64,000 bases of DNA, from contig CM059431.1 of NCBI GenBank assembly GCA_030390025.1, positions 148,306,001-148,370,000 on the forward strand. The letters are read 5' to 3'. The position numbers and the translations under genes are program-made. The notes beneath the pieces were generated by a model. It had not been told where the DNA came from, did not search any database, and saw nothing but the letters and a program-made list of their open reading frames with translations. The stretch is from Squalus acanthias. Its lineage: Eukaryota. Positions 1 to 64,000 of this stretch are shown in pieces (the first letter of the stretch is position 1; each line of letters opens with the position of its first letter).

Positions 1-1062
1 GTGGCTTGCTAGGCCATTACAGAGGGCAGCGAAGAGACAACGACATTGCTGTGGGTCTGGAGTCACATTATGGACACAATGGGCTGGATTTTGATACTGG
101 GGCGGATTGGGGTCGTGTCATCCGCATTTCGTGTTATCCAACCGACTGCAATTGGATGTGGGAGATTGATGCAATTTTCACCTATTTGGGCATTTGCGTT
201 CCAGCATGTGGGAACCCATGAAGCAATTAGTGTTTTCAGTCTGAAAGTCGCCTCTGATGATGTCATCATTGCTGCTGCATTGAAGGTCAGAGACTGCCTG
301 GCCTTTGCTGTGAGAGGACTTGGATGCACAATGAGCAGGAGAGAGCGAGAGAGAGAGAGAGAGAGAGATTGAGATTTTTTGCATCCAGGTCCTCTCACAG
401 CAAAGGCCAGGCAGCCTCCAAAGACCTTCAATGCAGCAGCATCAGAGGCAACTATCAGACCTAATACTACGACTACCTTCATCACATCTCCGTTGTAATA
501 GTGGACCTGTCGCTCATAGTCAGCTATCCAAATGTGCTCCCGCCAGTTTTCACAATCGTGGTTCAGAACAGGCATGCGTCACGCAGATCAAGGGTTGAAA
601 TCAGAAAGGCCTTTCAAAATGGCATTCTAGAGCCAATTTAGTGCTTGTTAAGGGCCTTAACAGCCTGTCCCATCTCTTAAAGGCGGGACGGAGTCGGGAC
701 CAGCAGACACGATTTAATGAAAATTGCATGGAGGCGGGATGGAGGCGGACTTGTGCCCGCCCGCCCGCCAGTTTTCGCAATTTTAACCCCCCACACGCCT
801 CCAAACCCGCCTCCACGGGTCAATGAAAATCCAGCCCAATATATAAGGACGGCAGATTTCCTTCCCTAAAAGACAATAGTGAACCAGATGTGTTTTTACG
901 ACAATCCGGTAGTTTCATGGTTACCATTACTGACGCAATCTTTTTTCAAGAATTGTTTGATGAAATGAATTTAACTTCCCCAGCTGGTGGGATTTGAACT
1001 CAGGATTAATCGTCCCGGCATCTTATTTACTTGTCGAGCAACATAACCACTATGTAACTGTA
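1..1062 (-). mobile_element. tRNA-derived SINE (copy 1 of 4), interrupted by the MITE at 81-837
   Basis: Reverse complement of the SINE at 11918-12322; minus strand has an A-box-like TAGTGGTTATG and a B-box-like GAGTTCAAATCCC near 990-1050. Confidence 0.7.
81..837. mobile_element. Non-autonomous DNA transposon (MITE), PIF/Harbinger-like
   Basis: Perfect 12-bp TIRs GGGCTGGATTTT (81-92) and AAAATCCAGCCC (826-837), AAT target duplication (78-80, 838-840), and absent at the same site in the paralogous SINE copies near 12135 and 25430. Confidence 0.85.
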
Positions 1063-1509
1063 GCCTTCAAATATATCGCTGTTCATTCATCGGCACTTGG
1101 TCAAAAGCCTGAAATTCCTTCTATAACTGTAACACCTTCAGCACACGGACTGCAGCGGCTCAAGATGAAGGCCCAGCATTTGCTCATGGGTAACTCGGGA
1201 TGGGAATGTAATTCCGGTCTTGACAGCGTCACCCATATCCTGAGAACAAATAAATATAAATATTAAAATGGGATTAAAAAAACTGATTTTGAAATTCACT
1301 GATTGAAACCAGGCGAGGCCTGTGATCAGAGCGGGTCGTCATGGTCCGCCAAACAAATTGTCAACACAACTTGTCTCAACAATTCTATGGTTTTATGAAT
1401 GATACTGCTCACACTTTTCCAATTTCCCTATCCTTTCAAAAGGTGCTTGACAAAGTACCACCTATTACCAAAGTTGAAGCCCTTGGGATTAAAGTGGCAG
1501 TGGCAACAG

Positions 1510-2140
1510 TGCGAGGTATATCAGTATTACAGTGAGTGGTGTGGAGAGTAACAGTCCAGGGTATGGCATTTATCAGAGTGTTAGAGTGAGGGATGTGGGG
1601 TATATCAGTGTGTTCGAGTGATGGGTGTGGGGTATATCAGAGTGTTAGAGTGAGGGGTGTGGGGTATATCAGAGTGTTACATTGAGTAGCGTGGGGTATA
1701 TCAGAGTGTTACATTGAGGGGCTTGGGGTATATCAGAAGATTTCAGTGAGGGGTGTGGGGTATATCAGAGTGTTACATTGAGTAGTGTGGGGTATATCAG
1801 AGTGTTAGAGTGAGGGGTGTGGGGTATATCAGAGTGTTACATTGAGTAGTGTGGGGTATATCAGAGTGTTACATTGAGGGGCTTGGGGTATTTCAGAGTA
1901 TTTCAGTGAGGGGTGTGGGGTATATCGGAGTGCTACAGTAAGGGGTATATCAGGGTGTTACAGTGAGGGCTGTCGGGTATTGCGGTCTCGTAAAGTGAAG
2001 GGTGGGTTTGCTATAACAGAGTGTTATAGTCAGGGGAATGGAATATATCAGAGTGTTACATCGAGAGGTGTGGGCTATATCTGAGTGTTACAGCGAGGGG
2101 TGTCCGGTATTTCAGTGTTATAGTGACGGATGCGTGGTAG
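1510..2140 (+). repeat. ~32-bp minisatellite (GAGTGTTACAGTGAGGGGTGTGGGGTATATCA)n
   Basis: Directly visible degenerate tandem array; resumes at 4550-4850 after the CR1. Confidence 0.9.
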
Positions 2141-4550
2141 ATTCCAACAAGAGAGAAGGGTAAGGGTAACAAAGCAAGGGCTCCTTGGATGACGAGGGAG
2201 ATAGAGAAGATGCTGAAACAAAAAAAGGAGGGTGCATGATGCATGTCAGGCGAATTCTTCAAGGGAGAACCATATCAAACACAATAAGTTGAGAGGATGA
2301 TATAAATACAATGGCCCAGAAATTCGGGTCGGAGGCTTCCCGCAGGTGCAAGCATAGCTGGTGCACTTACATAGCGTGCCTGCTGCTGTGCTGTTAAAAG
2401 TAGGCCTTGCAACTGCTTTTTCCACGTGCAGCTGATAGGGACTTACCCACACGAGAAACCTGTAAAAAAAGACGAAGTTCGATGCGTATGCGCTGCCTCT
2501 CCGGCGCTCGTGTTTGACGTGTGAACCCCTTCCTTCGAGGGAACGGAAGTTCCGGTTTCCCGCGTATGCGCAGTGCATGCGCAAAACCGGCACTTTCGTT
2601 GGCCTTACGGGTGTGTGCACATCGCGTACTCACCCGTGGAGACCCGAAATTTCCGGGTCAATAAGTGAAGATGGAAATAAGATTGGTAAACAGAGAATAT
2701 GAGAGTAGATTGGCGTTTAACATAAAAGGGAAGCCAAAAATCTTCTGCTGGCATGTAAACAGTAAGCGGGTAATTAGAGGCGGGGTGGGGCCTATTAGGG
2801 ACAAAGAACGTGATATATGCTTAGAGTTGAAGGGCAATGCTAGAATACACAATGAGTACTTTGTATTGGTGTTTACTAATTTTGTGCATGCTGACAAAAT
2901 ATCGGTAGAAGTGGAAAAGGTAGAAGCAATGGAAGGGCTGATAATTGACAGACAGGATGTACTAGAAAGGCTGGGTATGCTTAGAGTTTATAGGTCGCCT
3001 AGTCCAGATGGCTTGCATCCCAGCTTACTAAGTGAATGGGGGGAGGAGCTTGACATAATTTTCCAATCTTCCCGAGATGCGGGGGAGGTGTCTGAGAATT
3101 GGAAACTGGCAAATGTGACACCATTGTTCAAGAAAAGGTGTAAGGACAATCCAAGTAACTACAGGCTGCTCAGTTTAATATCAGTGGTGGGTAATGTTTT
3201 AGAAAGAATAATCAAGGAAAAAAGTAATGTGCACTTGGCTAGGTTTAAGCTAATTAAGAAGACCCAACACGGATTTGTAAAAGACAGTTAAAGTTTGATT
3301 AATCCAATTGAATTTCTTGATGAAGTAACAGGGAGGAATGATGAAGGGAATAAAATGGATGTTGTCAACATGGATTTTAGGAAGGCGTTTGACAAAGTAC
3401 CACATAGAAGGCTGGTTAACAAAATTGAGGCTCATGGAATAGGTGGGTCAGTGGCAGCTTGGATAAGGAATTGGCTTAAGGACAGAAAACAGCGAGTTGT
3501 GGTAAATGGCTGTTTTTCAGAATGGAGGATGGTAGACAGTGGTGTCCCCCAAGAGTCACTGCTGGGGCCACAGCTTTTTTGATATATATAAATTAATTGG
3601 ATATTGGAATACAGAGTATAATTTCTAAATTTTCGTATGACACCAAACTTGGCAAACAGTGAGGATGATACCAATCGATTGCAACAGGACATAGAAATGC
3701 TAGCAGAATGGGCAGACAAGTGGCAGATGGAGTTTAATACAGAGAAGTATGAGGTGATGCATTTTGGCAGAGGAACAGGGAGAGGCAATATTCACATAAT
3801 GGCATAGTTTTAATGAGTATGCAGGTACAGAGGGACCTGGGAGTTAATGAGCATAGGTCCCTGAAGGTGGCAGCAGATATTGAGAGAGTGGTTTGCAAAG
3901 CATTTGGGAACTTGGGCTACATAAATAGAGGTATTGAGTAGAAAAGTAGAGAAGTTATGCTGAAACTTTATAAAGTGCTGGATAGGAAACAACTGCAGTA
4001 TTGCATCAATATCTGTTTGCCACCCTATAGGAAGGATGTGAAGACCTTGAGAGGGCGCAGAGGAGATTTGCCAGAATGGTTCCGGGAATATGGGATCTTA
4101 GCTACAAGGACAGGTTGGAGAAGCTGGATTTATTGTCATGAGAGCAAAGGAGGTAGAGGGGTGATTTGATAGATGTGTACAATATTATGACGTGTTTGGA
4201 TAGGCTAGACAGAGATACACTGTTCCCACTAGTTGATGGTACAAGAACTATGGCACGCAGATTTAATGTTTTGGGCAAGAGATACAGGGGGGGATATGAG
4301 AACAAACTTTTTTATGCAGCGAGTGGTGAAGACCTAGAACTCGCTGCTGACAGAAGTGGTGGAAGTGGAGGCACTCAATGTTTTCAAGGGGAGACTGGAT
4401 AGGCACTTGAGGGAAATACATTTGCAGGGCTACGGGGATAGAGAGGGGGGATGGGGCTGACTGGATTGCTCTACAGAGAGCCGGCACCGAGTCGATGGGC
4501 CGAATGGCCACCTTTTGTGCTATTATGACACTATGACACTATGACTCTAT
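2141..4550 (+). mobile_element. 5'-truncated, decayed CR1 LINE inserted in the minisatellite
   Basis: ORF2 fragments WKLANVTPLFKK, NYRLLSL, DFRKAFDKVPH, SGVPQES; 3' tail GATGGGCCGAATGGCC followed by (CTATGACA)n. Confidence 0.9.
2313..2659. mobile_element. MITE, PIF/Harbinger-like, nested in CR1
   Basis: Imperfect TIRs GGCCCAGAAATTCGGGTC / GACCCGAAATTTCCGGGTC; AAT duplication at 2310-2312 and 2660-2662; CpG-rich; shares the GCGCAGTGCATGC motif with the elements at 31153 and 56760. Confidence 0.8.
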
Positions 4551-4850
4551 ATCAGTGTTACAGTGAGGGGTGTGGAATATATCCGTGTTACAGTGAGGAG
4601 TGTGGGGTACATCAGTGTTACAGTGAGGAGTGTGGGGTACAAACGTCTGCTACAGTAAGGGATGTGAGGTATATCAGAGTGCTACAGTGATGGATGTGGG
4701 TTATATCAGTGTTACAGTTTGGGTGTGTGGTATATCAGATTGTTACATTTTGGATGTGAGGAAGGTCAGAGTGTTACAGTGAGAAGTGTAGGGGATATCA
4801 GAGTGATAAAGTGATTGGCGTGGGTTATATCAGATTGTTACAGTGAAGGA
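4550..4850 (+). repeat. ~32-bp minisatellite, continuation
   Basis: Same unit as 1510-2140. Confidence 0.9.
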
Positions 4851-4927
4851 AGTCCCTTTTTTGTGTTACAATAATACATCAGTATTGAGAATCTGAACTA
4901 TATAAAACGAAGGAATTATTCCGGCCA

Positions 4928-6184
4928 ATGATCGGGATTCTGCTATTCCACATCAGCCTATTCGGCATATTGGACCAACACTATTTTCCCTATAATAGGT
5001 CGATTGCATTTGCCCTGGAGACACCACCGCGGGACGCCACTGGAAATATTACCCTCCAGTACATCAAGGGTGATTGTGAAACCGCGTGTTCAGCGACAGT
5101 ATGGGTTACCACTGTTGAGGTCCAGGAAGGGAGGGAGGGTATGCATAAAATGCAAAGAACGCCGCACCGGGCCAAGGGTGTGGTTCTTACAAGCAGGACC
5201 AAGTGACCATTCAAGGTACTATCAGATAGGGATCCCTCGGGGGAAAGGAGGAAGCTCGACCCAATCCCGAGCAGCGGCAGACACTCTGTTATGTTGTCCA
5301 CAGTGGTGGCAGGAGCATGAGGGAATCTATGGATGCATAAAACCTTCGGGGACGCAGAGCCGATATGTGGAGCTCCCGTCCACTGGATAGGCGGGAAAAG
5401 TATCCAAGCGAATGGAACAGATGACAGGGGTCCCTACCGCTGTTTCGTGGACAGGGAGGGAAGGCCATGTAGGGGTTCGAAGGGTTGCTCACATTATCAT
5501 ATGCAGGAATATAAAAACGGAATAATACACACGGTGGAATTGAAATCCATCCTAAACTCCCCACCCCACCCGTACGAATAGATCACAACCCCGGGAATAA
5601 CAAAAGGAAACCCGGGTTGTCTGTCCCAAACACACCCCGGGACCGGCAAATAGGTTAGAGCTAATCCCAACTCGGATGATTTTGTACCATGCTCTGCATC
5701 ATGAAGTGATACCTGAAATGTTAAATCTGACCGAGGTGGGACTGCCAAACTGGTGCAAACCAGAAACAACGCTGTGATATGGGAGAATGATGCGGGAATT
5801 AATCGAGGGATTTTGGGAAAGGGCCAACACAACCCTGGTGGAATTGGAATTAGAGCCATTATATCGCAAGGACTCAGGGGATGGTAATGGATTTAGCAAT
5901 AACTTTGGGGAAAAGAGTACCGAGATCATTGAAGAAAATTGTGTTGGTTACGGGGTTACAGGGGACCATTTCAGAACACCACGGGGCCTGATAAATGATG
6001 CAGCCATTGCTTTTAATACCGGAACCTCCCTCGTTAATAGCCTTGATTTGGCTCATTTGGATCAATCCGTAAAGGCAGTTAGAAATCGTTTAAGGGAAAT
6101 TTTGAATAAAATGAATGGTCTGTAACAGCAGGAATTAAAGGAGGACCAAATTACGACCATTTATCGACAGGATATTGTATGGGG
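4928..6184 (+). pseudogene. Decayed viral envelope glycoprotein gene 'env-1': signal peptide, putative Ig-like domain, furin site, start of fusion subunit
   Basis: Hydrophobic N-terminus MIGILLFHISLFGIL, sequons NRS/NIT/NLT/NTT, and RTPR|GLINDAAIAFNTGTSLVNSLD plus a heptad region that aligns by eye with env-2 (RQRR|DTWNDVFTAYSTGSSVINSLD). Several frameshifts and stops; cut off by the LTR at 6185. Confidence 0.7.
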
Positions 6185-7316
6185 TGGTAATGGGGTCAGC
6201 CCTCGCCTTCTGACTCAGTGAGCGGTTCGACTCGCTCCCACGCCCCTGGTTCCTAGACTTTGGACTTATTAGGGGTTGTGAACAAAAATGCAGTAGACAA
6301 CAGGATCTGATGAAAGAATTTTGACTTTATTAAAAGAAAAAGGTAACAAACTTAAAACACACTTAATACTTAAACACAGATTGGGGAGCACACGGTACAG
6401 GCGAGGGCCAACAACAATATACCAAACACAAATCTTATCCCTCCCAAAGATCCCACAATCTAGCTAGGTTTTTGCTTTTAGGAGATCAGGGATAATGCTC
6501 ACCAACGAATCCTTGACAGGATTTTAGAGTCTTTTGATTGAAAGATTTCGTAAGGCCCTTGTTGCTGCGAGGTGTCCGATGGTCACTGAGGCAGTCGCTC
6601 TGGTTTCTTCTTGTGTGATGGTCTGTTTGTTGGCCTTCCTCCTCGTGGCTTGTAGTGGTTTTGCTGGAGCAGGGAGAGAGCTGTGCCAGCGTTGTCAGCG
6701 AGTCCAAAAGAGAAAGAGTCTTGGGACAGGCTTCAATTATATTGTCTTTTTCCCGCCCAAAACCCCTCACTAAAATGGTTTCCTTTAGGTTGCAAATGAG
6801 CCCTGTCCATTCTCTTGTTTTGGCGGGCTTGCCAGTTCCGATGGCTTTTAGCTCAGTGTTAAACATGTCCTGATCGTTTTCCGATTTAACACAGCCTTAT
6901 CTACGCGCCAAATCTCAACCCTATTGTCCTAGGTCGATTTGCGGGCTTTTAACTCTGTCCTGTGGGTACCTGGTTGATTGGTTTTTGATGTATTACTAAA
7001 TGTTTAATTGATTTCAAAAGAGGTCTTGGATTATTCATATTTCGATGTGTTGTGAGGCTTTTGGGTTTTGTCTTTTCCTCCTTGATAGGAAGGCAGTGTA
7101 AACACACTGCAGACAGCTTACTACACTGCCTGGCCACGCCCCTCTGCAGCCTGTGTGTCGGTGAAAGGTGTCTTTCTCAACAGTAAGATTCGAAAAGTCA
7201 TTTTCCTCAGGGTTTTCTTTTTGTGATCTTTAAAAATGTCCAAAATTAAGGGTTTTACTCAAATCACTTCACTTACGATTCTGTTCGAGTTTCTCGGGGA
7301 TTTTGCGAAGCCTATA
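6185..7316 (-). mobile_element. 3' LTR (~1.13 kb) of the env-2 retroelement
   Basis: On the minus strand it follows a polypurine tract (AAAGTGGGGGA, ~7317-7327), contains a TATA-like AATATAAT (~6737-6744) and AATAAA (6326-6331), and ends ...CCCCATTACCA. The same terminus occurs independently at 23416. It starts TA rather than the canonical TG. Confidence 0.75.
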
Positions 7317-7597
7317 TCCCCCACTTTGATACTAAACCTGAATTAGTATAATTAACTGGTGACCAAAATTTCTGATCCCCGAAAACCAACGTCCCCCTGT
7401 ATTACCTAAACTAAAAACCCAAACATACACTCCCCTTTTAAAAGTGGTGTTTCAGGTACATACAGGTAAGAATCAATCTTTATTTCACATCCAAGCACGG
7501 AGAGGGTCCGACACCCCTGCACAGCTTGGAAAACACATCATACACATCATAAAAATGACACAACACACACACACATTTTTTTATTAAAGGACAAAAT

Positions 7598-9072
7598 TCA
7601 AGGTTCGTTCCATCTCTGGCCATAGCCTTTATTTTGATGCTCTTCCCAAGTCCCTTCGTGTCTGGAACGGAACTCCCCGTCCCTTCCCCTGCACTTTGTA
7701 CACAGCAGGTAGAGAACTATCCCGAGCTGGCAGACCACCAAAAGATGGGAAGCAATCCTGATCCAGGAAGGCAATTCCATATTCTCGAAAATATCCCACC
7801 AGGGTGGAACTATTTTATCCAAAATCTCTGCCCCTATTTCAACTGTTTTCTGTTCCAGGGAGTAGAAATGTTTTTGTGATATCTCGACAGCTTTAAGTAG
7901 AATGGTAAAATGTTCGGGTAGAGGGGGAATTTTAGATCCAAAATAAGTCACATACTTTTGCAGGTTGGTGATGTTTTCTGTTTCAGTGAGGTGAACAGAG
8001 GAGGGTTCAGGATTGGGTCAATCCGTTCTTCGGCCAGTTAAACTTCTGCCTCTGGTTTAAAGCAGAAACTTCTGTCACATACCGGACACCAGAAGTGTCC
8101 ATGCTGGTTGTGGGACACACCTGTGGTGACACAATATATCCCACCCCATATATATGCTAACTGTGGGGAAACATGGCCGTGTACCATCACCTCCATGGTA
8201 CAGTTTATAGGTCGTGCGCCAGCGGCTTTAAACCCGCACTGTGGTTTAGAATAGGCGTTCAAGTGCTGGGGACACAGTGTTATGTGTGAACCCCGGCCCC
8301 GGCACCCGGAGAGGTCAGTACCTGTCATGGCGTGCTCCCACTTTATGTCATAAGGTGGGACCGCTGTAAAACGGATGTGTGCACCCCCTTGAATGACTCC
8401 AATGTTCTCCACCCTGTATACCGTTACGGGTCGGGCTGTCCCACTCATGACCGGCATTCTCACTACTATCCCCATGATAGTGTGGTTGGAACGCCCACAA
8501 TCTATTGGGATAGTGTCGGCTTCAGAGGCTAGACGAAAGTGGCATGGGCTCAGCGAATTACTAAACGGGTGGAGGGCTGCGAGGTGCTTGTTGCTGATCC
8601 AGGAGGAGACTAAACCTTGCTTTAAATCCTCCAGGTTGCTACGGCCCTAGCCCAGCAACCATGCCCCGTACAGCACACACACCTCATTCTGTGCAGCCTG
8701 ATCCGATGCATTCCTATCGTCCCGTATGAGTGCATTTACTGTTTTGGCATGCCTTTCCAATTCTGCAATAATTTCCTTTAAATGAACCGTCATAGCTTGG
8801 TCCTCATGTAGCTCTGAGCCTACCACTGTGTTCCCATCCTTCAGGATCTTTCTTAACTGGGTTTTTAAACCATTTATCTGTGTCTGTAATTCCATGTCAT
8901 CCAGGCTATTTATGACAGAGGACCCTGTACTATAGGCAGTGAAAACATCATTCCAGGTATCCCTTCTTTGTCTACCCGTGCCCATAGGATTCTCAGGGTG
9001 TATTCTTTTACAGGAACAGAGCAACGTCACCCTGTTAGGAATGGTATAGTATTAACCCATTCTGCCCGATAC
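7598..9072 (-). pseudogene. Decayed viral envelope gene 'env-2' (fusion subunit), F-protein-like
   Basis: Consecutive in-frame ORFs 8647-9030, 8038-8475 and 7598-7951: furin site RQRR, heptad repeat, Cys-rich region, Trp-rich membrane-proximal segment, TM (IASHLLVVCQLGIVLYLLC) and short tail. In-frame stops near 8648 and 8038; 5' part replaced by CR1. Confidence 0.8.
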
Positions 9073-9752
9073 TGATGATATAAAACTAGGTGAGACAGTA
9101 ATCTGTGAGGAGAAAACAAAGAGTCTGTAAAGGGATATAGATAGACAAAGTGAGTGGGCAGTAAGTTGGCAGATGGAGTATAATGTAGGGAAATGTGACG
9201 TTATTCACTTTGGTAGGTAGAATAGAAAAACCGAATTTATTTTAAATGGTGAGAAGCTTTCAAATGTTGATGTTCAGAGAGATTTGGGTTTCCTCGTGCA
9301 AGAAACACAGAAATCCAGCATGCAAGTACAGGAAGCAATAAGGAAGGCAAATGGCATGTTGTCCTTTATTGCAAGGGGGTTGCAGAATCAGTGTAAGGAA
9401 GTCTTGCTACAATTGTACAGGGCCTTGGTGAGACCACACCTGGAGTACTGTGTACAGTTTTGGGCTCCTTATCTAAGGAAGAATATACTTGCCTTGGAGG
9501 CGGTGCAACAAAGGTTCACTAGATTGATTCCTGGGATGAGAGGGCTGTCCTATGATGAGAGATTGTGTAGAATGTGCCGATACTTTCTGGAGTTTAGAAG
9601 AATGAGAGGTGATCTCATTGAAACATACAAGATTCTGAAGGGGATTGACAGGTTAAATGCTGAGAGGTTGTTTCCCCTGGCTGGAGTGTCTAGAACTAGG
9701 GGACATATCTCCGGATATGGGGTAGGCCATTTAGGACTGAGATGAGGAGGAA
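9073..9752 (+). mobile_element. CR1 LINE ORF2 C-terminal fragment
   Basis: LYRALVRPHLEYCVQFWAP, EFRRMRGDLIETYKI; mirrored at 59843-60525. Confidence 0.9.
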
Positions 9753-9754
9753 TT

Positions 9755-11460
9755 GATATACCCCACACCACTCACTGTAACACTCTGATATACCCAACAC
9801 CCCTCACTCTAACACTCTGATATACCCCACACCCCTCACTGTAACACACTGATATACCCCACACCCCTCACTGTAACACTCTGATATACCCACACCCCTC
9901 ACTTTAACACTCTGATATACTCCACACCCCTCACTCTAACACTCTGATATACCCAACACCCCTCACTCTAATACTCTGATATACCCCACTCCCCTCACTG
10001 TAACACTCAGATCCATGCCACACTCTGGTCTGTTACTATCCAAAACCATTCACTATAATACTGAAATATCTCGCACCACTCACTGTAACACACTCTGATA
10101 TAATCCACACCCCTCACTGAATCGCACTCTGATATTCTCCACACCCTTCAATGTAACACTATGATATACCCCACACTCCTCACTGTAACACCCTGATATA
10201 CCCCACACCTCTCACTTTAACTCTCTTATATACCGCAAACCCCTCACTGTAACACTCTGATATAAAGGCCACACCCCTCACTGTAACACTCTGATATACA
10301 CCACACACCTCACTGTAACATTCTGATATAGACCACACCCCTCACTGTAACACTCTGATATACAACACACCCCTCACTTTAACCCTCCTATATACCGCAA
10401 ACCCCGCACTGTAACACTCTGATATAAAGGCCACACCCCTCACTTCAACAATCTGATGTGAGTCACACCCCTCACTGTAACACTCTGATTTACACCACAC
10501 ACCTCACTGAAACACACTGATATACCCCACACATCTCACTGTAACAATCTGATATGCCCCACACCCCTTACTGAAACAGTCGGATATACCCCACACCCCT
10601 CACTATAACACTCGGATATAAGTCACAACTCTCACTATAACCCTCTGATATACCCTGCACCTTTCACTCTAACTCTCTTATATACCCCAGAACCCTCACT
10701 ATAACAATATGATATACCCCACACTCCTCACTTTAACAATCGGATATACCCCACATTTCTCGCTGTAAAACACTGATAAACTGCACAGCCCTCACTCTAA
10801 CACTGATATACCCCATAACCCTCACTGTAGTCCTCTGATATACTCCAAACCTCTCACTCTAACTCTCTGACATACCCCACTTCCCTCCCTGTAACACTCT
10901 GATATAACCACACTACTCACTCTAACACTGATATAAAACCAGATCGCGCACGTAAACGTCTGATATACCCCACACACCTCACTGCAACACTCTGATATAC
11001 CCCACACCATTCACTGTAATCCTTTGATATAACCCGCACATCTCACTCTAAATCTCTGATATAGCCCCCACCGCTCAACTTAACACTCTGATACATGCCA
11101 TACTCTGGAGTGTTACTGTCCACACCAGTCACTGTAATACTGATATACCCCACATCCCTCACTGTGACATCTGATACATGCCATGCTCTGGACTGTTACT
11201 CTCCACACCACAAACTGTAATACTGATATACCCCACACCCCTCACTCTAACACTCTGATATACCCCACACTCCTCACTGTAGCACTCTGATACATGCCAC
11301 ACTCTGGACTGTTACTCTCCACACCACTCACTGTAATACTGATATATCTCACATCCCTCACTGTGACATCTGATACATGCCACACTCTGGACTGTTACTC
11401 TCCACACCACTCACTGTAATACTGATATATCTCACATCCCTCACTGTAATACTGATATAC
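9755..11460 (-). repeat. ~32-bp minisatellite (reverse orientation)
   Basis: (TGATATACCCCACACCCCTCACTGTAACACTC)n. Confidence 0.92.
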
Positions 11461-11917
11461 CTCGCACTTTTGCCATTGCCACTTTAATCCCATGGGATTC
11501 AACTTTGGTAATATATGGTACTTTATCAAGCACCTTTTGATAGGAGAGGGAAATTGAGAAAGTGAGTGCAGTATCATTCATAAAACCATAGAATTAGTGA
11601 GACAAGTTGTGTTGACAATTTGTTTGGCGGACCATGACGACCCGCTCTGATCACAGGCCTCGCCTGGTTTCAATCAGTGAATTTAAAAATCAGTGATTTT
11701 AATCCCATTTTATTATTTATATTTATTTGTTCTCAGGATATGGGTGACGCTGTCAAGACCGGAATTACATTCCCATCCCTAGTTACCCATGAGCAAATGC
11801 TGGGCCTTCATCTTGAGCCGCTGAAGTCCGTGTGGTGAAGGTGTTACTGTTACGGAAGGAATGTCATGCTTTTGACACAGTCCCGATGAAGGTACGGCGA
11901 TATATTTGAAAGCTACA

Positions 11918-12322
11918 TTAGCATAGTGGTTATGTTGCTGAACAAGTAAATAAGATGCCGGGACGAATAATCCTGAGTTGAAATCCCACCAGCTGGGGAA
12001 TTTAAATACAATTCAGCAAACAAATCTGGAAAAAAGATTGCGTCAGTATTGGTAACCATGAAACTACCGGATTGTCGTAAAAACACATCTGGTTCACGAT
12101 TGTCCTTTACGGAAGGAAATCTGCCGTCCTTATATATTGTGTACGAAATGTGACTCCAGACTCACAGCAATGTCGTTGTCTCTTCGCTGCCCTCTGAAAT
12201 GGCCGTACAAGCCATTCAGTTGTATAAGGTGGCTCACCACCACCTTCTCCAGGACAATTATGGATGGACAATAAATGGTGGCCTTGCCAGCGACATCCAC
12301 ATCCCAAGAATGAATACAAAAT
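11918..12322 (+). mobile_element. tRNA-derived SINE (copy 2), uninterrupted
   Basis: TAGCATAGTGGTTATG ... GAGTTGAAATCCC head; 3' tail GGCCTTGCCAGCGACATCCACATCCC shared with the neighbouring LINE 3' end (e.g. 55435-55465). Confidence 0.7.
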
Positions 12323-12384
12323 GATTCATTAATGGTCATAATGCAATATAAAGTGTTATAATGTATTGTTTTATTTCATTCGTT

Positions 12385-13277
12385 TATGAAATATGGGTGT
12401 CGCTGGCAAGACCAGCATTTGTTGTCCATCCCTAAATGCCCTTGAGAAGGTGGTGGTGAGTCGCCTTCTTAAATTGCTGCAGTCCCTTGTGGTGAAGGTA
12501 CTCTCACAGTGCTATTAGAGAGGGAGTTCCAGGGTTTTGACCAAGCGATTATGAAGGATCAGTGAAAAACTTCTAAGTCAGGATGGTGTGTGACTTGGAG
12601 GGGAACTTGGAGGTGGTGGTATTCCCAATGCGCCTGCTGCCCTTGTCCTTCTAGGTGGAAGAGGTTGCGAGTGGGAGGCGCTGCCGAAGAAGCCTTGGCG
12701 AGTTGCTGCAGTGCATCTTGTAGATGGTACACACTGCAGCCACGGTGCGCCGGTGGTGGAGGGAGTGAATGTTTAAGGTGTTAGGTGGGATGTCAATCAA
12801 GCGGGATGCTTTGTCCTGGATGGTGTCACAGTATTCAAATGCCTGGACCAGATACGTTTCTGGTCAATGGGGACCCCCAGAATGTTGATGGTGGGGGATT
12901 CGGCGATGGTAATGCATTAAATGTCAAGGGGAGGTGGTTAGATTCTTGGTTGTTGGAGATAGTCATTGCCTGGCAATTGTGTGGCGCAAATGTTAACTGC
13001 CACTTATCACCCAAGCCTGAACGTCGTCCAGGTCCCGTTGCATGGGGGCATGGACTGCTTCATTATCTGAGGAGTTGTAAATAGCACTGAATACTGTGCA
13101 GTCATCAGCGAACATCTCCATTTCTGACCTTATGTTGGAGGGAAGGTCATTGATGAAGCAGCTGAAGATGATTTAGTCTAGGACACTGCCCTGAGGAACT
13201 CCTACAGCGATGTCCTGGGGTTGTGATGATTGACCTTCAACCACCACAACCATCTTCCTTTGTGCTAGGTATGACTA
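12385..13277 (-). mobile_element. 5'-truncated LINE (CR1/L2-group RT, partner of the SINE)
   Basis: Same family as 26143-26550 (GVPQGSVLG, FINDLP, FADD); has an internal deletion near 12828. Confidence 0.8.
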
Positions 13278-13296
13278 AGGGGTATAATAATATAAG

Positions 13297-16200
13297 TACA
13301 TAAGAAATAGGAGCAGGAATAGGCCACTTGGCCCCTCGAGCCTGCTCCGACATTCAATAAGAGCACGGCTGATCTAGGGCTCAAAGCCACTTCCCAGCCC
13401 GCTCACCATAACTCTTCACTCCCTTATCTTGCAAAATAGTTTCTATCTCCACTTTATATGCGTTTAATGACCCAGCCTCCACAGCTCTCTGCGGCAGAGA
13501 ATTCCACAGATTTACGACCCTCTGAGAGATGAAGTTCCTCCTCATCTCAGTTCTAAAAGTGCGACCCTTTATTCTGAGACTGTGCCCCCGAATTCTAGAT
13601 TTTCCCATGAGGGGAAACATCCTCTCTGAATCTACCCTGTCGAGCCCCCTCAGAATCTCAAATGTTTCGATAAGATAACCTCTCATTCCTCTAAATTCCA
13701 ATGAGTATAGGCCCAGCCTGCTCAACCTTTCCTCATAAGTCAAACCCCTCATCCATGGAATTAACCTAATGAATCGTCCCTGAACTGCCTCCAATGCAAC
13801 TATATCCCTCCTTAAATAAGGAGACCTAAATTGTACGCAGTTCTTAATGTGTGGTCTCACCAATACCATGTACAGTTGTAGCAGGACTTCCCTGCTTGTA
13901 TACACCAACCCCCTTGAAATAAAGGCCAAAATTCAATTTGCATTTTGATTACTTGCTGTACCTGCAAACTAACTTTTTGTGGTTAATGCACAAGGAGCCC
14001 CAAGTCTTTCTGAACTGTAGCATTTTGTAATCTCTCTCCTTTTAAATAATAGTTTGCTTTTTTATTTTTCCTGCCAAAGTGGATAACCTCGCACTTTCCC
14101 ACCTTAAACTCCATCTGCCAAATGTTTGCCCTCTCACCTAGCCTGTTTAAATCAATTTGCAGATTCTTTGAGTCCTCTGCACAACTTGCTTTCCCACCCA
14201 GCTTTGTAGCATCTGCAAATTTGGCTACATTACTCTCGATCCCTTCATCAAAGTCATTAATGTAGATGTAAATAGTTGGGGCCGCAGCACCCATCCTTTT
14301 GGCACCCCATTAGTTCCCGTTTGCCAACGAGAAAATGACCCATTTATCCCCACTCTCTGCTTTCTGTTTGTTAGCCAATTCTCTATCCATGCTAATATAT
14401 TACCCCCAACTCCGTGTCCTCTTATCTTATGCAGTAATCTTTTATATGACACCTTATCGAATGCCTTCTCGAGATCCAAATACACCACATCCACTGGCTC
14501 ATCCTTGTCCACTCTGCTTGTTACATCTCAAACAACTCCAGCAAATTTGTTAAACTTGATTTCCTTTTCCTAAAACCATGCTGACTCTGTTTGACTGCAG
14601 TATGTTTTGCTAAATGCCCTGCTACTGCTTCCTTATTGAAGGACTCCAGCATTTTCCCATCGACAGATGTTAGGCTAACTGATCTATAGTTTCCTTCTTT
14701 CTGTCTCCCTCCTTTCTTAAATAGGGGTGTTACATTAGCGGTTTTCCAATCCGCTGGGACCTCTCCAGAGTCCAAGGACTTTTGGTATATTCCAACCAAT
14801 GCATCCAGTATCTCTGCAGCCACTTATTTTAAGACCGTGGGATGCAGGCCATCTGTTCCAGGGGACTTGTCGTCTTTTAGTCCCATTATTTTACTGAGTG
14901 TGATCGTGATTTTCTTCAGTTTCCCACTCGCTGTGGCCCCTTGATTATCATTATTGGGATGTTGTTGGTGTATTCTACAGTGAAGACAGATACAAAATAT
15001 TTGTTCAGAGTCTCTGCCATTTCACCGTTCCCCATTATTAATTCCCCAGTCTCATCCTCTAAGGGACCAACATTTACTTTAGCTACTCTCTTCCTTTTTA
15101 TATACCTGTAGAAGCTCTTACTAACCGGTTAAATGATTCTTGCCTGCTTACTCTCATAATTCATCTTGTATGTCTTTATTATATTTGAAGTCATCCTTTG
15201 CTGGTTTTCAAAAATGTCCCAATCCTCTGGTCTCCCACCAATCTTGGCAACATTGTATGCTTTCATTTTCAATTTGATCCCATCCTTTACTTCCTTAGTT
15301 AGCCACTGATGGTGGTCCCTTCTGTTAAAATCTTTCTTTCTCCCTGGAATATATTTTTCTTGAGAGTTATGAAATATCTCCTTAAATGTCCGCCACTGCA
15401 TTTCAACTTTCTTACCCTGTAAATAGTTTTTCTAGTCTACTTTAGCCAGTTCTGCCCTCATGCCATTATAATTGCCTTTGTTTAAGATCAGGACATTGGT
15501 TTGGGATACAACTTTCTCACCCTCCAACTGAATTTGAAATTCAACCATGCTGTGATCACTCTTTCCTAGATGATCGTCTACTATGAGAGCATTTATAAAT
15601 TCTCTCTCATTACATAGTACCAGATCTAAGATAGCCTGCTCCCTGGTTGGTTCCATTATATACTGTTCTAGGAAAACATCCCGGATGCACTCTATTAACT
15701 CCTCCTCCAGGCTACCATGGCCAATTTGATATGTCCAATCAATATGGAGATTAAAATCACCCATGATTATTTCCGTACCACTTTTTTACAGGCCTCCATT
15801 ATTTGTTGATTGATACTCTATCCAACAACATTGCTACTGTTTGGGGGCCTGTAGACTACGCCCCCCGCCACCGCCAGAGACTTTTTCCCCTTATTATTTT
15901 TTACATATAACCAAACCGATTCTACATCTTGATCTTCTGAGCCAATAGCACTTCTCACCACTGCACTGATCCCATCTTTTACAAACAAAACCACCCCACC
16001 TCCCTTTCCTTTCTTTCTATCTTTCCGAATTATCATATACCATGGAATATTCAGTTCCCAGCCCTGGTGGCCTTGCAACCACGTCAATGTAAAGGTGATC
16101 AGATCATACCCATTTGTATATATTTGTGCCGTCAACTCATTTATCTTGTTACGAATGCTGCGTGCAAACAGATACAGAGCTTTCAACTTTGTCTTTTTAC

Positions 16201-16650
16201 CAGTTTTCCTTGTTTTGGCCTTTTTTTCTGTTACACTCTTATTTTTAATCAGTCAGTCCCTTCCTGTCATACTCTGGTTATTATTTCACCCGTCTCCAGC
16301 CTGCTCTATTGCTTTCTCATTTCTCATTTATTTGAATTTTCCTGCTCATCTAGATCCTCCCCCCCCCCCCCCCACAAATCGAAACCCATTTCTCCCACAC
16401 CAGTCTTCGAGCCACTCGTTCATTTCTCTGATCTTATTTACCAGATGCAAATTCGCTCGTGGCTCAGTTAATAATCCAGAGATTATTACCTTTGTGGTTC
16501 TGCTTTTTAATTTAACCCCTCGCTGGTCATACTCTCTCAGCTGTACCTCTTTCTTTGTCCAACCTATGTCATTGGTACCTCCGTGGACCATGACAACTGG
16601 ATCTTCCCCTTCTCACTCCAAGTTTCTGTCCAACCCAGTGGAGATGTCAT
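13297..16650 (-). mobile_element. Long decayed CR1 LINE (ORF1 esterase-like part, APE endonuclease, RT)
   Basis: VHGGTNDIG...KVIISGLL (SGNH-like ORF1), ARSIRNK, VYRPPN, MGDFN, SDH (APE), KAFDKV, KFADA (RT); (ACATAAGA)-type tail at ~13297. Confidence 0.92.
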
Positions 16651-16654
16651 AACC

Positions 16655-16845
16655 TTGGTTATGATGTTTTATTAATGATCATAATGATTTATAAAGGGTT
16701 GTCATGATTTATTTGTGGTCATTATGAGTTAGAAAGGTTTAAAATGTTTTCTTAATGGTCTTAATGATCTACAAAGGTTATGATGTTTAGTTAATAGCCA
16801 TAATGATTCATAAAGGATTATGATGTTTTGTTAATTGTCATTAAT
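16655..16845. repeat. AT-rich ~38-bp minisatellite hosting the LINE insertions
   Basis: TTATGATGTTTTATTAATGGTCATAATGATTTATAAAGGG-like units; also at 12325-12385, 25620-25680, 26575-26718, 32025-32252, 50812-51040, 55485-55612 and 56525-56570. Confidence 0.8.
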
Positions 16846-17238
16846 GCTCGCCCTCGCCGCCCGGCCGTTCTCAGGGTAACCAGGCCTCCCGCTACTGCCG
16901 CCCTCCGGAATCTGGCCTTCCGCCGCCGCTCCGCGGCCTCGCTTCTGGGAAAGGGGAAACCTCAATATCGGCAATCGACCCAGGGGGGAGCCCCCGATAG
17001 AGAGAGAGAGAGAGAGAGAGAGCGACAGGCGCCATCTTTGTGCGGGGCGCCATTGCCGCCATCTTTGAATGGGGCCGGTCCCGCTTTTTTGCTCATTGAG
17101 CGGCGCCGCCATCTTTGTCGAGGGCAGGGCTGCCGCCAGCTTAGTACGGGCGGGAATTGCGCTGCGTTAGGAGGCGCGTTTGGGGTCGGCCATCTTTGTC
17201 TAGGGCACTGCTGCCTTTCCAGAGGGGCCTGACAGATG
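16845..17238 (-). repeat. CpG-rich element with clustered YY1-type motifs and a (GA)n tract (LTR/promoter-like)
   Basis: Four GCCATCTTT motifs (~17030, 17057, 17108, 17189); minus strand begins TGTCAGG; copies at 32252-32645 and 50416-50812. Confidence 0.55.
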
Positions 17239-17368
17239 TCCGAGACCCTGACAAGGAGCCCAGTGTAGACAGCGTGTGAGTGAGCGTGTGAATGTCCCCA
17301 GATCACTGGCGGCTCGCTCAAAATATCAGGCCCAGGGAACTCTCAGACTGCAAATTCTCCGCTTCTTC

Positions 17369-20339
17369 TCATCCTTTAATGAATTTTACAATCAGATTAA
17401 ATGGATATATCCCCACATTCTTCAACTGCTCTCTGAACTTAGTCTGGGTCACGGCATAAATCCCAGTGTTTGTGCAGCAACTCAGCAGCTGCAGCATCAA
17501 TGCTATTTTCTGTACATAAAGAGGTAGAGATACAGAATGATACTCCGAATACCACAACCGGTTCCAGATATAAATCACCATAAACATTGCCCATAACAGG
17601 ATGAAATTGCCGGAGATAACAAGCAGTAAAATGATGGATTTCCTGCGGCTCTCCATCTCTGGGTCTCTGGGACTCTCCCCACTGCTGGGACACCGGAGTC
17701 TCCTGCGGGCTCTGCTGGCCACTAAAATGTGTCTGACGGTGACAGCATTGAGCAGCAGAATCACAAAAAATGGGACGCCCGGGGTGAGAAGATAATGAAC
17801 GAGCTCGATTGCTCCCCAGACTCGTGAAATCATAACAGTGTATGTTACCTCACAAAACCAGGGGGTGTTCTGAAGCCGATACCGATCTTTCAACGAAAAA
17901 TACCAGAAGATATTCTTTAACCCGCTCAGCACAGTCACATTTCCCAGAACCACAGCCGCCGTTTTCTCGGTGCAATATTTATTTTTCAGCTTCTGGAGAC
18001 AAATGGCCACAAATCGATCAAAGGTGAAAGTGACGGTGAACCAGACAGAACAGTCTGTGGCTGCATAAAGCAGGACCGCGTGGATATTACACACGCGGAT
18101 GGAACGCAGGAAAATAAACTGTCTCCAATAAACAATCGGAATCTGCCTCAATATCAGGTCGAAGACAACGATCAGTAGATCCGCCGCTGCCATGGCCACC
18201 AGGTAGCGAGTGACACATTTGGAGAGACCGCACTTTCCCCGAGACAGGATCACAATCGTCACTAAGTTCACTGTGAGGAAGGGAAATAAACAGGGAAATT
18301 ATACATCAGGCTGGGATCAAGAGCAGCAGATTGAAGGAATTCGGGGAGAAATCTGCGAAACAATAGCGACATTCAATGATATAATCTAATTATATTACCT
18401 GTGGAGCTGAATACAGGGTTTGTTGTAAGAATAATCGGGAATAAATTGTTGAATCAATAAATGAAATGTTGATAAATGCAACAGGAACTGAAAATGAAAA
18501 GAACAGCAAAATACAGAAACTGCAATCTTGTCGTTCAATAATTATAGGCAATTGTATTTAAAATGTACGGCTGTAATATGCAAATGCGAAGATAATAAAT
18601 ACAAGTGCACTGCAGTTATCAAGATAACCGGGCTGCAAGAAATCTTTTGAAGATTGAGTTTTCTACATTTATGCTGAAATACACAAATTCTAGCTCATTG
18701 AAAGTAAGATTTTCCAAATAACATAAATAGTGGGAACTGAATTAAAATAAATAGTTATCATGGACCAAGTAATATCCGACTCAATGCATTTATTAGCATC
18801 ATAATCAGGCGAATTGTCCAACAGGCAAAGTGATGCCGAATGTATTTGTAAAGTATCTGAACACAAATGGAATAGATTTATCCTTGTACATTTTCACCTG
18901 TTGGTTTCCAACTTGTGCAGAGAATATTAGTCGAGAAAATATGAAAGGATTTTCTTACCCTCAGTACTTCAGTTACAATCAGCTGGGATTGTTTATTCTG
19001 CAGGACAGCAGAAGGCAATCGAGAATCACTCTGGGTCTCACTGAGAGATCCACTGATCTGTGACAGACGGGCATGGGATCCAATTGTAAATTCAAAACAA
19101 AGATTGGAAATAAACGCATTGAAATATGTCTGAGTGAATGTTTTTGAGAATGTAAATTATCCTTGTAATCCTTTTCTAACCATCAGAAGCAGTTCCACGA
19201 ATGCAGAGCATGAGATGGTGGGAAAGGAGACATTGACTGGAACTGAATGAGTCGCGGATATTTAAGACATTTAAAGATGTGGGTGTGATCTGCCAGGATT
19301 TGTTCCTGTGACTCTGTGTCAGTAACCACGCCGAGCATTCAGTGAAAACAAAAGCAAATTACTGCGAATGTTGTAAATCTGAAATAAGCACAGAAAATGT
19401 TTTCAATACTCAGCAGGTCAGGCAGCATCTGTGGAGAGAGCGAGAGTTAACGTTTCAGGTCGATGATCTTTCGTCATTTGGTGAAAAGTCTCCTAAACCA
19501 AGACAACATTCTTCTGATCTGTTACAAATGTTCAGTGCAGAGAACAGAATGAAATTCGTTAAATAAAGTGTATCGTCTAATATAGTTTGTTGAGTTGAAT
19601 ATAGAACAATTGAATCTTGGTTAAACTGTATCACCTTCAGAATCAATAGCCGAGAGCAGCGCGGATGGGATGGAGAAGGAGAAGGAGAGAAATACAGTAA
19701 AACATGATTTATAGAATGAATAGCTGGATACAAGCACTTACCAGGGACACCAACAGTAGCGAAGCGCGGGGCAATCAGTGACAAGAACAGTAATACAGTG
19801 AAACATGATTTATAGAATGAATAGCTGGATACAAGCACTTACCAGGGACACCAACAGTAGCGAAGCGCGGGGGAATCAGTGACAAGAACAGTAATACAGT
19901 GAAACATGATTTACAGAATTAATAGTTGGATACAGGGACTTACCAGGGACACCAAAAGTAGTGAGGATGGGGGGCGGGATAATTGACAAGACCATTAATA
20001 GAGTTAAACATGATTTACAGAATTAATAGTTGGATACAGAGACTTACAAGGTACATCAATAGCAGCGAGAATGCGACTGGCTTTTTAAACAACTCTTGCT
20101 TTAACAAAGATGCAACAACTTGAAAGACAGAATACAATTAAGAACTGAATTTGCCACGGTAAACAGCAATAATAATATTACAGTGTAACATGGTTTATAG
20201 AATTAATAACTGGACATAGGTTCTTACTAGGAACACCAACAGCAGCGAGGAGCGGATAGAAAATCTGTTGTATATCATTAACTATTCCCATCATCCGCAT
20301 CAGTTCATGATAACTTTCGAAAGCGCTGCTGGAACCCAT
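17369..20339 (-). CDS. Class A orphan GPCR, GPR139/GPR142-like; exons 20339-20228 and 18270-17369, ~337 aa
   Basis: Exon 1 MGSSS...IFYPLLAAVGVP ends at a phase-1 GTAAGA donor. Exon 2 follows a pyrimidine tract plus CAG and restores GVP(M)NLVTIVIL. Motifs: LVAMAAADL (TM2), CNIH...FTFDRFVAIC (TM3), PWFC (ECL2), NTGIY (TM7). No stops. Confidence 0.88.
19345..19476. repeat. Penelope-like terminal repeat fragment in the GPCR intron
   Basis: ACTCAGCAGGTCAGGCAGCATCTGTGGAGAGAG...TTAACGTTTCAGGTCGATGA; family assigned from recall only; mirrored at ~47939-48070. Confidence 0.5.
19695..20075 (-). repeat. 101-bp tandem repeat derived from the exon 1/intron junction (4 copies)
   Basis: GTAAGT donors on the minus strand (ACTTAC at 19736, 19837, 19938, 20042), each preceded by a GTTGGTGTCCCTG-like sequence. 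Confidence 0.85.
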
Positions 20340-20424
20340 GCCTTCCCTCTGTAAGAGGCTGGTGGTCTTTGTGCGGGAGGCAGCGCGCTGATTGTGTGAG
20401 GTCACACAGCGAAGGGATCTCCTT

Positions 20425-20431
20425 ATTTATA
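20425..20431 (-). promoter_or_regulatory. Probable TATA box of the left GPCR
   Basis: TATAAAT ~90 bp upstream of the ATG, conserved in both paralogues. Confidence 0.55.
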
Positions 20432-20649
20432 GCAGAGAAAAATCCCCGAGTGACATAATTAGGCCGAACTGTAACTGACATTAATTACAGTCACTGAACA
20501 AACAGACTCATTGAACCATTCTCACCACAACAATTCACTGCAACACAATCTGAAGTATCTGAGTTTTCATCTTCTCTGAACAGAATTTTATACATTGCTA
20601 GACATAGATTTCATTCCATTCGGGTTCAGTTTGAGTATCCAGTGAATAG

Positions 20650-20996
20650 CTGAGCCACACGGCGCAGGAAAGGCCCAGGCTCCATCGCCGGCCTGTGCCG
20701 AATGATTCAGATCTCACCTGGTGTGGTGCTGATCCCCACAAACACAAAGCATTGAAGGCCCAGGTTATAACCTCGGCCTGTGCTGAGTTAGCGTAATCTC
20801 ACACACGGTGTGGTACTGAGCCCACACACAAACACACACAAAGCATGGAAGGTCCAGGCTACAACGTCGGCCTGTGCTAAGTGAATCTAATCTGACACCC
20901 GGTGTGATACTGGGCCCCAGACACATAGAACAAGAAAGGCCCAGGCTCCATCCTCGGGCTGTGCTGAATGAACTGATCTCACACCCGGTGTGGTAC
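20650..20996 (+). repeat. ~90-bp tandem array resembling a tRNA-SINE head (about 4 units)
   Basis: Repeated GGTGTGGTACTGAGCC...AAAGGCCCAGGCTCCATC.CCGGCCTGTGCTGA; truncated by CR1 at ~20997. Confidence 0.65.
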
Positions 20997-23288
20997 TTGG
21001 GGACGAGTGACCATAGTATGGTGGAGTTCTACATTAGGATGGAGAAGGAAACAGTTAATTCAGAGACCATGGTCCAGGACTTAAATAAGGGCAACTTTGA
21101 GGGTATGAGGCGTGAATTGGCGAGGTTAGATTGGCAAGCGATATTTAAGGGGCAATGGCGGACATTTAGAGATCGCATGGATGAACTACAGCAATTGTAC
21201 ATCCCTGTCTGGCGTAAAAATAAAAAAGGGAAGGTGGCTCAACCATGGCTAACAAGGGAAATCAGGGATAGTATTAAAAGCAAGGAAGTGGCATACAAAT
21301 TGACCAGAATTAGCAGCAAACCCGGGGACTGGGAGAACTTTAAAACTCAGCAGAGGAGGACGAAGTGTTTGATTAGGGCAGGGAAAATAAAATATGATAG
21401 GAAGCTTGCGGAGAACATTAAAACTGACTGCAAAAGCTTCTATAAATATGTAAAAAGAAAGAGGTTAGTAAAAACAAACGTAGGTCCCCTGCAGTCGGAA
21501 ACAGGGGAAGTCATAATGGGAAACAAAGAAATGGCAGATGAATTGAACAAGTACTTTGGTTCGGTGTTTACTGTGGAGGACACACACAAACTGCCGGAAA
21601 TAAAAGGGGTCAGAGGATCTGGTAAGAGGGAGGAGCTGAGGGAAATCCTTATCAGTCTGGAAAAGGTGTTGGGGAAATTGATGGGACTGAAGGCTGATAA
21701 ATCCACAGGGCCTGATGGTCTGTATCCCAGAGTACTTAAGGAGGTGGCCTTGGAAATAGTGGATGCATTGACGATCATTTTCCAAAATTCCTTAGACTCT
21801 GGATGAGTTCCGAAGAAGTGGAGGGTGGCTAATGTAACCCCTCTTTTTAAAAAAGGAGGGAGGGAGAAAGCAGGGAATTATAGACCGGTCAGCCTGACAT
21901 CGGTCGTGGGTAAAATGATGGAATCAATTATTAAAGATGTCATAACAGACCATTCGGAAAGTGGCGACATGATAGGTCCAAGTCAGCATGGATTTGTGAA
22001 AGGGAAATCATGCTTGACAAATCTTCTGGAATTTTTTGAGGATGTTACCAATAGGGTGGACGGGGGGGAACCAGTAGATGTGGTGTATTTGGACTTTCAG
22101 AAGGCCTTCGACAAGGTCCCACACAAGAGATTGGTGTGCAAAGTTAAAGCACTTGGCATTGGGGGTAATGTGTTGACGTAGATTGAGAACTGGTTGGCAC
22201 ACAGGAAACAAAGAGTAGGAGTTAATGGATACTTTTCAGAATGGCAGGCAGTGACCAGCGGGGTCCCGCAGGGTTCGGTGCTGGGGCCCCAGCTGTTTAC
22301 ATTATATATTAATGATTTGGACGAAGGGATTAATTGTAATATCTCCAAATTTGCAGATGGCACTAAATTGGGAGGCAGTGTGAACAATGAGGAGGATGCT
22401 AGGAGGCTACAGAGTGACTTGGACAGGTTGGGTGAATGGGCAAATGTATGGCAGATGAAGTACAATGTGGATAAATGTGAGGTTATCCACTTTGGTGATA
22501 AAAATAGGGAGGCAGACTATTATCTGAATGGTGGCAGATTAGGGAAAGGGGAGGTGCAACGAGACCTGGGCGTCATGGTACATCAGTCACTGAAGGTGGG
22601 AAGGCAAGTGCAGCAGGCAGTCAAGAAAGCAAATGGCATGATGGCCTTCATAGCAAGGGGATTTGAATACAGGAGTAGGGAGGTGATGCTACAATTGTAC
22701 AGGGCCTTGGTGAGGCCACACCTGGAGTATTGTGTGCAGTTTTGGTCTCCTAACTTGAGGAAGGACATTCTTGCTATTGAGGGAGTGCAACGAAGGTTCA
22801 CTAGATTGATTCCTGGGATGGCCAGACTGACATATCAAGAAAGACTGGATCAACTGAACTTGTATCCTCTGGAGTTCAGAAGAATGAGGAGGGATCTTAT
22901 AGAGACGTTTAAAATCTTGACTGGTTTAGACAAATTAGATGCGGGCAGAATGTTTCCATTGTTGGGGAGAACTAAAACCAGGGGTCACAGTCTAAGGATA
23001 AAGGGGAAGCCATTTAAGACTGAGATGAGGAGGAACTTCTTCACCCAGAGAGTGGTGAATCTGTGGAATTCTCTACCACAGAAGGTTGTTGAGGCCAGTT
23101 CGCTAAATATATTCAAAAGGGAGTTAGATATAATACTCACAACTAGGGGGATCAAGGGGTATGGCGAGAAAGCAGGAATGGGGTACTGAGGTAGCATGTT
23201 CAGCCATGAACGCATTGAATGGCGGTGCAGGCTCGAAGGACCGAATGGTCTACTCCTGCACCTATTTTCTATGTTTCTATGTTTCTAT
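20997..23288 (+). mobile_element. Relatively young 5'-truncated CR1 LINE
   Basis: ORFs 20874-21806, 21825-22181 and 22194-23189 are in one frame and separated only by stop codons; full RT motif set; (CTATGTTT)n tail. Confidence 0.95.
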
Positions 23289-23416
23289 CAGATCCTGTCG
23301 TCTACTGCAATTTTGTACACAACCCCTAAATATGTCCAAAGTCTAGGAACCAGAGGGGTGTGGGAGCGATTCCAACCGCTCACTGAGTCAGAAAGCGAAA
23401 GCTGACCCCATTACCA
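23288..23416 (+). mobile_element. LTR 3'-terminal (U5) fragment of the env-2 LTR family
   Basis: Clearly similar to the reverse complement of 6185-6310, ending GCTGACCCCATTACCA; no TGG primer-binding site follows. Confidence 0.8.
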
Positions 23417-23424
23417 TTCCTTTA

Positions 23425-24688
23425 CATTTGTCAGGGGGAGATCATGTCTGACCAATTTGATTGAATTTTTCGAGGGGGTGACTAGGTGTGCGGATGAGGG
23501 TAGTGCAGTTGATGTGGTCTGCATGGACTTCAGTAAGGCTTTTGACAAAGTCCTGCATGGGAGACTGGTCAAGAAGTTAAAAGGCCATGGGATCCAGGGC
23601 AACTTGGCACATTGGATACAAAATTGGCTTAGTGGCAGGAGGCAGAGGGTGATGGTCGAAGGTTGTTTTTGTGACTAGAAGCCTGTGTCCAGTGGTGTAC
23701 CGCAGGGATCGGTGCTGGGTCCTTTGCTGTTTGTAGTGTACATTAATGATTTAGATATGAATGTAGGAGGTGTGATCAGTAAGTTTGCAGATGTCACGAA
23801 AATTTGTGGGGTGATAAATAGCGAGGAGGGAATCCTTAGGCTACAGGTCGATATAGACGTGCTGGTCAGATGGGCAGAACATGGCAAATGGAATTTAACA
23901 CTGAAAACTGTGAGGTGATGCATTTTGGGAGGACTAACAAGGCAAGGGAATATACAATAAATGGTAGGACCCTAGGAAGGACAGACGATCAGAGGGACCT
24001 TGGTGTGCATGTACATAGATCCCTGAAGGCAGCAGGACAGGAAGATACGGTGGTTAAAAAGACATATGTTATACATGCCTTCATTAGCCGAGGCATAGAA
24101 TAAAGAGGAGGGAGGTTATGATGGAGTTGTACAAAACGCTAGCTAGGCCACAGCTGGAATACTGTGTGCAGTTCTGGTCGCCACACTATAGGAAGGATGT
24201 GATTGCATTGGAGAGGGTGCAGAGGAGATTCACCAGGATGTTACCTGGGCTGGTGCCCTTCAGCTATGAAGAGAGACTGGGCAGGCTGGGTTGGTTTCCT
24301 TAGAGCAGAGAAGGCTGATGGGTGCCTGATTGAGGTGTACATAATTATGAGAGATATAGATAGGGTAGATAGAAAGGAACGTTTCCCCTTAATAGAGGGG
24401 TCAATAACCAGGGGGCATAGTTTCAAGGTAAGGTGCAGGAGGTTCAGAGGGGATTTGAGGAAAATCTTTTGCAACAAGAAGGTGGTTGTAATCTGGAACT
24501 CACTGCCTGAAAGAGTGGTAGAGGCAGGAACCCTCACAACATTCAAGAAGCATTTAGATGAGCACTTGAAATGCCAAAGCACACAAGGCTACGGACCAAG
24601 TACTGGAAAATGGGATTAGAATAGACAGGGATTGATGGCCGGAGCGGACCTCTTTCTGTGCTGTATAACACTATGACTCTATGATTCT
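23425..24688 (+). mobile_element. 5'-truncated CR1 LINE
   Basis: DFSKAFDKV, SGVPQGSVLGPLLF, KFADV, RPQLEYCVQFWSP; CTATGACT-type tail. Confidence 0.92.
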
Positions 24689-25679
24689 GATCCATGCCAC
24701 ATGCTGGACTGTTACTCCGCGCACCACTCACTGTAATACTGATATGCCTCGCACCACTCTCTGTTGCCACTGCCACTTTAATCCCATAGGCTTCAACTTT
24801 GGTAATATATGGTACTTTATCAAGCAACTTTTGAAAGGATAAGGAAATTGGGAAAGTGAGTGCAGTATCATTCACAAAACCATAGAATTGGTGAGACAAG
24901 TTGTGTTGACAATTTGTTTGGCGGACCATGACGACCCGCAATGATCACAGGCCTCGCCTGGTTTCAATCAGTGAATTTCAAAATCAGTGATTTTAATCCC
25001 ATTTTATTATTTATATTTATTTGTTCTCAGGATATGGGTGACGCTGTCAAGACCGGAATTACATTCCCATCCCTAGTTACCCATGAACAATTGCTGGGCC
25101 TTCATCTTGAGCAGCTGCAGTCCGTGTGGCGAATGTGTTACTGTTACCTAAGGAATTTCATGCTTTTGACACAGTGCCGATGAAGGAACGGCGATATATT
25201 TGAAGGCTAAATTAGCATAGTGATTATGTTGCTCGACAAGTAAATAAGATGCCGGGACGAATAATCCTGAGTTCAAATCCCACCAGCTGAGGACTTTAAA
25301 TACAATTCAGCAAACAAATCTGGAAAAAAGATTGCGTCAGTAGTGGTGACCATGAAACTGCCGGATTGTCGTAAAAACACATCTGGTTCACTATTGTCCT
25401 TTACGGAAGGACATCTGCCGTCCTTATATATTGTGTCCGAAATGTGACTCCAGACCCACAGCAATGTCGTTGTCTCTTCGCTGCCATCTGAAATGGCCGT
25501 ACAAGCCACTCAGTTGTATAAAGTGGCTCACCACCATCTTCTCCGGGACAATTATGGATGGGTAATAAATGGTGGACTTGCCAGCGACATCCAAATCTCA
25601 AGAATGAATAAAAAAAATGATTAATTAATGGTCATAATGATTTACAAAGGGTTATAATGTATTATTTTATTTTATTCGT

Positions 25680-27768
25680 TTATGAAATATGGGTGTCGCT
25701 GGCAAGGCCAGCATTTGTTGCCCATCCCTAATTGCCCTTGAGAAGGTGGTGGTGAGTCGCCTTCTTAAACCGCTGGAGTCCCTTGTGGTGAAGGTACTCT
25801 CACAGTGCTGTTAGGGAGGGAGTTCCAGGATTTTGACCAAGCGATGATGAAGGATCGGTGATATAATTCTAAGACAGGATGGTGGGTGACTTGGAGGGGA
25901 ACTTGGAGGTGGTGGTGTTCCCATGCGCCTGCTGCCCTTGTCCTTCTAGGTGGAAGAGGTTGCAAGTGGGAGGCGCTTCCGAAGAAGCCTTGGCGAGTTG
26001 CTGCAGTGCAGCTTGTAGATGGTACACTCTGCAGCCACGGTACGCCGGTGGTGGAGGGAGTGAATATTTAAGGTGATAGTTGGGATGCCAATCAATTGGG
26101 CTGCGTTGTCCTGGATGGTGTCACAGTATTCAAGTGGCTGGATCAGTTACGTTCCTGGTTTCTGGTGACCCCCAGGATGTAGATAGTGGGGGATTCGGCG
26201 ATGGTAATGCCACTGACTGTCAAGGGTCGATGGTTAGATTCTCGCTTGTTGGAGATAGTCATTGCCTGGAAATTATGCGGCGCAAATGTTAACTTCCACT
26301 TATCTGCCCAAGGCTGAACGTCCTCCAGATCTTGTTGCATGCGGGCATGGACTACTTCATTATCTGAGGAGTCGTGAATGGCACTGACCACTGTGCAGTC
26401 ATCAGCGAACATCCCCATTTCTGACCTTATGTTGGAGGGAAGGTCATTGATGAAGCAGCTGAAGATGGTTGGGCCTAGGACACTGCCCTGAGGAACTCCT
26501 ACAGAGATGTCCTGGGGCTGTGATGATTGACCTTCAACCAGAACAACCATCTTGCTTTTTGCTAGGTATGACTAAGGGTTATGAAGTTTTATTAATTATC
26601 GTAATGATTTATAAAGGGTTATAATGTTTTATTAATGTTCATAATGATTTATAAAGTGTGATGAAGTTTTGTTAATGATCATAGTGATTTATAAAGGGTT
26701 ATAAGTATATTTTTATTCGATTATGGGATGTGGGTGTCGCTTGCAAGGCCAGCATTTGTTGCCCATCCCTAACTGCCCTTGAGCAGGTGCTGGTGAGATA
26801 CCTTCTTGAAACGATGCAGTCCTGTGTGTTGAAGATACTCCCACAGTTCTGTTCGGATGGGAATGCCAAGATTTTGACCCAGCGATGATGAAGGATCGGT
26901 AATATAATTATAAGTCAGGATGGTGTGTGACTTGGAGGGTAACTTGGAGGTGGTGGTATTCCCATGCGCCTGCTACCCTTGTTCTTCTAGGTGGAAAAGT
27001 TTGCAAGACTGGGAGGTGCTGCCGAAGAAGCTTTGCCGAGTTGCTGCAGTAGATGGTACACGCAGCAGCCACGGTACGCTGGTGGTGGAGGGAGTGAATG
27101 TTTAAGATGGTGGATGGGGTGCCAATCAAACGAGTTGCTTTGTCCTGGATGGTGTCGAGCTTCTTGAGTGTTGATGGAGTTGCACTCATCCAGGCAAGTG
27201 GAGAATATACCCTCACACTCCTTACTTGTGCATTATGGATGGTAGAAAGGCTTTGGGGATTCAGGAAGTGAGATACTCGCCGCACAATATCTAGCTTCTG
27301 ACCTGCTCTTGTTGCCACAGTATTCATGTGGCTCGTCCAGTTAAGTTTATGTTTAATGGTGAGCCCCAGGCTGTTGATTGTGGGGGATTCGCCGATGGTA
27401 ATGCCATTGAATGTCAAGGAGCGGTGGTTAGACTCTCGCTTGTTGAATTTAGGCTATGCCTGACACTTCTGTGGGGCGAATGTTACCTGACACTTAACAG
27501 CTCAAGACTGAACGTCGTCCAGATCTTGTTGCATGCGGGCATGGACTGCTTTATTATCTGAGGAGTTGTGAAGAGCACTCAACACTTTGCAGTATTCAGC
27601 GAGCATCCGCATTTCTGACCTTATGTTGGAGGGAAGATCATTGATGAAGCAGCTGAATATCGTTGTGCCTAGTACACTGCCCCGAGGAACTCCTACAGCG
27701 ATGTCCTGGCGTTCTGATGATTGAACTTCAACCACCACAACCATCTTCCTTTGTGCGAGGTATGACGA
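25680..27768 (-). mobile_element. Two tandem 5'-truncated LINE fragments (25680-26573, 26718-27768)
   Basis: GVPQGSVLGPTIFSCFINDLP...FADD and LNWTSHMNTVATRAGQKL; both truncated at the same 5' position. Confidence 0.85.
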
Positions 27769-27774
27769 AGGGTT

Positions 27775-30700
27775 ATAAGAACATAAGAACATAAGAAATA
27801 GCAGCAGGAATAGGCCACTTGGCCTCTCGAGCCTGCTCCAACATTCAACAGGATCAGGGCTGATCTTGGGCTCAAAGCCACTTCCCAGCCCGCTCCCGAT
27901 AACCCTTCACTCCCTTATCTTGCAAAAATCTGTCTATCTCCACTTTAAATGTATTTAATGACTCAGCCTCCACAGCTCTCTGGGGCAGAGAATTCCACAG
28001 ATTTACGACCCTCTGAGAGAATAAATTCCTCCTCATCTCAGTTCTAAAAGGGCGACCCTTTATTCGGAGTCTGCGCCCCCGAATTCTAGATTTTCCATGA
28101 GGGGAAACATTCTCTCTGCATCTAACCTATCGAGCACCCTCAGAATCTCAAATGTTTCGATAAGATCACCTCTCATTCTTCTGAATTCCAATGAGTATAT
28201 GTCCAGCCTGCTCAACCTTTCCTCATAAGTCAAACCCCTCATCTCTGGAATTAACCTAGTGAATCGTCCCTGAACTGCCTCCAATGCAACTATATCCCTC
28301 CTTAAAAAAGGAGAACAAAACTGTACACAGTTCTCAATGTGTGGTCTCACCAATACTTTGTACAGTTGTAGCAGGACTTCCCTGCATTTATACTCCAACC
28401 CCTCTTGAAATTAAGGCCAACATTCAAATTGCCTTTTTGATTACTTGCTGTACCTGCATACTAACTTTTTGTGTTTCATGCACAAGGTCCCCCAAGTCCT
28501 TCTGAACTGCAGAATTTTGTAATCTATCTCCTTTTAAATAATTGATTGCTTTTCTATTTTTCCTGCCAAAGTGGATAACCTCGCATTTTCCCAACTTAAA
28601 CTCCATCTGCCAAATGTTTGCCCACTCACCTAGCCTGTTTATATCTCGTTGCAGATTCTATGAGTCCTCTTCAGAACTTGCTTTCCCACCCATCTTTGTA
28701 TCATCTGCAAATTTGGCAACATTACACTCGATCCCTTCATCCAATTCATTAATGTAGATTGTAAATAGTTGGGGCCGCAGCACCCATCCTTGTGGCACCC
28801 CACTAGTTATCGTTTGCCAACGAGAAAATGACCCATTTATCCCCACTCTCTGCTTTCTGTTTGTTAGCCAATTCTCTATCCATGCTAATATATTACCCCC
28901 AACTCCGTCACCTCTTATCTGATGCAGTAAACTTTTATGTGACACCTTATCGAATGCCTTCTGGAAATCCAAATGTACCACATCCACTGGCTCATCCTTG
29001 TCCACCCTGCTTGTTACATGCTCAAAGATCTCCAGCAAATTTGTTAAAATTGATTTACTTTTCCTAAAACCATGCTGACTCTGTTTGACTGCAGTATGTT
29101 TTTCTAATGCCCTGCTACTGCTTCCTTCATGAAGGACTCCAGCATTTTCCCAACGACAGATGTTAGGCTAACTGATCTATAGTTTCCTGCTTTCTGTCTC
29201 CCTCCTTTCTTAAACAGGGGTGTTACGTTAGCGGTTTTCCAATCCGCTGGGACCTCTCCAGAGTCCAAGGACTTTTGGTATATTCCAACCAATGCATCCA
29301 GTATCTCTGCAGCCACTTCTTTTAAGACCCTGGTGCAGGCCATCTGGTCCAGGGGACTTGTCGTCTTTTAGTCCCATTATTTTACTGAGTGTGATAGTGA
29401 TTTTCTTCAGTTTCCCACTCCCTGTGGCCCCTTGATTATCCATTATTGGGATGTTGTTGGTGTATTCTACAGTGAAGGCAGATGCAATATATTTGTTCAG
29501 AGTCTCTGCCATTTCACCGTTCCCCATTATTAATTCCCCAGTCTCATCCTCCAAGGGACCAACATTTATTTTAGCTACTCTCTTCCTTTTTATATACCTG
29601 TAGGAGCTCTTACTAACCGGTTAAATTATTCTTGCCTGCTTACTCTCATAATTCATCTTCTCTCTCTTTATTATTTTTTAAGTCATCCTTTGCTGGTTTT
29701 TAAAAATGTCCCAATCCTGTGCTCTCCCACCAATCTTGGCAACATTGTATGCCTTCATTTTCAATTTGATACCATCCTTTACTTCCTTAGTTAGCTGCTG
29801 ATGGTGGTCCCTTGTCTTAAAATCTTTCTTTCTCCCTGGAATATATTTTTCTTTAGAGTTATGAAATATCACCTTAAATGTCCGCCACTGCATTTCAACT
29901 TTCTTACCCTGTAATTTGTTTTTCCAGTCCACTTTAGCCAGTTCTGCCCTCATGCCATTATAATTGACTTTGTTTAAGATCAGGACATTTGTTTGGGATG
30001 CAACTTTCTCACCCTGCAACTGAATTTGAAATTCATCCATGCTGTGATCACTCTTTCCTAGATGATCCTTTACTATGAGATCATTTATAAATTCTCTCTC
30101 ATTACATAGTACCAGATCCAAGATAGCCTGCTCCCTGGTTGGTTCCATTACATACTGTTCTAGGTAAACATCCCGGATGCACTCTATTAACTCCTCCTCC
30201 AGGCTACCATGGCCAATTTGATGTGTCCAATCAATATGGAGATTAAAATCACCCATGAATATTACCGTACCACTTTTTTACAGGCCTCCATTATTTGTTG
30301 ATTTATACTCTGTCCAACAGCATTGCTACTGTTCGGGGGCCTTCAGACTACGCCCACCCCAGAGACGTGTTCCCCTTGTTATGTTTTACATCCACCCAAA
30401 CCGATTCTACATCTTGGTCTTCTGAGCCAATATCACTTCTCACCACTGCACTGATCCCATCTTTTACCAACAAAACCACCCCACCTCCCTTTCCTTTCTT
30501 TCTATCCTTCCGAATTATCATATACCCTGGAATATTCAGTTCCAAGCCCTGGTGGTCCTGCAACCATGTCTGTGTAATGGCGATCAGATCATACCCATGT
30601 GTATCTATTTGTGCCGTCAACTCATTTATCTTGTTACGAATGCTGCGTGCATTCAGATATAGAGCTTTCATCTTTGTCTTTTTACCATTTTTCCTTGTTT

Positions 30701-32022
30701 TGGCCTTTTTTTCTGTTACACTCTTATTCTTAATCATTCAGTCCCTTCCTGTCATATTCTGGTTATTATTTCACCCGTCTCCAGCCTGCTCTATTGCTTT
30801 CTCATTTCTCATTGACTTTTAATTTTCCTTCTCATCTGTATCCTCCCCAGTGCGGCCTCCACTATGTATTTTAAAGTCCTCTCTACAGCCTTAGTTATTC
30901 GATTTGCCAGGACACTAGCCCCAGCATAATGCCAGTGAAGCCCGTCCAAACGGAATAGCTCCCTCTTATCCCAGTACTGGTGCCAGCGCCCCACAAAACG
31001 AAACCCATTTCTCCCACACCAGTCTTTGAGACACTCGTTCATTTATCTGATCTTATTTACCCGATGCAAATTCGCTCGAGGCTCAGGTAGTAATCCAGAG
31101 ATTATTACCTTTGTGGTTCTGCTTTTTAATTTAACACCTCGCTGCTCATACTGTCCCAAAAATTAGTGCCGCTACGCGAGTGTACGCTGTGTGTACTCTC
31201 GCGTATTCTGTCTCCAATTGCCGATTTTCTGCATGCACTGCGCATGCGCTGAAAACCGGCACTTGGTGAATTCAAAAGGGGGCGGTTCCTAGGTGAACCG
31301 CGTGCGCGCTACAGGCTGCGCGCACGCAGTGCACTTAGAGCTTTGGACGCGCAGGTAAGCATGGAAGGTTTTAGACACAATTAAAGGAGGTGTAAGACCC
31401 TCTTTTAACAAGGTAAGTACTTAATTAAGTATTATTCTGATTTTTTTTTAACAGGTATATCTTTTAGAGACTTTAAAGACAGGTAAGTTTATTTTTATAA
31501 CTTTTTAATAGATTTTAAATTTTTTCAAAAATTTAATTTTTTCTTTAAAATGGTTAATTTATTTAACTATACTTATTTTATTAATGTGATGGGATTTTTT
31601 TTAAATTTAATTGAGGTTTAGCTGTTCTTTTGGGGGGGGTATAGTATTCATAGCTTTCACAGCCTGCTGTGAAAGCTATGAATGAAAGATAGTGTGCTGC
31701 CATTGGCTCTAACTGAGTCACGTGATCCCACAGCTCGCATGAATTAACTACGCCTGTGGGATACGAAAGCCCTGCACAGCTGCTGTCCAGAACATCACGT
31801 TCGTGCGAGCTCGGACTGAAAAAGCCAGCGCGCAGTGAGAGATCGCGGGAAGGCCTTACCCTCGCACGAAGGCTCACTCACTAATTTTTGGGCCACTATC
31901 TCAGCAGAACCACTTTCTTTGTCCTACCTATGTCTCATTGGTACCTCCGTGGACCATGAAAACTGGATCTTCCCCCTCCCACTCCAAGTTTCTCTCCAGT
32001 CCAGAGGAGATGTCATCACCTT
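27775..32022 (-). mobile_element. Long decayed CR1 LINE, paralogue of 13297-16650
   Basis: YLNARSIRNK, MGDFN, DFQKAFDKV, KFADDTK; (ACATAAGA)n tail at 27775-27797; interrupted by a MITE. Confidence 0.92.
31153..31894. mobile_element. MITE, PIF/Harbinger-like
   Basis: TIRs GTCCCAAAAATTAGTG / CACTAATTTTTGGGCC; ACT duplication (31150-31152, 31895-31897); absent from the paralogous CR1 copies; related to 56760-57523. Confidence 0.82.
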
Positions 32023-33029
32023 GCTTATGATGTTTTATGAATGGTCATAATGATTTATAAAGGGTTATGATGTTTTATTAATGGACATAATGATTTATAA
32101 AGGGTTATAATGATTTATTAGCGGTCATTATGAGTTAGAAAGGTTTATAATGTTTTCTTCATGGTCTTAATCATTTACAAAAGGTTATGGTGTTTAGTTA
32201 ATAGCCATAATGATTTATAAAGTGTTATGATGTTTTGTTAATGGTCATTAATGCTCGCCCTCGCTGCCCGCCCGTTCTCAGGGTAACCAGACCTCCCGCT
32301 GCCGCCGCCCTCCGGACTCTGGCCTTCCGCCGCCACTCCGCGGCCTCGCTTCTGGGAAAGGGGGAACCTCACTGGTGGCAATCGACCCAGGGGGAAGCCC
32401 CCGATAGAGAGAGAGATAGAGAGAGAGCGACAGACTCCATCTTTGTGCGGGGCGCCATTGCCGCCATCTTTGAACGGGGCCGCTCCCGCTTTTTTGCTCA
32501 TTGAGCGGCGCCGCCATCATTGTCTAGGACAGGGTTGCCGCCATCTTAGTGCGGGCGGGAGTTCCGCTGCTTTAGGAGGCGCGTTTGGGGTCGGCCATCT
32601 TTGTCTAGGGCACTGCTGCCTTTCCAGAGGGGCCTGACAGATGGTCGCGCCCAACGATCACTGCCTCCCCTCTCTCAGTGATGTCCCTCCCTGGGATGCT
32701 CAGCTCCAGGCTCTCTGTTGGATCAGTCTCGAGATATCAATTCCTGCTTCTGTCGTCCCAGTGTATTTAAATTAATCCACTTTCTTCCTGGAACAACTCT
32801 ACTGTCCTTCCAACAAGTGGCTTTTGTTTGGCTGGCAACAGCTCAGCTCTGTGCTGTTAGTGGAGATAAAAAATCTGGTATCACACTTAGTAGTAAAGCA
32901 CATTCTGTCAAATGATCAGCCACAGCTCAAAGGGCCCACAGCACACAGAATTTTACAGAACTAAGAGGGAAACACATCTCCCTCTGTCTATAATCTGTTT
33001 CTCACTCCGTGTTTGTCTGCTATAATCGA

Positions 33030-33530
33030 TCTCCCCACTGTCTCTGTCACACCCTCTCTCTTCCTATCGATATCTAATAATATCACATCCCTCTCTCTCC
33101 ATCGATCTCTCCTCTATGTCTGTCACCCCCTCTCTCTCCCTGTCTATATCTAATAATATCACATCGCTCTCTCTCCATCGATCTCTCATCTATGTCTGTC
33201 ACTCCCTCTCTCTCCTTGTCTATATCTAATAATATCACATCGCTCTCTCTCCATCGATCTCTCCTCTATGTCTGTCACTCCCTCTCTCTCCCTGTCTATA
33301 TCTAATAATATCACATCGCTCTCTCTCCATCGATCTCTCCTCTATGTCTGTCACTCCCTCTCTCTCCCTGTCTATATCTAATAATATCACATCGCTCTAT
33401 CTCCATCGATCTCTCCTCTATGTCTGTCACTCCCTCTCTCTCCCTGTCTATATCTAATAATATCACATCGCTCTCTCTCCATCGATCTCTCATCTATGTC
33501 TGTCACCCCCTTTCTCTCTCCCATCTATAT
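33030..33530. repeat. 76-bp tandem repeat (~6 copies)
   Basis: ATCGATCTCT recurs at 33101, 33177, 33253, 33329, 33405 and 33481. Confidence 0.9.
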
Positions 33531-33689
33531 CTCATAAGCTCCTCTCTATCTCCAACGTTCTCATCTCTATCTCCGTCACCACTCTCTCCCGATCGATATG
33601 TAAAAATCTCTCGTCTGGCTATCTGAATCTATCTCTCCTCTCTATTTCTGTGTCTCAGTCTCGACCTCAATCTCGGTCTTTGTCTGAAT

Positions 33690-36600
33690 CACTCTCTCTC
33701 AGTCTCTCACAGTCTCTCTCTGTCACTCTCTGTCATTTTCTGTCTCTTTGAAACTCCCTGTCTCACTCTATCTCCGTCTCTCTCACTCACTCTCTGCCAT
33801 TCTCAATCACTCTCTGTCTCTCTCACTCTATCTCCGCCTCTCTCACTCACTCTCTGGCATTCTCAATCACTCTCTGTCTCTCTCACTCTATCTCCGTCTT
33901 TCTCACTCACTCTCTGCCATTCTCAATCACTCTCTGTCTCTCTCACTCTATCTCCGTCTTTCTCACTCACTCTCTGCCATTCTTACTCACTCTCTGTCTC
34001 TCTCACTAACTCTATATGTCTCTCACTCAGGCTTTGTCTCTCTCACTCACTCTCTGTCTCTATCACTCACTCTCTTTCTCTCTCATTCACTCTCTGTCCC
34101 AGTCACACTCTGCTTCTCTCACTCACTCTTTTCCTCTCTAACTCACTCATTGCCTATCTCACTCACTCTCTGTCTCTGTCAATCACTCTCCGCTTCTCTC
34201 ATTCATACTCTGTCACTCTCTCTCAATCTCTGTCACTCTCAATCACTCTCTGTCTCTCTAACTTACTCTCTGTCTCTCTCACTCACTCTCTGTCTCTATT
34301 ACTCACTCTCTGCCTCTCTCATTCACTCTCTGTCCCATTCACTCTCTGCTTCTCTCACTCACTCTCTGCCTCTCTCACTCAATCTCTGTCTCTCTCACTC
34401 CCTCTCTGTTCTCTCACTCACTGTCTCTATTACTCACTCTCTGCCTCTCTCATTCACTCTCTGTCCCACTCACTCTCTGCCTCTCTCACTCACTCTCTGC
34501 CTCTCTCACTCTATTTTGCCTCTCTCACTCACTCTCTGCCACTCTCACTCACTCTCTGTCTCACTCACTCGCTCTCTACCTCTCTCACTCAATCTCTGTC
34601 TCGCTCAGTCTCAGCCTATCTCACTCACTCTCTGCCTCTCTCACACACTGTCCTTCTCTTTCACTCACTTTGTCTCGCTCACGCACTCTCGGTCGCTTTC
34701 ATGCACTCTCTTTCACTATCACTCACTCTCTGTCTCTCTCACTCACTCTCTGCCTCTCCCACACACTGTCGTTCTCTTTCACTCACTCTCTGTCTCGCTC
34801 ACGCTCTCTCGGTCGCTTTCATGCACTCTCTTTCACTATCACTCATTCTCTGTCTCTCTCACTCACTCTCTACCTCCCTCACAAACTCTCTGTCTCTCGC
34901 ACACACTGTCGTTCTCCTTCATTCACTCTCTGTCTCGCTCACGCACTCTCTGTCTCGCTCTCGCATTCTCTTTCACTATCACTCACTCTCTGTCTCTCTC
35001 ACTCAATCGCTGCCTCTCTCCCTCACTCTCTGTTTCTGTCACTCACTCTCCGTCTCGCTCTCTGTCTCTGTTGGTCTGTTTCACAGCCCTAAGTCTCTGT
35101 TTATCACTCTCTCTCTGTCTTTATTTGTCTCTGCCTCTCACACTTTCACTGTTGTCTCCCTCTCTCTGTCTCTCTAGCTCTCACTGTCTCTCCCTCTCAC
35201 TGTCTCTCTTTCTCACTGTCTCTCTCTCTCACTGTCTCGCTCTGGATCTCTCTCTGTCTCTCGTCTCTGCCACTCTCTCTTTCAGCCTGGCGATCCCGCT
35301 GTCTTTCTCTCTGCGCCTCTCTCACTCGCTCACTGTCTCTATCACTCACTCTCTTTCTCTCTCATTCACTGTCTGTCCCACTCACTGTCTGCCTTTCTCA
35401 CGCACTCTCTGTCTATCTCACTCACTCTCTGTGTCTCTCACTCACTCTCTACCACTCTCACTCACACTCATACTCTCACACACTCTCTGTCTCTCTCACT
35501 CACTCTCTTTCTCTCTCATTCACCATCTGTCCCACTCACTCTCTGCCTCTCTCACTGACTCTCTGACTCTCTCACTCACTCTCTGTCTCTCTCACTCACC
35601 ATCTGTCCCACTCACTCTCTGCCTCTCTCACTCACTCTCTGACTCTCTCACTCACTCTCTGACTCTCTCACTCACTCTCTGACTCTCTCACTCATTATTT
35701 TCCTCTCTAACTAACTCACTGCCTATCTCACTCACACTCTGCCTCTCTCACTCGCTCTTTGCCTCTCTCACTCACTCTCTGTCTCTCTCACTCACTCTCT
35801 ACCACTCTCACTCACACTCATACTCTCACTCACTCTCTGTCTCTCTCACTCACTCTCTTTCTCTCTCATTCACTCTCTGTCCCACTCACTCTCTGCCTCT
35901 CTCACTCACTCTCTGCCACTCTCACTCACTCTCTGACTCTCTCACTCACTCTCTGACTCTCTCACTCATTATTTTCCTCTCTAACTAACTCACTGCCTAT
36001 CTCACTCACTCTCTGCCTCTCTCAGTCGCTCTTTGCCTCTCTCACTCACTCTCTGTCTCTCTCAATCACTCTCTGACTCTCTCACTCGCTCTTTGCCTCT
36101 CTCACTCACTCTCTGTCTCTCTCACTCAATCTCTGTCTCTCTCACGCACTCTCTTACTCTCTCAATCAATCTCTGTCCCTCTCACTTATTTTAGCTCTCT
36201 CACTCACTCTCTGTCTCTCTCACTCAATCTCTGTCTCGCTCACTCTCTGCCTGTCTCACATAATCTCTGTCTCGCTCACTCAATCTCTGTCTCTCTCACG
36301 CATTCTCTTACTCTCTCAATCAATCTCTGTATCTCTCACTCATTCTAGCTCTCTCACTCACTCTCTGTCTCTCTCACTCAATCTCTGTCTCGCTCACTCT
36401 CTGCCTGTCTCACTTAATCTCTGTCTCTCTCACTCAATCTCTGTCTCTCTCACGCACTCTCTTACTCTGTCAATCAATCTCTGTCTCTCTCACTCATTCT
36501 AGCTCACTCACTCACTCTTGTCTCTCTCACTCAATCTCTGTCTCGCTCAAACTCTGCCTGTCTCACTTAATCTCTGTCTCTCTCAGTCAATCTCTGTCTC

Positions 36601-37290
36601 TCACTCACACTGTGTCTCTCTCACTCACTCTCTGTCTCACTCAATCTCAGTCTCGCTCACTCTCTGCCTGTATCACTTAATCTCTGTCTCTCTCACTCAA
36701 CCTCCGTCTCTCTCACGCACTCTCTTACTCTGTCAATCAAACTCTGTCTCTCTCACTCATTCTAGCTCTCTCACTCACTCTCTGTCTCTCTCACTCACTC
36801 TCTGTCTCTCTCACTCACTCTCCACCACTCACACTCACTGTCTGTCGCTCTCACACACAGATGTTTTCTTCCACTCACTCTCTGTCTCGCTCTCGCACTC
36901 TCGGTCTCTCTCCGTGCCTCTCTCACTCTCTCTTTGCCACTGTCACGCACTCTCTGTCTCTCACACTCACTCTCTGTCTCTCTCACCCACTCTCTGCCTC
37001 TCTCACCCACTCTCGGTCTCTGTCACAAACGGTCATTCTCTTTCACTCACTCTGTCTCTCTATCTCTCTCACGCACTCTGTCTCTCTCAAGGAATCACTG
37101 CCTCTCTCACTCAATCTCTGCCTCTCTCACTCACTCTCAGTCTCCCTTATTCACTCTCTGCCTCTTTCACTCACTGTCAGTCTCTCTTACTCAATCTCTG
37201 CCTCTCTAACTCAATCTCTGTCTCTCTCACTCATTCTGTCTCTCTAATTCACTCTCTGACTCTCTCACGCACTCTCAGTCTCTCTCACTC
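33690..37290. repeat. Degenerate CT/CACT-rich low-complexity satellite
   Basis: CTCTCTCACTCACTCTCTGT-like units with higher-order repeats (60 bp x4 at ~33760-34000). Confidence 0.95.
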
Positions 37291-38455
37291 ACAGCCCCAC
37301 CCTCTCTAACCCCACCCAATCACTTCCACTCTAACCCCACCCAGCCCACCCACTATAACCCCGCCCAGCCACTCCCACTCTAACCTCAACCAGTCCCTTC
37401 CTCTCTAATCCCTCCCAGCCCCTTCCACTCTAACCCCACTCAGCCCCTCCCACTATAACTCTACCCAGTCCCTTCCTCTCTAATCCCTCCCAGTCCCTTT
37501 CACTCTAACCCCACCCAGCCCCTCCCACTCTAACACACCCAGCCCCTTCCACTCGAAACCCACCCAGCCCCTCCCACTTTAACCCCACCCAGCCTCTTCC
37601 AATCTAACCCACCCAGCCCCTTCCACTCGAACCCCACCCAGGCCCTTCCACTCTAACACACCCAGCCCCTTCCACTCTAACCCCATCCAGCTCCTCCCAC
37701 TCTAACCCACCCAGCCCCTCCCACTCTTACTAACGCAGCCCCTCCCAGTCTAACCCCACCCAGCCCCTTCCACTCTAACCCCGACCAGCCACTTCCACTC
37801 TAACCCTGCCCAGCCCCTTTCCGCTCTAACCCCACCCAGCCCATTCCACTATAACCCCGCCCAGCCCCTCCCACTCTAACCCCACCCAGCCCCTTCCACT
37901 CTAACCCCGACCAGCCACTTCCACTCTAACCCCGCCCAGCCCCTTTCCTCTCTAACCCAACCCAGCCCATTCCACCATAACCCCGACCAGCCACTTCCAC
38001 TCTAACCCCGCCCAGCCCCTTTCTGCTCTAACCCCACCCAGCCCATTCCACTATAAACCCGCCCAGCCCCACCCACTCTAACCCCACCCAGCCCCTTTCC
38101 GTTATAACCCCACCCAGCCCATTCCACTATAACCCCGCCCAGCCCCCCCACTCTAACCCTGCCCAGCCCCTTCCACTTTATCCCCATTCAGCCACTCCCA
38201 CTCTAACACTATGCAAACCCTCCCAATTTCCCCAACCAGCCCCTCCCACTCTCCCCCACACAGCCCCTCCCACTTAACACCACCTAGCCCTTCTCCCCAC
38301 ACCCTGTCCCTCCCACTCTACCCCAACCCTGCCCCTCGTACTATCACACCACCAAGGCCCTCCCACTCTGCCCCGCCCCTCCCACTCTCCCCCTCTCAGC
38401 CCCACCCACTTTTTCCCCACACTCAGCTCCTCCCACTCTCCCACACCCTGCCCAC
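37291..38455. repeat. C-rich ~24-bp minisatellite (CACTCTAACCCCACCCAGCCCCTT)n
   Basis: Visible tandem array; G-run-rich on the minus strand. Confidence 0.9.
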
Positions 38456-39059
38456 ACATGCTCTGACTTTCGAAAGTTAACTTTCCAGGTCTTGAGCCAT
38501 TATATCTGCACGGTCACTACAACGGATTTAAATTTACACTCTGTGATCCAACACAGGGAATGATTTCGCTGGAACTACAGGTCTAAACAAACCTTCTACA
38601 GCAACAACCTTCTGAGTGTCAGCTGGCTAGCGATATTTCCATTGTTAACACTCATTCACAAAGTAAACCGGTTCCGATATTCTAGATGACCACAATCACT
38701 CCTAGATAGATCAGCCAGTTAGTCACAGTCAGAGCCGTTCCCTGCCTTAAAATGGTTGTGCAGCCCCCTGCCTCAAACTGCCCAGTTTACAACCTGATTG
38801 TGATATCTGATCTCACTGTGATGCGCAGTGTGAGGGTGAGGAAGGCTCTTTGATTTCTCGGTTTGACCCGTCCAGCTAAAGTGGCCTCACTTTCATAAAA
38901 CAGTGTTTGGCAAAACCCTTGGGCTTCACTGAGGTTGCATATCCTTGATGTGCTAGAATACAACAAGAGGTTTCCATATGGCTACGACCCAGAAAAGAGG
39001 GTGTGTGGGTGATGTGCAGTGATGGGATTGTTTGCCTTCTTCCACTGATGTTAAGTAGT

Positions 39060-39925
39060 TGTCTACATTTACAGAAACAGGAGGAGGCCATTCAGCCCCT
39101 CCAGCCCGTTCCCAATTGAATTACATCATGACTGATCTGTATCTTAACTCTGTATCCCTTAATAACCTGCCGAACATAAATCTATCACTCTAAGTTTTGA
39201 AATTTTCAATTAAGCCCCAGCTTCAACAGCATTTTAGGGGGAGACGGTTGCAAATTTCCACGACCCTTTGTGTAAAGAAGTACTGCTTGGCATTACCCTT
39301 GAATTGCCGAGCTCTTTATTTAAGTTTATGTCCCCTTGTTCTGGACTCCCTCACCAGAGGAGATAGTTTCTCTATCTGACATATCAACTCCTTCAATTAT
39401 CTTAAAAACCTCCATTAGATCACCCTTTATTCCCCCTCTATATTCGAGATGATACAAGCCTAGTCCGTGCAATCTGTCCTCATCATTTAACCCACTAAGC
39501 CCCGGTATCATTCTGCCAAATCTACGCTGCACCCGCTCCGAGACCAATATATTCTTGCTGAGGTGAAGTGTCCAGAATTGAACGCTATGCTCCAGATGGG
39601 GAGTAATCAGAGACCAAAGAACTGTAAGGTAACTGCCAACCCCTTGTATTCCAGTCCCCTTGAGGTGAAGGCGAACATTTCATTCACTTTTTAAATTATT
39701 TTCTTATACCTCATCTCCTCTTTCCTGCACTATCCCCATATCCCTTTGATTCCCTTAATATTCAAAAATCTATCGATCTCTGTCTTGAATATACTCAACG
39801 ACTGAGCCTACACAGCCCTCTGGGGTCGATAATTCCAAAGATTCACCACCCTCTGAATGAAGAAATGTCTCCTCATCTCAGTCCTAAATGGCCGATCCCT
39901 TATTCTGAGACGGTGACTCCCAAGT
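39060..39925 (-). mobile_element. Old CR1 fragments
   Basis: ERVQRRFGRMIPGL, GDLMEVFKII, RPFRTEMRRHFFIQRVVNLWN. Confidence 0.8.
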
Positions 39926-40757
39926 CTGTCTCTTTCTGTGTCTCCTGCTTTTGTCTCTCTCTCTCTTTCTCTGTCTACCCCGCCTGTCGCCCCCACCTTT
40001 ATCCCCGTCTCTCTCCCCATCCGTCGCCGAGCTGTCAGTCTCCCTGTCAGTCGGTCTCTCTCTTTGTCGCCCCATCTGTCTCTCCTTCTCTGTGTCTCCC
40101 CATTAGTCTCCCAGTCTGAATCACCCTGTCTGTCTTTTTATCTGTCTCTCGCGCTTGCCTCTTTCCCTCTCTCCGTCTTCCCCGTCTGTCTCCCCTTCTC
40201 CCCGTCTGTCTCGCTCTCTGTCTGTCCCGCTGGTGTAAGCCCATCTATCTTCATCAATGTCTCTCCTAACGTCCTTCAACCATACCGGGTCTGTCTCTCG
40301 CTCTTTCTGTCTCTTCCTCTGTGTCGTCTCCCCATCTGTTCTGTATCTGTCTCTCCGCTGTCTGTCTGCCCCATCTGTCCCTCTCTGTCTCACCCCGTCT
40401 GTCTCCACCTCATCAGTCTACCCTGCTGGTCTGTCTTTCCTTCTCCCCCCCCCCCCCCGCCCCGCCCCCCGCACCGTCTGTTTCCCCGACTGTATATCTC
40501 TATCGGTCTCAACATGATCTGATCTCTTTCTTTCTCCCCGTCTGTCCCTCCTATCTCTCAAGCTTTGTCTCCCTCCAAGCTGTCTTCCCTTCTGCTTCCT
40601 CCTGTCTGTCTCCCCCATCTGTCTCTCTCTGTTTCACACACATCTGTCTCCTCCCCATCTCTCTCCCCCGGTCTCTCTCTTACTCTCTGACGCCCTCACC
40701 AGTCCTCATCGTCTCCCTCCACCCCGTCAGTTTCCCTTGGTCTCTCTCTCTATCTCC

Positions 40758-40793
<36 letters not shown>

Positions 40794-42110
40794 CTCACTA
40801 TCTGTCACTTTTCCTCAGTCTTCACAGCCTGTCTCTCCACCAGCTGTCTCTCTCTGTCTCCCCCATTCTGTGTACTCCCTTTATCTCCATCAATCTCTCT
40901 CCCCATCCTTATCCTGCCCCGGGTTCTGTCTCCCGCTCTCTCTGCCTCTCCAGCGTCGGTCTCCCCCGATCAGGCTCCCCCGCTGGTCTGTCTCTCCTTC
41001 TGTCGCCCCACCGTCAGTCTCCCCCGTCTCTATTCCCGTCTGTCTATCCTTGCTGTATCAAACCCGTCAGATCTCTTTCCTTCTACTTTAATGTCTCTCC
41101 TCTCACTCTCCCTTCCGTCTGTCTTAATCTCTGTCTCCACACCGTCTGTCGCTCTATGTGTCTCCCTGCATCTGTATCCCCGGTTTCTCACCCCCGTCTG
41201 TATCCCCCTACCAGCGTCCATCTCGCTCTCTCTGTCTCAATCCGTCTGTCTCAACACCATCTGTCTCTCTCGCTTTGTCTCCGCATCATCTGCCCGTCTG
41301 TTTCCTCGTCTCTCTCTCTCTCTCTCTCTCTCGCTGTCTCCCTTCCCCGATTGTCTCTCCATCTGACTCAATTGTTTTCTTCTCCTGTCTCCCCCACCGT
41401 CTGTCTCATCCGTCTGTCTCTCTCTCTCTGTCCAACTCCTGTCGGTCTTTCTATATGTCTTCTTTTCTTCTTAGGCAGTCCCTCGAAACCGAGGATGACT
41501 TGCTTCCACGTTAAAAATGAGTTTTCAGGTGACTGATGAGTCCAATGCAGGACCTACAGTCTCTGTTATAGGTGGGGCAGACGGTGGTTGAAGGGGCGGG
41601 TGGATGGTGTGTTTGGGTTGACGTGCGCTCCTTGAGTTGCCTGCGCATGACTTCCGCTTGGTCCCGGAGAAGGGACTCGAGGTGTTCGTAGCATTCCCGG
41701 ATGCTTCTCCTTCACTTTGTGCGGTCTTGGGCCAGGGATTCCCAGGTGTCAGTGGGAATGTTGCACTTTTTCAAGGAGGCTTTCAGGGCGTCTATATGTC
41801 ATCCAGTGTCTGACTCCCCGCCGCTCCTCCTGCACCCCACTCCCCGCCGCCGGTCTGTCGCTCTCTCTCTCTCTGTCTCCCCGCCATCTGTCTTGCTATC
41901 TCTCTCTGTCCAACACCTGTCGGTCTTTCTTTTTGTCATCCAGCGCCGCTCCTCCTGCACCCCACTCCCCACCACCGGTCTGTCGCTTCCTCTCTCTGTC
42001 TCCACACCCAGCATCTGTCTCGCTCTCTCTCTATCTCTCCCGGTCTGTCTCCAACAGTCTCTCCCCCTGTCCTTCTCCCGCTCCCGCTCTGTCTCTCGTG
42101 CTTCTCCCCT
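39926..42110. repeat. CT-rich low-complexity region (interrupted by an RTE fragment)
   Basis: Pyrimidine-rich TCTGTCTCTC/CCCC tracts. Confidence 0.9.
41468..41793 (-). mobile_element. RTE/BovB-like LINE 3' fragment
   Basis: Minus strand reads DALKASLKKCNIPTDTWESLAQDRTK*RRSIRE, typical of the RTE ORF C-terminus, followed by a 3' UTR. Confidence 0.7.
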
Positions 42111-42494
42111 GTGTTGTTTTAAAAAACCTTCTGTTGTCCACTTGAGCAGTACTGAATTAAGTCTTCTGGTTATATCATTTTATTCTTTAACTTCACATAA
42201 AAAGCAATTTGCAAGCAGAGTATATTCACAGATAGAGCACACGAACGTAGGCATGTATCCCTTTTCATGCTGCTTGAACAAAGAAAACAGCTTCTATTGA
42301 GAAACTATTCCCTTTATCAAACTGGAAGCAGCCTTGCCTTATCTGGTAGTCTCCGGTCAAAAGCACCGTCCTTCAGCCGATGCACACAAGTTTACATTTC
42401 TAGTACAACAACATTCGATGTTTACATTCAATGTACCGTCCTTCAATCGGCTTCTACTTCAACATCTTCTCGCAAAAATTGCAATGATGTGTGA

Positions 42495-44972
42495 ACATAA
42501 GAACATAAGAACATAAGAAATAGGAGCAGGAGTAGGCCAATCGGCCCCTCGAGCCTGCTCCGCCATTCAATAAGATCATGTCTGATCTGATCCTAACCGC
42601 CAATCTACTATCTATCACAGAACCATCTCCTGCATCTAACAGAATTGCACACCCGAAATAGGAGCAGAATCAGGCTACACAGTCCCTGGGCCCGCTCCAC
42701 TACCCACAGGGCCATGACCGATCCGAACCTAGACTCATGTCCAAATTCCTGCCCGCTCCCCGTAACCCTTAATGCCCTTTACTTCTAGGAAACTGTCTAT
42801 TTCTGTTTTAAATTTAATTAATGTTGTAGCTTCTACAGCTTTTTGTGGCAGCATATTCCATGGACCTACCACCCTCTGAGTGAAGTAGTTCCTCCTCATC
42901 TCAGTTTTGAAAGAGCAGCCCCTTATTCTAAGACTATGTCCCCTAGTTCTCGTCTCACCCGTCATCGGGAACATCCTCCCCGCATCCACCCGATCCAACC
43001 CCTTCACAATCTTATATGTTTCAATAAGATCGCCTCTCATTCTTCTGAACTCCAATGAGTAGAGTCCCAATCTACCCAACCTCTCCTCATATGACCACCC
43101 CCTCATCCCCGGGATTAACCGAGTGAACCTTTTTTGCACTGCCTCGAGAGCAAGGATGTCTTTCCTTAAGTAAGGACACCAAAACTGTATGCAGTATTCC
43201 AGGTGCGGTCTCACCAATACCTTGTACAACTGAAGCAATACCTCCCTATTTTTATATTCTATCCCCCTAGCAATGAAAGCCAACATTCCATTTGCCTTCT
43301 TAATCACTTGCTGCACCTGCATACTAACCTTTTGAGTTTCGTGCACCAGGACCCCCAGATCCCTTTGCACTTCAGTACTCTCCAGTTTCTTGCCATTAAG
43401 ATAATAAATTGCTCTAGGATTTTTCCTGCCAAAGTGCATCACCTCACACTTTCCAGTGTTGTATTCCATCTGCCAAATCTCTGCCCACTTACTTAGCCTG
43501 TCTATGTCCCCTTGCAGGTTTTTTATGTCCTCCTCACTCACTACTTTCCCTCCCATCTTTGTATCATCTGCAAATTTTGATATGTTACACTTGGTCCCTT
43601 CCTCCAAATCGTTAATATAGATTGTGAAGAGTTGGGGACCCAGCACTGACCCCTGTGGAACACCACTAGTTACTGATTGCCAGTCTGAGAATGAACCATT
43701 TATCCCAACTCTTTGCTTTCTGTTAGATAGCCAATCCTCTATCCATGCCAGAATATTACCCCCAATCCCGTGATTTTTTACCTTAAGCAATAATCTTTTG
43801 TGTGGCACCTTGTCAAATGCCTTTTGGAAGTCTAAATACACTACGTCCACTGGTTCCCCTTTATCCACTCTATATGTTACTTTCTCAAAGAACTCCAGCA
43901 AATTTGTCAAACATGACTTCCCCTTCGTAAAACCATGCTGACTTTGTCCTATTAAATTATGATTATCCAAATGTCCTGTTACTGTTTCCTTAATAATGGA
44001 CTCCAAAATTTTACCTACCACAGATGTTAGGCTAACCGGTCTATAGTTACCAGCCTTCTGTCTACTGCCCTTTTTAAATAAGGGTGTTACATTAGCAGTT
44101 TTCCAGTCTGCCGGGACCTTAGCGGAATCCAGGGAGTTTTGAAAAATTATTACCAATGCATCTACAATCCCTACCGCCACTTCCTTCAAGACTCTAGGAT
44201 GTAAGCCATCAGGTCCAGGTGATTTATCCGCCTTGAGTCCCATTATTTTACCGAGTACCACTTCCTTAGTGATTTTGATCGTGTTTAGCTCCTCTCCCCC
44301 TATAGCCCCCTGTTTGTCCAGTGTTGGGATATTCTTAGTGTCCTCTACTGTAAAGACTGATACAAAATATTCATTCAGTGTTTTTGCCATCTCCATATTT
44401 CCCACCATTAATTTCCCGGTCTCATCCTCTAAGGGACCAACATTTACTTTAGCCACCCTTTTTCTTTTTATATAACTATAAAAACTCTTACTATCTGTTT
44501 TTATATTTTTTGCTAATTTACTTTCATAATCTATCTTCCCTTTCTTAATCAATCTTTTTGTTATTTTTTGCTTCCTTTTAAAGTTTTCCCAATCCTCTGT
44601 CCTCCCACTAGATTTCGCTACCTTATATGCCCTTGTTTTTAGTCGAATACTATCCTTAATTTCTTTACTTAGCCACGGATGACTGTCCTTTCTTTTACAC
44701 CCTTTTCTTTTCAGTGGAATATATTTTTTTTGGAAGTTGTAAAATAACTCCTTGAATGTACACCACTGATCATGTGTCGTCTTACCCTTTAATCTATTTT
44801 CCCAATCCACTCTACTCAATTCCGCTCGCATACCTTCATAGTCTCCTTTATTCAAGCTTAGCACGCTTGTTTGAGATCCAACCTTCTCACCCTCTAATTG
44901 AAATGGATTTCAACCATGTTATGGTCACTCATTCCAAGGGGATCCTTTACTAGGACATTTTTAATTAATCCT
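42495..44972 (-). mobile_element. Young 5'-truncated CR1 LINE with an uninterrupted 709-aa ORF2 portion (42735-44864)
   Basis: KSPGPDG, NYRPVSLTS, DFQKAFDKVPH, GVPQGSVLGP, KFADDTK with no stops; (ACATAAGA)3 tail; nearly all of the endonuclease is missing. Confidence 0.96.
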
Positions 44973-46229
44973 GTGTGGTTGGGTATTTTCAGTATGGCAA
45001 TACTAAAAACATCCCAAGACCCGACTGCAATCATCAACACTGACTGTTGCTAAGTGAAGTCTTGTATCTCTCTCTCTCTCCCTCTCTCTCTTTCTCTCCA
45101 ATGATGCCAACCACTTTTTCCCATATTGAATGAAATAAACATGAACAACTTTCGGAAGGTGCATTAATCGAGGACCACATGCCAACTGAGAGCTCTTTCA
45201 AAGAGCCGGCACAGGTTCGATGGGCCGAATAGCCTCCTTCTGTGCTCTATCATTCTTTGAGTCTAAGATCTTCCGAGCATCTACTCTGTCAAGCCCTGCA
45301 AGAATTTGAAAATTTTCAGTGAGATCTCCTCTCATTCTTCAAAATTCGAGGGAATATAGGCCGTGTCTACTCAATCTCTCCTGAAAGGACAATTCCCCCA
45401 TCCCAGGAACCAATCTAGTGAACCTTCGCTGCACTCCCTCAAAGGCAAGTTTGTCTCTCCTTAGGTAAAGAGGCCTGTGTTAAGAGGCGGGGATTCCCTT
45501 TATGTTAGGGGCTCGGAAACGGTTCCTTAGACACCCAGATATGGTACAGTGTAACTGAGATCTCTCTGTAGCGTACCTGACTCGCACCGGATGAATTTCG
45601 TCCGTTCACAGGTACGAGACATGGTGAAAGACCACCTCCCGTGAAAGAGGCTCCCGCTGAAGCTGAAAGATGAAAATGTGGAACAAGATAGAAATAAATA
45701 AATGGACACAACCGGAAGATCAGGGCTTGTCAAGGGTCGGGTGGGGTGCGGTGATTGGGGGTAGGGGTGTAGTGGGTGGGGGTAGGGGTGCATTGGGTGG
45801 GGTGTAGGGGGTGCTGAGAGTGGGGTATGAGTGGGGAGCAGTGGAATGGAGGTGCAGTGGGAGGGGTGGAGTGGGCATTGGGCTGTGGTGTCGAAATATT
45901 AACTTACAAACAACAGACAGCTAATCCTGGGAGGCAAGGTCATGCTGTGTGTCCTATGTGGGATGTTATGCATCATCTAATCTGACTAACTAAAAACGCT
46001 GTCTCAAACTCTAATACAAGTTTGTGAGGAAATCGAAACTTGCGCAGTTCCAGTAAGACACAACCTATACATTAAACCCTTACATGTCTGCAGTAAAAAC
46101 ATACAATCATTTAAACACAGTATTATCCTGCCACAGCTTCATTCGCATAACCATAAATATTTTAGGCACCCTTAGATTCTAACAGCAGAATAACAATGCT
46201 AGACGATTTTGCTGTCCAACTCTGGCTTT

Positions 46230-46870
46230 GGAACTTCCTGCTCTGTGTGTGTATGTGGGTCTCAGTACCACACTGGGTGGGGGTTCAGGCTAACTCAGCA
46301 GAGGCCATGGATGGAGCCTAGCCCTTTCCTGCGCTGTGTGAGTGGCTCAGTACCACACCGGATGACAGCAGGCTAACACAGCTCAGGCCGGGGATGGAGC
46401 CTGGGCCTTTCCTGCTCTGTGTATGTGGGGCTCAGGACCACACAGGGTGCGGGATTAGATTCACTTACCACAGGCCGGGGATGGAGCCTGGGCCTTTCCT
46501 GCTCTGTCTGTGTGTGTGGGGCTCAGGACCACACAGGGTGCGGGATTAGATTCACTTACCACAGGCCGGGGATGGAGCCTGGGCCTTTCCTGCTCTGTCT
46601 GTGTGTGTGGGGCTCAGGACAAAACCGGGTGTGAGATCAGGCTCACTCAGCACAGGCCGGGGATGGAACCTGGGCCTTTCCTGCTCTATGTGTGTGGCGC
46701 TCAGTACCACACCGGGTGTGAGATCAGTTCATTCAGCACAGGCCGAGGTTGTAACCTGGGCCTTCAATGCTTTGTGTTTGTGGGGCTCAGCACCACACCA
46801 GGGGAGATCTGAATCTTTCGGCACAGGCCGGGGATGGCGCCTGGGCCTTTCCTGCTCGTGTGGCTCAGCT
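46230..46870 (-). repeat. ~87-91-bp tandem array resembling a tRNA-SINE head (about 7-8 units)
   Basis: CAGGCCGGGGATGGA(G/A)CCTGGGCCTTTCCTGCTC at 46384, 46471, 46562, 46653 and others. Confidence 0.8.
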
Positions 46871-47086
46871 ATTCACTGGATGCTCAAACTGAGCCCGAAT
46901 GGAATGAAATCTATTTCTAGCAATGTATAAAATTCTGTTCAGAGAACATGAACACTCAGCTACTTCAGTTTGTGTTGCAGTGAAGTGTTGTTGTGACAAT
47001 GGTTCAATGAGTCTATTTGTTCAGTGACTGTAACTAATGCCAGTTAAAGTTCGGCCTAATTAAGTCACTCGGGGATTTTTCTCTGA

Positions 47087-47093
47087 TATAAAT
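47087..47093 (+). promoter_or_regulatory. Probable TATA box of the right GPCR
   Basis: TATAAAT ~90 bp upstream of GGCATGG at 47180. Confidence 0.55.
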
Positions 47094-47179
47094 AAGGAGA
47101 TCCCTTCGCTGTGTGACCTCACACAATCATCGCGTTGCCTGCCCGCACAAAGACCACCAGCCTCTTACAGAGGGAAGGC

Positions 47180-50100
47180 ATGGGTTCCAGCAGCGCTTTC
47201 GAAAGTTATCTTGAACTGGAGCGGATGATGGGAATAGTTAATGATATACAACAGATTTTCTATCCGCTCCTCGCTGCTGTTGGTGTTCCTAGTAAGAATC
47301 TATGTCCAGTTATTAATTCTATAAACCATGTTACACTCTAATATTATTATACCTGTTTACCGTGGCAAATTCAGTTATTAATTGTATTCTGTATTTCAAG
47401 TTGTTGCATCTTTGTTAAAGCAAGAGTTGTTTAAAAAGACAGTCGCATTCTCGTTACTATTGATGTACCTTGTAAGTCTCTGTATCCAACTATTAATTCT
47501 GTAAATCATGTTTCACTGTATTACTGTTCTTGTCACTGATTCCCCCGCGCTTCGCTACTGTTGGTGTCCCTGGTAAGTCCCTGTATACAACTATTAAATC
47601 TGTAAATCATGTTTCACTGTATTACTGTTCTTGTCACTGATTTCCCCGCGCTTCGCTACTGTTGGTGTCCCTGGTAAGTCTCTGTATCCAGCTATTCATT
47701 CTGTAAATCATGTTTTACTGTATTTCTCTCCTTGTCATTCTCCATCCCATCTGCGCTGCTCTCGGCTATTGATTCTGAAGGTGATACAGTATTACCAAGA
47801 TTCAATAGTTCTATATTCAACTCAACAAACTATATTAGACGATACACTTCATTTAACGAATTTCATTCTGTTCTCTGCACTGAACATTTGTAACAGATCA
47901 GAAGAATGTTGTGTTGGTTTAGGAGACTTTTCACCAACTGACGAAAGATCATCGACCTGAAATGTTAACTCTCTCTCTCTCTCCACAGATGCTGCCTGAC
48001 CTGCTGAGTATTGAAAACATTTTCTGTGCTTATTTCAGATTTCCAACATTCGCAGTAATTTGCTTTGGTTTTCACTGAATGCTCGTCGTGGTTACTGACA
48101 CAGAGTCACAGGAACAAATCCTGGCAAATCACACCCACATCTTTAAATGTCTTAAATATCCGCGACTCATTCAGTTCCAGTCAATGTCTCCTTTCCCACC
48201 ATCTCCAGCTCTGCATTAGTGGCACTGCTTCATATGGTTAGAAAAGGATTACAAGGATAATTTACATTCTCAAAAACGTTCACTCAGACATATTTCAATG
48301 CGTTTATTTCCAATCTTTGTTTTGAATTTACAAGTGGGTCCCGTGCCCGTCTGTCACAGTTCAGTGGATCTCTCAGTGAGACCCAGAGTGATTCTCTATT
48401 GCCTCCTGCTGTACTGCAGGATAGACAATCCCAGCTGATTGTAACTGAAGTACTGAGGATAAGAAAATCCTTTCATATTTTCTCGACTAATATTCTCTGC
48501 ACAAGTTGGAAACCAACAGGTGAAAAAGTACAAGGATAAATCTATTCCATTTGTGTTCAGATACTTCACAAATACATTCAGCGTCACTTTGCCTGTTGGA
48601 TAATTCGCCTGATTATGATGCTAATAAATGCATTTAGTCGGATATTACTTGGTCCATGATAAATATTTATTATAATTCAGTTCCCACTATTTATGTTATT
48701 TGGAAAATCTTCCTTTCAATCAGCTAGAATTTGTGTATTTCAACATAAATGCAGAAAACTCAATCTTCAAAAGATTTCTTGCAGCCCAGTTATCTTTATA
48801 ACTGCAGTGCACTTGTATTTATTATCTTAGCATTTGCATATTACAGCCGTACATTTTAAATTCAATTGCCTGTAATTATAGAACGCCAAGATTGCAGTTT
48901 CTGCATTTTGCTGTTCCATTCATTTTCAGTTCTCAAATATAAAGGAAATTCTAACCAGGCGCATGAGTCCAAGCCGGATTTCCTCCTCCCGAACACAAGG
49001 GGCACTGAAGCGTATTCAGCTCTCCAAATGCTGACTGATCCCGGACCACGAAGGCTGCCTGAGAGGTCCTGGTCCTTTGAGTCCCTGGTACTTCGGGCGG
49101 AGCTTTTGTCCGCTGGGCAAAAGGCAGGTCTACCATTTAATCTCTCATTGATCAAACATTGGTTACATTCCTGGTGTATTTATCACGTTTTCATTTATTG
49201 ATTCAACAATTTATTCCCGATTATTCTTACTATAAACCCTGTATTCAGCTCCACAGGTAATATAATTAGATTATATCATTTAATGTCGCTATTGATTAGC
49301 AGATTTCTCCCCGATTTCCTTCAATCTGCTGTTCTCGCTCCCAGCCTGATGTATAATTTCCCTGTTTATTTCCCTTCCTCACAGTGAACTTAGTGACGAT
49401 TGTGATCCTGTCTCGGGGAAAGTGCGGTCTCTCCAAATGTGTCTCTCGCTACCTGGTGGCCATGGCAGCGGCGGATCTACTGGTCATTATCCTCGACCTG
49501 ATATTGAGGCAGATTCCGATTGTTTATAGGGAACAGTTTCAATTCCTACGATCCGAAAGCGTGTGTAATATCCACGCCGTCCTGCTTTATGCAGCTACAG
49601 ACTGTTCTGTCTGGTTCACCGTCACTTTCACCTTTGATCGATTTGTGGCCATTTGTCTCCAGAAGCTGAAAACTAAATATTGCTCCGAGAAAACGGCGGC
49701 TGTGGTTCTGGGAACAGTGACTGTGCTGAGCGGTTTAAAGAACATCGCCTGGTATTTTTCGTTGAAAGATCGGTATCGGCTTCAGAATCTCCCCTGGTTT
49801 TGTGAGGTAACATACACTGTGATGATTTCACGGGTCTGGGGAGCAATCGAGCTCGTTCATTATCTTCTCACCCCGGGGGTCCCATTTGTGGTGATTCTGC
49901 TGCTCAATGCTGTCACCGTCAGACACATTTTAGTGGCCAGCAGATCCCGCAGGAGACTCCGGGGTCCCAACAGTGGGGAGAGACCCAGAGACCCAGAGAT
50001 GGAGAGCCGCAGGAAATCCATCATTTTACTGCTTGTTATCTCCGGCAATTTAACCCTTTTATGGGCAATGTATATGTTGATTTATATCTGGAATCGGTTG

Positions 50101-50286
50101 TGGTATTCGGAGTATCATTCTGTATCTCTACCTCTTTATGTACAGGAAATAGCATTGATGCCGCAGTTGCTGAGTTGCTGCACAAACACTGGGATTTATG
50201 CCGTGACCCAGACTAAGTTCAGAGAGCAGTTGAAGAATGTGGGGAAATATCCCTTTACTCTGATTGTAAAATTCATTAAAGGATGA
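47180..50286 (+). CDS. Class A orphan GPCR, GPR139/GPR142-like; exons 47180-47291 and 49385-50286, ~337 aa
   Basis: ATG in good context at 47180, donor GTAAGA at 47292, acceptor TTCCTCACAG ending 49384, phase compatible; seven hydrophobic segments with DRF and NTGIY; no stops. Confidence 0.88.
47445..47720 (+). repeat. 101-bp tandem repeat derived from the exon 1/intron junction (3 copies)
   Basis: GTAAGT at 47472, 47573 and 47674. Confidence 0.85.
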
Positions 50287-51039
50287 GAAGAAGCGGATAC
50301 ATTGCAGCCTGAGAGTTCCCTGGGCCTGATATTTTGAGCGAGCCGCCAGTGATCTGGGGACATTAACACGCTCACTCACACACTGTCTCCACTGGGCTCC
50401 ATGTCAGGGGCACGTTCATCTGCCAGGCCCCTCTGGAAAGACAGCAGTGCCCGAGACAATGATGGCCGATCCCAAACGCGCCTCCAAACGCAGCGCAACT
50501 CCCGCCCGCACTAATATGGCGTCAGCCCTGCCCTAGACAAATATGGCGGCGCCGCTCAATGAGCAAAAACGCGGTAAAGGCCCCGTTCAAAGATGGCGGC
50601 AATGGCGCTCCGCACAAAGATGGCGTCTGTAGATCTCTCTCTCTCTCTCTCTCTCTATCGGGGGCTTCCCCCTGGGTCGATTGCCAAAATTGAGGTTTCT
50701 CCTTTCCCAGAAGCGAGGCCGCGGAGTGGCGGCGGAAGGCCAGAGTCCGGAGGGCGGCAGCAGCGGGAGGCCTGGTTACCCTGAGAACGGGCGGGCGGCG
50801 AGGGCGAGCATTAATGACCATTAACAAAACAACAGAACCGTATATAAATCATTATGGCTATTAACTAAACATCATAACCTTTTGTAAATCATTAAGACCA
50901 TTAAGAAAACATTATAAACCTTTGTAACTCAGAATGACCACTAATAATCATTACAACACTTTATAAATCATTATGATATTTAATAAAACATCATAACTCT
51001 TTATAAATCATTATGACCATTAATAAAACATCATAACCA

Positions 51040-54000
51040 AGGTTTTGACATCTCCTCTGGGCTTGTTAGAAACTTGGAGTGGGAGGGGGAAGATCCAGTT
51101 ATCATGGTCCACGGAGGTACCAATGACATAGGTAGGACAAAGAAAGAGGTTCTGCTGAGAGAGTATGTCTAGCGAGGGGTAAAATTAAAAAGCAGAACCA
51201 CAAATGTAATATCTCTGGATTACTACCTGAGCAACGAGCGAATTTGCATCGGGTAAATAAGATCAGATAAATGAACGAGTGGCTCAAAGACTGGTGTGGG
51301 AGAAATGGGTTTCGATTTGTGGGGCGCTGGCACCAGTACTCGGATAAGAGGGAGCTATTCCGTTTGGACGGTCTTCACTTGCATTATGCTGAGGCTAGAG
51401 TCCTGGCAAATGGAATAACTAAGGCTGTAGAGAGGGCTTTAAACTAAAAAGTGTTGGGGGGAGGATCCAGATGAGCAGGAACTTAAAAGTCAATGAGAAA
51501 TGAGAAAGCATTAGAGCAGGCTGGAGACGGGAGAAATAATAACCAGACTATGTCAGGAAGGGACTGAATGATTAAAAATAAGAGTGTAACAGAAAAAAAA
51601 GACCAAAAAAAGGAAAAATCGTAAAAATACAAAGATAAAAGCTCTATATCTGAATGCACGCAGCATTCGTAACAAGATAAATGAGTTGACGGCACAAATA
51701 GATACAAATGGGTATGATGAGATCGCTATTAAACAGACGTGGTTGCAAGGTCACCAGGGCTGGGAACTGAATATTCCCAGGGTATATGATAATTCGGAAG
51801 GATAGAAGGAAAGGAAAGTGAGGTGGGATGGTTTTGTTGGTAAAAGATGGGATCAGTGCAGTGGTGAGAAGTGATATTGACTCAGAAGATCAAGATGTAG
51901 AATCGGTTTGGGTGGAGGTAAAAAATAATAAGGGGAAAAAGTCTCTGGGGCAGCGTAGACTGAAGGCCCCCGAACAGTAGCAATGCTGTTGGACAGAGTA
52001 TAAACCAACAAATAATGAAGGCCTGTAAAAAAGTGGTACGGTAATAATCATGGGTGATTTTAATCTCCATATTGATTGGACACATCAAATTGGCCATGGT
52101 AGCCTGGAGGAGGAGTTCATAGAGTGCATCCGGGATGTTTTCCTAGAACAGTATGTAATGGAACCAAACAGGGAGCAGGCTATCTTGGATCTGGTACTAT
52201 GTAATGAGAGAGAATTTATAAATGATCTCATAGTAAAGGATCATCATGAAAAGAGTGATCATAGTATGGTTGAATTTCAAATTCAGTTGGAGGTTGAGAA
52301 TATTGTCTCCAAAAACAGTGTCCTGATCTTAAACAAAGCCAATTATAATGGCATGAGGGCAGAACTGGCTAAAGTGGACTGGAAAAATAAATTACAGGGT
52401 AAGAAAGTTGAAATGCAGTAGCGGACATTTAAGGAGATATTTCAGAACTCTCAAGAAAAATATATTCCAGGGAGAAAGAAAGATTTTAAGAGAAGGGAGC
52501 ACCATCCGTGGCTAACTAAGGAAGTAAAGGATGGTATCAAATGGAAAACGAAGGCATACAATGTTGCCAAGATTGGTGGGAGACCAGAGGATTGGGAATT
52601 TTTAAAAACCAGCAGAGGATGACTGAAAAAAAAGAAAGAGAGAGAAGAAGAATTATGAGAGTAAGCTGGCAAGAACCATTAAAACAGATAGTAAGAGCTT
52701 CCACAGGTATATAAAAAGGAAGAGGGTAGCTCAAGTAACCGATGGTCCCTTAGAGGATGAGACTGGGGAATTAATAATGGGGAACGGGGAAATGGCAGAG
52801 ACTCTGAACAAATATTTTGCATCTGTCTTCACTGTAGAAGACACTAACAACATCCAAATAATGAATAATCAAGGGGCCACAGGGAGTTGGAAAATGAAGA
52901 AAATCACGATCACACTCAGTAAAATAATGGAAATAAAAGACAACAAGTCCACTGAACCAGATGGCCTGCATCCCTATTTAAGGTAGGAGGGAAACAGAAA
53001 GCAGGAAACTATAGACCAGTTAGCCTAACATCTGTCGTTGGGAAAATGCTGGAGTCTTTCATTAAGGAAGCAGTAGCAGGGCATTTGGAAAAACATACTG
53101 CAGTCAAACTGAGTCAGCATGGTTTTAGGACAAGGAAATCAAGTTTAACAAATTTGCTGGAGTTCTTTGAGGATGTAACAAGCAGGGTGGACAAGGATGA
53201 GCCAGTGGATGTGGTGTATTTGGATTTCCAGAAGGCATTTTATAAGGTGTCACATAAAAGGTTACTGCATAAGATAAGATGTCACGGAGTTGGGGTAATA
53301 TATTAGCATGGATAGAGAATTGGCTAACTAACAGAAAGCAGGGAGTGGGGATAAATGGGTCATTTTCTGGTTTGCAAACGGTAACTAGTGGGGTGCCACA
53401 AGGATGGGTGCTGCGGCTCCAACTATTTACAATCTACATTAATGACTTGGATGAAGTGATCGAGTGTAATGTAGCCACATTTGCAGATGATACAAAGATG
53501 GGTGGGAAAGCAAGTTGTGCAGAGGACTCAAGGAATCTGCAAAGGGATATAAACAGGCTAGGTGAGTGGGCAAACATTCGTCAGATGGAGTATAATGTGG
53601 GAAAATGCGAGGTTATCAACTTGGCCAGGAAAAATAAAAAGCAAACTATCATTTAAATGGCGAGAGATTACAAAATGCTACATTTTAACGGGACCTGGGT
53701 GTCCTTGTGCATGAAACACAAAAAGTTAGCATGCAGGTACAGCAAGTAATCAAAAAGGCAAATGGAATGTTGGCCTTTATTTCAAGAGGGGTTGGAGTAT
53801 AAAAGTAGGGAAGTCCTGCTACAAATGTACAAGGTATTGGTGAGACCACACATTGAGAACTGTGTACAGTTTTGGTCTCCTTATTTAAGGAGGGGTATAG
53901 TTGCATTGCAGGCAGTTCAAGAAACGATTCACTAGGTTAATTCCAGAGATGAGGGGTTTGACTTATGAGGAAAGATTGAGCGGGCTGGGCCTTTACTCTT

Positions 54001-54415
54001 TGGAATTTAGAAGAATCAGAGGTGATCTTATCGAAACAATTGAGATTGTGAGGGGGCTCGACAGGGTAGATGCAGCGAGGAGTTTTCCCCTCCTGGGAAA
54101 ATCTAGCATTCGGGGGCACGGTCTCAGAATAAAGGGTCGCCCTTTTAGAACTGATATGAGGAGGAACTTCTTCTCTTACAGGGTCGTAAATCTGTGGAAT
54201 TCTCTGCCCCAGAGAGCAGTAAACCTGAGTTATTAACTACATTTAAAGTGGAGATAGACACATTTTTGCAAGATAAGGGAGTGAAGGGTTATGGGGAGTG
54301 GGCTGGGAAGTGGCTTTGAGCCCGAGATCAGCCATGATCTTATTTAATGTCGCAGCAGGCTCGAGGGGCCAAGTGGCCTATTCCTGATCCTATTTCTTAC
54401 GTTCTTATGTTCTTA
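51040..54415 (+). mobile_element. Long decayed CR1 LINE, paralogue of 13297-16650
   Basis: MGDFN, SDH, DFQKAF, FADDTK; internal deletion near 52972; (TTCTTATG)n tail. Confidence 0.92.
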
Positions 54416-54422
54416 TACCCCA

Positions 54423-56525
54423 TAGTCATACCTAGCACAAAGGAAGATGGTTGTGGTGGTTGAAGGTCAATCATCACAACCCCAGGACATCGCTGTAGGA
54501 GTTCCTCAGGGCAGTGTCCTAGGCACAACCATCTTCAGCTGCTTCATCAATGATCTTCCCTCCAACAAAGGGCAGAAATGGGGATGCTCGCTGAATACTG
54601 CAAAGTGTTCAGTGCTCTTCACAACTCCTCATATAATAAAGCAATCCATGCCCGCATGCAACAAATCTGGACGACGTTCAGTCTTGAGCTGATTTGTGGC
54701 AGGTAACATTCGCCCCACAGAAGTGTCAGGCATAGACTAACTCCAACAAGCGAGACTCTAACCACATCTCCTTGACATTCAATGGCATTACCATCGGCGA
54801 ATCCCCCACCATCAACAACCTGGGGCTCACCATTGACCCGAAACTTAACTGGACCAGCCACATGAATACTGTGGCAACAAGAGCAGGTCAGAAGCTAGAT
54901 ATTCAGCGGCGAGTGTCTCACCCTCTGACTCCCCAAAGCCTTTCTACCAACCATAACGCACAAGTAAGGAGTTTAAGGGAATACTCTCCACTTGCCTGGA
55001 TGAGTGCAACTCCAACAACACTCAAGAAGCTCGACACCATCCAGGACAAAGCAGCTCGCTTGATTGGCACCCCATCCACCACCTTAAACATTCACTCCCT
55101 CCACCACCGGCGTCCCGTGGCTGCAGTGTTTGCCATCTACTGCAGCAACTCGCCAAAGCTTCTTCGGCAGCACCTCCCAGTCCTGCAAACCTTTCCACCT
55201 AGAAGGACAAGGGCAGCAGGCGCATGAGTACACCACCACCTCCAATTTACCCGCCAAGGCACACACCATCCTCACTTAGAATTATATCACCGATCCTTCA
55301 TCATCGCTGGGTCAAAATCTTGGAAATCCCATCCTAACAGCACTGTGGGAATACCTTCACCACACGGACTGCAGCGGTTCAAGAAGGCGGCTCACCACCA
55401 CCTTCTGAAGGGCAGTTACGGATGGGCAACAAATGCTGGCCTTGCCAGCGACACCCACATCCCATAAACGTATAAAAAAATACATTATACCTCTTTATAA
55501 ATCACTATGACCATTAACAAATCTTCATAACAGCTTATAAATCATTATGACCATTAATAAAACATTATAACCATTTATAAATCATTATGACCATTAATAA
55601 AACATCATAACCCTTAGTCATACTTAGCACAAAGCAAGATGGTTGTGGTGGTTGAAGGTCAATCATCACAGCCCCAGGACATAGCTGCAGGAGTTCATCA
55701 GTGCATTGTCCTAGACCAAACAATCTTCAGCTGCTTCATCAATGACCTTCCCTCCAACATAAGGTCAGAAATGGGGATGTTCGCTGATGACAGCACAGTG
55801 TTCAGTGCCATTCACAACTCCTCAGATAATGAAGCAGTCCATGCCCGCATGCAATGGGACCTGGACGACGTTTAGGCTTCGTCTGATAAGTGGAAGTTAA
55901 CATTTGCACCGCACAATTGCCAGGCAATGACTGTGTCCAACAAGCGAGACTCTAACCAACGCCCATTGACATTTAATGGCATTACCATCGCCGAGTCCCC
56001 CACCATCAACTTTCTGCGGGTCACCATTAACCTGAAACGTATCTGGTCCAGCCACTTGAATACTGTGACACCATCCAGGACAAAGCAACCCGCTTGATTG
56101 GCACCCCACCTACCACATTAAACATTCACTCCCTCCTTCACCAGCGTACCGTGGCTGCAGAGTGTACCATCTACAGGATACACTGCAGCAACTCACCAAG
56201 GCTTCTTCGGCAGCGCCTACCACCCGCAAACTCTTCCACCTCGAAGGACAAGGGCAGCAGGTGCATGGCAACACCACCACCTTCAAGTTACCCTCCAAGT
56301 CACACACCATCCTGACTTAGAATTATATCACCGATCCTTCATCATCGCTTGGTCAAAACCCTGGAGCTCCCTCCCTAACAGCACTGTAAGAGTACCTTCA
56401 CCACACGGGATTCCAGCGGTTTAAGAAGGCGACTCACCACCACCTGCTCAAGGGCAATTAGGGATGGGCAACAAATGCTGGCTTTGCCAGCGGCACCCAT
56501 ATTCCATAAAGGAATAAAATAAAAT
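54423..56525 (+). mobile_element. Two tandem 5'-truncated LINE fragments (54423-55480, 55615-56525)
   Basis: MVVVVEGQSSQPQDIA.GV occurs twice; mirrors 25680-27768. Confidence 0.85.
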
Positions 56526-56569
56526 AATACATTATAACCCTTTGTAAATCATTATGAACATTAATGAAT

Positions 56570-57745
56570 CTTTTTTTTAATTCATTCTTGGGATGTGGAT
56601 GTCACTGGCAAGGCCACCATTTATTGCCCAACCATAATTGTTCTGGAGAAGGTGGTGGTGAGACATCTTATACAACTGAGTGGCTTGCTCGGCCATTTCA
56701 GAGGGCAGCGAAGAGACAACGACATTGCTGTGGGTCTGGAGTCACATTTCGGACACAATGGCCCAGAAATTAAACATTGATGGTTCCCGCGGGGGTAAGG
56801 ATTACCCGCGTATTCGCATTCCGCGCCTACCTTTTTGTTTGGGGCCCACACGAACTTTAGTTTCAGAGCCTCTTCTTGTTGCAACCGCGCAGTGTGTGCG
56901 TGTCCCAGAGGCGCAATTTGTTCGTATGAGCTCTGGGATCACGTGATTCAGTTAGAGCCAATGGCAGCACACCATCTTTCATTCATAATTTTGACAGCAA
57001 GAGCTGTCAAAGCTATGAATACTACAAACCCCCAAAAGAACAGCTTAACCTCAATTAAATTTTTAAAAAGCCATCACATTAATAAAATAAGTATAGTTAA
57101 ATAATTTAAACCACTTTAAACAAAAAATAAAATTTTTGAAAAAATTTAAAATCTTTTTAAAAGTTATAAAACTAAACTTGCCTTTCTTTAAAGTCTCTAA
57201 TAAAGATAAACCTGTTGAAAAATATTTAAAATAACACTTAATTAACTACTTACCTTGTTAAAAGGGGGTCCTACGCCTGCTTTCTTTATGTGTAAAATCT
57301 TCACCACTTACCTGCGCGTTCAAAGCTAAAAAAAAAACTAAGTGCACTGCCTGTGCACAACCTGTAGCACGCACGCGGTTCACTTAGGAACCGCCCCCTT
57401 TGCAATTCATGAAGTGACGGTTTCCCGTGCATGCGCAGTGCATGCAGGAACCGACAATTCGGGATCTAATACGCGAGAGTACACAGTGCGTACTCTCGCG
57501 TATTAGGTCTAATTTTCGTACACAATATATAAGAACGGCAGATTTCCTTCCGTAAAGGACAATAGTGAACCAGATGTGTTTTTACGACAATTCGATCGCT
57601 TCATGGTCAACATTACTGACGCAATCTTTTTTCCAGATTTGTTTGATGAATTGTATTTAAATTTCCCAGCTGGTGGAGTTTCAACTCAGGATTATTCGTC
57701 CCGGCATCTTATTTACTTGTTCAGCAACATAACCACTATGCTACT
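56570..57745 (-). mobile_element. tRNA-derived SINE (copy 4), interrupted by a MITE
   Basis: Reverse complement of 11918-12322. Confidence 0.7.
56760..57523. mobile_element. MITE, PIF/Harbinger-like, same family as 31153-31894
   Basis: Starts GGCCCAGAAATT after AAT (56757-56759) and ends before AAT (57524-57526); right TIR degenerate; interior is reverse-complement similar to 31153-31894, including the TACGCGAGAGTAC...GTACTCTCGCGTA hairpin. Confidence 0.75.
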
Positions 57746-58189
57746 GTAGCCTTCAAATATATCGCCGTTCCTTCATCGGGACTGGGTGAAAAGCCTGAAA
57801 TTCCTTCGGTAACAGTAACACCTTCAGCACACGGACTTCAGCGACTCAAGATGAAGGCCCAGCATTTGCTCATGACTAACTATGGATGGGAATGTAATTC
57901 CGGTCTTGACAGCGTCACCCATATCCTGAGAGCAAATAAATATAAATAATAAAATGGGATTAAAATCACTGATTTTGAAATTCACTGATTGAAACCAGGC
58001 GAGGCCTGTGATCAGAGCGGGTCGTCATCGTCCGCCAAATTGTCAACACAACTTGTCTCACCAATTCTAGGTTTTATGAATGATACTGCACACACTTTCT
58101 CAATTTCTCTATCCTATCAAAGGTTGCTTGATAAAGTACCATATATTACCAAAGTTGAATCCCATTGGATTAAAGTGGCAATGGCAAAA

Positions 58190-59842
58190 GTGCGAGGCAT
58201 ACCAGTATTACAGTGAGGGATGTGAGGTATATCATTTTTACAGTGAGTGGTGTGGGGAGTAACAGTCCAGAGTATGGCATGTATCACAGTGCTACAGTGA
58301 GGGGTGTGGGGTATATCAGAGGATTACAGTGTGGACTGTGGGGTATATCAGTATTACAGTGACTGTTGTGGAGAGTAACATCCCAGAGTATGGCATGTAT
58401 CAGATGTTAGAGTGAGGGGTGTGGGGTATATCCGAGGATTACAGTGAGGAGTGTGGGGTATATCAGTATTACAGTGACTGGTGTGGAGAGTAACAGTCTA
58501 GAGTGTGGCATGTATTAGAGTGTGAGAGTGAGGGGTGTGTGGTATATCAGTATTACAGTGAATGGTGTGGAGAGTAACAGTCCATAGTATGGCATGTATC
58601 AGAGGGTTACAGTGAGGGGTGTGGGGAGTATCAGAGAGTTCCAGTGAGGGGGGTGGAGTATATCTGAGTGTGTTACAGTTAGTTGAGGTTGCTATATCAG
58701 TATTATAATGAGAGTTGTGTGAGAAGTAATAGTCCAGAGTGTGGTATGTATCAGATTGTTAAACTGAGCGGTGTGTGTTATATCAGAGATTTAGAGTGTG
58801 AGGTGTGGGTTACATCAAAGGATTACAGTAAGGAGTGTGGGGTATATCAGTTTGTTACAGTGAGGTGTGTGGGGTATATCAGACGTTTACAGTGAGGGAT
58901 CTGGCGTACATCAGTGTTAAAGTGAGCGGTTTGGGGTTTATCAGAGATTTAGAGTGAGAGGCCTGGGTATATCAGAGTGTTACAGGGACGGACGTGGGGT
59001 ATATCAGAGAGTTAGAGTGAGAGGTTTGGAGTATATCAGAGGATTACAGTGAGGGTTATGTGGTATATCAGTGTTAGAGTGAGGGCTTTGCAGTTTATCA
59101 GAGTTTTACAGCGAGAATTGTGGGGTATATCAGATTGTTAAAGTGAGGAGTGTGGGGTATATACAAGAGTTAGAGTGAAAGGTGCAGGGTATATCAGAGG
59201 ATTACAGTGAGAGTTGTGACTTATATCAGTGTGTTACAGTGAGGGGTGTGGGGTATATCAGATTGTTACAGTGAGAGGTGTGGGGTATATCAGTGTGTTA
59301 CAGTGAGGGGCGTGGTGTAAGTCAGCGTGTTACAGTGAGGGGTGTGACTTATATGAGATTGTTGAAGTGAAGGGTGTGGCTTTTATATCAGAGTGTTACA
59401 GTGAGGGTTTTGCGGTATATAGGAGAGTTAAAGTGAGAGGTGTGGGGTATATCAGAGTGTTACATTGAGGGGTATGGAGTATAGCAGAGTGATACATTGA
59501 GGGGTGTTGTGTATATCAGAGTGTTACAGTGAGGGGTGTGGTGTATATCAGAGTGTTACAGTGAGGGTTGTGGCCTTTATATCAGAGTGTTGCAGTGAGG
59601 GGTTTGCGGTATATAAGAGAGTTAAAGTGAGAGGTGTTGGGTATATCAAGGTGTTACAGTGAGGGGTGTGGGGTATATCACAGTGTTACATTGAAGGTTG
59701 TAGAGAATTCAGAGTGCGATTCAGTGAGGGGTGTGGAGTATATCAGAGTGTTAAAGTGAGGGGTGTGTGGTATATCAGAGTGTTACAGTGAGGGGAGTGG
59801 GGTATATCAGAGTGTTACAGTGAGGGGTGTGGGGTATATCAA
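58190..59842 (+). repeat. ~32-bp minisatellite
   Basis: Mirror of 9755-11460. Confidence 0.92.
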
Positions 59843-60525
59843 TTCCTCCTCATCTCAGTCTTAAATGGCCGACCCCATATCAGGAGATGTGCCCCCTAGT
59901 TCTAGACACTCCAGCCAGGGGAAACAATCTCTCAGCATTTACCCTGTCAATCCCCTTCAGAATTTTCTATGTTTCAATGAGATCACCTCTCATTCTTCTA
60001 AACTCCAGAAAGTATGGGCACATTCTCCACAATCTCCCATCATAGGACAGCCCTCTCATCCCAGGAATCAATCTAGTGAACCTTTGTTGCACCGCCTCCA
60101 AGGCAAGTATATTCTTCCTTAGTTAAGGAGACCAGAACTGTGTACAGTACTCCAGGTGTGGTCTCAACAAGGCCCTGTACAATTGTAGCAAGACTTCCTT
60201 ACACTGATACTGCAAACTCCTTGCAATAAAGGACAACATGCCATTTGCCTTCCTTATTGCTTGCTGTACCTGCATGCTGGATTTCTGTCTTTCTTGCACG
60301 AGGAAACCCAAATCTCTCTGAACACCAACATTTGAAAGTTTCTCACCATTTAAAATAAATTTTGTTTTTCTATTCATGCTACCAAAGTGAATAACCTCAC
60401 ATCTCCCTACATTATACTCCATCTGCCAACTTACTGCCCACCCACTTTGTCTATCTATATCCCTTTACACACTCTTTGTGCTCTCCTCACAGATTACTGT
60501 CTCACCTAGCTTTATATCATCAGTA
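59843..60525 (-). mobile_element. CR1 ORF2 fragment
   Basis: Mirror of 9073-9752. Confidence 0.9.
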
Positions 60526-61961
60526 TCGGGCAGAATGGGATAATACTATACCATTCCTAACAGGGTGGCGTTGCTCTGTTCCTGTAAAAGAATACACTCT
60601 GAGAACCCAATGACAAAGAAGGAGTGCCTGGAATGATGTTTTCACTGCCTATAGTTTCAGGGTCCTCTGTAATAAATAGCCTGGATGACATGGAATTGCA
60701 GACTCAGATAAATGGTTTAAAAACCCAGTTAAGAAAGATCCTGAAGGATGGGAACACAGTGGTAGGCTCAGAGCTACATGAGGACCAAGCTATGACGGTT
60801 CATTGAAAGGAAATTATTGCAGAATTGGAAAGGCATGCCAAAACAGTAAATGCACTCATACGGGAGGATAGGAATGCATCGGATCAGGCTGCACAGAATG
60901 AGGTGTGTGTGCTGTACGGGGCATGGTTACTGGGCGAGGACCGTAGCAACCTGGAGGATGTAAAGCAAGGTTTAGTCTCCTCCTGGATCAGCAACAAGCA
61001 CCTCGCAGCCCTCCACCCGTTTAGTAATTTGCTGAGCCCATGCCACTTTCGTCTAGCCTCTGAAGCCTACCCTGTCCCAATAGATTGTGGGCGTTCCAAT
61101 CACACTATCATGGTGATAGTAGTGAGAATGCCGGTCATGAGTGAGACAGGCCGACCCGTACCGATATACAGGGTGGAGAACATTGGAGTCATTCAAGGGG
61201 GTGCACACATCCGTTTTACAGCGGTCCCACCTTATGTCATAAAGTGGGAGCACGCCATGACAGGTACTATCCTCTCCGGGTGCCGGGGCCGGGGTTCACA
61301 CATAATACTGTCTCCCCAGCACTTGAACGCCTATTCTAAACCACAGTGTGGGTTCAAAGCTGCTGGCACACGACCTATGAACTGTACCATGGAGGTGATG
61401 GCACAAGGCCATGTTTCCCCACAGGTAGCATATATAGGGGGTGGGATATATTGTGTCACCACAGGTGCGTTCCACTACCAGCATGGACACTTCTGGTGTC
61501 CGGTAAGTGACAGCAGTTTCTGCTTTAAACCAGAGGCAGATGTTTAAGTGGCCCAAGAACGGATTGTCCCCATTCCTGAACCCTCCTCTGTTCACCTCAC
61601 TGTAACAGAAAACATCACCAACCTGCAAAAGTATGCGACTTACTTTGGATATAAAATTCCCCCTTTACCCGAACATCTTACCATCCTACTTAAAGCTGTA
61701 GAGATTTCACAAAAACATTTCTACACCCTGGAACAGAAAACAGTTGAAATAGGGGCAGAGATTTTGGATAAAATAGTTCCACCCTGGTGGGATATTTTCG
61801 AGAATATAGAATTGCCTTCCTGGATCAGGATGGTTCCCCATCTTTTGGTGGTCTGCCAGCTCGGGATAATTATCTACCTGCTGTGTACAAAGTGCAGGGG
61901 AAGGGACGGGGAGCTCCGTTCCAAACACGAAGGGACTTGGGAAGAGCATCAAAATAAAGGC
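60526..61961 (+). pseudogene. Second copy of decayed env-2
   Basis: ORFs 60624-60806, 60825-61547 and 61548 onward are highly similar to 7598-9030; furin region disrupted; 3' end and LTR lost. Confidence 0.8.
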
Positions 61962-62510
61962 AGCGCTCCCTCAAGATTGCCCCTCCGACAGTGCAGCTAT
62001 CCCTTTGTACTGTCCCTCCTAAATGGCAGCGCTCCCACAGTCCTGATCCTCTGACAATGCAGAGCTCCCTCAGAACTTCCCCTGCGACAGTGCAGCGCTC
62101 CCTCAGTACTTCCCCTCGGACAGTGCAGTACTCCCTCACTACTGCCCCTTTGACAGTGCAGAGCTCCCTCAATAATGCCCCTCACAACAGTGCAGCTCTC
62201 CCTCTGTACTGCCCCTCCGACAGGGCAGGGCTCCCTCTGTATTTCCCCTCCGAAAGTGCGGTTCTCCTTCAGTGCTGACCCTCGCAAATTGGAGCGGTCT
62301 CTCAGTACTGCCCCTCTGACAGTGCAGCGCTCAATCAGTACCGCCCCTCCGACAGTGCAGTGCTCCCTTACTATTGCCCCTCTGACAGTGCGACACTCCC
62401 TCAGTACAGCCCCTCCGGCAGTGAAGCGCTCTCAGTGCTGCCCCTCTGAAAGTACAGCGCTCACTCGGTACTGCCACACTGACAGTGCAGCGCTCCCTCA
62501 GTACTGCCCG
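61961..62510. repeat. ~32-bp minisatellite (GACAGTGCAGCGCTCCCTCAGTACTGCCCCTC)n
   Basis: Visible tandem array that starts exactly at the duplication boundary. Confidence 0.88.
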
Positions 62511-62819
62511 AATAGTTTCTACTGAAGCGAGGGCTTTATGGGATGAACGTACCAATGCCGATCGGGCCTGGATCTGTTCCTCCACCTTAGGGATTTGCCA
62601 CCAAAGGGCACCGGGAACGATGTCCATGGTCAGGTTAGGGGTGAGTTGGAGCCAGGACAGGATGTGTCCAAAAGAAGGAGGCCCATCTTCCGTCCTGCAC
62701 CGGCCAGTGACGTCTCTGCTGAAACACGGGTCCTGCGATACTTGATTTAGATTGTTGCATTCAACGTTCATGGAGAGCAGTTAGAGAATCTTCCTGATAG
62801 CCAGAGTCAGCATCGATCA

Positions 62820-63195
62820 TTCCCCGGGCATATACAGCCCTGTTGGATACATTATAGAGCGCCCTGTACATTACCCTGTGTCCCCACTTTATACCCAGTG
62901 TCACATCGAGGGCTCCCAGGGCACAGGTTAGCTACAGTGTAGGAATCCCTCTACATTACCCTGCCAGTGTGTCCCCCACTTTATACCCAGTGTCAGCAGC
63001 GAGTGCTCCCAGGGCAGGTACAGCACGGGTTAGATACAGTGTAGAGCTCCCTCTACATCACCCTGACAGTGTGTCCCCACTTTATACCCTGTGTCAGTAT
63101 CGAGCGCTCCCAGGTAAGGTGCAGCACGGGTTAGATACAGTGGAGAGCCCCCTCTACATTACCCTGATATTGTGTCCCCACTTTATACCCAGATT
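62820..63195. repeat. ~95-100-bp tandem repeat (4 copies)
   Basis: CCCCACTTTATACCC recurs at ~62882, 62974, 63075 and 63176. Confidence 0.8.
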
Positions 63196-64000
63196 CAGTT
63201 AGAACAAAGGTGACTGCTGGAAACGTGCTGTCAAATCAGAGGTTGGTGTAAAATTGTGATCTGTTCCTGACTGAAAGTGAAACAGGTTTTAGTTGCCAGT
63301 CTAAATATGACTGACAATTATTCCATGAAAATTTAACGTGTTTGTGCGACAGTCCGGGGTCTACCATGTTAATGCAGGTGTTAACTCATTTAAAATAAGC
63401 TCCTTTCAAATTGCTTAAAGTCTGTATAAACATAGCAGACGGAAGAGTTCACAGGTGCCTTTTAACTGCTGGTACAATTACACAACAACATTTGAACTCC
63501 AATTAAAGAAGGACCTGCAGCGTATTTCCAGGAATTCCCTGGTGTGCGGGTTGGACACCAAGATATCAAAAATACACGGCATGGAATATCCACTGCAGTG
63601 CGATCCCGACAGTTACTCAGGGATTACTCCCGCTCCGGAACTGCACCACTGACCCTGCTGAAGTTTGTAGGCTCAGGGAGTGGGTCATCCAGGAGTGGAC
63701 AGTAAGAAAGCTGAAGTCCGGTATCGTGACAAATATACGGCGAGGAACCAGATAAATCCTCACTAAGGAACCATCAGGGGTTTTACCTGCCAGCGTAACT
63801 CTAGGGGTGAATGTTTCCTGACTCCCCGAACTGTCTTACATTGAACCCAGTTCAGATCAAGATGGATTCAGTTTACCGGAGAATAGGGACAAATATCACC
63901 ACAATTGAGGGAGACAAGTGCTGCCATTAGAGAATCTAAGAGATCTTTGGGAAAGAAAATGTTGCACAATTGTGATATTAATAGCAAAACATTTCCAGCT

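Follow-up and report, generated by a model that had tools for sequence, protein, structure and literature searches.

Fusion proteins of the F type are normally triggered by a separate attachment protein; those of the paramyxoviruses and pneumoviruses, for which such a protein is required, carry a short F2 segment directly after the signal peptide. In gammaretroviruses, the receptor-binding domain of the surface subunit (SU) is an N-terminal beta-sandwich head whose variable loops set receptor choice, and it is part of a furin-cleaved class I protein; no V-type immunoglobulin (Ig) domain is recognizable in it by sequence, and the fusion subunit is of the retroviral TM type, not the F type. The envelope (env) family described here is predicted to resemble gammaretrovirus SU in having an N-terminal head with variable loops on a furin-type class I fusion protein.

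The closest known systems are the lokiretroviruses, whose Env is described in the accessible text of the original report as similar to paramyxovirus and pneumovirus F (Wang and Han, 2020; PMC7947760), and we set the present family beside them by gene content and Env likeness. As far as that text goes, both groups are retrovirus-like LTR elements with an env that encodes a signal peptide, an R-x-K/R-R site, a fusion peptide, a coiled coil, and a transmembrane segment (TM), and both have a dual RNase H in pol (a tether plus an acquired RNase H in lokiretroviruses, and a tether-like plus a canonical RNase H here, with the tether-like RT_RNaseH match below the cut-off). Lokiretrovirus hosts include amphibians and a lobe-finned fish, as do the hosts of the relatives found in this work. 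In contrast, the lokiretrovirus Env model in the accessible text names no N-terminal domain, the word “immunoglobulin” occurs zero times there, and the five host classes given do not include cartilaginous fishes, whereas sharks and a skate are represented here (Wang and Han, 2020; PMC7947760). An F-like fusogen on an LTR retroelement is also found in the errantiviruses, with their errantivirus/baculovirus F-type Env (Chary and Hayashi, 10.1101/2023.10.26.564294). These are invertebrate Ty3/gypsy elements, unlike the vertebrate family considered here; the accessible part of that preprint reports no vertebrate elements homologous to errantiviruses and contains no mention of immunoglobulin or Ig-like domains.

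The window analyzed here, a stretch of 64,000 nucleotides from Squalus acanthias, contains an env copy (env-1) whose peptides are spread over three reading frames of the plus strand between 4928 and 6184 (Table 1). After the third frame, the reading goes back to the frame of the F2-like segment, of RTPR followed by GLINDAAIAFNTGTSLVNSLD.., and of the heptads. Three frameshifts and two in-frame stops interrupt the copy, the start Met of the family is replaced by Thr (codon at 4907-4909), with an internal Met farther on at 4928, and family homology stops at about 6172-6184. What remains, in broken form, is the 5′ third of an env gene; of the fusion module it keeps F2, the cleavage site, the fusion peptide, and only the first part of heptad repeat 1. 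Because of these frame breaks, stops, the lost start codon, and the early end of homology, the window env-1 is a dead, 3′-truncated env fragment of a dispersed LTR-retroelement family. A satellite and a LINE fragment lie upstream of it, and no gag-pol was found in its flanks within the window.

The flanks of env-1 are 94-98.7% identical over 4.2 kb to three further loci (L002-L004), and since this identity is common to both flanks, the copies are segmental duplicates, not new insertions. Local multiplication at 94-98.7% identity might also be expected of a host gene domesticated from env, but the three frameshifts, the two in-frame stops, the absence of the family start codon, and the truncation before the body of F all speak against such a gene, and the duplicates carry the same flanks, as in segmental duplication; domestication of the window locus is, in our view, extremely unlikely. 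The window copy would rather be a fragment devoid of any function that was multiplied by segmental duplication along with its flanks.

The window also holds a second, distantly related F-type env fragment (env-2) that lacks its 5′ part, together with another copy of env-2 in inverted orientation (Table 1); relatives of env-2 include P0002 and P0004. The downstream peptides of env-1 are 33-39% identical to the minus-strand env-2 (E = 2.8e-48). The homology to env-2 claimed in the sequence-only reading, an earlier interpretation of this DNA made from its letters, was thus borne out: the downstream peptides VVCPKHTPGP.., NLTEVGLPNWC, and RTPR (5973-5984) followed by GLINDAAIAFNTG (5985 onward) are present and homologous to env-2.

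Table 1. Features of env-1 and env-2 in the window (positions are those of the whole stretch).
Feature	Position	Strand	Remarks
Signal-peptide region of env-1	4907..4990	+	paralogs start MKELFWPMIGILLYLE..; window has TKELFRPMIGILLFH..
Ig-like domain, N-terminal strands (..NITLQYIKGDCETACSATVWVTTVEVQEGRE)	4991..5137	+	first frame; break near 5125-5140; natural read-through copies
Ig-like core, B to F strands (GRVCIKC .. RVWFLQ .. DTLLCCPQWWQEHEGIYGC)	5124..5360	+	second frame; break near 5345-5360; Ig domains matched in register
Cys-rich insertion, putative F-G loop (..PICGAPVHWIGGKSIQANG..CRGSKGCSHYH..)	within 5342..5545	+	third frame
Putative G strand, IIHTVELK	about 5522-5545	+	third frame; HxVELKV aligns with HVRLEAI of P0005
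Pro-rich linker, degraded	5546..5600	+	holds third frame break (near 5545-5600)
F2-like segment (TRVVCPKHTPGP..NLTEVGLPNWCKPE..YGRMMRELIEGFWERA..) to basic site RTPR (5973-5984)	5601..5984	+	in-frame stop 5775-5777
Fusion peptide (GLINDAAIAFNTGTSLVNSLDLA) and start of heptad repeat 1	5985..6184	+	in-frame stop 6123-6125
env-2, distantly related F-type env fragment	7688..9051	-	RQRR site, fusion peptide, heptads, Cys-rich domains, heptad 2, TM
Second env-2 copy, inverted orientation	60657..61898	+	homology to env-2

Searches of the same 3.7-Gb genome with the window env returned 41 matches from 311 candidates at the DNA level (79-100% identity) and 156 matches from 5266 candidates at the protein level. 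Element context was taken from 18 dispersed copies (L009-L026, 10 kb each). Copies of env with pol upstream, which had been proposed as a check on the locus, do exist: an integrase lies directly upstream of env in the 18 dispersed copies, and their env runs about 1.2 kb past the break of the window copy; this further part encodes Cys-rich domains, another heptad region, a membrane anchor, and a short tail. Pfam families detected on the family elements were RVT_1, RT_RNaseH followed by RNase_H, rve, and zf-CCHC (the gag zinc knuckle); in L024, RT_RNaseH (E = 2.9e-4, below the cut-off) and then RNase_H (E = 2e-12) occur within one frame. A tandem unit of 7.13-7.14 kb is present at one locus.

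The proposal that an Ig-like domain stands ahead of a fusion module within one protein had depended on assumed frameshifts in the window copy, including a frame join at the GA-rich run near 5130. Frame continuity was judged here on paralogs that read through naturally. The join is genuine, as natural paralogs without interruption have ..VTTYEVQE.RGICIKCK.. in one frame; this stop-free stretch was found at sixteen fetched loci (L021, L022, L023, L024, L025, L027, L028, L030, L031, L032, L034, L035, L036, L037, L038, and L041). The peptide RHSVMLSTVV, which had been taken for a strand supplied by an adjacent frame, is out of frame; the real strand is DTLLCCPQWW, in the same frame as EHEGIYGC. 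In L024, a frame of 254 residues (P0001) extends from the start Met to the linker, and in L039 and L041 the Ig-like core, linker, F2-like segment, basic site, fusion peptide, and heptad 1 lie in one frame. Across the paralogs, single frames run from the signal peptide through the Ig-like domain, the F2-like segment, and an R-x-x-R site to the fusion peptide and heptads, with a cleavage site of the form R-T/R-R-R followed by GLINDAAT... These natural single frames show that a single protein contains both the Ig-like and the fusion part. It is true that the window copy has the two parts in different frames, separated by breaks, as might be seen with two neighboring genes or with a local chimera in which a host Ig exon came to lie beside an env fragment. 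We consider this highly improbable, given that the parts are contiguous in single stop-free frames of many dispersed paralogs, in a 784-codon frame (L042) of the same genome, and in full-length proteins of sharks, a skate, and frogs. The contiguity posited from the window alone therefore holds for the family.

The evidence that the N-terminal module is of Ig type begins with its sequence pattern, for which we took a Cys pair about 55-75 residues apart, a C-strand Trp 10-15 residues past the B-strand Cys, and, behind a hydrophobic E strand, the F-strand motif acidic-x-G-x-Y-x-C. The positions given in the sequence-only reading are exact: the second Cys of ..GRVCIKC lies at 5151, the Trp of RVWFLQ at 5181 (10 residues past this B-strand Cys), and the F-strand Cys of EHEGIYGC at 5334, that is, the two Cys are 61 codons apart, and the pair is kept in most paralogs. 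The C-strand Trp is the sole invariant column in the mixed alignments A5 and A7. When the window peptide ..LLCWPRWWQEHEGIYGC is aligned with a T-cell receptor chain (..LTLRQLRKEDSGIYYC), the G-x-Y-x-C motifs line up, and the acidic residue is one position off. In full-length relatives, the region upstream of the F2-like “CP..GP..GL” likewise shows V.EG..v.i.C, a Trp, a hydrophobic E strand, G.y.C, and v.L.V.

Domain-only profiles were then run against the sequences of solved structures, using the window family alone (A6, 9 rows), the same family plus three elasmobranch relatives (A7, 12 rows), or these together with the amphibian P0011 and P0033 and with P0028 (A5, 14 rows). The A6 profile gave four matches at E<=10, and 4/4 are Ig domains: smooth-muscle MLCK Ig (E = 0.081), CD8-alpha (E = 0.12), Thy-1 (E = 0.19), and contactin-6 (E = 0.6). 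In the first three, the alignment covers the whole stretch between the B-strand and F-strand Cys, and contactin-6 aligns over the E-F motif only; by itself, A6 stays below significance, with 0.081 as its best E-value. With A7, the CD8-alpha V domain was matched across positions 29-106 of the 110 in the profile (E = 4.3e-4). This profile found 148 sequences at E<=1, and among the matches listed 59 of 60 are antibody, T-cell receptor, or other Ig-superfamily sequences, including a shark new antigen receptor V domain; the sole exception is a ribosomal protein (E = 0.33). The best E-value for A5 was 1.3e-4, and the best 60 of its 1197 sequences at E<=10 bear antibody, T-cell-receptor, or Ig-superfamily names, except for one uninformative name. 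A whole-length N-terminal profile (A1) gave six weak matches in the same sequence set, namely five complement C3 entries (E = 0.82-1.2) and one antibody VL (E = 0.86). The Ig V/I-set signature that had been recognized from the letters is thus beyond chance, the solved-structure searches returning Ig domains in canonical register, and the best Ig matches of the domain are distant ones.

Other sequence methods gave results of varying strength. No Pfam Ig family reached its gathering score in any protein scanned, and none was found at all for the window family; the suggested Pfam check for Ig sets and Fusion_gly yielded nothing at E<=10 in seven window pieces and seven natural family frames. At the homologous place in relatives, sub-threshold Pfam matches were obtained to V-set (E = 0.045, in P0028) and Ig_3 (E = 0.58, in P0039). 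The UniRef name of the shark homolog P0005, which is automatic, is “Ig-like domain-containing protein”. For residues 55-178 of P0005, Ig families made up 10/10 of the best named clusters in an Atlas feature comparison, with scores of 0.84-0.87 that fall under the tool’s 0.9 line, so that the result is a lead only by the tool’s own guide. Residues 44-152 of P0001 gave no usable match in the same comparison, and word-based searches of protein sequences with P0001 as the query, both at near and at longer lengths, found nothing.

Structure prediction divided along the length of the protein. An AlphaFold2 model of P0001 (36 rows) had a mean pLDDT of 44, with values of 56-78 over residues 78-143, and in a model of P0005 (77 rows) residues 1-178 were all under 50; a full-length-relative alignment (A3) that misplaced the amphibian N-domains was left out of folding. 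When the low-confidence P0001 model was searched against 48161 chains, none was returned at Z>=5. The best structural rows (Z 3.0-3.9) are mostly V-type Ig domains, among them the polymeric Ig receptor, BTLA, TREM-1, CD28, and CD8, and many of them span model residues 70-225, taking ..HMVELKV as the last strand and skipping 150-220. Neither of the two outcomes that were to overturn the earlier proposal was observed: the parts are contiguous, and the corrected 5110-5380 region draws Ig matches in profile searches, although it gave no confident Ig fold and stayed below Pfam thresholds. Prediction succeeded for the F core of P0005 and remained at low confidence for the Ig-like domain in both AlphaFold2 runs.

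These results bear on whether the module might instead have another or a new beta-rich fold, in which Cys...Trp...G-x-Y-x-C only mimics an Ig pattern and the profile hits mirror a structure bank rich in antibodies. The lack of any Pfam Ig match at threshold, the low confidence in two AlphaFold runs, structural Z-scores (<=3.9) under the tool’s own noise guide, and the extra Cys and 70-residue insert, which are atypical for Ig, would all be in keeping with this explanation. HMMER E-values, however, correct for database size, and the single-domain CD8-alpha was reached at 4.3e-4; moreover, non-antibody Ig domains (telokin, Thy-1, contactin, DIP, and FGFR2) as well as the shark new antigen receptor V domain were matched in the same register, and independent methods (sub-threshold Pfam, the UniRef name, and the Atlas features) agree. 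We therefore regard a non-Ig fold as unlikely and, on the strength of the sequence comparisons, the N-terminal module as probably a V-type Ig-like domain.

In the window family, this putative V-type domain is enlarged by a Cys-rich insert, about 70 residues long, that separates the F-strand Cys from the putative G strand; P0005 and P0072 lack it. At least three unrelated variants of the insert exist, and they do not track the core. Compared to P0001, L034 is 74% identical in the core and 30% in the insert, and L030 is 51% and 25% identical, respectively, whereas L039 is 58% identical in the core and 80% in the insert. Such mosaicism would fit an exchangeable, receptor-determining loop.

The fusion module could be assigned by way of a homolog. 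In the AlphaFold2 model of P0005 (77-row alignment), pLDDT is about 90 over residues 180-600, including the part homologous to the F2-like segment of the window. A Foldseek search with this core gave 256 matches at E<=0.001, the best at 3.3e-10, and all of the matches listed are paramyxovirus or pneumovirus F proteins (RSV, hPIV3, NDV, hMPV, Langya, Nipah, and Hendra). Since P0005 matches the family fusion-module profile at E = 1.5e-72, the env of the window family is, through the predicted fold of its homolog, a fusogen of the paramyxovirus/pneumovirus F type, and the F-type label given before any search is confirmed by fold for P0005. The family further shares with the F proteins of RSV, hPIV3, NDV, hMPV, and the henipaviruses an F2 with an N-glycosylation site and a Cys, a basic site that immediately precedes the fusion peptide, both heptads (1 and 2), and a TM; unlike them, it has about 230 extra residues (Ig-like domain, insert, and linker) before F2. 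Likeness to Mononegavirales F is thus evident by fold and sub-threshold only by Pfam score. The F family PF00523 was detected in 0/20 relatives scanned and 0/7 natural family frames, and its best match (L042, the 784-codon frame) had E = 0.036 and 12.8 bits vs a cut-off of 29.8, compared to E = 2.2e-7 in the accessible account of the lokiretroviruses (PMC7947760). A fusion-module profile (A2) run against solved-structure sequences gave nine matches at E>=1, with no F protein among them.

Taken jointly, these observations are best explained, and in our judgment probably so, by an env from an endogenous, retrovirus-like LTR element that is present in multiple copies and carries gag and pol as well, the env product being a class I F-type fusion glycoprotein with an extra N-terminal module. 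An intact protein would comprise, in order, a signal peptide, a V-type Ig-like domain with a variable Cys-rich F-G insertion, a Pro-rich linker, an F2-like segment, a furin-type R-x-(R/K)-R site, a fusion peptide, heptad repeat 1, beta-rich F domains, heptad repeat 2, and an anchor. The architecture put forward from the letters alone, with an Ig-like domain ahead of an F-type module, is supported.

The fusion-module profile identified 53 relatives among 1.84 billion representatives, with full-length members of 675-754 aa. Named hosts are sharks (Chiloscyllium, Scyliorhinus, and Mustelus), a sawshark, a skate, a coelacanth, and the frogs and toads Pelodytes, Bombina, and Mantella (16 cluster members). 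The possibility that P0005 and P0072 represent a single-copy domesticated gene was rejected, as the genome yielded, from 11727 candidates, 76 P0005-like matches that are for the most part broken. Members of the clade differ in their N-terminal module, carrying an Ig-like domain, a different Cys-rich N-domain (P0008, P0025, and kin), or none: in P0034 and P0040, the F2-like segment follows the signal peptide at once. The sources of the latter two are a 2-kb contig and a 482-aa model, and both may be incomplete.

Viral Ig-like domains often modulate immunity, and the domain might accordingly be an immune decoy or modulator, or a shield for the F head, while another part of F contacts the receptor; P0034 and P0040 would then show that an F core can exist without the module. 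Apart from the doubtful completeness of these two proteins, this explanation has against it that the domain forms the N-terminal end of the surface subunit, where retroviral receptor-binding domains are usually found, and that the F-G insert is exchanged between subfamilies apart from the core, in the manner of receptor-determining regions. We judge a decoy or shield to be rather unlikely and favor a role in receptor binding for the Ig-like head, chiefly for its exchangeable F-G insert. A head built into the protein would let an F-type fusogen act without a separate attachment protein. Cleavage would yield a surface subunit made up of the head and F2 and attached to F1, and receptor binding would trigger extension of heptad 1 and formation of the six-helix bundle.

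A retrovirus-like Env of the F type that has a V-type Ig-like head built in appears to be new at the family level, and the claim is supported as regards architecture. In the literature searched, we found no published lokiretrovirus with an Ig-like or immunoglobulin Env domain, and no published report of an Ig-like head on an F-type Env or of cartilaginous-fish hosts. Immunoglobulin is not mentioned in the accessible part of PMC9040795, nor is an Ig-like Env domain in the Troyka paper or a 2026 review. The sole prior trace of the head that we met is the automatic UniRef name of P0005.

The window copy itself is a fossil, and the significance of the finding lies at the level of the family, which appears to widen the host range of F-type retrovirus-like elements so as to include sharks and skates. 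More broadly, and still tentatively, we propose as a possibility somewhat short of likely that there is a vertebrate retrovirus-like clade, with cartilaginous fishes among its hosts, in which the surface subunit places a V-type Ig-like domain before an F-type fusogen, the exchangeable F-G cassette is the receptor determinant, and the N-terminal module (Ig-like, Cys-rich, or none) has been swapped between lineages. Such an Env would show a route by which a fusogen becomes self-sufficient, as well as a retrovirus-like element building its surface subunit from a modular, possibly host-derived, domain. If this is true, one polypeptide does what paramyxoviruses divide between an attachment protein and F, and proteins whose head is of the Ig type, of another type, or missing, together with the exchangeable loop cassettes, would be natural variants for comparing receptor use and triggering—that is, a natural series for asking how F-type fusion gets triggered.

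The two copies of env-2, the second F-type env of the window, are distantly related to env-1, the decayed fragment with an Ig-like N-terminal domain, with which they share 33–39% identity. Its skate and sawshark relatives (P0004 and P0002) show that the env-2 lineage too carries an Ig-like head. Elsewhere among the relatives, a different Cys-rich N-terminal domain replaces the Ig-like one in P0008, P0025, P0027, and P0031, and P0034 and P0040 are without any such domain. In several annotated proteins of other species (P0013, P0014, P0022, and P0026), env fragments of this clade are joined to unrelated host-like sequence, and these look like gene-model chimaeras.

The env fragments of the window lie among repeats (table below), and the 5' side of env-2 is truncated by one of the LINE-type reverse-transcriptase fragments. 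Two further segments, at about 964–1266 (+) and about 11779–12012 (-), are mutually inverted copies. In the family copy at genomic locus L017 (oriented 7369–8500), a long simple repeat, rich in purines and reading ..RERGE.. in several frames, interrupts env. At L026, another such locus, the frame spanning a 24-bp tandem array gave a match to Pfam DUF4816 (E 5.8e-7).

Env-2 copies and repeats in the window and at locus L026
Feature	Location	Strand	Remarks
env-2, copy 1	window 7688–9051	-	F-type env, 5' portion absent
env-2, copy 2	window 60657–61898	+	F-type env, 5' portion absent; inverted relative to copy 1
Satellite, unit translation ..CYSEGCGVYQ..	window 1400–2160, 4529–4860, 9800–11500		borders env fragments
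LINE-type reverse-transcriptase fragments	window 2665–4400, 9221–9745, and about ten other places		
24-bp tandem array	L026:1111–1878		between env end and gag, within the element's 7.13–7.14-kb tandem unit

An env lineage resembling P0005, a shark homologue named 'Ig-like domain-containing protein' in UniRef, is also present in the Squalus acanthias genome, where most of the 76 matches listed are broken. A related subfamily, at L042, has a 784-codon frame without interruption and with the same domain order. The P0033 cluster comprises 16 members from one frog genome, and the shared length of 677 residues in 12 of the 15 that are listed suggests that this genome has many nearly identical, full-length env frames.

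Follow-up and report, generated by a model that had tools for sequence, protein, structure and literature searches.

A decayed provirus of Squalus acanthias and its complete relatives: a retrovirus lineage with a predicted F-type envelope

What kind of virus left an envelope gene with a long, cysteine-rich fusion subunit in the genome of a shark? The question is raised by a locus in a 64,000-nucleotide stretch of Squalus acanthias DNA (GCA_030390025.1, contig CM059431.1, positions 148,306,001 to 148,370,000; hereafter the window, numbered from its first letter). From the letters alone, the original prediction proposed there the env, PPT and LTR of a loki-like or gypsy-like element. Our analysis makes it very probable that the locus represents the 3′ end of a dead endogenous retrovirus (ERV), that its full relatives carry gag, pol and env, that their reverse transcriptase (RT) belongs with canonical retroviruses, and that their Env is, by prediction, a class Ib fusion protein.

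The window copy and its complete relatives

The element lies on the minus strand, at 9004–6176, and consists of a truncated env, a PPT and a 1,141-bp LTR. Its env 3′ part (7598..9004) comprises the codons from approximately 316 (of 784) up to the stop codon, with 94% nucleotide identity to a full-length env of the family to which the copy belongs (family 1). Env had been proposed to extend to 9072; the homology starts at 9004, and 9005–9072 is not env. The furin site RQRR (8973–8962), which had been predicted, is present, is the sole furin-like site in family 1 Env and corresponds to F2/F1-type cleavage. Next come a fusion-peptide-like segment and long N-terminal, HRA-like helices (8650..8961), helical in the model and weakly colinear with hPIV3 F 79–162. 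A Cys-rich beta core (8040..8560; pLDDT mostly 77–97), which would be equivalent to F domains I/II, gives a profile match to hPIV3 F 258–375 and to foamy TM. The Env reading frame then places the membrane-proximal PPWW (7807), the membrane anchor (~7765–7693) and a cytoplasmic tail ending at 7598 within 7598..7830. The layout proposed earlier was therefore found, and the post-furin subunit, said to exceed 400 codons, has 454 residues in naturally unbroken family 1 copies. In the window, env is split into three minus-strand reading-frame pieces, with in-frame stops at 8649–8647 and 8040–8038 and one frameshift just past the second stop. This copy is inert and has no predicted function.

The proposed LTR of about 1.1 kb is genuine, as genomic copies share its start and form direct pairs, but its boundary is at 6176 and not at 6185. 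It occupies 6176..7316, carries AATAAA at 6331–6326 and has the family 1 termini TGTAGG...CCTACA. The PPT expected after env is a purine run adjoining the LTR (7327–7317), found at the same place before the 3′ LTRs of other copies and missing before 5′ LTRs; the purine run at ~7443–7430 is not the PPT.

The genome-wide LTR query (3,685 candidates at first look, 40 scored) recovered complete proviruses in which the LTR flanks gag, pol and env, and the claim of an LTR retrovirus-like element is borne out. Many of the scored candidates have their first base at precisely query base 127, and there are several direct pairs, spaced 5–13 kb. Among the 16 stretches fetched, three combine LTR, gag, RT, integrase (IN) and env, and the others are internally deleted, interrupted or, like the window copy, 5′-truncated. 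The full copies read LTR-gag(CCHC)-pro-RT-tether-RH-IN-env-LTR, with the Pfam order zf-CCHC, a weak aspartyl protease, RVT_1, an RNase-H-like tether, RNase_H, Integrase_H2C2 and rve; one CCHC and a GPY motif are present. Family 1 LTRs start with TGTA and end with TACA, and a 4-bp target-site duplication (TSD) accompanies 8 of 10 pairs, sister subfamilies counted. Three bases past the 5′ LTR, an 18-nt PBS is complementary to the 3′ terminus of tRNA-Arg(UCG) of the host (18/18 in one copy, 17/18 in two), the tRNA gene being called by ARAGORN at all three loci checked, and reverse transcription would be primed by this tRNA. The PBS overlaps an ATG in frame with gag. At the gag/pol junction an in-frame TGA-CT(A/G) was found at seven of eight loci examined, the eighth stretch beginning past the codon. 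UGA CUA is a readthrough context listed for alphaviruses, and UGA junctions are described in SSSV and two ERVs (PMC13517186); the Pol of family 1 would likewise be produced by readthrough of UGA-CU(A/G).

Family 1 is large, because the 97 candidates scored out of 18,791 in the RT genome search were all at least 81% identical. LTR–LTR divergence is 1.4–2.8% (K2P) in four of four pairs of the window's LTR type, and LTR identity reaches 97.5–99.2% at six of ten related loci. The divergence corresponds to approximately 30–60 My at the rate of 2.2e-10 assumed by Han (PMC4422223), and to ten times less at a mammalian rate. Envs 60–67% identical in Rhinoraja and Pristiophorus agree with the cartilaginous-fish host that had been guessed from the letters.

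Where the remaining provirus would be expected, the window holds a plus-strand LINE fragment (9074..9752), 72–75% identical to other LINE pieces of the window, one of which has RVT_1; we take it to be CR1-like. The family 1 env fragment occurs again, with an identical 5′ junction and without the LTR, at 60591..61961 on the plus strand, as a segmental duplication with 93% identity along 2.4 kb, the LINE included, and an env piece with the identical LINE junction is found at two loci on contig C1736. A 135-bp scrap of the LTR 3′ end lies at 23282..23416 (plus strand, 90% identity). At its other side, the family 1 LTR interrupts another and older env of F type (family 2), represented by its 5′ half (4860..6172, plus strand): an Ig-like region, F2, a furin-like site and the F1 start, with 28–34% amino acid identity to family 1 Env; a genome search with it gave 42 matches from 40 scored candidates. 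The junction of LTR and family 2 env is common to all six paralogous loci examined. The window also contains two 309-aa 7tm_1 genes, within an inverted duplication. Since the junctions are shared and the GPCR surroundings are duplicated, the fragment was probably truncated first and then copied with the GPCR cluster. The window copy would thus have lost its 5′ three quarters, come to lie within an older env of F type that belongs to a sister family, and been multiplied by segmental duplication.

The envelope and its predicted fold

In the 784 aa encoded by the unbroken family 1 Env reading frames, the signal peptide is followed by another ~210 residues, a linker and an F2-like part; RQRR is at 327, and the subunit of 454 residues comes after it. 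In both of the two frames scanned, CX6CC and an LQNRxxLD-type motif were not found, which agrees with the absence of CX6CC and of a CKS-17-type motif in the original prediction. Among nine Env homologues, the CX6CC pattern occurs in one (P0228), at the membrane-anchor end and not at the gamma position. The same genome contains further Env groups that are ~25–40% identical and, elsewhere, gamma-type Envs of the CX6CC/immunosuppressive type. A search of the Env profile against 1.84 billion representatives gave 55 matches at E up to 0.001; for the 20 whose hosts were looked up, these included nine sharks, five frogs, two coelacanth and two teleost entries, and the homologues come from sharks, frogs, coelacanth, eel and carp.

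The relation of this Env to known fusion proteins emerges at the level of profiles and models. Single family 1 Env sequences matched no fusion-protein Pfam family and gave nothing significant in PDB searches. It follows that screens which require an identifiable env would overlook such elements or score them as lacking env. A 20-row profile had no significant PDB match, neither to F nor to foamy Env. With 52 rows, five "Fusion glycoprotein" chains came on top (best 1ztm, hPIV3 F, E 0.009), and with 78 rows foamy Env came first (E 0.0016), neither profile recovering the match of the other. The ectodomain was modelled from the 78 rows (pLDDT 72.8, pTM 0.58). All PDB matches listed by Foldseek for this model were paramyxo- or pneumovirus F proteins, the best being hPIV3 F (E 1.5e-10), with TM-scores of only 0.38–0.46 and large rmsd. 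VIA-align against 48,161 chains gave nine F proteins at Z 10.0–11.4 (best PIV5 F, Z 11.4, rmsd 8.1, 286 aligned), then foamy Env at Z 8.2 and 7.7, the first unrelated row having Z 6.6. In BFVD, the model matched glycoproteins of lispi/arliviruses and of a fish filovirus, baculovirus F, and two walleye retrovirus Envs, those of WEHV1 (E 5.3e-8) and WDSV (E 1.3e-6). A PF00523 genome search gave three sub-threshold matches, one of them a relative of Env, which is a lead and not evidence alone. Taken as a prediction from the model, the family 1 ectodomain is a class Ib fusion protein resembling paramyxovirus F; a class Ib core of Env has been described for the foamy Env structure (PMC11468914). 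The proposed F-like, non-gamma envelope is supported by both profile and structure searches, which returned F proteins and foamy Env.

The N-terminal region probably holds an Ig-like domain. This is suggested by sub-threshold matches, to Ig_3 (E 0.02–0.5) and, as the sole PDB profile match, to CRTAM (E 1.3); a Cys, a Trp and a Cys are invariant there in nine rows. In the full-length Env model, built from 30 rows (pLDDT 31), the region has no confident fold. It is proposed, from the motif and the model, that Env carries a signal peptide and would be cut by furin at RQRR. The N-terminal subunit would then comprise the probable Ig-like attachment domain, the linker and the F2 strands. Attachment would proceed via the Ig-like head, and the 454-residue fusion subunit may refold into a helical bundle as F does.

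Position of the polymerase and competing explanations

Against the PDB, the family 1 RT scored 190 bits with foamy PR-RT, 185 with RT/RNase H p80 and 110 with Ty3. Among database Pols, the closest are 45–51% identical and come from frogs and coelacanth under the name NYNRIN-like. A lokiretrovirus was first suggested by this name; that assignment was overturned by a published RT alignment and by trees. In the alignment, a PFG motif is found in all loki rows displayed, and SnRV has LPQGFH (PMC7947760). The family 1 RT carries LPQG, within LPQGFHNSP. The trees draw on a set of 180 sequences; after removal of 24 whose RT was incomplete, subsets of 74, 43, 44 and 31 rows were chosen by hand. Proxies were identified by motif among database proteins: P0105, P0109 and P0113 for loki with full RT, and P0086 (four of four exact motifs) for SnRV. 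Each tree holds two or three loki rows and one SnRV row, and no named ERV-L, beta, alpha or lentivirus rows. In all four, loki falls outside and family 1 inside the canonical retroviruses (97 SH-aLRT; 100/97; 99/97; 100/99). In the three careful trees, family 1 groups with the frog, coelacanth and P0011 Pols (96/94, 93/91, 95/96), and this RT clade also contains all five RT rows that represent the more distant shark groups with F-type env. The gamma/epsilon rows are a separate clade, and with the single SnRV proxy P0086 family 1 forms a polytomy or separate weak clades across the four trees. In the integrase tree, which has no CGIN1 row, family 1 shares a basal polytomy with rows of loki, frog, coelacanth and turtle, and SnRV plus foamy and gamma/epsilon lie apart. 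Scans of viral contigs and metagenomes gave no usable relatives. Two elements with gamma-type Env and 44–50% RT identity (L127, L133) were considered as a case of env swapping and rejected, the longer alignment placing them with the gamma/epsilon rows (98/98).

The loki-like or gypsy-like affiliation given to the element at the outset is not supported by these data. If family 1 were a true lokiretrovirus, or a sister group of lokiretroviruses that reached cartilaginous fish, then its F-like Env with an RXXR site, dual RNase H, integrase polytomy with loki and NYNRIN-like closest Pols would be expected; by eye, the start of F2 also resembles published loki Env, and an AU test on RT alone (268 columns) did not reject the grouping (p=0.068). 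However, the grouping was rejected on RT plus tether (p=0.0005; 402 columns, this longer alignment having been chosen afterwards), and the missing PFG motif and all four RT trees separate the two. The ~210 extra N-terminal Env residues also speak against it, the loki RT motif pattern had no matches in this genome, and Wang and Han report lokiretroviruses in none of the three chondrichthyan genomes given in their study (PMC7947760), which makes this origin very improbable. An env-bearing, errantivirus-like member of Metaviridae has next to no probability. F-type env is common in invertebrate errantiviruses, as stated in a preprint that leaves vertebrate ERVs to a later report (10.1101/2023.10.26.564294), and baculovirus F is among the structural matches, but the tether and second RNase H, which most gypsy elements do not have, are present, gypsy rows are set apart by branches of 100/99–100/100, and the Ty3 score is far below those of the foamy and p80 enzymes; membership is refuted by domain order and trees.

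Two further explanations accept the canonical polymerase and concern the source of env. It is possible, if unlikely, that a canonical retrovirus acquired this env, and perhaps the integrase, by recombination with a lokiretrovirus or foamy virus; the Env would then say nothing of the ancestral envelope. RH, IN and env are known to be swapped among retroviruses (PMC7947760), the integrase is of loki grade, and the Env profile matches foamy TM. Against this, shark families with Envs only ~25–40% identical share one RT clade wherever RT is readable, and any env swap must therefore be old; moreover, the Env profile does not match the foamy-type env loci in this genome, and homologues are spread across sharks, frogs, coelacanth and teleosts. 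We consider rather improbable an independent capture of an F-type env from a non-retroviral virus, with a mononegavirus or baculovirus-like F as donor. It would account for the higher scores that lispi/arlivirus glycoproteins, the fish filovirus glycoprotein, paramyxovirus F and baculovirus F reach in comparison with foamy Env, although a large insertion in foamy Env depresses the foamy scores, structure scores at 10–14% identity give no ancestry, and the matching walleye retrovirus Envs are a further retroviral carrier. Family 1 is a non-loki, non-foamy retrovirus lineage with a predicted F-type Env. That the lineage might be undescribed stands in so far as the literature searched holds no match. 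No paper was found there that describes an F-type Env in a vertebrate retrovirus outside loki and foamy viruses; such elements may be contained in Repbase, in subscription papers or in the supplements of Han 2015, Xu 2018 and PMC10699275, which lay beyond the search.

Origin of retroviral env and comparison with known systems

The F-type envelope may be ancient among retroviruses. We tentatively propose, as a possibility somewhat short of probable, that an F-type (class Ib) Env was ancestral to all retroviruses and was kept by loki, foamy viruses, the shark-frog-coelacanth clade and probably the walleye epsilonretroviruses, the gamma/beta (class Ia) type being a later replacement. The shark-frog-coelacanth clade is defined on Pols, and the frog and coelacanth Env homologues were found by a separate Env profile search. 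If an F-type Env was indeed ancestral, there would be no closer witness of the first canonical retrovirus than this clade, in which a canonical RT is combined with an integrase of loki grade and an F-type Env; the Ig-like head would have been added by the clade as its own attachment module. In print, an independent gain of env by lokiretroviruses and canonical retroviruses is preferred (PMC9040795), and the F-like fold is treated as a divide between foamy viruses and orthoretroviruses (PMC11468914). A third, broad carrier of F-type Env within canonical retroviruses would weaken both views, and the origin of retroviral env becomes testable by a phylogeny of Env versus RT.

Lokiretroviruses share with family 1 the order LTR-gag-pol-env and a basal-grade integrase (PMC7947760). 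Both have an F-like Env, related to Mononegavirales F, in which a signal peptide, an RXXR site (RXKR in the definition of loki Env), a fusion peptide, a coiled coil and a TM are recognised; the tether and second RNase H are common to family 1, loki and all retroviruses. They differ in the PFG motif and in their position as sister to canonical retroviruses, inside which family 1 lies. The published loki Envs have, by eye, no long N-terminal extension, whereas that of family 1 has a probable Ig fold. A lokiretrovirus would further have an integrase closest to CGIN1; that of family 1 lies in the polytomy with loki IN. SnRV and the ERVs of clade Huo, including lineage I of the elephant shark CmiERVs, have very similar RT motifs, are basal among canonical retroviruses and come from aquatic hosts (PMC6001957; PMC4422223). 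However, across the RT trees family 1 and the SnRV proxy fall in a polytomy or in separate weak clades, and IN is separate; SnRV and CmiERV-I were compared by Pol alone. As sharks have an SnRV-related lineage (PMC4422223) and clade Huo is distributed across vertebrates as a whole (PMC6001957), this Pol lineage may have been published before, with its Env unrecognised.

Among class I (gamma/epsilon) ERVs, the 4-bp TSD, zinc knuckle, GPY/F motif and gag-pol stop junction tabulated for them (PMC4299795) are found in family 1 as well; a gamma-type TM with CX6CC and immunosuppressive motif, and a gamma/epsilon RT position, are missing. ERV4 is also a non-class I/II ERV with env, but it is described with a 5-bp TSD and without zinc finger or GPF/Y (PMC4299795), in contrast to the 4-bp TSD, one CCHC and GPY of family 1. 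The walleye epsilonretroviruses WDSV and WEHV1 resemble it in predicted Envs that match the model and in a stop-codon gag/pol junction; their Envs are longer (1,159–1,317 aa in BFVD), the WDSV codon is UAG, and epsilon-like RT rows form a separate clade.

Foamy viruses have a Gag without CCHC and a Pol that is not fused to Gag. Family 1 has a zf-CCHC Gag, gag and pol in frame, and no Spuma protease match (weak RVP/gag-asp_proteas only), and its RT lies outside the foamy clade, an AU test rejecting the grouping (p=0.021). Common to both would be the class Ib Env core and a long, Cys-rich fusion subunit (PMC11468914), the extra Env domain being N-terminal in family 1 and between the subunits in foamy viruses. 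With paramyxo- and pneumovirus F, the predicted likeness concerns the F2/F1 core fold and furin activation, at only ~10–14% identity and with a retrovirus as the carrier. The N-terminal extension that distinguishes family 1 Env from F may take the place of a separate attachment protein.

Further F-type envelope genes and other ERVs of the genome

A second family with an F-type env, older than the ERV remnant under study (whose family is called family 1), is present on the plus strand of the window (4860-6172) and in a further set of stretches fetched from the same genome (L037-L056). When this family 2 is compared with the remnant, amino acid identity is about 35% in Env and 50-60% in integrase (IN). 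In the eight upstream stretches fetched, the homology stops within integrase and a related RT was not found, which suggests that family 2 is a deleted, non-autonomous form. Additional groups of F-type env were detected in L138 (G000:C6:89053297-89056584) and L146-L175; their Env shows 24% identity to that of the remnant and their RT falls in the same clade as family 1. A search of the genome with PF00523 gave three weak matches, L138 among them.

The genome also contains foamy-like ERVs (L113-L126, L140-L145), with matches to Spuma protease and Foamy_virus_ENV; in the RT tree they cluster with simian foamy virus. ERVs with a gamma-type Env were found in L127 and L133-L135. Their RT is 44-50% identical to family 1 and, together with other shark Pols, makes up a separate clade, whose position in the tree changes from one alignment to another.

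Leader of family 1 and surroundings of the remnant

In family 1 proviruses, the PBS and an ATG in the gag reading frame overlap, 2-3 bases past the LTR (L011 1366-1386 and other 5' LTR junctions), so that LTR and gag may be separated by hardly any leader. The env of the provirus in L011 carries an inserted DDE_Tnp_4 transposase (8962-9900), which we take to be Harbinger-type.

Two open frames of 309 aa in the window (17369-18298, minus strand; 49357-50286, plus strand) match 7tm_1 and are paralogues of each other; both lie within an inverted duplication, and the ERV fragments appear to have been duplicated together with this cluster. Long minisatellite arrays of 32-, 20- and 25-bp units (1450-2150, 9750-11470, 33600-38450 and 58200-59840) lie amid LINE fragments. 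Elsewhere in the genome, at G000:C26:38.99-42.2 Mb, tRNA-Arg(UCG) and tRNA-Ser(GCU) genes sit in a large array of tandem repeats, 1.6 kb in period; the pattern has 422 exact matches across the genome.

Related envelopes in frogs and predicted structural matches in walleye viruses

The Env homologues from frogs (P0228 and P0239 clusters) are many near-identical, full-length annotated genes, with 16 members in Mantella and 3 in Bombina, suggesting recent activity in amphibians. Nothing was found in the literature searched on a class Ib Env in exogenous epsilonretroviruses. A fold search with the F-type model of the family 1 Env ectodomain picked up the Env structures predicted for walleye epidermal hyperplasia virus 1 (WEHV1) and walleye dermal sarcoma virus (BFVD rows 20 and 29), and on these structure predictions exogenous epsilonretroviruses may use a class Ib Env too.
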